Assembly: GCA_946560065.1 (NCBI GenBank)
Contig: CAMNUE010000013.1
Coordinates: forward strand, 43,738 to 75,737
DNA length: 32,000 nucleotides
Origin: an uncultured bacterium
GTDB lineage: Bacteria > Bacillota_I > Bacilli_A > RF39 > UBA660
Direction: 5' to 3'
The notes below the pieces were generated by a model, which was not told where the DNA came from, ran no database searches, and worked only from the letters and a program-made list of their open reading frames with translations. Positions 1 to 32,000 of this stretch are shown piece by piece. The first letter of the stretch is position 1. Every line of letters starts with the position of its first letter. The position numbers were made by a program, and so were the translations under genes.

Positions 1-1
1 T

Positions 2-691
2 GAAGGAAATACTGCAGTAATGGTTGAAGTTAATTCCGAAACTGATTTCGTTGCTAAGAATGAAGAATTTACTGGATTTGTTGATTATTTAGTAGATCAA
101 ATCTTAACTAATGATGTTAAAACTGTTGAAGATGTTTTAACTGTTAAAGATGGAAGTGAAACTATATCTGATAAGTTAGTTGCCTTAACTGCTAAGATTG
201 GAGAAAAAATTAGTTTCAGACGTTTTGAAAAAGTAACAAAGAATGATGACGAAGTATTTGGTACTTATAAACATATGGGTGGTAAAATTGGAGTTATCGT
301 TGTTGTTAAAGGAGCAAATGAAGAAATAGCTAAGGATGTTGCTATGCAAGCTGCTGCTATGAATCCAATTGCTTTAAAGAGAGAAGATGTTCCAGCTGAA
401 TTAGTTGAAAAAGAAAAACATTTTATTACTGAAGAAGTTAAGCAACAATCTGCTGGTAAGCCAGAAGATGTTATTGAAAAAATGGTTGTTGGGAAATTAG
501 AAAAATACTATAAAGAAGTAGTATTAGTTGAACAAGCATTTATTAAAGAAAATAAAATGACAGTAGCTAAGTATGTTAGTGATAACGGTGGAGAAATTTT
601 ATCAATGGTAAGATTTGCTGTAGGTGAAGGTATCGAAAAGAAACAAGAAAACTTTGCTGAAGAAGTTATGAGTCAAATTCAAGGTGCTTAA
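2..691 (+). CDS. tsf: Elongation factor Ts, 5'-truncated by the window edge
   Basis: The reading frame is open back to base 2 (EGNTAVMVEVNSETDFVAKNEEF...). It has the classic EF-Ts 'VEVNxETDFVAKN' core and a C-terminal dimerisation region, and stops at TAA 689-691. Confidence 0.95.
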   Translation, partial: EGNTAVMVEVNSETDFVAKNEEFTGFVDYLVDQILTNDVKTVEDVLTVKDGSETISDKLVALTAKIGEKISFRRFEKVTKNDDEVFGTYKHMGGKIGVIVVVKGANEEIAKDVAMQAAAMNPIALKREDVPAELVEKEKHFITEEVKQQSAGKPEDVIEKMVVGKLEKYYKEVVLVEQAFIKENKMTVAKYVSDNGGEILSMVRFAVGEGIEKKQENFAEEVMSQIQGA

Positions 692-728
692 TTAGAATTA
701 CTTGTATGATGATAATTTATTTAAATTA

Positions 729-757
729 GTTGATGCATATTAGCATTGACTTTTTTT
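729..757 (+). terminator. Rho-independent terminator after tsf
   Basis: Hairpin gttgatgc/gcattgac (729-750, two G-U pairs) followed by T7 (751-757). Confidence 0.55.
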
Positions 758-874
758 ATTTAAGTTTTAATTCACTTCCTTTATTTTTGTTTTCATTTGT
801 GGTAGTATATATAATATATGGAGGGTCTATGAAGGTTAGGGTTTTCTTTTATTTTTACTGTTGTCTGTTTAGGT

Positions 875-1795
875 ATGCCATTTGGAGTATTTGCTAAAGA
901 TTATTCAATTAGAGACTCTTTGTCAAATACTACGTGGAATGATGGAGATAGTATAGATTTATCAGATGCTTATGGGGAATTTTATAATTCTTATTTCATT
1001 CCTTTGTATTTTAGTACTATTACATATAATGGTTATATTTATAGACTTGGATCTGATGTTGATGGTGTTTACCTTAGTGAATATAGTAATAAGATTGATT
1101 TTAGTTATAATAGTTGGTTACTTGAACCTCTTGAAAAATTTGAAGCAAGTAATGCGTGTTTTCTAAAAATATCCGAAAGTTTGATGGATGAAGATATTGG
1201 TCATGATGTTTGTAGTGATAGTGAAGAGTATAAAGAACTTATGAGTTATTTTAAAGATAGTTCTAATAAACCTGTATTTTCTATAGAATATTCATATTAT
1301 ACGTCTGGAATGTATAATGGACTTGCTATTCATGCTACATATCCAGATAATAATAAAGAAACTATTTTAAATATTTCTTATAATAATGTTGAAAATTCAA
1401 GTAAGGAGAGCATAGAGAAAAATCCAATTAAATATTCGAAAAAAGATGGAACTATAGTTTTGAAAGATTTGGTTAGAGAAGGTTTTACTTTTGAAGGATG
1501 GTATTTGGACGAAGATTTTAAGTATAAAGTTAGTGAGCTTAATGTTGAGTTGTTTAATGATTATTTTAGTGATGACAAATATTTCGAAAATACTGATGTA
1601 GAAAAGTTATCTACTACAATTAAGGATTATATACTTTCAGGGAAAATTAATTTGTATGCTAAATGGTCATCAAATAATGTAATTACTAATCCTAAGACAT
1701 GGTCTACTATAGAACTGATTTTTTTTGTATTATCTACAGCTATTATCACTTGTATATTTGTTTTTCTTAGAAGTAGAAAAGTTATGGAAGGTTAG
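875..1795 (+). CDS. Surface protein with one Listeria-Bacteroides-type repeat and a C-terminal TM anchor. The N-terminus is apparently frameshifted; the likely true start is ATG 829.
   Basis: 'REGFTFEGWYLDEDFKYKV...INLYAKW' matches the GYTFxGWY...LYAKW repeat signature. The C-terminus has the hydrophobic helix IELIFFVLSTAIITCIFVFL followed by RSRK. GGAGGG (819-824) precedes ATG 829, which encodes a signal-peptide n/h-region in another frame. Confidence 0.7.
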   Translation: MPFGVFAKDYSIRDSLSNTTWNDGDSIDLSDAYGEFYNSYFIPLYFSTITYNGYIYRLGSDVDGVYLSEYSNKIDFSYNSWLLEPLEKFEASNACFLKISESLMDEDIGHDVCSDSEEYKELMSYFKDSSNKPVFSIEYSYYTSGMYNGLAIHATYPDNNKETILNISYNNVENSSKESIEKNPIKYSKKDGTIVLKDLVREGFTFEGWYLDEDFKYKVSELNVELFNDYFSDDKYFENTDVEKLSTTIKDYILSGKINLYAKWSSNNVITNPKTWSTIELIFFVLSTAIITCIFVFLRSRKVMEG

Positions 1796-1862
1796 AAAAC
1801 TTTTCTTTTTTCTTTTAAAATGAACTTATTTTTATTATAATTAATATAGTAGAGGAGAGTAT

Positions 1863-3434
1863 ATGAAAAGGGAAAATAATGATATTGAAAGAATTAACGA
1901 TGAAATAGAAAGAATTATTGGTGAGAGTGATGATTCTTTAGCTAATTTTGAAGATTCTGGTGATACTAAAAAGATTGATTCTATAGATGAGATAGATTTT
2001 GAAGATGTTGGTAATACTAAAAGAATTGATTCTATAGATGAAATAGATGGTGAGAGTACTTTAGAAAGTGAAAGTATTGAAGAAAAATCTTCTTTAGAAA
2101 ATATCTCTGATAAAAGTAATGATATTACAGAGAAAGTGGATAATAATGTTACTGATAAAGAAAAGAAAAATAAAAAGAAAGAATTAATAATTATAATTAG
2201 TATTATTTCTTTTGTAGTTGTCATTGCGATTAGTTTTACATTATATTTTCTTTTATTTAATAAAGAAAATGTTGAAGTAGATGACTCAGAAAAGCTTAGT
2301 AAAAGTGAACAGGAAGAAATTGTTAATAGTTATGGAGAGGCTTTAGAAAAAGTTATTTCAGTTTATTATCAGAAAGAAGGAAAGTTATTAAAATATACTG
2401 ATGCGAATAAAATGATTGAGTTGGATGATGATGTTTCATGTAAAGTTCATGAAATCTATGAAGATGGTTTAGTTTATTTAAAAAAATGTACAATTAATGG
2501 GGAAGAGACAGCTTATGGTTATGGAGAAAAACAGGAAAAGAGAGAAGAACCTATTGTAAAAGAGGGTAATGTTAAAGTTTATGTAAATAAAACTAATAAA
2601 GAAGCTACTTTGAATGTTCCAAAATACGTGGAAAACTATGATGTTTATTCCTTTAATATTAATGGTGCTTATAGTGAGTTAACTTTGCTTGATAAAAAGA
2701 AAAGTTCTTATGTTTTTTATTCTGATGGTGATTATAATGTTCAAATGATAGATTATAAGAGTGGTAATAGAGTTTTTAGTAATGTAAATTATAATTCAGT
2801 AATGCCAATTATGTTAGAAAATGGTTTTGATACTAATATGATTGGTGTTAATATGAATAACAAATGGGGTATATATAATTTAAATACTGGTAGTTGTGTT
2901 GTATATCCCAAGTATGATTTAATTACAGTTAATCTAAATATTGGTGTTACAGGTCCTTCTTTATATGCAACGGCATTAGATAGAAATAAATTAGCAGTTT
3001 TTAGAAATGGTTCAGTAGGAGTAATTGATTATACAAATGATAGTGAAATTATTCCTGTAATATATAATGGAATGCTTAAAAGTGGAGATTATTTATGGGC
3101 AATAGATAGTAAAAATAATGGACATATTTTTGATTTTAATGGAAATATTTATTTAGATGGTAAATATAGTAAAATATATGATATTCTTGACGGAAAATAT
3201 GTTTTGGTAAATGATAATAATCTTATTGAACTAGTTGATGTTAATGGTAGGGAAATTTATAATTATGGTAAGATTGAAGTTGGAAATTATAGTTATGGAT
3301 TACCTTATAATAAAGGTATTTTATTTCAATTCATTCAGGATGGAGATAATAACAATAAATGTGTAGAGTTAATTTATGATTTTACTAGTCGTGAAGGAAA
3401 AGTGAGAGATGCTTCTTGTGGAGGAATTGGATAA
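1863..3434 (+). CDS. Single-pass membrane protein: acidic repeat-containing N-terminus, one TM helix, and an extracytoplasmic domain with KWG/WG-type repeats
   Basis: RBS GAGGAGAG at 1852-1859. It has D/E/S-rich tandem repeats, a KKNKKK stop-transfer sequence and the helix LIIIISIISFVVVIAISFTLYFLLF. 'NNKWGIYNLNTGSCVVYPKYDLI' and 'GSVGVIDYTNDSEIIPVIYNGM' resemble WG-containing repeats. Confidence 0.75.
   Translation: MKRENNDIERINDEIERIIGESDDSLANFEDSGDTKKIDSIDEIDFEDVGNTKRIDSIDEIDGESTLESESIEEKSSLENISDKSNDITEKVDNNVTDKEKKNKKKELIIIISIISFVVVIAISFTLYFLLFNKENVEVDDSEKLSKSEQEEIVNSYGEALEKVISVYYQKEGKLLKYTDANKMIELDDDVSCKVHEIYEDGLVYLKKCTINGEETAYGYGEKQEKREEPIVKEGNVKVYVNKTNKEATLNVPKYVENYDVYSFNINGAYSELTLLDKKKSSYVFYSDGDYNVQMIDYKSGNRVFSNVNYNSVMPIMLENGFDTNMIGVNMNNKWGIYNLNTGSCVVYPKYDLITVNLNIGVTGPSLYATALDRNKLAVFRNGSVGVIDYTNDSEIIPVIYNGMLKSGDYLWAIDSKNNGHIFDFNGNIYLDGKYSKIYDILDGKYVLVNDNNLIELVDVNGREIYNYGKIEVGNYSYGLPYNKGILFQFIQDGDNNNKCVELIYDFTSREGKVRDASCGGIG
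1947..2048 (+). repeat. Two in-phase copies of a 51-nt tandem repeat inside the CDS
   Basis: 1947-1997 and 1998-2048 are near-identical. They encode FEDSGDTKKIDSIDEID and FEDVGNTKRIDSIDEID. Confidence 0.9.
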
Positions 3435-3495
3435 TTTATATTTTACTTATATCTTATAGTATTTTATCGTTTTCTTTGGAATAAAATTAATTAAT

Positions 3496-3520
3496 AAGTA
3501 GTTTTACTACTTGTTTTTTT
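3496..3520 (+). terminator. Rho-independent terminator
   Basis: Stem aagtag/ctactt with a TTTT loop, followed by gTTTTTTT (3513-3520). Confidence 0.6.
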
Positions 3521-3529
3521 GGGAAAATT

Positions 3530-3538
3530 TGATATAAT
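3530..3538 (+). promoter_or_regulatory. Extended -10 promoter element (TGaTATAAT)
   Basis: A perfect TGnTATAAT lies about 27 nt upstream of the next start codon. The same TTTGATATAAT string recurs at 29967-29977. Confidence 0.5.
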
Positions 3539-3564
3539 AGGCGCAAATAGAGGGGATGAGTAGT

Positions 3565-4164
3565 ATGGCTAAGAAGAGTTCTGGTACTAATGCTCTTACG
3601 AAGCTTAATCAACAAATTAAAGAATTAAGTGTGGAGAAGGCAAGTGAAGAGAAGGAAAGTGTTCCTGTAATTAGTAAAAAAGATATAGAAGAAGTGATAA
3701 AAAAAACACCAATTACTAAAAGTACTACAAAGAAAAGTACTAGTAAAAGGGGAAATGTTAGAGATAAAATAATTGTTGCGGATAGGACAAAAACTAGAAA
3801 AAAAGTTTCAACTGGTACTACTAAAAAAACTACAAATAAAGTAATTAGTAATACAAAGAAAATTAGTAAACCTACAACAGAAGTAGGAGAATCTACTACT
3901 AAAATTAGAAAATTAGAAGATGAAATGAGAAGTCTTTATGATAGAGTCAATAATATTATTGAGGATTTGGATTACGAAAAAACGATTGTTGAGACAGATG
4001 ATATTATATTAAATGACTTTGTTACTAGAGAGAAAATTGAAGAAACAAAATTGGATAAAGTTAGTACTACTTTTTTAGATAAAATGTTAAAAGTAGTATT
4101 TATAATTTTTATGTCGTTATTTACGGTGTTCATAGGATTTGTTATTTTTGTAAGCACTTTTTAA
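3565..4164 (+). CDS. Lys/Thr/Ser-rich tail-anchored membrane protein (hypothetical)
   Basis: The ORF opens at 3556, but AGAGGGG (3549-3555) abuts that ATG, so ATG 3565 (MAKKSSG) is better spaced. It is low-complexity and K/T-rich, with a C-terminal helix VVFIIFMSLFTVFIGFVIFV. Confidence 0.65.
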   Translation: MAKKSSGTNALTKLNQQIKELSVEKASEEKESVPVISKKDIEEVIKKTPITKSTTKKSTSKRGNVRDKIIVADRTKTRKKVSTGTTKKTTNKVISNTKKISKPTTEVGESTTKIRKLEDEMRSLYDRVNNIIEDLDYEKTIVETDDIILNDFVTREKIEETKLDKVSTTFLDKMLKVVFIIFMSLFTVFIGFVIFVSTF

Positions 4165-4226
4165 CGCTTTTTTCTTTATTTTCTTTGGCTATTATAATAT
4201 AATAAAATTTAAGGAGAGATGAAAAA

Positions 4227-4775
4227 ATGGATAGTGATATGATTATTTTAGATGTTACTGAAAATATGGATAAAACAATAGAAAATTTAAATAAAAGGTT
4301 TGCAACTGTTAGAGCAGGACGTGCAAATCCTTCTAGTCTAGATGGAGTTAATGTTGAATATTACGGAAGTATGACTCCTTTAAAGCAGTTAGCAACTATT
4401 TCTGTACCAGAGGCTAGACAGTTGCTAATTAAACCATTTGATAAGGGAGCTCTAGGTGCTATAGAAAAAGCTATTCTTGCATCGAATTTAGGATATAATC
4501 CAGGAAATGATGGCGAAACAATTCGTATAGTAATTCCTGAACTTACAGAAGAAAGAAGACGTGAACTTGCAAAGCAAGTAAAAGCAATAGCTGAGGAAGC
4601 GAAGGTTTCTATTAGAAATATTCGTCATGATGGATTAGAGGACGTTAAAAAATGTGAACTTCCTGAAGATCAAGAAAAAGGAATGGAAAAAGATATTCAA
4701 GATTTGGTTAATGAGTATAATAAAAAAATTGATAATTTATTAAAAGAAAAAGAACAAGAATTACTTACTGTATAG
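4227..4775 (+). CDS. frr: Ribosome recycling factor
   Basis: 'VRAGRANPSSLDGVNVEYYGSMTPLKQLATISVPEARQLLIKPFDK' and 'IPELTEERRRELAKQVK' are canonical Frr. RBS AAGGAGAG at 4212-4219. Confidence 0.97.
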   Translation: MDSDMIILDVTENMDKTIENLNKRFATVRAGRANPSSLDGVNVEYYGSMTPLKQLATISVPEARQLLIKPFDKGALGAIEKAILASNLGYNPGNDGETIRIVIPELTEERRRELAKQVKAIAEEAKVSIRNIRHDGLEDVKKCELPEDQEKGMEKDIQDLVNEYNKKIDNLLKEKEQELLTV

Positions 4776-4796
4776 TAAAATATAGCGAGGTTTGGT

Positions 4797-5327
4797 ATGA
4801 AAAGTAATGGGAAAGCTAAGATAGATAGAGACATAGAATTTCTATTATTAGAAGAAATTATTACTAAAGCTAAAAAGGGAGAAAGTATAACTAGAGAAGA
4901 ATTTCATTATTGTATCGCTGGTTTAGATTTAGAAATAAAAGATAAAATAGATGAAATACTTTGTAGATTGACAGAATATCAAATTTTAAATCCTCCACGT
5001 GTAACTGACACTCATTATTTATTAAAAAAACATAAATATTATGAGGTAAACCAAAAGATTAATTTATTGAAAGAAACTATCTATGGTGTTAGAAGTATGA
5101 TGCTTAAATCTATTGATATGGTACTTGAATATCCTGAAAGTGAAAATATTAATTTTTTACTTTTACAAAAAGAATTATTTGATGAATATTGTGCTGGTTT
5201 TATGGAAAATTTAAGTTCGTATTTTAAAGAAAATGATTTAGATATATGTAGGAATATTGAAGAAAGATTTTATTTAGTAAAGGATAGAATGCTGGAAAAT
5301 CAATTATCTGTGGTTGATAGAAAGTAG
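4797..5327 (+). CDS. Hypothetical protein (176 aa)
   Basis: Clean ORF with GAGGT 8 nt upstream, 21 nt after frr. I recognise no motif. Confidence 0.6.
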   Translation: MKSNGKAKIDRDIEFLLLEEIITKAKKGESITREEFHYCIAGLDLEIKDKIDEILCRLTEYQILNPPRVTDTHYLLKKHKYYEVNQKINLLKETIYGVRSMMLKSIDMVLEYPESENINFLLLQKELFDEYCAGFMENLSSYFKENDLDICRNIEERFYLVKDRMLENQLSVVDRK

Positions 5328-5364
5328 ATTTTAATAAAAAAAATAAGATATTATTTTATTAATG

Positions 5365-5373
5365 TGATATAAT
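5365..5373 (+). promoter_or_regulatory. Extended -10 promoter (TGaTATAAT) for the T-box leader
   Basis: A perfect TGnTATAAT lies just upstream of the leader RNA. Confidence 0.5.
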
Positions 5374-5387
5374 ATGTTTATCGACTT

Positions 5388-5597
5388 TGATTAAGAAGTA
5401 GTAATAAATGATTTACTTATAGAGAGATTATGGTTGGTGGAAATAATCAGTAATAGTTTATGAATTCGTCTTAGGAGTTCTTATTAATAGTAAGCGTAAT
5501 TCTTGCGTTAAAAGATTTAAGTGTATAGTAAAAGATAACTATAAAATAAGGTGGTACCGCGAGTAAATCGTCCTTATGTATAGTTGTCTTTTTTTTG
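5388..5597 (+). promoter_or_regulatory. T-box riboswitch leader with a Phe (UUC) specifier and an intrinsic terminator
   Basis: AGAGAG bulge (5421-5426) and distal-loop GGTGG. Specifier loop ...AGTAATAG..GAA-UUC-G, with UUC at 5465-5467 directly before the closing helix tcttag (5469-5474) that pairs with ttaaga (5391-5396). Conserved T-box AATAAGGTGGTACCGCGAG at 5546-5563. Terminator arms 5532-5551 and 5572-5590 followed by T8 (5589-5596). Confidence 0.9.
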
Positions 5598-5608
5598 GAG
5601 GTAAGGTT

Positions 5609-6250
5609 ATGGAGAAGCAAAGATTTATATTTGATATTGATGGAACTTTATTAGTACCAGATTATTCTTATGAAAAAACATATTTTAAGAATATTTTGAG
5701 TAAGGATGATGCAGATGTTTTTATTCCAATGATTTCTAAGTTGTTGGCTGATTATGAAAATACATACAGGCGATATGATATGAAGAAACTTAGTAGGTAT
5801 TTGACTGCCCATAGTGGTATTTTAATTACTGAGGCAATGATTAAAGGCTGGAAAGCTGCTTGGAGTGATACAGAACCTAAAATAATTGATGGTATTGTTG
5901 ATACTTTAGAGGAGTTAAGCAGTAGAGATAAAGATTTAGTTATTCTTACTAATTGGTTTTTAGAACCACAAATAACTAGATTGAAGCAAGCTGGTATTAA
6001 AGATTACTTTACTGATTTTTATGGAGGAGAGTTTGCTATAAAGCCTCATGCAGAAAGCTTTAGAATTGCTTGTGGAAGATATCATATGGAAGAGTGTGTT
6101 ATGATTGGTGATTCACTAGATAAAGATATTTATGCTGCAATGGCTGCAGGTTTAGATTCTATATACTTTAATCTAAATAACAATGATAATTTTGATAAGA
6201 ATAAAGTTAAAAGTATTGGAAGTATGCGTGATTTAGAAAGGATGATTTAG
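5609..6250 (+). CDS. HAD-superfamily hydrolase (subfamily IA-like phosphatase)
   Basis: 'FIFDIDGTLL' (DxDGT motif I), 'VILTNW' (motif II), and 'K..' plus 'GDSLDKDI' (motifs III/IV). I start at ATG 5609 after GGAGG (5597-5601), because the longer ORF from 5576 would run through the T-box terminator. Confidence 0.85.
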   Translation: MEKQRFIFDIDGTLLVPDYSYEKTYFKNILSKDDADVFIPMISKLLADYENTYRRYDMKKLSRYLTAHSGILITEAMIKGWKAAWSDTEPKIIDGIVDTLEELSSRDKDLVILTNWFLEPQITRLKQAGIKDYFTDFYGGEFAIKPHAESFRIACGRYHMEECVMIGDSLDKDIYAAMAAGLDSIYFNLNNNDNFDKNKVKSIGSMRDLERMI

Positions 6251-6251
6251 A

Positions 6252-6734
6252 ATGAGTATTGATAATAAAAAGAGTAATTTAACTATTGGAATAATTAGTT
6301 CTGGTAATTCTAGAAAATGTAGTCTTAGTGCATTACTTACTGGTGAGGAAGCTCCTAATTTAGAAGAATCTTGTAAACCTAAATATATTTTTGATAGTGT
6401 TTTTCCAAATGATGAAATTAGAAAAACAGCTTTAGGAGTAGCTGTTGAGGACTGGAGTGAATCTTTAGAAAATAATTCATCTTTGTCCGAAAAAAAAGTT
6501 TCAGTAGCTTCGAAACCAACTTATGTGCTAGACAGTGTATTTCCAAATAAAGAAGTTCAAGACATTGCATTATCTGAGATTGATAGATTGAATAAAATGC
6601 GATTTTGTGAAGAATTAGGTATTGTTTATGAAAATATTAATGATGTTAGCTTTGAAACTATTCATGAAGAAATAAAAAAACAGTATGAAGATTCTAAAGG
6701 AAAAATTATTACTAAGAGAAGAAGAGGTGTATAA
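6252..6734 (+). CDS. Hypothetical protein with an internal duplicated motif
   Basis: Its ATG is 1 nt after the HAD stop, and it ends 2 nt before pheS. It has two copies of KP.Y(I/V)(F/L)DSVFPN.E(I/V)...AL. Confidence 0.65.
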   Translation: MSIDNKKSNLTIGIISSGNSRKCSLSALLTGEEAPNLEESCKPKYIFDSVFPNDEIRKTALGVAVEDWSESLENNSSLSEKKVSVASKPTYVLDSVFPNKEVQDIALSEIDRLNKMRFCEELGIVYENINDVSFETIHEEIKKQYEDSKGKIITKRRRGV

Positions 6735-6736
6735 GA

Positions 6737-7786
6737 ATGGAAAATAAAATAATAGAAGAAGTAAAACAATTAATTGAAGAAGATAAAAATACAGTAATAG
6801 ATTTAAAAAGTCTAAATGATTTAAAGATAAAGTATCTTGGAAAGAAAGGTATTATTTCTGAACTTAATAGCGAAATTAAGAATGTTCCAAATGAAGAGAA
6901 AAAGAATTTTGGACAAATGGTTAATGAAGTTAGAAATCTGTTTAATGATTTTTATGAAGAAAAAAAGAATGAATTTGAGACTCTCTTATTAAATGAAAAA
7001 TTAAGTAGTGAAGCAATTGATATTAGTTTACCTGCTACTAAGGTAGTAACTGGGGCTCCTAATATATTGGAGAAATTGATTGAAGAAGTTGAAGATGTAT
7101 TTATGTCAATGGGATATGATGTAGTGGATGGACCAGAGATTGAATATGATAAGTATAATTTTGAGATGTTAAATATACCTAAAGGTCATCCAGCAAGAGA
7201 TGCACAAGATACTTTCTATTTAGAAGGAGAGGAGATTTTACTTCGTAGTCAAACATCTCCTGTACAAGTTCGTACAATGTTAGAAGGAAAAGGTAAAGTT
7301 CCTGTTAGAATGATTTGTCCTGGTAAAACTTATCGAAGAGATGATGATGATGCAACTCATTCACATCAATTTATGCAGATTGAGGGATTATTAGTTGATA
7401 AAGATATTAGCTTAAGTGACTTAAAAGGAACTATTGATGTTGTTATGAAAAAGTTGTTTGGAGAAGATGTAGAGTCTAGATTTAGACCAAGTTATTATCA
7501 ATTTACTGAGCCTTCAGTTGAAGTTGATATTAGTTGTTTTAATTGTAAAGGTAGTGGATGTAATATTTGTAAGAAGACTGGTTGGATTACTGTTGCAGGT
7601 GCTGGAGTAGTTCATCCTAATGTACTTAGAATGGCTGGATATGATCCTGAAGTGTGGAGTGGATTTGCTTTTGGATTTGGAGCTGAGCGACTTGCTATGC
7701 TTAAGTATGATATTAATGACTTAAGAGTTTTCTATAATACAGATTTAAGAGAATCAAGAGTTTTTGATAGAAAGGAGGCTGAATAA
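6737..7786 (+). CDS. pheS: Phenylalanine--tRNA ligase alpha subunit
   Basis: 'HPARDAQDTFY', 'LLRSQTSPVQVR', 'PGKTYRRDDDDATHSHQFMQIEGL' and 'GFAFGFGAERLAML' are canonical class II PheS motifs. Confidence 0.98.
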   Translation: MENKIIEEVKQLIEEDKNTVIDLKSLNDLKIKYLGKKGIISELNSEIKNVPNEEKKNFGQMVNEVRNLFNDFYEEKKNEFETLLLNEKLSSEAIDISLPATKVVTGAPNILEKLIEEVEDVFMSMGYDVVDGPEIEYDKYNFEMLNIPKGHPARDAQDTFYLEGEEILLRSQTSPVQVRTMLEGKGKVPVRMICPGKTYRRDDDDATHSHQFMQIEGLLVDKDISLSDLKGTIDVVMKKLFGEDVESRFRPSYYQFTEPSVEVDISCFNCKGSGCNICKKTGWITVAGAGVVHPNVLRMAGYDPEVWSGFAFGFGAERLAMLKYDINDLRVFYNTDLRESRVFDRKEAE

Positions 7787-7787
7787 A

Positions 7788-10160
7788 ATGATTAGTTTAG
7801 AATGGGTAAAAGATTATATAGACATTAGTGATCAAGATTTAGAAGAATTAGCTGTTAAGATTACAAAAGCTGGAATTAATGTTGAGAAAGTAATTACTAA
7901 TCAAATAAAACACTTAGTAATTGGTGAAGTAGTAGAGTGTGTTCCACATCCAGATAGTGATCATATGCATGTGTGCCATGTTAATGTAGGAAGCGATGAG
8001 CTAGTTCAAATCGTTTGTGGGGCACCTAATGTTAGAGAAGGAATCAAGGTAATTGTTGCCTTACCTGGAGCAGTGTTACCAGGAGATTTTGAGATTAAGA
8101 AAAGTAAGCTTCGTGGAGTTGAATCTAATGGAATGATTTGTGCTTTATATGAATTAGGACTTGAAGAGAAGACTGATGAGACTTATGCTAAAGGTATTGA
8201 AGAATTAGATAGTGCTGCACCAGTTGGAGGGAATCCTATTGCTTATCTTGGAATGGGAGATACTTTGTATGAGTTAGATATTCATAAACATCGTAATAAT
8301 GATTGCTACTACCATATTGGATTTGCTTATGAGATTGGTGCTATTTTAAATCGTCGTGTTAAATTACCAGAATTAACATTTAAGGAAGAGAAAGATAGTG
8401 TAGATAAACATTTTAAACTTAATGTTAATAGTAAAAAGTGTCCATTTTATTTAGCAAAAATGGTTACAGGAGTTGAGATTGGAGAAAGCCCAGATTTTAT
8501 TAAAAGACGCTTAGTTGCTGCTGGAATGAGACCAATTAATAATGTAGTTGATATTTCAAATTACGTTATGTTAGAGTTTGGACAACCACTTCATTTCTTT
8601 GATAAGGATAAACTTGGAGATGGAATACTAGTTAGAGATGCGAAGGAAAATGAAGAAGTAGTAACACTTGATGGTAAAAAAAGAGTATTAAAAAGTAGCG
8701 ATATTGTAATTACTGATGGTAAGAAGCCCGTTTGTATTGCAGGAGTTATGGGTGGAGAAAACACTGAAGTTGATGAGAATACTAAGAACATTTTAATAGA
8801 AGCTGCAATTTTTGATGCTGTAAGTATTCGTTATACTGCAAGTAACTTGGATTTACGTAGTGAAGCATCTATTAGATATGGTAAAGGATTAAGTTATGAA
8901 TATACTGAGATGGCTCTAAAACGTGCTTGTCACTTACTTGAGAAGTATGCAAATGCGAAGATTTTAACTGGCGTAGTTAGACATGATTCTATTGATAAGA
9001 CACCTAAGAAGGTTGAATTTATTCCCGAAGATGTTAATAAATTACTTGGTATTACTGTTAGTGAAGATGATATGAAAGTAGAACTTGAAAGACTTGAGTT
9101 TGATTATGAGCTTGTAGATGGTAAGTTTATCGTAACTATTCCATCCCGTAGACTTGATATTGATCCTAATGTTAATGATATTGCGGAAGAGATTGGTAGA
9201 CTTTATGGATATCATAATCTTGTTAGTACAATTCCAACTGTTCCAATTAGACGTGGACAATATGTTGGAGATGTTAAATATCGTAAGATGCTTTCAAAAA
9301 GACTTAGGGGTCTTGGATTAAATGAAGTTAAAACTTATACTTTAGTTTCCCCTGAGATGGCAAGTGTTTTTAAATATAGAGAAGTTGAAAATGCTATTTT
9401 ACCTAATCCAATGAGTAGTGATAAGAGTATTGTTAGAACTAGTTTAATTCCATCTTTATTAAATGTTTATAGTTATAATAAAAAACGTAAGGTAAAAGAT
9501 ATTTGTATTTATGAAATAGCTAAGACTTATGATAAGAAGTATAATGAGACTAGTTTAGTATGTGGACTTGTTTCTGGAAATTATTCAAGTAATGGTTGGA
9601 GTAAGCCAGTTAAGTATGATTTCTATACTATAAAGGGTATTGTTGAGAATATACTTGATTTTATGGGATTTAAGAATAGATATAGTTTTGAGATTAGCGA
9701 TGCGACTGATTTACATCCTGGGGTTAGTGCGAATATTTTACTTGATAGAAAGAAAATTGGTATTCTTGGTAGAGTTCATCCAAGTATTAATAAAGATGAG
9801 ATTTATGTATTTGAATTATCACTTAATGCTTTAATGAGTAAGATTAAGCCATTGAAATATAGGGAGGCTCCAAAATATCCAGGAATGGAGAGAGATATGG
9901 CTTTCATATTAGATAAAGATGTTACTGCAGGAGAAGTTATGACTACTATTAAAAAAGCAGGTGGCAGATTACTAGATTCTGTTACAGTATTTGATGTTTA
10001 TACTGGAGAGAATGTTGCTGATGATAAGAAGTCAATTGCTTTTACTGTTAACTTTATGGATTCTAGTCGTACTCTTACCGAGGAAGAGGTTATGACAGTA
10101 TTTAATAATATAATAGATAAAGTTGTTAGTGTGCATGGAGCAGAATTAAGAGATAAATAA
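7788..10160 (+). CDS. pheT: Phenylalanine--tRNA ligase beta subunit
   Basis: 'MISLEWVKDYI' N-terminus, tRNA-binding domain 'HPDSDHMHVCHVNVG', B3/4 and B5 regions, and a C-terminal FDX-ACB-like 'VFDVYTGENV...KSIAF'. AGGAGG precedes ATG 7788; the ORF-track start at 7764 overlaps pheS. Confidence 0.97.
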   Translation: MISLEWVKDYIDISDQDLEELAVKITKAGINVEKVITNQIKHLVIGEVVECVPHPDSDHMHVCHVNVGSDELVQIVCGAPNVREGIKVIVALPGAVLPGDFEIKKSKLRGVESNGMICALYELGLEEKTDETYAKGIEELDSAAPVGGNPIAYLGMGDTLYELDIHKHRNNDCYYHIGFAYEIGAILNRRVKLPELTFKEEKDSVDKHFKLNVNSKKCPFYLAKMVTGVEIGESPDFIKRRLVAAGMRPINNVVDISNYVMLEFGQPLHFFDKDKLGDGILVRDAKENEEVVTLDGKKRVLKSSDIVITDGKKPVCIAGVMGGENTEVDENTKNILIEAAIFDAVSIRYTASNLDLRSEASIRYGKGLSYEYTEMALKRACHLLEKYANAKILTGVVRHDSIDKTPKKVEFIPEDVNKLLGITVSEDDMKVELERLEFDYELVDGKFIVTIPSRRLDIDPNVNDIAEEIGRLYGYHNLVSTIPTVPIRRGQYVGDVKYRKMLSKRLRGLGLNEVKTYTLVSPEMASVFKYREVENAILPNPMSSDKSIVRTSLIPSLLNVYSYNKKRKVKDICIYEIAKTYDKKYNETSLVCGLVSGNYSSNGWSKPVKYDFYTIKGIVENILDFMGFKNRYSFEISDATDLHPGVSANILLDRKKIGILGRVHPSINKDEIYVFELSLNALMSKIKPLKYREAPKYPGMERDMAFILDKDVTAGEVMTTIKKAGGRLLDSVTVFDVYTGENVADDKKSIAFTVNFMDSSRTLTEEEVMTVFNNIIDKVVSVHGAELRDK

Positions 10161-10170
10161 TTTATAATAA

Positions 10171-10211
10171 AAAACAATTATTGTTGACGTAAAGATAATA
10201 ATTGTTTTTTT
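10171..10211 (+). terminator. Rho-independent terminator after pheT
   Basis: aaaacaattatt (10171-10182) pairs with aataattgtttt (10197-10208), and the T-run extends to 10211. Confidence 0.6.
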
Positions 10212-10263
10212 GAATGATTAATAATTTATATTTTTTATGGTAAGATTTTTATAGGTGATAATT

Positions 10264-11007
10264 ATGAATAAGAGAGTTATTGTTTCAATTGCGTATATTT
10301 GTTTTTCTACTTTTATTATGTGGTTAGTTTATACATTTACTCATGATTTATTGGGATGTTTTGCTACTTTATTATTAATTTTAGTTTTTTATGGTATTAT
10401 TAACAGTACTTTTATAGAATCAAAGAAGGAAAAAATCATTTATGATATGCCAGAGTCTGAAATAATTAAAAGAGTAAAGGAGAATGATGAGAATTTTTCC
10501 AAAGAGAATTTTTATATTTTTGTTAAGAATATTATTCATTTCTTTTATGATGCACGAATGGGAGAAAATCTAGATAAAATAAAGTCTTTGGTTAGTGAAT
10601 CGTTTTATACTTACTTAAATAATATGATTTTAACTGATAAAAGTAATGGTTTGGACAGAATTATTGTTGATTTAGAAATTAAGGGTGTTGTACTTAAAAA
10701 TTATTATGTTAAGGATGATTATGAATTTATTGAAGTTTTAACAGACTATCGTTATAATGATTTTACATTGAAACAGGCAACACAAGAGATTAATGATGTT
10801 GGTAAGTATCGATTTGTGAAGTATATTTATACTTTTTCTCGAAAGATTGGTAATCATAACAAATTAATTTCTTATAAGAATAATTGTCCGGGGTGTGGGG
10901 CTAATAATTGTAACTTTGTGATGGGTGTTTGTGTTAGATGTGGTTATATGGTTGGAAATTATGGCGATTTTATATTGGAAAGTATTGTAGGTGTTAAAGA
11001 TGAGTAA
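10264..11007 (+). CDS. Membrane protein: two N-terminal TM helices, a Tim44-like/NTF2-like domain (tentative) and a C-terminal zinc ribbon
   Basis: AGGTGA precedes ATG 10264. It has two hydrophobic helices and a C-terminal 'CPGCGANNCNFVMGVCVRCG' (CxxC...CxxC). Its architecture is paralogous to the next gene. Confidence 0.65.
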   Translation: MNKRVIVSIAYICFSTFIMWLVYTFTHDLLGCFATLLLILVFYGIINSTFIESKKEKIIYDMPESEIIKRVKENDENFSKENFYIFVKNIIHFFYDARMGENLDKIKSLVSESFYTYLNNMILTDKSNGLDRIIVDLEIKGVVLKNYYVKDDYEFIEVLTDYRYNDFTLKQATQEINDVGKYRFVKYIYTFSRKIGNHNKLISYKNNCPGCGANNCNFVMGVCVRCGYMVGNYGDFILESIVGVKDE

Positions 11008-11842
11008 TGGTGATGATAAAAGAGTATTTGATAATAGCACAGAGGATTATAAAACTGAGGAAGATACATCTGGTAATATTTTCATATTTAGAGCTATGGG
11101 AATAGTAACTTTTTTGTTGATTGGTAGTTTAATTTCTTATGGTTTTTCTGTACCAACAATTGTTTTATTATTGATGGATGTAGCTTTATTTATGGTAATA
11201 TTTGGAATTAAATTAGATCGAGCAAAATATAAAAAAAGGACTTCTAATGATAAATTAGATATTGTAGGTTTGGCAGATGATAAGGAATTTAATAATTTTG
11301 ATTTAAATAATGATGGATATGTAGATTTATATGAGTATTATACTAAATCTGAAGATGAGGTAGAAAAGCTTATTAAAGAAAAGTGTCCAACTTTTTCTAA
11401 TAATGAATTTTATAATTATATAAAGAAGAGTATTTTTATTATTGAAAATGGGCTTAATGAAGGTGATTATGAAGCATTTAGTGGTTATTTAAATTATAGT
11501 TATTATAGGCGTTTAAAAAATAAGATTAGAGTTAAAAAAAATAGTGATAGAGTTCTTAACAAAATAGTTGGTGTTGTCTTAAAAGATTGTATTTTAGATG
11601 ATAATATTATGACTGTTAAAGTGGCAATCACTTTGAATTATAAAACTAAAAGTAAGAATGAGGTTTTTGTACTTACTTATATTAATAATTTAAAAGATAA
11701 TTTTAATAATAATGATAAATGTTTTAACTGTGGGGCAGCTTTAGAAAAGGGAATATGTAGTTATTGTGATACTTACAATTATTTTGCTTATAATGGTTTA
11801 ATTTTAAGTGATAAGGTTGCGATTAGAATTAGTGGTGATTAA
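11000..11842 (+). CDS. Paralogous membrane protein: two TM helices, an EF-hand-like loop, a Tim44-like domain (tentative) and a zinc ribbon
   Basis: ATG 11000 overlaps the upstream stop (ATGAGTAA). 'DLNNDGYVDLYE' (11300-11335) fits the 12-residue EF-hand loop. C-terminal 'CFNCGAALEKGICSYCD'. Confidence 0.65.
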   Translation: MSNGDDKRVFDNSTEDYKTEEDTSGNIFIFRAMGIVTFLLIGSLISYGFSVPTIVLLLMDVALFMVIFGIKLDRAKYKKRTSNDKLDIVGLADDKEFNNFDLNNDGYVDLYEYYTKSEDEVEKLIKEKCPTFSNNEFYNYIKKSIFIIENGLNEGDYEAFSGYLNYSYYRRLKNKIRVKKNSDRVLNKIVGVVLKDCILDDNIMTVKVAITLNYKTKSKNEVFVLTYINNLKDNFNNNDKCFNCGAALEKGICSYCDTYNYFAYNGLILSDKVAIRISGD

Positions 11843-11846
11843 TAGT

Positions 11847-11884
11847 AAAGAGGCTTAGATATTTTCATCTAGGCCTCTTTTTAC
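11847..11884. terminator. Bidirectional terminator between convergent genes
   Basis: aaagaggcttagat/atctaggcctcttt has a 14-bp stem with one G-U pair. It is flanked by A-rich sequence on one side and T-rich sequence on the other, and overlaps the 3' end of sspI. Confidence 0.65.
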
Positions 11885-12082
11885 TCTTTTTCTGATAATT
11901 TCTATAAGTTCATTTTTTAGTTCTTGAGAAGCATTTTCCCAAATTAGTTCTAGGAAAACACCTAATCCAGGAAGGGTTAGTTCATCTTTAGATTTAACTG
12001 ATTCATCAATGGCTCTTTTTAAGGTTTCGAAGTCATCTCCTTGAAAGTTATTAATTATATGACGTCTGATATCTATATCCAT
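11855..12082 (-). CDS. sspI: Small acid-soluble spore protein SspI family
   Basis: 'MDIDIRRHIINNFQGDD...LTLPGLGVFLELIWENASQELKNE' follows the B. subtilis SspI pattern (MDLNLR...N.SG...MLPGLGVLFEVIW..A...K.E). In B. subtilis sspI also sits next to pheST and ysgA. Confidence 0.7.
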   Translation of the reverse strand: MDIDIRRHIINNFQGDDFETLKRAIDESVKSKDELTLPGLGVFLELIWENASQELKNELIEIIRKRVKRGLDENI

Positions 12083-12105
12083 GTATATTCATTCCTTTCT
12101 AAAAG

Positions 12106-12135
12106 TATTATGATTGGAATGCGTTTTTTTTATTC
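12106..12135 (-). promoter_or_regulatory. Forespore (sigma-G/sigma-F type) promoter candidate for sspI
   Basis: On the - strand: GAATA (12135-12131), an 18-nt spacer, then CATAATA (12112-12106). This fits GHATR-N17/18-CAHWHTA and lies about 23 nt upstream of the sspI ATG. Confidence 0.45.
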
Positions 12136-12149
12136 ATTTTAAGCTAAAA

Positions 12150-13883
12150 TTATTTTTCGATTTGTTCACTCTCATAGAGTTTTTTATAGTTGTTATTGTT
12201 TTCAAGTAACTCTTTATGTGTCCCTTCAGCTGTAATTTTACCATTTTCTACTAAGAGTATTCTATCCGAATTTTTAATAGTAGAAAGACGATGGGCAATT
12301 ATTAGTATTGTGTATTCTCCCTTTAAGTTATCAATAGCTTTTTGAATACTTGTTTGTGTTTCATTATCTAGGGCACTTGTTGCTTCGTCGAATAAAATTA
12401 TTTTTGTTTTTTGAATTAAAGCTCTGGCAATAGCTAGTCTTTGTTTTTGACCACCACTTAAATTAGTACCACCTTCACCAATTATAGTATTTAATTTATG
12501 TGGAAGACTATTAACGAATTCATCTAGACAGGCTAATTTTAATGCTTCTTTAATTTCTTTATCAGAGATATTTTCTTTTACTAAATGGAAGTTATCTCTG
12601 ATACTCATATTAAAGATATAGGGATTTTGTGAAATAACAGTAATATTACTTCTTATTGAATCTTCATCTAAGGTATTAATATCACTATTATCGATAAGAA
12701 TCTGACCTTTATCTATGTCATATATTTTTCCTAAGAGATTAAAGATTGTACTTTTACCAGCACCACTTCGTCCTACAAAGGCAACTGTTTCGCCGCTATT
12801 GATTTTAAAGGACATATTATTTAAAACTTTAGAATTATCATTGTATGAGAAAGAAACATTTTTAAATTCAAAGTTTCCTTGAATATTATCTAGGTGATTA
12901 GTACTAAATTTTTCTTGTTGGAACTCTTTATTTTCAATGATAGCAAAGACTCTACTTGTTGAGATATTAAAGTTTTTCACTTCTTCTAATAAAAGGGAAA
13001 TGTTATCCATGAAGTTTGTCATAATATTTGTTTTGTAGGTAAATAAGGCAACTGCGATAGCAGAAGAAATAATATTCTTTTTTATAAGAATAATAAGTAA
13101 GATTATAAGGGTGAATATAAAGATGTCAGATAATATTTTTATTAGGAGAGAGTAGGATAAATTTAATTTTCTTCTATTGTATGACTTAATGTTTTTTTGA
13201 ATTATTTCGTTATCCAATTTTTCAAGAAAAGTTTGTTTTGCAGAAAGCATTTTTAAATCTTTTTCTCCTCTAACTAATTCTCCAACTAGACTTGAGACTT
13301 TATCTCTTTGTTTTCTTACTTGAATATCTAATTTGGCCATTTTATTACTTTTAGTTAAATGAAGGGCAGTTAAGATTATGGCAACTAAAAAGTAAAAACA
13401 AAAGACATATTTATTAATGATAAAGATGGCAATAAAAATTCCGGTATTCATTAGTGTTCTGGAGATATATCCTGTTCCATGAGTAAACATATCAGCCATA
13501 TTATCAGTGTCATTTGTAAGTCGTTCAATGAAGGTACCAGTACCATTTGTTTGAATATCTTTTTCACGTATTTTTAAGAGTTCTGTTCCTAATTTTATTT
13601 GAAGATTTTTAATAGTACCAATTCTAAATTTATTACAAGCAATCCCCATAATAAGGGTATTTAATTCATTTATCATACTGATTCCTAAGACCATAAGACT
13701 AGCAAGTATTAATTCTTCATAGATGTTATTGGTTAGAAGAGTGATTTGTTTGGCAGTATAAAGGGGTAGAATGATTCCAACTATTATTTGGATAATGGAT
13801 GTTAAAAATATTAGGATGAAGTGTTTACGATATTCATTAGATACTTTAAAAACTTTCTTTAAATTTGTTATCGTTTCTTTCAT
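12150..13883 (-). CDS. ABC transporter, fused permease/ATP-binding protein (exporter type, MsbA/multidrug-like)
   Basis: The N-terminal half has six hydrophobic segments. Walker A 'GRSGAGKST', signature 'LSGGQKQRLAIARAL', Walker B 'ILFDEATSALD' and an H-loop 'IAHRL'. Confidence 0.92.
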   Translation of the reverse strand: MKETITNLKKVFKVSNEYRKHFILIFLTSIIQIIVGIILPLYTAKQITLLTNNIYEELILASLMVLGISMINELNTLIMGIACNKFRIGTIKNLQIKLGTELLKIREKDIQTNGTGTFIERLTNDTDNMADMFTHGTGYISRTLMNTGIFIAIFIINKYVFCFYFLVAIILTALHLTKSNKMAKLDIQVRKQRDKVSSLVGELVRGEKDLKMLSAKQTFLEKLDNEIIQKNIKSYNRRKLNLSYSLLIKILSDIFIFTLIILLIILIKKNIISSAIAVALFTYKTNIMTNFMDNISLLLEEVKNFNISTSRVFAIIENKEFQQEKFSTNHLDNIQGNFEFKNVSFSYNDNSKVLNNMSFKINSGETVAFVGRSGAGKSTIFNLLGKIYDIDKGQILIDNSDINTLDEDSIRSNITVISQNPYIFNMSIRDNFHLVKENISDKEIKEALKLACLDEFVNSLPHKLNTIIGEGGTNLSGGQKQRLAIARALIQKTKIILFDEATSALDNETQTSIQKAIDNLKGEYTILIIAHRLSTIKNSDRILLVENGKITAEGTHKELLENNNNYKKLYESEQIEK

Positions 13884-13910
13884 ATAAGTACTCCTTTTTT
13901 CTTTACTCTT

Positions 13911-13919
13911 ATGATAACA
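13911..13919 (-). promoter_or_regulatory. Extended -10 element (TGtTATCAT) upstream of the ABC exporter
   Basis: The reverse complement of atgataaca is TGTTATCAT, about 27 nt upstream of the ATG at 13883, with AAGGAG in between. Confidence 0.4.
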
Positions 13920-14006
13920 TTATTATTTAGAAAATACTAGGATTGAACATGTTTTAAATCTTTATTTTTCTATTTAGATATTGTAAAATAGAAGTGGTGA
14001 TGTGAG

Positions 14007-14645
14007 ATGCAACTGTCGTATAATAATAAAGATTATGATGTAGTAATTGAAAAGAAAAGTGGGAATAAAAATACCTATATTAGAGTCAAGAAGGATTTGA
14101 AAGTTCATGTGACAACGTCTTTGTTTACTAGTATGAGGTCAATTACTAAACTTATAGAGGATAATTATGATAGAATTTGTCGAATGATTGATTTTCAAGA
14201 AGTTAAAGCTAAGAACAATAGTGGTTTCTTTTATTTAGGAAAGCAATATGTTTTAATTAGAACAGATAGTCCAGGTATTACTTTTAGTGGAGATAAAGTT
14301 TATGTTAATCATGAATTTGATATTGATAAGTGGTATAAGGTGGAGGCAAAGAAATTATTTTTAGAACGTTTGAATTATAATTATGAACATTATACTAGAA
14401 AGATACCTTATCCTAAATTAAGGATTAGGAAGATGACTAGTAGATGGGGTGTTTGTAATATTAGAACTCATATTATTACACTTAACTTAGAACTTATAAA
14501 AAGAGATGTTAGTTATCTCGATTATGTTATTATTCATGAAATGACTCATTTAGTACATGGAGATCATTCTGCAAGATTTTGGAAGGTAGTAGAAGAGAAT
14601 ATGCCTAATTATAAAAAATATCGAGAAGAAATGAAGGAGTTTTAA
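14007..14645 (+). CDS. YgjP-like (DUF45/M48-related) metal-dependent hydrolase
   Basis: 'RWGVCN...ITLNLELI' and 'VIIHEMTHLVHGDHSARFW' are the family's hallmark HExxH...H..FW. Confidence 0.85.
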   Translation: MQLSYNNKDYDVVIEKKSGNKNTYIRVKKDLKVHVTTSLFTSMRSITKLIEDNYDRICRMIDFQEVKAKNNSGFFYLGKQYVLIRTDSPGITFSGDKVYVNHEFDIDKWYKVEAKKLFLERLNYNYEHYTRKIPYPKLRIRKMTSRWGVCNIRTHIITLNLELIKRDVSYLDYVIIHEMTHLVHGDHSARFWKVVEENMPNYKKYREEMKEF

Positions 14646-15376
14646 TGGTTATTACAAGTTTAGAAAATGAAAAAGTTAAGGGATTAGTAAAATTACAGAA
14701 AAAGAAGTATCGTGATTTAGAGGGAAGATATGTAGTTGAAGGTGATCATCTTGTATTAGAAGCTTATAAGGCTGGAGTTGTTTTGGAATTATTTATCTTG
14801 GAAGGTGAAGGGTATTCATATGATACTTCTGTCACTTTTGTAAGTTATGAGGTGATGAAGAAGATTACGGTAATGGAGACCGTTCCTAGAATTGTTGCTT
14901 TATGTAAAAAGAATGATAGTGGAGAGATTCTTGGAAGAAGAATTTTGTTGCTTGATGAGTTGCAAGATCCAGGAAATTTGGGAACCATTATTCGTAGTGC
15001 GGTAGCTTTTAATATTGATACTATTATCTTGTCGGAAAATGCAGTTGATTTATATAATCCTAAGGTACTTAGGGCAACACAAGGAATGTATAATTATGTT
15101 AATATTATTAGAATGAATTCTCATGATGCTATAGCTAGGTTAAAAGATTTAGAAATTACAGTTTATGGAACTAATGTTAGTCGTGGTGTTGATGTACGAA
15201 GTTTAAGTAGCGATGCTAAAACTAACTTCTGTTTAGTAATGGGAAACGAAGGTAATGGAGTTAGATTAGATGTTCAAGAAATGTGTGATAAGAATTTATA
15301 TATAAAGATGAATGACAATGTAGAGAGCTTAAATGTAGGAGTAGCATGTAGTATTTTACTTTATGAATTGTCTTAA
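14645..15376 (+). CDS. TrmH/SpoU-family RNA 2'-O-methyltransferase (YsgA/RlmB-like)
   Basis: SpoU motifs 'LDELQDPGNLGTIIRSAVAF', 'LVMGNEGNGV' and 'ESLNVGVACSILLYE'. Its start overlaps the upstream stop (TAATG). Confidence 0.9.
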   Translation: MVITSLENEKVKGLVKLQKKKYRDLEGRYVVEGDHLVLEAYKAGVVLELFILEGEGYSYDTSVTFVSYEVMKKITVMETVPRIVALCKKNDSGEILGRRILLLDELQDPGNLGTIIRSAVAFNIDTIILSENAVDLYNPKVLRATQGMYNYVNIIRMNSHDAIARLKDLEITVYGTNVSRGVDVRSLSSDAKTNFCLVMGNEGNGVRLDVQEMCDKNLYIKMNDNVESLNVGVACSILLYELS

Positions 15377-15388
15377 AAGAGGTTTTTT

Positions 15389-15925
15389 ATGAGAGAAATA
15401 GAATTAAAATTTAAAGTGGATAATTTAGTTGAATTTACAAATAACTTAGAAAGTCTTAATTGTACAATTAGTGATTATATTATGCAGAATGATACAATAT
15501 ATGTTTTTGATTTAGATAATGTTGAAAGTTGTGCAGGCTCTGTTTGGTTAAGAGTTAGAAGAGTTGATGATAAAGTTGAATTAAATTATAAGAAGCAAAG
15601 TTTAAAGAAAAGTGAGTCGCAGGAAATTGAATTTGGTGTTGATGACTATGAGAAAGCAAATAGTTTTTTAAAGGCTTTAGGTTATAAAGAATGGGTTAGA
15701 GTAAATAAAAAAAGAAGATATTCTAAATATGAAGGTGCTAATATTTGCATTGATGAAGTGGAAAGATTAGGTAATTTTGTTGAGATAGAGCTTTTAGTAG
15801 ATGAAGAAGATAAAGTGGATAATTATGAAGATGAATTGTTGAAGATTGCCGAGAAACTTGGTATAAATATTAAAAATAAAGTTGATGATCATTATGATAC
15901 GATGATTGCAAACTTGGAGGAGTAA
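15389..15925 (+). CDS. CYTH-domain protein (class IV adenylate cyclase / triphosphatase fold)
   Basis: N-terminal 'EIELKF' (the ExExK signature), 'WLRVRR', and 'FVEIEL' near the C-terminus. Confidence 0.8.
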   Translation: MREIELKFKVDNLVEFTNNLESLNCTISDYIMQNDTIYVFDLDNVESCAGSVWLRVRRVDDKVELNYKKQSLKKSESQEIEFGVDDYEKANSFLKALGYKEWVRVNKKRRYSKYEGANICIDEVERLGNFVEIELLVDEEDKVDNYEDELLKIAEKLGINIKNKVDDHYDTMIANLEE

Positions 15926-15927
15926 AA

Positions 15928-16413
15928 ATGGATAATGTTTATATAGGGAAGATTGTTAATACACATGGTATTAAAGGTGAACTTAGAATTATGAGTGATT
16001 TTCCTTTTAAGGAGAAGGTTTTTAAAGTAGGAAATAAATTAATAATAGATGGTTCTACTTATGTAATCAGAAGTTATCGAGTTCATAAGAATTTTGATAT
16101 GGTTACTTTAAATGATTACAAAGATATAAATGAAGTTTTATTTTTATTACGAAAGAAAGTGTATTTTTCAAAAGATGCTTTAAATCTTGCTGCTGATGAG
16201 GTGCTTGATGAAGACTTGTTAACTTTCAAAGTCTTGACAAATGAAGGAAAAACTGGCATAATAGAAGAAATTTTTTTCGCAAGTCGTGATAATAAAATAC
16301 TTAGAGTGAAATTTGATAAGGAAATCTTAATTCCTTATAATTCACCAATGATTGTAAAAATAGATAAGAATAAAAAAGAATTATATGTAGAATTACTTGA
16401 TGGTATGGAGTAA
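15928..16413 (+). CDS. rimM: 16S rRNA processing protein RimM
   Basis: '[16 protein letters not shown]' N-terminal signature and a PRC-barrel-like C-terminus, directly upstream of trmD. Confidence 0.9.
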
Positions 16414-16427
16414 TAGGGGTTGATTTT

Positions 16428-17099
16428 ATGAAGATTGATATTTTAACTTTATTTCCAGAAATGTTTAAAGGTGTTTTTGAAGAGTCCATTATTAAAAGAG
16501 CAATTAATAATGGAAAAGTTGAAATTAATTTAATAAATTTTAGGGATTATACAACAGACCCTCATAATAAAGTTGATGATACTCCTTATGGTGGAGGAGC
16601 GGGAATGGTGCTTACTTGTCAACCAATATTTGATTGCGTTAAAAGTATTAGAACAGAAAAGTCAAAAGTTATCTTGCTTACACCTGATGGAATTCAGTAC
16701 AAACAACGAATGGCTTATGATTTGGCTGAAGAAGAACATTTAATATTGATTTGTGGACATTATGAGGGATTTGATGAGCGAATTAGAAGTTTATGTGACA
16801 TGGAAATCAGTATTGGGGACTATGTACTTACGGGTGGAGAAATTCCTTCAATGGTTTTAGTAGATTCAATTGTGAGACTTATTCCTGGTGTTATAAATGA
16901 AAGAAGTCATATTGAGGACTCTTTTAAAGACAATTATTTATTAGATTATCCAAGTTATACAAAACCAAGAGTGTATGAAGGAATGGAAGTTCCAGAAATA
17001 TTACTTTCTGGTGATCACAAAAAAATTGATGAATATAGATATCAAGAAAGTTTGAAAAGAACCAGGGAGAGAAGACCAGATTTATTAGATAAAAAGTAG
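16428..17099 (+). CDS. trmD: tRNA (guanine37-N1)-methyltransferase
   Basis: '[13 protein letters not shown]', '[12 protein letters not shown]', '[13 protein letters not shown]', '[12 protein letters not shown]' and 'LLSGDHKKI'. Confidence 0.97.
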
Positions 17100-17108
17100 G
17101 TGATATTG

Positions 17109-17561
17109 ATGTATTCTATTAGTGATATGAATTATTCCAATAAGGGAGAATTAGTTAATAAAAATGAACTTACAGAAATTAATGGTTTTATGATGGCTTC
17201 TAAAAATAAGGTTTTTCATATTAATGGATGTGAAATTCGTGAAATCAAAGTAGTTAATAAGAGACTAGCAAATCCTTTAGTAAGTAGAAAAGTATTTAAA
17301 CATTATAATAAACTAATTAGCTATTTAACAGAATTATTAGTTGATGATGATGATTCAGGAGATACTTTTAGAGAAGCATTAAACCAGATAGAGAAATTTA
17401 GATTAGAAATAAAAGTTAAATATCGAGAATTTTTACGACAAAAGGAACTTGAATTAATGTCAAAGCAACTAATGGCTTTGCAAAGAGAAGCTAAGATAAG
17501 GCTTATGGAAGTTCAAGATAGTTACTTGAATATGCTTAACTCTGGAAAGAAGAGTAAATAG
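17109..17561 (+). CDS. Hypothetical protein with a coiled-coil-like C-terminus
   Basis: AGGTGA (17097-17102) precedes ATG 17109; the ORF also opens at GTG 17100. No recognised motif. Confidence 0.55.
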   Translation: MYSISDMNYSNKGELVNKNELTEINGFMMASKNKVFHINGCEIREIKVVNKRLANPLVSRKVFKHYNKLISYLTELLVDDDDSGDTFREALNQIEKFRLEIKVKYREFLRQKELELMSKQLMALQREAKIRLMEVQDSYLNMLNSGKKSK

Positions 17562-17567
17562 TTTAAG

Positions 17568-17597
17568 AAATAGAAGTTTAAATGCTTCTATTTTTTT
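17568..17597 (+). terminator. Rho-independent terminator
   Basis: Stem atagaag/cttctat, loop tttaaatg, then T7. Confidence 0.6.
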
Positions 17598-17628
17598 ATA
17601 AAAAAATGTTTTATTTAAAATAAAGATA

Positions 17629-17637
17629 TGTTATACT
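17629..17637 (+). promoter_or_regulatory. Extended -10 promoter (TGtTATACT)
   Basis: A TGnTATACT lies about 80 nt upstream of the next ORF. Confidence 0.4.
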
Positions 17638-17713
17638 TTAGTATATAGTAGAGTAGGATTATACTATTCTGATTACTTAAACCTATTCATGAGAATTTAG
17701 GGATAAATTATAG

Positions 17714-19063
17714 GTGGTGAATAGCAAAATGAATGAAGATAAAAAGGGAAAAAATAATTCTGAGTATTTAAATAATAGTAGTAATTTTGATTCTATTAAG
17801 GTTAACTTTTCATGGAAGAACAAAAATAGTAAAATGAAATTGAATCATAATGGTAAAATGGAAGAAATAGAAATACTTGATGATTTAGATGATGATTATT
17901 CTGATACGATCACTGATGATTCTTTTGATAAAGTTACTAATGCTTCTAATAAAAATGAAGATATAGAGAATTCTAAAGATGACAATTTTAAAATATCAGA
18001 TATTGTTGAAGAAGAGGATTCTAGAAAAAAGAAATCGTCATTAAATAAAATTTATATTAGTTTTGAAACTAGGGTTGGAGTGGCAATTTTCTTTATTTTT
18101 ATATTATTTCTTTGGGCATGTATATTGATATTGCAAGCAATGAATTTTGGTAAAAAAGAAGTAGTTACTTATAGTGAAACTAGTAAGATAGATTATTCAG
18201 TTTGTGTTACAGGTACTGATTATTATGCAAATACATGTTTAGATGATGGTATGGAATATGTTAGTATGATAACTGATAAGATAAAGGCTAATTTTAAGTA
18301 TAACGTAGATTTTTCTACTAACATAGATTATGATTTGTCTTATCATGTAGTAGCAGTTACTAGAATTTATGATGGTATTAATAGTAAAAAATTATTATAC
18401 GAAGATGAAGATCTTTTAATCAATAAAACAAAAATTACAGGTACAAATAGAAAAATAGATTTCAGTAAAAATGTGGACATTGATTTTAAAGAAAAAAATA
18501 ATTTTGTTACTAATTATAGAACTAATTTTTCACTTAATGCGTCAGCTTCTTTAGAAGTTATAATGTATTTAGATGAACCTAGTGAGACTAGAAAAGTTGC
18601 TTCTATTGTGATGCCTTTAGGAAACCAAACATTTGGTATTACTACTAATATTATAACTAATCAAGATAAAAGTGTTGAGATAGATAATAATATTTGGAAT
18701 GAATATAATATTACTTGTGCTATTATTGGTACTTTATTAATTATTGTTGCACTTTTAATATTATTTAGATTAACTAGAATGGTTTTAAGTGTTACTACTA
18801 AGAGAAGTGAGTATCAAAAGACTTTATCTAGAATTCTTAGAGATTATGATAGAATCATAGTAATTGCTAGAAATGGTTTTGTTACGACCCGTGAGAAGGC
18901 TGTTACAAAAGTTGATAGTTTTAATGAATTATTGGATGCAAGAAATGCTCTTAATAGGCCAATTGTCTACTCAAGAATTAACGATATAAAGAGTGAATTT
19001 ATTGTTGAAGATGATGATAGACTTTATAAGTATGTTATGAAGGAAGCAGATTTTTCAGATTAG
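17714..19063 (+). CDS. Two-TM membrane protein with an acidic N-terminus (hypothetical)
   Basis: It has a D/E/N/S-rich N-terminus, helix 1 VAIFFIFILFLWACILILQA, an extracytoplasmic segment of about 190 aa, helix 2 ITCAIIGTLLIIVALLILF, and a C-terminal domain of about 90 aa. The start is uncertain (GTG 17714 or ATG 17729). Confidence 0.65.
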   Translation: MVNSKMNEDKKGKNNSEYLNNSSNFDSIKVNFSWKNKNSKMKLNHNGKMEEIEILDDLDDDYSDTITDDSFDKVTNASNKNEDIENSKDDNFKISDIVEEEDSRKKKSSLNKIYISFETRVGVAIFFIFILFLWACILILQAMNFGKKEVVTYSETSKIDYSVCVTGTDYYANTCLDDGMEYVSMITDKIKANFKYNVDFSTNIDYDLSYHVVAVTRIYDGINSKKLLYEDEDLLINKTKITGTNRKIDFSKNVDIDFKEKNNFVTNYRTNFSLNASASLEVIMYLDEPSETRKVASIVMPLGNQTFGITTNIITNQDKSVEIDNNIWNEYNITCAIIGTLLIIVALLILFRLTRMVLSVTTKRSEYQKTLSRILRDYDRIIVIARNGFVTTREKAVTKVDSFNELLDARNALNRPIVYSRINDIKSEFIVEDDDRLYKYVMKEADFSD

Positions 19064-19072
19064 AGGAATGTT

Positions 19073-19201
19073 ATGAATAGTGTTAATTCTAAAAATATGT
19101 TTTTGATAATAATGCTTGTTGTTATTTTAGGGATAGTTGCATTATATGCGATTGTCTCTGGTGGTCCTGATTCCTTATATATGGATTTACCAATTAGATA
19201 A
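19073..19201 (+). CDS. Small (42 aa) single-TM protein, not in the supplied ORF track
   Basis: GAGGA (19063-19067) is 5 nt before the ATG. The product is MNSVNSKNMFLIIMLVVILGIVALYAIVSGGPDSLYMDLPIR. It starts 10 nt after the upstream stop and is followed by a terminator. Confidence 0.5.
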   Translation: MNSVNSKNMFLIIMLVVILGIVALYAIVSGGPDSLYMDLPIR

Positions 19202-19209
19202 TATTTTAG

Positions 19210-19243
19210 CTAGATAGTTTTGAATTATCTAGTGTTCTTTTTT
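19210..19243 (+). terminator. Rho-independent terminator (moderate)
   Basis: Stem ctagata/tatctag with a 9-nt loop, and a T-rich tail ending in T6 (19238-19243). Confidence 0.45.
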
Positions 19244-19258
19244 ATTTAGAAAAAAATG

Positions 19259-19287
19259 TTTACTTTTTCTTTGTTTTATGTTATGAT
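19259..19287 (+). promoter_or_regulatory. Sigma-A type promoter for rplS
   Basis: TTTACT (19259-19264), a 17-nt spacer, then TGtTATGAT (19279-19287). About 80 nt of leader precedes rplS. Confidence 0.5.
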
Positions 19288-19368
19288 TTAAGACGTCTAG
19301 TGGAATGATCCGCTTATCTTTTATGATTATGATCATTTGGGAAAAATAATTAGAGAGGAGAACTTAGA

Positions 19369-19713
19369 ATGAATATTATAGACAAAATTAATGCAAAACA
19401 AATTAATCCTAACGTTCCTGAATTCCGTGTTGGAGATACAGTTAGAGTTGACGTTAAGATTATCGAAGGTAAAAGAGAACGTATCCAAGCTTTTGAAGGT
19501 GTTGTAGTTGCTCGCCGTGGTGGATCAGTTAGCGAAACTTTTACAGTTCGTAAAATGTCTAGTGGTGTTGGAGTAGAGAGAACATTCCCTATGCATTCAC
19601 CTAAAGTTGCTGGTATTACAGTTGTACGTAGAGGTAAAGTTAGACGTGCTAAACTTACATTCCTTAGAGGTATGGTTGGCGGATACCGTATTAAAGAAAG
19701 AGGACAAAAATAA
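19369..19713 (+). CDS. rplS: 50S ribosomal protein L19
   Basis: '[36 protein letters not shown]...ETFTVRK' is canonical L19. RBS AGAGGAG. Confidence 0.98.
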
Positions 19714-19739
19714 AAATAAGGCCAAGGCCTTATTTTTTG
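19714..19739 (+). terminator. Rho-independent terminator after rplS
   Basis: ataaggc-caag-gccttat followed by a T-run. Confidence 0.75.
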
Positions 19740-19753
19740 TTTAGGTGGTTGTT

Positions 19754-20266
19754 ATGGAAAGTACTAGCAAAGATAATTTTAAAAAGTTTTTTAAGGAATA
19801 TTTCCCTTATATAGGGATAATAGTGTTTGTTATTTTAATAAAACAATTTGTTATGTCGCCAATTATAGTTAATGGTGAAAGTATGATGAAAACGCTTCAT
19901 GACAAAGATGTTATGATACTTGATAGAATAAGTTACAGAGTGTCGGATATAGATAGATTTGATATTGTTGTTGTTGATGAAGGTAGCGAATATATTATTA
20001 AAAGGGTTATTGGTTTACCAGGTGAAGAAGTTTCATGTGAAGATGGTAAATTATTTGTTAATGGTAAAGAGATTAAAGATAGTTATGGTATTGGTTTAAC
20101 AGATGATTTTGTTTTCGAAGTACCTAAAGGTGAATATTTTGTTTTAGGTGATAATCGTGAAAATTCTATGGATAGTAGATATTTTGGCTCTTTTAAGAAA
20201 GAAGATATCTTAGGTAAAACAAAATTAGTTTTATTTCCATTAGATAGGTTTGGAGATAAGAAATAA
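19754..20266 (+). CDS. lepB: Signal peptidase I
   Basis: N-terminal TM helix, catalytic 'NGESMMKTL' (Ser), 'IKRVIGLPGE' (Lys box) and 'GDNRENSMDSRYFG'. AGGTGG precedes ATG 19754. Confidence 0.93.
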   Translation: MESTSKDNFKKFFKEYFPYIGIIVFVILIKQFVMSPIIVNGESMMKTLHDKDVMILDRISYRVSDIDRFDIVVVDEGSEYIIKRVIGLPGEEVSCEDGKLFVNGKEIKDSYGIGLTDDFVFEVPKGEYFVLGDNRENSMDSRYFGSFKKEDILGKTKLVLFPLDRFGDKK

Positions 20267-20267
20267 G

Positions 20268-20291
20268 AAGCGACTTTTTAAAGTCGTTTTT
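20268..20291 (+). terminator. Rho-independent terminator after lepB
   Basis: cgactt-ttta-aagtcg followed by T5. Confidence 0.6.
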
Positions 20292-20330
20292 ATGTTATAA
20301 TAAAATTATTATGGATGGAGTGATGTTTAA

Positions 20331-20804
20331 TTGAATTCTACTGAAGAAAAGATATTAAAAATATTTAATGATAATTATGATAAAAGAATTTGTGTTATTG
20401 GAACTACTTGTACAGGAAAAAGTACGATTATAAATAATACTGGTATGGGTGTTGATATGGATAGTGAGATATTTCCTTTACTAACAAAAGAAGAAACTGA
20501 TTATGTATGTAGTGATCCTTGGACAGAAGAAATCGGGAAGATGATGGATGAACTTGTTAGAAGCAGATTATCTATTAAGAAAGGTGTTCCAATGTTTGGT
20601 ACAGTTTTATTAGACTGTGATTTGATAGTATATTTACATATAACTGATGAGCTTTTAAAAAAAAGATGCGCTCTTAGAGAAGCTAATTTTATAAATGCTA
20701 AGAATATGCAAGAAAAGATTGTTGAAGAAATAAATGGTTCTGGTATAGATGTTATTACAGTAGAAGTAGTGGAAGATGAGAAAAAGATTGGAAGAATTAG
20801 ATGA
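20331..20804 (+). CDS. Small P-loop NTPase, nucleoside/nucleotide-kinase-like
   Basis: Walker A 'VIGTTCTGKST' is near the N-terminus of a 157-aa protein. It uses a TTG start 10 nt after GGAG, and its stop overlaps the next start (ATGA). Confidence 0.6.
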   Translation: MNSTEEKILKIFNDNYDKRICVIGTTCTGKSTIINNTGMGVDMDSEIFPLLTKEETDYVCSDPWTEEIGKMMDELVRSRLSIKKGVPMFGTVLLDCDLIVYLHITDELLKKRCALREANFINAKNMQEKIVEEINGSGIDVITVEVVEDEKKIGRIR

Positions 20805-21574
20805 AAGCAATAGATAATACAATTAAATATTATGAATTAATAATGAAATACGAGAATACTGATTATTATGATAGATATTTTTTACCAGATGGGTATCATT
20901 ATGAATTTTATAAAGATGGAGATATAGATGACTGGATTAATATTCATCTTGAGAGTGGAGAGTTTACTTCTGTTTCTAGAGGATATGAGATATTTCATGA
21001 TTTTTATGATAGTTTTATTGATGATTTAGATAAAAGATGTGTTTTTGTAGTAGACAATAAGAGTGGTGAAAAGATAGGTACAGCTACTGTCTCCCTTCTT
21101 AAGAAAGCAGAATATGATTGTTTTGCCGCGGTTGATTGGGTTGCGATTAAAAAGAATTATCAAGGTAAAGGATTAGCTCGTCCTTTAATTAGTGAAGTTC
21201 TAACTATAGCGAAGAAGAATTTACATAAGCAGATTATTTTACATACTCAGACAACTACTTGGTTGGCAGCAAAACTTTACTTAGATTTTGGTTTTATTCC
21301 AGTTAATTTAGAAGAAGTTGTTGGCTGGGGAATTTTGAAGGAACTTACTAATCATAAGTCTTTAAAAGATATTGAAGCAGTTTCTGAAATATATGACTTA
21401 CGAAATGTGGAGATAGAAAGACAATTATCTTTGATATATAGTAGTGAATTTCAATTTGAAGTATGGTATAGGAATGGTTTACATAATGTTTATGTTTACT
21501 CTAATGGTGTATCTGATGAATATGAATATTTTATTAATGGTAAACAGATAAGATTAGAAAAAGTTTATAAGTAA
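20801..21574 (+). CDS. GNAT-family N-acetyltransferase with extra N- and C-terminal regions
   Basis: Acetyl-CoA motif A 'WVAIKKNYQGKGLARPLISEVL' and 'AAKLYLDFGF'. Confidence 0.75.
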   Translation: MKAIDNTIKYYELIMKYENTDYYDRYFLPDGYHYEFYKDGDIDDWINIHLESGEFTSVSRGYEIFHDFYDSFIDDLDKRCVFVVDNKSGEKIGTATVSLLKKAEYDCFAAVDWVAIKKNYQGKGLARPLISEVLTIAKKNLHKQIILHTQTTTWLAAKLYLDFGFIPVNLEEVVGWGILKELTNHKSLKDIEAVSEIYDLRNVEIERQLSLIYSSEFQFEVWYRNGLHNVYVYSNGVSDEYEYFINGKQIRLEKVYK

Positions 21575-21594
21575 TACTTTAGGAGGTAGTTTAA

Positions 21595-22446
21595 ATGATT
21601 GATTTATTATACGAGAAAACAGAAGATGAGATAGAGCTTCAAGGAACATATTTTGATTCAAAGAAGAAAGATATTTGTGTTTTATTTGTACATGGACAGG
21701 CTCAGAGCATTCTTAATAATTCTTTTGCATATAAGTTAGGTAAATATTTAAGTAGTAGAGGAATTAGTTTTTTATATGGACATAATCGTGGTCATAACTA
21801 TATTAATTGTCTGCATAAGGGAGACGGAAGTTTACTTATAGAAGGGGCTACTTTTGAGATATTTGAAGATTCATTAAAAGATATTGATGTTTGGATGAGA
21901 AAAATTAAAGAATATGGTTATAAAAAGATTATATTGATGGGACATAGTTTAGGTTGTAATAAGGTACTTTATTATTTAAATAAGAGAGAAATGGTAGATG
22001 GATTAATTCTTGCGAGTGCTCCTGATATGGTGGGAATTACTAAGAAGGAAGAAAGTAATTTTTTAGAGATATTTAAAGAGGCAAAGGAAGCTGTTGAAAG
22101 TGGAGAATCGAGGAAGATACTTTCTAGCTTATTAGGAGAGACTGATTATATTAGTGCAGGTACTTTTCTTAGTGAAAGTCTAGAGGAATCTAATATCGAT
22201 AATTTTCCAATTGAAAGAAATCCAGTTGTTTTTGAACAATTATCTAAAATTAATATTCCAATATTGTCATTTGCAGGTAGTTTAGAATATCCTACTTATT
22301 TAAGGCAAGAACTTTTAAAGGAAAAAGCTATTAATTCAGAAGATTTTACTTATAAAGTTATTGATGGTGCAAATCATTTTTATTATGGTTGTGAAGATGA
22401 GTTAAATGAACTTTTATATAATTGGATTAAGAAATTTATGAATTAA
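21595..22446 (+). CDS. Alpha/beta-fold hydrolase
   Basis: 'VLFVHGQ' oxyanion region, nucleophile elbow 'GHSLGCN', and C-terminal 'GANHFY' (a His candidate). RBS AGGAGG. Confidence 0.75.
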   Translation: MIDLLYEKTEDEIELQGTYFDSKKKDICVLFVHGQAQSILNNSFAYKLGKYLSSRGISFLYGHNRGHNYINCLHKGDGSLLIEGATFEIFEDSLKDIDVWMRKIKEYGYKKIILMGHSLGCNKVLYYLNKREMVDGLILASAPDMVGITKKEESNFLEIFKEAKEAVESGESRKILSSLLGETDYISAGTFLSESLEESNIDNFPIERNPVVFEQLSKINIPILSFAGSLEYPTYLRQELLKEKAINSEDFTYKVIDGANHFYYGCEDELNELLYNWIKKFMN

Positions 22447-22472
22447 GATTTATATTTTTAGGGTGATTATAG

Positions 22473-23528
22473 ATGGTAAAGGATTTATGTTTTGAGATAA
22501 TTGAAAGATGTCCAAATAATTGTGTATTTTGTTCATCTAATTCATGTATCGATAAGAAAAACATTATTAAATTTGAAGACTTTAAGCGAGTTATTGACTA
22601 TTTTTTAAGTAGTGGAGGAATAGGAGAATTATCACTTTCTGGAGGAGAACCGTTTCTTCATCCTGATTTATTTCGAATGGTTGCTTATGCGAAAGGTAAG
22701 GGTATACGAACGGTTATTTTTACTAGTGGAGTGAAAATACGTGAGAAGTTAGATGAAGAAGTAGTTAAATACTATGAGAAGAAAAGGGAACAAGATATTT
22801 TGGAAATCTTAGAGCATGAACCTTGGAATAAGAGATTAATCAATAATATTAAGCATTATTATGATAATTTTCTACACCCAAGTAAGTTTTCAGAAATCAG
22901 CAAAAATGATTTTATAAGTTTGAAAGAGATGGGACTTGATAAGATTGTTTTCGATTATCAGGGGTATGAGGCAGAAACAGATCATTATTTGATGGGAAGA
23001 AGTGAAAGCAGTAGGCAGGCAGCCTTAGATTCAATGTTTAATGCTGCTGTAGTAGGATTGAACGTTGATGTACATTTTGTACCTATGAAACCTAATTATT
23101 TGGAAATATTAGATATATTAGAGATGCTTGAAATACCTGGAATTAAAAATATTAGTTTTTTAAATTTTGTTCCACAAGGAAGAGGATTACAAAATAAAGA
23201 AAAATTACAGTTAGATGAAGAAGAGAAACAAGAATTTTTTGAATTGTTAAAAAGAAGTAGTGAAGTTTATAGTGGGAATGATAGAAGAGGTATTCCTTTA
23301 CAAGGGGATACTACTCATAAATGTAATGCAGGACTTGAAAAATTAGATATAAAGTATGATGGTACTGTTTTACCATGTCCTGCTTTTAAGGAATTGTCTT
23401 TTGAAGAATGTCAAAAATATGGAATTAAACTATATAGTATATATGACGATTTAGAGAAGATTAGAATTCCTGGTAAGGGTACTAGAAGTGAACCTCTTTG
23501 TAATAAAGTTTATAGAAAAAATAAATAA
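22473..23528 (+). CDS. Radical SAM enzyme with a C-terminal SPASM/twitch-like Cys region
   Basis: CPNNCVFC (CX3CX2C, 22509-22532), 'LSLSGGEPFLHPD', and C-terminal 'CNAGLEKLDIKYDGTVLPCPAF'. Confidence 0.8.
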   Translation: MVKDLCFEIIERCPNNCVFCSSNSCIDKKNIIKFEDFKRVIDYFLSSGGIGELSLSGGEPFLHPDLFRMVAYAKGKGIRTVIFTSGVKIREKLDEEVVKYYEKKREQDILEILEHEPWNKRLINNIKHYYDNFLHPSKFSEISKNDFISLKEMGLDKIVFDYQGYEAETDHYLMGRSESSRQAALDSMFNAAVVGLNVDVHFVPMKPNYLEILDILEMLEIPGIKNISFLNFVPQGRGLQNKEKLQLDEEEKQEFFELLKRSSEVYSGNDRRGIPLQGDTTHKCNAGLEKLDIKYDGTVLPCPAFKELSFEECQKYGIKLYSIYDDLEKIRIPGKGTRSEPLCNKVYRKNK

Positions 23529-23584
23529 AATAAAATAAAAATATTTTTATTTACTTATAGTATAAATTGAAATGGGGAAGATAA

Positions 23585-24118
23585 ATGGAATTAAGGTTTG
23601 AAGAAGTTAATAGAGATAATTTAGAAATAGCTGTTAAAGTACAAAATGAAATATTTCCTTTGGAGAATGGTAGAGATAATTTTATCGAAGGAATCCAGAA
23701 TAATCCTTATCGTAAGGAAATGATTAATTTTATTACTTATACAGATGAAGAACCAGTTGGAGTAGTAGGTCTTTATTCTTATAATGAATATCCAAATGAT
23801 GCGTGGCTTAGTTGGTTTGGGGTATTGGATAAGTATCGAAATAGAGGTTATGGTTCTCTGATGTTTAATTTTTTCGAAGATTTGGCTAAGAAGAAGGGGT
23901 ATACTGCAGTCAGAGTTTATACATCAGCTGAATTTGAGGATGCGATTAAGTTGTATCAAAATAAAGGTATGATTAGTGAAAGATATAGTAATGAATTAGA
24001 GTGCTCAGAAATTAATGAAGAAACTATTATATTTTCAAAATCTTTAACTAATAAAAAGATAGATTTATGGAATAATAAGTTTTTGGAATTGACTGCTCAA
24101 ATTGAAAAGGAAAAGTAG
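23585..24118 (+). CDS. GNAT-family N-acetyltransferase
   Basis: 'FGVLDKYRNRGYGSLMF' (Q/RxxGxG/A motif) and 'AIKLYQNKGM'. Confidence 0.8.
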   Translation: MELRFEEVNRDNLEIAVKVQNEIFPLENGRDNFIEGIQNNPYRKEMINFITYTDEEPVGVVGLYSYNEYPNDAWLSWFGVLDKYRNRGYGSLMFNFFEDLAKKKGYTAVRVYTSAEFEDAIKLYQNKGMISERYSNELECSEINEETIIFSKSLTNKKIDLWNNKFLELTAQIEKEK

Positions 24119-24132
24119 AGTTGGTGATTTGA

Positions 24133-24873
24133 TTGAAGATAGTATCATGGAATATAAATGGTTACCGTAGTGCAGAGAAGAGTAATAGTTTAAGTGAACT
24201 TATTTCTTTGAATAATCCTGATATAATTTGTTTACAAGAGATAAAAATGAACGAGGAAATTTTAGAAAATTATGGGTATAATTGTTATTATAATTTTGCA
24301 GAAAAGCGAGGTTATAGTGGTGTTATGATTTTTACTAAGAGGAAGCCTTTGAATGTTATTTCAAAACTGGGATTAGATAGATTTGATGGTGAAGGTAGAT
24401 TTCTTTTATTAGAATATGAGAAGTTTATTGTTATTAATATTTATATACCTCATGGTGGTAGAAAGAAGGAAAATCATCCCTATAAGTTTGAGGCAATTAA
24501 TAAACTCTTGGAACTTATTAAAGGTCTAAAAAAAGATATTTTTATTTGTACTGATTTTAATATTGCGCATACTGAGAAAGATGTAAAAAATTATAAGACT
24601 AATTATCATAATAATATGTTTAGTTATGAAGAAAGGTCTAAAATAGATGAACTTTTGAGTTTAGGATTAGTTGATAGTTTTAGAGAGATTAATCAAAATG
24701 GAGATGTTTATTCTATGTGGCCGAATGGTTTTAATGCCAGAGAGCGAAATATGGGCTGGAGAATTGATTATATCTTTGTTTCTGAGGGATTGAAGGATAA
24801 TATTAAAGATGTAAATTATTTAAAAGAACAGTTTGGTTCTGACCATTGTCCATGTGCTTTGGATGTGTTATGA
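24133..24873 (+). CDS. xth: Exodeoxyribonuclease III / AP endonuclease family
   Basis: TTG start giving 'MKIVSWNINGYRSA', then 'ICLQEIK', 'DFNIAHTEKDV', 'WRIDYIFVS' and 'GSDHCP'. Confidence 0.9.
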   Translation: MKIVSWNINGYRSAEKSNSLSELISLNNPDIICLQEIKMNEEILENYGYNCYYNFAEKRGYSGVMIFTKRKPLNVISKLGLDRFDGEGRFLLLEYEKFIVINIYIPHGGRKKENHPYKFEAINKLLELIKGLKKDIFICTDFNIAHTEKDVKNYKTNYHNNMFSYEERSKIDELLSLGLVDSFREINQNGDVYSMWPNGFNARERNMGWRIDYIFVSEGLKDNIKDVNYLKEQFGSDHCPCALDVL

Positions 24874-24901
24874 TATTGGTGTGATAATTGGAGGAATATC
24901 T

Positions 24902-25381
24902 ATGATAGTAAATTATTCTGATGAAGAAGTAATAAAAGGAAAAAAGTCTATATTTCTAGCGGGACCAACCCCAAGGGGAGAAGGTGTTGTTTCCTGGAGA
25001 ACAGAAGCTTGTAGTATTTTAGAAAGAATTGGATTTGATGGAGTTGTTTTTGTTCCTGAATATTCAACTTGGAAGCCAAAGGAAGATTATGTTGATCAAG
25101 CAATGTGGGAGCGAGAAGCTTTAACAGATGCAATAGTTATTGTTTTTTGGATACCAAGAAAATTACCAGAAATGCCAGCTTTCACAACTAATGTTGAGTT
25201 CGGTTATTGGTTACGTAGTGGAAAAGTTATTTATGGTAGACCAGATGATGCGGCAAAAATTAAATATTTAGATTGGTTGTATAAATTAGATTATGAAAAG
25301 GAACCTTTTTCTAATTTAGAGAAGCTTTTAAAAGAAGCAATAGAGCTTTCAGACGAGCTGTTTAGTTTAAATAAAGATTAG
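24902..25381 (+). CDS. Nucleoside 2-deoxyribosyltransferase-like fold protein
   Basis: 'SIFLAGPTPR', 'VFVPE', 'WEREAL..AIVIVFWIPR' and 'FTTNVEFGYW' resemble the NDT-like (Nuc_deoxyri_tr2-type) family. GGAGGA (24890-24895) precedes ATG 24902, so I reject the ORF-track start at 24833 inside xth. Confidence 0.6.
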   Translation: MIVNYSDEEVIKGKKSIFLAGPTPRGEGVVSWRTEACSILERIGFDGVVFVPEYSTWKPKEDYVDQAMWEREALTDAIVIVFWIPRKLPEMPAFTTNVEFGYWLRSGKVIYGRPDDAAKIKYLDWLYKLDYEKEPFSNLEKLLKEAIELSDELFSLNKD

Positions 25382-25394
25382 TTATTAGAGAAAT

Positions 25395-26123
25395 GTGGCG
25401 ATAAATTTGTTTGATGAGTATTGTAATAAGATTAAAAAATTAAGTAGCTTTGAGAAAAATGATATTATGACTGAGGAGTTTGAATTAATAAGTTCCAATA
25501 ATATGAGGATATATTATGCTCCACATAATGAAATTGTTAATAGAGATGCTAAAGTATTTATAGTAGGAATTACACCTGGATGGACACAGACTAGTATTGC
25601 TTATAAAACCGCCTATGAAGGTTTGGTTAATAAATTAGATGATGAGTCTATAAAAAAGAAATGTAAGAGAAACTCTAGATTTGCAGGTAGTATGAGAAAG
25701 AATTTAATTGAGATGTTGGATTGTTTAAAATTAAATGAAAAGTTAAAACTTATTAGTTGCTCGGAGTTATTTGAAGATAAAGATTATTTACTACATACAA
25801 CATCAATGATTCCCTATCCAGTTTTTGTTAATGGAAAAAATTATACAGGTTCGAATCCTAAAATTTTAGACAATGTAATTCTTAGAGAATATTTGAAAAA
25901 GTATTTTTATAAAGAGGTAGAATTGTTAGCTGATGCTTTGATAATTCCTCTTGGAAAATCAGTAGAAGAAGTATTATAGTTAATGATAAGGGAGAAGTTA
26001 GTTAAAAGAAAACAGAGTTTGTTAGGATTTCCGCATCCTTCAGGAGCAAATGGACATAGGAAAAAGCAGTTTGAAGATAATAAAGAGAGTTTAATGAGAA
26101 TTGTGGATGATTATTTTAAGTAG
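25395..26123 (+). pseudogene. Uracil-DNA-glycosylase-superfamily gene interrupted by an in-frame TAG (25977-25979)
   Basis: The N-terminal part has 'VFIVGITPGW' (a UDG motif-A-like position). The same frame continues after the TAG for 47 codons and contains 'GFPHPSGANG' (motif-B-like HPS), with the final stop at TAG 26121-26123. Confidence 0.65.
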
Positions 26124-26137
26124 TTTAAGGAGATTAT

Positions 26138-26626
26138 ATGGAATTAGTGAATATTGTAGATGAGTCTGGAAATAATACTGGGCAAATTGTAGATAGAAAA
26201 ACAGTTCAAGATTCTTCTTTGCTTCACTGGGAAGTAGTAATATTTCTTATTAATGATATGGGACAGATGTTACTTGAGATGAGAAGTCCTAATAAAAGGT
26301 TTAATCCTAATAAATGGGCTCCTTGTGCTGGAGGAGTAGTAGCAGGAGAGAATCTTTTTGATGCAGCTCTTAGAGAATTAGAGGAAGAACTTGGAATAGA
26401 AGTTTTAGAAGAAGATTTGAATGTATTAGAAGAAAATGATAACTTAACTAGATTTTATTATGTTTTTTGTAATAAGAAAGAAGAGGAATTTATAATTCAA
26501 AAAGAGGAACTGTCTTGTGTTAAATGGTATGATATTTCAGAAGTTATTGAGATGATTAAAAATAGAGATTCAATTACTATTAAGGAAGATAAATTATATT
26601 TACTTGAGAGATTAAATGCTTTATAG
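26138..26626 (+). CDS. NUDIX hydrolase
   Basis: Complete Nudix box 'GGVVAGENLFDAALRELEEELGI' (GX5EX7REUXEEXGU). RBS AAGGAG. Confidence 0.9.
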   Translation: MELVNIVDESGNNTGQIVDRKTVQDSSLLHWEVVIFLINDMGQMLLEMRSPNKRFNPNKWAPCAGGVVAGENLFDAALRELEEELGIEVLEEDLNVLEENDNLTRFYYVFCNKKEEEFIIQKEELSCVKWYDISEVIEMIKNRDSITIKEDKLYLLERLNAL

Positions 26627-26660
26627 AGAAGGAACTAGAGAGTTAGTTCTTTTTCTTTTT
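26625..26660 (+). terminator. Rho-independent terminator ending the nine-gene cluster
   Basis: agagaaggaacta/tagttctttttct (13 bp with two G-U pairs), loop gagagt, then TTTT. Confidence 0.55.
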
Positions 26661-26727
26661 GGTATGAAGTTATTTTCAAAATAGCAATTTTGTGGTATTA
26701 TATAAAATACTTTTTGGGGGAATATTG

Positions 26728-28584
26728 ATGAGAATCAAAAAACTAGGAATATTGAATGAGAAATATTTGAAAAATGAAGAGTTACTAAAGACTTTAAAAC
26801 AAACAGGATTTCAGTGTTATTGTACTGATTTGGCACGTTTAACTGAGACGCCCTTTGATCAATCTACTGGTTTTGGAGCATATTGGTTTGATGGAGAACA
26901 TATTACTACTAAGAAAAATAAAACGATAAGTAATTATGCGAATTATGTTGATAAGGGTGGAGCACTGTCTTATGTAAATAATGCTAATTTTAAAGCTGGA
27001 GTTAGAATTGCATTTTCTTTTGATGATATTGAAGATTTTAATTTTGATGAATTAGAAAATTTGAATCTTGAATACCCACTTACAGTTATAGGTGGTAGAG
27101 TTGGAGAAACATTTGATAAGTTGTTTGAAAGTAAAAGTAAGTTAATTGCGACAACAGGTAGAACGCACTTTGTAGACGATAAAGAGTATCGTGAGTATGA
27201 AGCATTTGGAATTAGATTTATTAGAAAAAGATGCAAGGTTCAACCAAAATTATTAAGTGATGGAACATTAAGTAAAAAAGATGAAGATGTTTATTTAAGA
27301 GTTGAGAGTATTCCGTTGACTATTGATGACGAAGAGAGATTGGTATATTCATCAGTTATATTATTTGGTGCTGTATTAGATAGTAAGGGAAATAGATTTG
27401 AGAATAGTGAACTATATAAGAATTTAAATGGAGAATTTTTAAAAAGTATTAATGATGAATTAGAACATGTTTCTCCAGCATTATTGTTTAATGGAAATGT
27501 AAAAGATGAATGTAATCGTTATAATTTTAAATTTAATTCATTAACAGAAGAAGATATAATAGAGATATGTATAAACAGTAATATTGCAGTATTTTTACAT
27601 GGTCCAACTGGAGTTGGTAAGACAGAAAGAATGATTGCATTAGATAGAAATTTGGAATTAGTTGATTTTGGTTGTACTAGTTCGGATGGATTTACAGGGA
27701 TTATTGCGAAAGATTTCAACTCAAAAGAATTATTCTTATATGAACCTTACTGGTATAAAAGTTTTTGTGCCAAGTGTGAAGCAGAACCAGAAAAAATTCA
27801 TATCTTATTTCTAGAAGAGTTAACTAACGCGAGAAGTGATGTCCAAAAAGTGGCATTTGAGGTAACTCTTAATAAAACATTAACAAATAGTGGTTTTAGA
27901 TTGAAATTACCAGAAAATGCTGTTGTATGTGCTGCGGGTAATGAAGCTAGTGAATCAAAATCAGCTACAGCATTGAGCGAGCCATTATTTGGAAGATTTG
28001 CTCATGTTTATATCGAAACTGATTCTGAAAATTGGTTAAAATGGGCTTTAAATAGAAAAAAAGAGGGAAGACAATTATTATATAAGAAACATGAAGAGAA
28101 TAATACAATTCATCCAGCAATAATTGATTATGTAAGAGTTAATGGAGATAGAGTTTTAAGAACACAATATAATGGTGTTACTCCTAATGCTGATCCTAGA
28201 AAGTGGGTCCTTGCATCAAAAGCTTTATATGAAAGTAATAATCCAAATGTACTTCGTGCCTTTATTGGAGAAGAACTTACACAAGATTTTATAAAATTTT
28301 GTAAGATGAGATTAATAACTGTAGATGATGTTTTAAACGATAGATGTAAGGTTGAAGATGTAGCACTTGATTCTTCATTAAGATGGTATACGACAATTTG
28401 TTTAAGTACAGTTGATGATGAAAATGTAGATAAAGTAAGAGAATTTGTTAGTGGTTTAGGTAAAGAGTTTTTAGCGGTTTTTGATTATGAATGGTCAAAA
28501 GATAATGACGAAAGAATTATGAAATTATATAGTCAGTCTAATAAAGCACTAGTTAAAAGGTTAGAATTAGATGGAAATAGATGA
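26728..28584 (+). CDS. AAA_5 (MoxR/McrB-like) ATPase with a roughly 290-aa unrecognised N-terminal domain
   Basis: GGGGGA precedes ATG 26728 (MRIKKLG). Walker A GPTGVGKT (27601-27624), Walker B HILFLEE (27799-27819), and sensor-1-like 'VVCAAGNE'. Its stop overlaps the next gene's start by 14 nt. Confidence 0.8.
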   Translation: MRIKKLGILNEKYLKNEELLKTLKQTGFQCYCTDLARLTETPFDQSTGFGAYWFDGEHITTKKNKTISNYANYVDKGGALSYVNNANFKAGVRIAFSFDDIEDFNFDELENLNLEYPLTVIGGRVGETFDKLFESKSKLIATTGRTHFVDDKEYREYEAFGIRFIRKRCKVQPKLLSDGTLSKKDEDVYLRVESIPLTIDDEERLVYSSVILFGAVLDSKGNRFENSELYKNLNGEFLKSINDELEHVSPALLFNGNVKDECNRYNFKFNSLTEEDIIEICINSNIAVFLHGPTGVGKTERMIALDRNLELVDFGCTSSDGFTGIIAKDFNSKELFLYEPYWYKSFCAKCEAEPEKIHILFLEELTNARSDVQKVAFEVTLNKTLTNSGFRLKLPENAVVCAAGNEASESKSATALSEPLFGRFAHVYIETDSENWLKWALNRKKEGRQLLYKKHEENNTIHPAIIDYVRVNGDRVLRTQYNGVTPNADPRKWVLASKALYESNNPNVLRAFIGEELTQDFIKFCKMRLITVDDVLNDRCKVEDVALDSSLRWYTTICLSTVDDENVDKVREFVSGLGKEFLAVFDYEWSKDNDERIMKLYSQSNKALVKRLELDGNR

Positions 28585-29752
28585 GATTGTAAAAAAGCTT
28601 TTAATTAGATATCCGTTATTTGGAAATGTTATTGCTAACTTAAAATTTAAGTTTACAAATGAGAATGTTCCAGCTTCTGCTTTTACGGATGGAAAAAATA
28701 TTTTTTATAAACAAGAATTTATTGATGATTATTCTGATGCAGAGAAAGAATTTATTATAGCCCATGAAATATTTCATATTGTATTGAAGCATATATTTAG
28801 AAATCTTGGAAAAGATTCGGATTTATTAAATTATGTCGAAGATGCTATTATTAATCAGATGCTAGTTAGAGATGGCTTAACAATGCCTGAGGGACTTGTA
28901 AATGTTGAAGATGCGCTTGATTATTCTGTAGAAGAATTGTATATGAGATTTTTACCTAGACTTGATGAAATTAAAGAGTGGATGGGTGTTAATACTTATC
29001 ACATTGATCTTTCTAATTTAGATGATTTATTTGCTGAGATGTTTGGCGATGATGTTCAAGAGATGATGAGTCAAAATGCTGGCTTGAGAGATGATCTCTT
29101 GAATGATTTTAAGGATGAATTAAAGTATTTTGCGTATTCTAATAGTGGTACAGAAGGAAAAGAGGAAACTTTAGGTGATATTGGTAGTGCTAGTCCGTTA
29201 CTTTGTTGGAAGGAACTTTTGAAAGCAAATATAAATAATCCAGAAGAAGTTGTTACTTTGTTTTATGAAGTGGAAATGGATGGAATCGTAAGACGAGAAG
29301 AAAAATCTGAACCATCATTCTCTGAAAGTGAAATAATTATCGATACTAGTGGTTCTATGAATTTGGAGAAGCTTAAAGCAATATTAAGAGAATGTAAAAA
29401 CATTTTAAAAGATAGTAGATTAAAAATAGGTTTTTGTGATACTAGGTTTTATGAGTGGATTGATGTTTCAGATTGTAGTGTTATTGATAAAATCAGTATA
29501 AAGGGAAGGGGTGGAACTGATTTTGGTTTAATGGCTGAGAGCTTTTCTGGTAATGTTGATAATAAGATAGTAATTACTGATGGTTATGGCTCTTTTCCCG
29601 AGAATTATAAAGATGTTTTGTGGATTATTGTTGATTATTATTTTCCATCCTTTGTTGAAACTGAAGTCAAAGAAAAAGATATTAATTATATATTTATTAA
29701 TGAACAAGATGTAGTTGTTGAGAAAAACAAGTGTTTAGTGCTTACAAAGTAA
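28571..29752 (+). CDS. DUF2201-type protein: N-terminal putative Zn-metallopeptidase plus C-terminal VWA-like domain
   Basis: 'YPLFGNVI...AFTDGKNIFY...IIAHEIFHIVLKH...VEDAIINQ' with HExxH at 28763-28777. MIDAS-like 'IIIDTSGSM' (DTSGS at 29342-29356), 'GRGGTDF', 'ITDGYG' and 'VLWIIV'. Confidence 0.85.
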   Translation: MEIDEIVKKLLIRYPLFGNVIANLKFKFTNENVPASAFTDGKNIFYKQEFIDDYSDAEKEFIIAHEIFHIVLKHIFRNLGKDSDLLNYVEDAIINQMLVRDGLTMPEGLVNVEDALDYSVEELYMRFLPRLDEIKEWMGVNTYHIDLSNLDDLFAEMFGDDVQEMMSQNAGLRDDLLNDFKDELKYFAYSNSGTEGKEETLGDIGSASPLLCWKELLKANINNPEEVVTLFYEVEMDGIVRREEKSEPSFSESEIIIDTSGSMNLEKLKAILRECKNILKDSRLKIGFCDTRFYEWIDVSDCSVIDKISIKGRGGTDFGLMAESFSGNVDNKIVITDGYGSFPENYKDVLWIIVDYYFPSFVETEVKEKDINYIFINEQDVVVEKNKCLVLTK

Positions 29753-29761
29753 TTAGAAAAC

Positions 29762-29786
29762 AATGCTAATTTTATTATATAAGGAA
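29762..29786 (+). repeat. Direct repeat copy 1 (AATGCTAATTTTATTATATAAGGAA)
   Basis: 23 of 25 nt are identical to 29921-29945, which lies 159 bp downstream. Confidence 0.85.
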
Positions 29787-29846
29787 GTTTATATTTTTAA
29801 TATTAAGGATTTGATGTTAAAGTAAATTATAAAAAGTATTAATTGG

Positions 29847-29879
29847 GAAGAAATACTTTGGTATTAGCTTCTTTTTTTT
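29847..29879 (+). terminator. Rho-independent terminator of the ATPase/VWA operon
   Basis: gaagaaatac-tttg-gtattagcttc (stem with one bulge) followed by T8. Confidence 0.6.
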
Positions 29880-29920
29880 AATTTGTAGATGTTATATACT
29901 AAATGTGTCACATAAATTGT

Positions 29921-29945
29921 AATGCTACATTTATTATATAAGGAA
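29921..29945 (+). repeat. Direct repeat copy 2 (AATGCTACATTTATTATATAAGGAA)
   Basis: See copy 1. Confidence 0.85.
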
Positions 29946-29968
29946 TTATAGTAATATTAATTAAATTT

Positions 29969-29977
29969 TGATATAAT
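29969..29977 (+). promoter_or_regulatory. Extended -10 promoter (TGaTATAAT) for the HD-GYP-like gene
   Basis: A perfect TGnTATAAT within TTTGATATAAT, about 75 nt upstream of the start codon. Confidence 0.5.
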
Positions 29978-30051
29978 AGTTTGTAATCTTCATACTGAGA
30001 ATGTGTGTAGGGTTGTGAATTAGAACAAGATAGTTTGAAAGGGTGGTTTTT

Positions 30052-31350
30052 TTGAAAAAAATTGTATCTGTAAGTGATTTAAAAGTTGGATATATATTAC
30101 AAGAAAGTATTAAGACGCGTGATGGAAAGGATTTAGTTACTAAAGGCTCTGTCTTAACTGAAAGTATTATTGAGAGACTTAGAAATTGGTATGCAAAGGA
30201 TGATTGCATGATTAGTGTTGATGATGATAATATTGATAATGTAGACAATAGTGATTCAATAGATGATGATGTGATGGAATTTGATGCTGCCAAGTTTAAA
30301 GAAGTTCAGGATAAAACGATTAGATGTCTTGAAGATGTTTTTAGTTGTGAAGAAGAAGCTTCGGAAGTAGCTTTGAATACTCTCAAGCCATATGCACTTT
30401 CTATGTCTGCTAATTTGAAAGGTTTGGCTGATATTCCAAAGAAGGTTTTAAAAGAACAACATGTAAGTACTAAAGCTGGTCATTGTTTTCGTGTAGCAGA
30501 AATGGTTGTTGTTTTGACTAATTTGTATAATAATAATTTGCCTAAAGATAAGAAAATTTCATTAGAAACGGTTTGTATGGCAGCTTTGTTACATGAATAC
30601 GGAAAGAAATTTGAAGATGATGTTGTTACTTTGAGCAGATTAAAAAGAAGGGCAGCATCTGTTTTTAAAAAAAAGTTTAATGATTTTTCAATCGATAGTA
30701 ATCATCATACTGCTCATGCGTACCTTGCTTTAAAAGATAAGGTTAGTGATGATGTAAGACTTACAATTTTGGGTCGAGGAATTCCTGCAATAAATGGTAA
30801 GAATAGTTCTAAAAAATGGATTAAAGGCGCACAGATTATTTTTTTGTGTGATACATATGATACTTTATTAGAAAGTGTTTTGGAAAAAGATATGTTATCT
30901 CCTTTTGAGAATGTTATTTCTTTTATGGGACAACTCGCTCACAATAATTCTTTAGATGGGGATTTGTATAAACTTTTTTTGAAACATATACCTTTGTATA
31001 CAGATGGTGAAAAGGTTTTATTGTCTTCTGGTGAGTATGCTGTTGTTATTAATCGTTCAGAAGCTTTTCCTACAAAACCAGTTGTTTTAACATTACCTCC
31101 TGATGCTCCTAAATTGATTGATTTAAGTAAAACAACTAATATTGTTATTAGAAGAATTGTTCAATCGGAAGAAGAAACAGCTAATAAAGTAAGTGCATTA
31201 CAGAAAAGTCAAACGAAGAATATTGAAGTTTCTGAATCTGTTGATACTGAGAACTTACAGGAGAAAGTATCTGAATTATTAGTGCAGGAAGAAAAAGAAA
31301 AGGATGATGTTCCTAAATCTTTTGTAAAGAGTTTTTTTAGAAAAAAGTAG
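30052..31350 (+). CDS. HD-GYP-family protein with degenerate catalytic motifs
   Basis: The N-terminus 'VSDLKVGYILQESI..RDGKDLVTKGSVLTE..IERLRNW' and the C-terminus 'IPLYTDGEKVLLSSGEYAVVIN...PTKPVVL' are typical of the family. The core has 'HCFRVAEM' and 'AALLHEYGK' (HE instead of HD, 30592-30597) and no HHExxDGxGYP, but 'FLCDTYDTLL' is retained. I favour TTG 30052 after AAGGGTGG; GTG 30043 is also possible. Confidence 0.75.
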   Translation: MKKIVSVSDLKVGYILQESIKTRDGKDLVTKGSVLTESIIERLRNWYAKDDCMISVDDDNIDNVDNSDSIDDDVMEFDAAKFKEVQDKTIRCLEDVFSCEEEASEVALNTLKPYALSMSANLKGLADIPKKVLKEQHVSTKAGHCFRVAEMVVVLTNLYNNNLPKDKKISLETVCMAALLHEYGKKFEDDVVTLSRLKRRAASVFKKKFNDFSIDSNHHTAHAYLALKDKVSDDVRLTILGRGIPAINGKNSSKKWIKGAQIIFLCDTYDTLLESVLEKDMLSPFENVISFMGQLAHNNSLDGDLYKLFLKHIPLYTDGEKVLLSSGEYAVVINRSEAFPTKPVVLTLPPDAPKLIDLSKTTNIVIRRIVQSEEETANKVSALQKSQTKNIEVSESVDTENLQEKVSELLVQEEKEKDDVPKSFVKSFFRKK

Positions 31351-31407
31351 TTGGCTTAATAATTTTATTAGTTTTAATATGTTTTTTGTAATTAAAGGTA
31401 GTTATAA

Positions 31408-31434
31408 AGAGTAGATTTTAATCTACTCTTTTGT
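31408..31434 (+). terminator. Rho-independent terminator
   Basis: aagagtagat-ttta-atctactctt followed by TTTG. Confidence 0.65.
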
Positions 31435-31538
31435 GTTATAATAATTGTTACATTAGGATAATTCATGCATCAGATTGAAATTTTTATAGAAATGTAGTTG
31501 TAGTATTTGTCATAATATGAATTCAAAAGTTAAATATA

Positions 31539-31547
31539 TGATATAAT
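31539..31547 (+). promoter_or_regulatory. Extended -10 promoter (TGaTATAAT)
   Basis: A perfect TGnTATAAT 36 nt upstream of a small ORF. A second such element, TGtTATAAT, is at 31434-31442. Confidence 0.4.
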
Positions 31548-31582
31548 GTAGAAGTAGTTTACTTAAAAAGGAAGTGACAGGT

Positions 31583-31702
31583 ATGTCTAAAAACAATAGA
31601 AAAAAAAGAATGAATTCTGATAATGTTAAAGGTTATCAACGAGAAATTATTTCATGGTTGATTACGATTTATTTAAGAACACCAATAAACCATTATAAAT
31701 AA
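31583..31702 (+). CDS. Possible small basic protein (39 aa)
   Basis: AAGGAAG is 8 nt upstream. The product is MSKNNRKKRMNSDNVKGYQREIISWLITIYLRTPINHYK. There is no homology evidence. Confidence 0.3.
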   Translation: MSKNNRKKRMNSDNVKGYQREIISWLITIYLRTPINHYK

Positions 31703-31901
31703 AGGAGATTCTCGAATTTAGATCTTGCACATTTTCATTAAAAAATGGATAAAATCATTAAAAAAATAGTAATAATATAGTAATTTTGGTATTATTTATT
31801 ATAGGAATTAGAAAGGTGATTACGACATTTAAGAACTTAAAAAATTGCACATTTAACATTAATTACATTTTTAATATACAATTAATTTGGAGTGTGATTT
31901 T

Positions 31902-32000
31902 ATGGATAAATATAATATTAAGGAATTAGAAGAAAAACTTAATAGATGTAGAAATATGAAACTTGAAGATGTATCTTTAGAGGATGTAGATGAAATAAGT
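31902..32000 (+). CDS. Hypothetical protein, 3'-truncated by the window edge
   Basis: TGGAGTG precedes ATG 31902 (MDKYNIKELEEKLNRCRNMKLEDVSLEDVDEIS...), and the frame is open to the window end. Confidence 0.45.
   Translation, partial: MDKYNIKELEEKLNRCRNMKLEDVSLEDVDEIS

Follow-up and report, generated by a model that had tools for sequence, protein, structure and literature searches.

A gene pair of uncultured gut Bacilli encoding a MoxR-type ATPase with a candidate binding domain and a VWA partner with a predicted peptidase domain

Layout of the locus

The window, i.e. the whole 32,000-nt stretch of DNA that was analysed, carries a genuine, self-contained two-gene module of an uncultured gut Bacilli chromosome, with both genes on the + strand. 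Gene 1 (26728-28584) encodes a 618-aa sensor-ATPase in which a predicted binding domain at the N-terminus precedes a MoxR-type AAA+ core, with a helical region at the C-terminus. In the 393-aa product of gene 2 (28571-29752), a variable linker joins the zincin peptidase domain to a VWA/MIDAS domain. The gene 1 ORF is open from a GTG at 26692 (630-aa ORF); the ATG at 26728, from which the 618-aa protein starts, is preceded by a GGGGG ribosome-binding site (26716-26720) and is the start picked by gene callers. Direct reading of the sequence bore out the 14-nt overlap (28571-28584) described in an earlier note on this DNA, with the ATG of gene 2 at 28571 and the TGA of gene 1 at 28582-28584. Orthologous loci also overlap at this junction, by 14, 11 or 4 nt.

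On the 5' side, the operon is isolated by the intrinsic terminator of the upstream NUDIX gene (26625-26656, + strand), which the scan called as 14 pairs followed by a T-run (-14.2 kcal/mol, z = -3.35). A promoter-like site (26673-26701, + strand: TTTTCA, 17-nt spacer, TATTAT, TG extended -10) follows, as a consensus match only. On the 3' side, a weak terminator-like hairpin (29845-29879, + strand; hairpin at 29845-29873 plus T8; -6.8 kcal/mol, z = -1.74), not called by the terminator scan, closes the operon. Going by fold energies, the bracketing of exactly two genes that the note had proposed holds, with the stronger terminator upstream and the weaker hairpin downstream; so does its view of a self-contained two-gene operon, and all the motifs that it quoted for both genes were found where it had placed them, VVCAAGNE of gene 1 and GRGGTDF, ITDGYG, FTDGKNIFY and EDAIINQ of gene 2 among them.

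The AAA+ core of gene 1

As judged from its motifs and its modelled fold, gene 1 is a MoxR-type AAA+ ATPase. The HMM search confirmed the AAA_5/MoxR-type assignment made earlier, with a Pfam AAA_5 match at 24.8 bits (cut-off 22); the bpMoxR match was below threshold. Much stronger was the match to phrog_1297 (1.5e-43, aa 287-612 of the 630-aa ORF). The AF2 model (pLDDT 85.6) was matched by Foldseek to NorQ from NorQD complexes, to the MoxR protein CHU_0153 and to MCM.

Residue invariance was scored in alignments of 52 (gene 1) and 53 (gene 2) homologues, down to ~31% identity. In gene 1 there is no variation at G292, G297 and K298 of the Walker A motif GPTGVGKT (27601-27624, + strand), nor at H358, F361 and E364 of the Walker B motif HILFLEE (27799-27819, + strand), where E-E replaces the usual D-E. 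The same is true of A403, G404, N405, P419-F421 and R423, in the segment (27931-27999, + strand) that spans the sensor-1 region AAGNE and the putative arginine finger LFGRF; we take N405 to be the sensor-1 residue and R423 the arginine finger, on the model of MoxR motifs. The dN/dS of the AAA core is 0.08-0.09.

The peptidase and VWA domains of gene 2

Gene 2 is, by its motifs and domain matches, an HExxH zincin domain fused to a VWA domain whose MIDAS is complete. Pfam bore out the domains named in the earlier note (DUF2201_N, 5.4e-18; DUF2201 VWA-like domain, 1.3e-07), and phrog_1314 was matched at 2e-42. The AF2 model resembles VWA domains (CLCA1, BatB, integrin I, Rea1 MIDAS) and also selecase/minigluzincin, and there were full-length structural matches with phage 'metallopeptidase/VWA-like' proteins.

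The zinc/catalytic motif HEIFH (28763-28777) and the following H74 (whole segment 28763-28792, + strand) are invariant at H65, E66, H69 and H74 in the 53 homologues, as is D91. The MIDAS residues (29342-29584, + strand) lie in DTSGS (29342-29356), GRGGT (29504-29518) and TDG (29576-29584); D258, S260, S262, G312, G314, T336, D337 and G338 are invariant and T316 nearly so. The peptidase domain has a dN/dS of 0.14-0.19. Between the two domains, the linker (29006-29320, + strand; aa ~146-250) is variable (pLDDT 35-58, dN/dS 0.39-0.52) and shows length insertions among homologues. Peptidase activity is presumed from the motifs. In the literature searched, we found no functional study of DUF2201 and no paper in which the peptidase-bearing VWA variant was characterised directly by biochemistry, in keeping with the earlier statement that this variant lacks a defined role.

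The combination of invariant catalytic residues and low dN/dS, a mark of purifying selection, means that the signal in both genes goes beyond chance. It also bears on the idea that the pair is a decaying remnant without current function, to which one orthologous locus (L011), with the ATPase split into two ORFs, could point. The conservation data contradict this idea: both ORFs are intact in 6/6 strain-level contigs, dN/dS stays far under 1 in each of the domains and the active-site residues are invariant in more than 50 homologues. We regard it as hardly credible. Very improbable, too, is that the pair inserts metal or acts as a chelatase, like the AAA-VWA machines CobST, BchID or NorQD, with a 'peptidase' domain that would only bind metal. 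The structural similarity of the ATPase to NorQ and a weak match to phrog_249 ('porphyrin biosynthesis', E = 0.056) would fit such a machine, but the NCBIfam equivalog search gave no match, no cobalamin, chlorophyll or NOR genes lie nearby, and the full HExxH, including the catalytic Glu, is invariant.

A divergent N-terminal domain, diversified by a DGR in a sister clade

The first ~270-285 residues of gene 1, overlooked in the first reading, form a separate domain (26728-27531, + strand, aa 1-268 in the window protein), which is beta-rich and appears to be an independent, divergent DUF6273-type binding module. Its predicted C-type-lectin-like fold is taken from the literature, which assigns that fold to DUF6273 and describes DUF6273 among the targets of diversity-generating retroelements (DGRs) of gut phages. 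The domain of the window protein itself has no Pfam match (the DUF6273 threshold is missed) and no PDB match, while a relative (P0264) reaches the Pfam DUF6273 threshold and several sister-clade ATPases have precomputed DUF6273 matches. An HMM of the domain retrieved 3550 cluster representatives, many of which occur on their own or as fusions with LRR, ankyrin or DUF4116 repeats. The domain is absent from the ATPase homologues examined in phages, cyanobacteria and proteobacteria, and phage homologues never cover it; this putatively lectin-like domain had previously gone unnoticed. Its relatives share the DUF6273 model with tentaclins and Mtd-like proteins, which are DGR targets in gut phages. 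Those targets, however, are extracellular virion receptor-binding proteins, whereas gene 1 encodes a cytoplasmic ATPase fusion, with no evident signal peptide, that is too divergent for the Pfam model.

In a sister clade (32-38% identity), a DGR lies directly upstream of the ATPase gene: RT homologues were found directly 5' of it in 11/80 metagenome loci, plus one further locus (L037). The target is the N-domain (residues ~68-111), in which a patch of ~28-35 residues is rewritten. In five TR/VR pairs (L037, L057, L065, L071 and L118), 56/65 mismatches fall at TR adenines, and in a sixth (L061) 8/12 do. Two identical non-A differences keep recurring at the 3' end of the pairs. In every case the VR finishes at the conserved motif G-x-R-P-A-L, with which the invariant R93 of the window protein is aligned. 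Upstream of the TR, the DGR-bearing relatives have a conserved ORF of Avd size.

The homologous stretch in gene 1 (26923-27015, + strand, aa ~66-96), which runs up to the invariant G-V-R (R93), is the entropy maximum, i.e. the most variable part, of the protein in the window's own clade, with a column entropy of 2.67 bits at aa 76-90 versus 0.2-0.5 in the AAA core. No RT and no TR were found in the window, and no strain-level SNPs in this stretch among the strain contigs compared; the window copy is a 'static' version without DGR.

Relatives in phages and plasmids

For the two proteins, matches to the phage families phrog_1297 and phrog_1314 reach about 1e-43. N4 (gp24/gp25), jumbo phages and Vequintavirinae have a conserved pair of which the window pair is the equivalent in cells. 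As to the earlier label of 'uncharacterised system', the pair is no orphan oddity: the MoxR and peptidase-vWA pair of jumbo phages had already been described (Iyer et al. 2021). Phage records matched numbered 462-623 for the ATPase and 115 for the DUF2201 protein. N4 gp24/gp25 are 2/14 core genes of N4-like phages, middle-transcribed and of undefined function. They share with the window pair the AAA core and C-terminal region, the gene order and direct adjacency, and a second protein (DUF2201_N plus DUF2201) with homology from end to end. Identity is only ~22-28%, and they differ in that phage ATPases (~340-400 aa) lack the 268-aa N-terminal domain, and in that the window pair is chromosomal, with no surrounding phage genes. 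The jumbo-phage MoxR and vWA protein with N-terminal metallopeptidase, interpreted by Iyer et al. (2021, PMC7824862) from computational analysis as chaperone and cochaperone, have the same two-protein architecture, and PA5oct-type and SCTP-2 phages were among the tblastn matches. The role proposed there, virion assembly and proteolytic processing, contrasts with a window devoid of virion context, and those phages too lack the N-domain.

A phenotype is reported for one phage relative: in the HIDEN-SEQ preprint (10.1101/2025.11.20.689424), the MoxR protein bas54_0063 of the Vequintavirinae phage Bas54 was required to overcome DS-28, a predicted host defence system. That screen found the ATPase and one unrelated gene to be needed against DS-28; the DUF2201 gene was not reported as required. 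Its counterpart in the near-identical sister phage Bas52 (bas52_0063; 99.1% DNA identity) is homologous to the gene 1 AAA core (BLASTP 2e-18), and a protein with DUF2201_N plus DUF2201 (bas52_0055) is likewise encoded by Bas52, but 3.6 kb separates the two genes, which lie on opposite strands. Because the phage homologues, bas54_0063 included, have no N-domain, the phenotype may not transfer to the window pair. The direction of conflict (phage versus host) may also be opposite to that of the chromosomal copy.

These relatives raise the possibility that the pair is of mobile-element origin, a counter-defence or establishment module by which a host or rival defence factor would be neutralised through ATP-dependent proteolysis, the chromosomal copies being domesticated or residual cargo. 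PHROG scores far above the Pfam scores, the abundance of phage records and the anti-DS-28 phenotype agree with it, as do the pairs found on plasmids (Synechocystis pSYSA, among TA genes; a Burkholderia conjugative plasmid, adjoining the T4SS) and a strain-variable insertion hotspot 1.9 kb from the window pair. Yet the conserved part of the window island contains no phage or plasmid genes, and no isolated phage has the N-domain. The IMG/VR scan gave no relative of the gene 2 subfamily and a single ATPase relative of full length, on the margin of a prophage lysis cassette; the relatives looked up sit on bacterial contigs of 40-522 kb, near SecA, TopA, L21/L27 and similar genes. On balance, we consider this reading unlikely.

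Neighbourhood and distribution

A check of neighbourhood conservation, suggested in the earlier note, was clear: in 24 gut Bacilli species gene 1 is in every case next to gene 2, mostly with an overlap, and the pair alone is conserved while its surroundings change, with no third conserved gene beside it. The neighbours are mostly housekeeping genes; in loci L007-L029, where again nothing but the pair is conserved, those immediately beside it include rbgA and gyrB-family, fabG-type, ybaK-type and nrnA-type genes. The 'accessory stretch' with DNA-handling enzymes is species-specific and does not stand as a general context, none of these neighbours being conserved in the 24 other species. The supposed degenerate HD-GYP neighbour, a 435-aa downstream protein, has only a sub-threshold YfbR-like HD match (E = 0.0057), and the HD-GYP label is unsupported. 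Nor was a link to known defence genes apparent, with no PADLOC match and no defence islands among the neighbours across species. Sequence composition at the locus shows no anomaly.

This setting would fit a housekeeping maturation chaperone of the RavA-ViaA, NorQ-NorD or CbbQ-CbbO type: it would remodel one cellular complex, with the N-domain recruiting the client and the peptidase removing a propeptide. Most characterised MoxR-VWA pairs are indeed maturation factors, and the chromosomal location among housekeeping genes in many species, the normal composition and the stability of the pair in the species are all compatible with that role. However, no client gene is conserved beside the pair in the ~100 loci examined, the same pair belongs to the core genes of lytic phages and is also found on conjugative plasmids, the fastest-evolving segment is the recognition patch, and a DGR on the recruiting domain makes little sense for a fixed cellular client. 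We rate this role as possible, if on the unlikely side; that the N-domain is hypermutated by a retroelement in sister lineages argues instead for a recognition-and-cleavage machine acting in genetic conflict.

A possible recognition, motor and protease module

Our favoured reading, held with middling confidence, is that the pair is an autonomous recognition, motor and protease module, in which a ligand-sensing ATPase works with a VWA-coupled peptidase; its role is probably conflict-related, in host immunity or counter-defence, rather than the processing of a cellular client. The N-domain patch would bind a macromolecule that varies, with a protein from an invading or competing genetic element as the most plausible ligand. 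The ATPase ring would engage the VWA domain of gene 2, by analogy with NorQ-NorD and RavA-ViaA, and ATP hydrolysis could then either present the captured ligand to the tethered peptidase or relieve autoinhibition of the peptidase via the variable linker, the outcome being site-specific cleavage. The earlier hypothesis of an ATP-gated, VWA-targeted protease for conflict or phage defence gains support from the DUF6273-type N-domain and from the dedicated DGR acting on it in the sister clade; the PADLOC and neighbourhood results count against it.

The analogy drawn earlier with MoxR-VWA machines holds. The ATPase fold (NorQ and CHU_0153 matches) and the adjacent VWA partner with a MIDAS are shared with NorQ-NorD, RavA-ViaA and CbbQ-CbbO. 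In NorQ-NorD, a VWA finger enters the AAA pore and a linker is remodelled, of which the variable linker of gene 2 is reminiscent. In these machines, however, the VWA partners have no peptidase, the ATPases have no lectin-like domain and client genes lie nearby, whereas none lies beside the window pair.

The logic that we infer for the window pair matches that of the vWA-MoxR ternary conflict systems (Kaur et al. 2020; Dore et al. 2024), reported mainly in multicellular cyanobacteria, actinobacteria and proteobacteria. They combine MoxR, vWA and a peptidase effector, in some cases with DGR-diversified C-lectin sensors, to which the DGR of the sister clade corresponds. They differ by a third signature protein (VMAP, beta-propeller, FtsH or iSTAND), by effectors that are usually trypsin or caspase, and by the place of the lectin domain, which they carry on the vWA protein; in the window pair the lectin-like domain is on the ATPase and the zincin on the vWA protein.

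The gene pair and its predicted products

Both open reading frames exist as the earlier note described them. Gene 1 runs on the forward strand from 26728 (an ATG preceded by GGGGG) to 28584, its longest possible frame starting at a GTG at 26692, and gene 2, on the same strand, runs from 28571 to 29752, with a 14-nt overlap read from the sequence. Their 618-aa and 393-aa products were also called on six metagenomic contigs of the same species, and each motif that had been quoted was found where it had been placed. The two terminators said to bracket the pair fared unequally: on folding, the upstream one is convincing (-14.2 kcal/mol, z = -3.35), whereas the downstream hairpin with T8 is weak (-6.8 kcal/mol, z = -1.74) and was not called by the terminator scan. 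A consensus scan placed a promoter-like site with an extended -10 between the upstream terminator and the gene 1 ribosome-binding site.

The proposed domain assignments were checked with HMMs. For gene 1, the Pfam AAA_5 match is just above threshold (24.8 bits versus a cut-off of 22, over aa 300-436 of the 630-aa ORF); this marginal score is backed by the match to phrog_1297, the phage family of the ATPase (1.5e-43). The DUF2201_N and DUF2201 VWA domains of gene 2 are clearly supported (PF13203 and PF09967, 66.0 and 32.2 bits versus cut-offs of 23.2 and 26.4), in the order peptidase then VWA, and the protein matches phrog_1314, the phage family of the DUF2201 protein, at 2e-42. For the pair, the PHROGs matches are far stronger than the Pfam ones; a search of NCBIfam gave no match and sequence searches against solved structures gave marginal ones only (selecase, 0.13; McrB, 0.47). 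The NCBI labels of the proteins are 'hypothetical protein' and 'AAA family ATPase', from an uncultured Bacilli MAG.

Catalytic and metal-site residues are invariant among 52-53 homologues. In gene 1 these are G292, G297, K298, E364, N405 and R423 (52 sequences), i.e. the Walker A and Walker B motifs, the sensor-1 Asn and the Arg finger; the Walker B is EE, not DE. In gene 2 they are H65, E66 and H69 of the HExxH motif and D258, S260, S262 and D337 of the MIDAS, with T316 nearly invariant. In the gene 1 model (pLDDT 85.6), an N-terminal domain rich in beta structure is followed by the AAA+ core and then by a helical region at the C-terminus; the Foldseek matches of the model include NorQ (9qhd, 9qh8 and others, among them NorQD complexes) and CHU_0153 (2r44) at E ~1e-9 with a TMt of 0.46-0.50, as well as MCM. 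From sequence and model, gene 1 is a predicted MoxR-type AAA+ ATPase. In the gene 2 model (pLDDT 74.9), a zincin domain predicted with confidence is joined to the VWA domain by a linker of low confidence. The zincin domain resembles selecase/minigluzincin, the VWA domain matches CLCA1, BatB, integrin I domains and the Rea1 MIDAS by Foldseek, which confirms the VWA fold, and the model also has full-length matches among phage 'metallopeptidase/VWA-like' proteins. The peptidase activity is putative, and is suggested by the motifs and by the weak selecase/M48 similarity.

The dN/dS figures, which are rough because dS is near saturation, were 0.08-0.09 for the AAA core, 0.14-0.19 for the peptidase domain, 0.15-0.35 for the VWA domain, 0.26-0.49 for the N-terminal domain of gene 1 and 0.39-0.52 for the linker of gene 2.

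The N-terminal domain of the ATPase

The first 268 residues of gene 1 have no Pfam match, and a search of PDB sequences with the domain profile was also empty. The Foldseek search of the whole gene 1 model was dominated by AAA+ matches and is therefore uninformative on this domain. The phage, cyanobacterial and proteobacterial homologues that were examined all lack the domain, their ATPases being 336-394 aa long, and no phage record covers it. Its HMM gathered 3550 cluster representatives, many of them stand-alone proteins of 270-350 aa, others consisting of tandem copies or of fusions to BspA-type LRR, ankyrin or DUF4116 repeats. Gene 1 itself has no match to DUF6273 (PF19789); P0264, a cluster representative related to it via the N-domain HMM, reaches 26.3 bits (cut-off 23.5), and precomputed PF19789 matches exist on the N-domain relatives P0411, P0413, P0461 and others. 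DUF6273 is described in two papers as C-type-lectin-like and as a target of diversity-generating retroelements (DGRs) in receptor-binding proteins of gut phages. The DUF6273 matches of its relatives suggest that the gene 1 N-domain, itself below the model, is a putative lectin-like module of this type.

DGR targeting in a sister clade

The N-domain is a DGR target in a sister clade, the ATPases of which are 32-38% identical to gene 1. L037, an IMG/VR contig, carries a full-length ATPase with 33% identity, an ORF of 133 aa and a DUF2201 protein, with a reverse transcriptase (RT) immediately upstream. An 83-nt repeat there (copies at 6575-6657 and 8159-8241) relates the region just upstream of the RT to ATPase codons 70-98, and 11 of its 14 mismatches are at adenines of the upstream copy. 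Scanning metagenomes with the ATPase alignment yielded 80 further loci, and in 11 of these a homologous RT (46-80% identity) lies just before the ATPase gene, on its upstream side. Pairs of template and variable regions (TR and VR) were found in five loci (L037, L057, L065, L071 and L118), with 56 of 65 mismatches at TR adenines, and in L061, with 8 out of 12; relaxed searches gave no convincing TR/VR pair in the RT-positive L069, L076 and L101. Wherever a pair was found, the VR corresponds to N-domain residues ~68-111 and ends at G-(A/V)-R-P-A-L. Two identical non-adenine differences recur at the 3' end of the pairs, which we take to be as expected for IMH/IMH*-type boundaries. A conserved ~135-aa ORF, Avd-sized and in the Avd position, precedes the TR, the cassette order being Avd-sized ORF, TR and RT directly upstream of the ATPase, with the VR inside the N-domain. 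None of the ATPases of the DGR loci matched the proteins of the first homology search.

The DGR loci are chromosomal: L071 has rplU and rpmA as flanking genes, and L118, which is orthologous to an RT-less locus, adjoins dus and a gene for a class II aminoacyl-tRNA synthetase. L063, in which RT remnants are present, sits beside hpf and secA. Several ATPase paralogues per DUF2201 gene are common in the sister clade, and its ATPase and DUF2201 genes are separated by an ORF of 118-137 aa that matches no family and that the window's clade lacks. Two or three tandem sensor-ATPase paralogues accompany a single DUF2201 gene in L027, L029, L042 and L044. In the three RT-less sister-clade relatives looked up, a stand-alone N-domain paralogue of 311-329 aa is found just downstream of the DUF2201 gene (L125:14306-15241, L126:14202-15143 and L127:14242-15231), with up to 62% identity to the N-terminal part of sister-clade ATPases; it may be a fourth component of the cassette. 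Dozens of separate 90%-identity protein clusters (P0412-P0446), mostly single-member, are 93-97% identical to the L071 ATPase, a multiplicity that could reflect DGR-driven diversity or simply strain diversity.

The window has neither an RT homologue nor a TR-like repeat of the N-domain, and its patch does not vary between strains; RT, TR and adenine-specific VR occur together only in L037, L057, L061, L065, L071 and L118. Among 33 orthologues from the window's clade, the entropy maximum of the entire 618-aa protein is at aa 75-90 (2.67 bits versus 0.2-0.5 in the AAA core), immediately before an invariant G-V-R (R93) which aligns with the VR end of the sister clade. The patch that DGRs rewrite in the relatives is thus also the fastest-evolving one in the window's clade.

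Chromosomal context and conservation

Positions 18571-32000 of the window are 100% identical to a 136-kb ENA gut-metagenome contig. The pair has a chromosomal context, with rimM-trmD-rplS-lepB upstream and, in other strains, rbgA-rnhB-topA downstream, and no anomaly in GC content. The lepB-rbgA interval is species-specific and contains GNATs, a hydrolase, a radical-SAM protein, ExoIII, deoxyribosyltransferase-like, UDG-like and NUDIX genes, the pair and a gene for a 435-aa protein. From ~31657 the region varies between strains: to the right of this break, among the same-species contigs, L004 and L005 carry genes for a T4SS coupling protein and TrbL, L002 and L003 have serine-recombinase elements with either an AAA_13-type or a 1245-aa protein, and L001 has Bro-N and Abi_alpha. 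As all these insertions sit before rbgA, the site is an insertion hotspot. The island to their left is unchanged in strains with three different insertions, and on this ground we rejected the possibility that the window's pair is prophage or ICE cargo. A 172-nt stretch at 31655-31826 has a second copy, 83% identical, in L002 (14425-14595).

A scan with one genome per species found 24 loci, all in uncultured gut Bacilli or Erysipelotrichales-type MAGs. In nearly all of these, the ATPase gene adjoins the DUF2201 gene, mostly with an overlap; in L026 and L030, among the most distant, no ATPase of the gene 1 family lies beside the DUF2201 gene. No other gene of the window is syntenic across the 24 loci. 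The pair alone is the conserved unit, which bears out the view of a self-contained operon. The DNA-handling neighbourhood, which the earlier note had mentioned, carries no functional signal, those neighbours not being conserved in other species. For that reason we also discarded a DNA-protein crosslink protease (Wss1/Cdc48-like) working with the ExoIII, UDG-like, NUDIX and deoxyribosyltransferase-like proteins. Next to the pair in other species lie rbgA, a gyrB-family gene and genes for a FabG-type reductase, a YbaK-type editing protein, a DHH phosphoesterase and an NrtR-like regulator; Bro-N, RhuM or an integrase occasionally adjoin the pair.

Other features of these loci can be mentioned. 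The 435-aa protein (30043-31350) is kept at species level only, with no counterpart beside the pair in other species; it had been taken for an HD-GYP protein, which it is not, its sole family signal being a sub-threshold YfbR-like HD match (E = 0.0057). Calls differ within the species for the ExoIII-like gene (24133-24873; 208 aa in L001 and L006, 246 aa in L002-L005) and for the UDG-like gene (25395-25979; 170 aa in L001, L003, L004 and L006, 218 aa in L002 and L005). A YgjP-like/SprT-like zincin gene at 14007-14645, among SpoU methylase, CYTH, rimM and trmD genes, is unrelated to the pair. In another species (L011:8158-10014), two ORFs, of 152 and 317 aa, together make up the ATPase orthologue, and this split may be due to a frameshift, a pseudogene or an assembly error.

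Phage and plasmid relatives

By tblastn, the DUF2201 protein matched 115 phage records and the ATPase core 462, including N4-like phages, PA5oct-type and other jumbo phages, cyanophage S-TIM5 and Vequintavirinae. At the DNA level, the pair had no match in phages or plasmids, and a scan of IMG/VR found no relatives of gene 2. The gene order is the same in Klebsiella phage Pylas, where the ATPase gene, an intron-split NTPase, directly precedes that of the DUF2201 metallopeptidase with its VWA domain; this N4-like ATPase gene (L031:3018-4887) is annotated with an intron encoding an HNH homing endonuclease. The gp24 and gp25 genes of N4, both in middle transcripts, belong to the 14 genes that form the core of N4-like phages. 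The window's pair resembles the gp24/gp25 type in that both proteins match phage families and the gene order is shared; it differs in being chromosomal and not encoded in a phage genome, and in that the N4-type ATPase has an AAA core and a C-terminal region only, whereas gene 1 adds the 268-aa N-domain. A jumbo-phage pair made of a MoxR protein and a vWA protein with an N-terminal metallopeptidase was reported by Iyer et al. 2021 (PMC7824862), who proposed a role in virion assembly. Two plasmids carry the pair as well: Synechocystis pSYSA, where toxin-antitoxin genes surround it, and a conjugative plasmid of Burkholderia, where VirB genes adjoin it.

The sole experimental handle found on relatives of the pair comes from the HIDEN-SEQ preprint (10.1101/2025.11.20.689424), in which bas54_0063, the MoxR ATPase of the Vequintavirinae phage Bas54, is reported as one of two anti-defence genes specifically required against DS-28, a predicted defence system. 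In DNA, bas54_0063 is 99.1% identical to bas52_0063, which matches the gene 1 core at 2e-18 (BLASTP), and a DUF2201_N + DUF2201 protein is encoded 3.6 kb away from the MoxR gene in the same phage type (as seen in Bas52; the Bas54 counterpart would be bas54_0055).

Proposed function and annotation of the phage homologues

Against PADLOC-DB 2.0, gene 2 gave no match and gene 1 only a P-loop-level match to DolB (E = 0.0057, 18 residues). The vWA-MoxR ternary systems of Kaur et al. 2020 have a third component (VMAP, beta-propeller, FtsH or iSTAND), whereas the window's clade has no third conserved gene, and gene 1 is below the cut-off of their bpMoxR subfamily profile (12.6 versus 27 bits, Pfam). 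The DGR-diversified lectin sensors of such ternary systems are a parallel to the DGR and N-domain of the sister clade. As to the CobST, BchID, NorQD and CbbQO pairs, no equivalog-level match was obtained and no client genes lie near the window's pair.

Drawing on the domain identities, modularity and selection pattern of the pair, on its phage relatives and on the DGR targeting in relatives, we propose a sensor-motor-peptidase model, in which the N-domain would bind a variable ligand, the MoxR ring would couple to the VWA partner and the zincin would cleave the captured or a downstream target. Coupling of this kind has a precedent in NorQD: the AAA pore there takes in a finger of the VWA domain, and a linker of the VWA protein is remodelled by the motor. 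The model takes no side on the direction of the conflict, and we give it roughly even chances, since the lack of a PADLOC match and the housekeeping neighbours count against a classic defence island. The main rival is a housekeeping maturation role. We favour a role in conflict because of the DGR, the fast-changing patch, the presence of several sensor paralogues and the counter-defence phenotype reported for a phage homologue. The earlier suggestion of a conflict or defence function is thus partly supported, by the N-domain and by its DGR in the relatives.

A bolder extension of the sensor-motor-peptidase model, which we put forward tentatively and consider rather unlikely, is that the pair and the three- and four-gene sister forms make up a compact, unrecognised family of cytoplasmic 'antigen-sensor' immune modules of unicellular gut Firmicutes. 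In each, an invader protein would be captured by a lectin-like domain, directly fused to the MoxR motor, and the motor would then trigger or feed the VWA-tethered zinc peptidase. Some lineages would update the sensor by a dedicated DGR; others, including that of the window, would make do with ordinary mutation or with several sensor-ATPase paralogues; and phages (N4 gp24/25, Bas54 MoxR) would carry sensor-less motor-peptidase versions as counter-measures. Of the elements described here, the pair of MoxR and peptidase-vWA proteins, DGR-diversified lectin sensors beside MoxR-vWA systems and, in CPR bacteria, Midasin-like AAA DGR targets are already on record. N-terminal VRs are rare (three cases in a 2017 survey). 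In the open-access texts searched, we found neither a DUF2201 pair whose ATPase carries a lectin-like domain, nor a dedicated DGR of that ATPase-fused domain, nor such an ATPase-fused domain in unicellular gut Bacilli.

Of the AAA+ systems still poorly understood, MoxR-VWA pairs count as some of the most widespread, and the form bearing the DUF2201 peptidase belongs to the core gene set of N4-like phages; to this pair, the window's variant adds an explicit predicted recognition domain. The sister-clade DGRs would mark the ~30 residues contacting the ligand, so that an anonymous 'DUF' pair becomes testable, with defined ATPase, peptidase and MIDAS sites and a phage homologue with a reported counter-defence phenotype. 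If the proposed function is confirmed, DGR-assisted cytoplasmic sensing, so far described from multicellular bacteria, would be extended to others, and a phage core gene pair would be linked to its cellular counterpart.

The phage homologues of gene 2 carry a label that is probably a propagated mis-annotation. PHROGs gives the family phrog_1314 the name 'HNH endonuclease', which has passed into RefSeq phage records (e.g. NC_049444, NC_019516 and NC_071039) as the name of the DUF2201 metallopeptidase/VWA protein; in the GenBank versions for these phages it is called 'metallopeptidase'.
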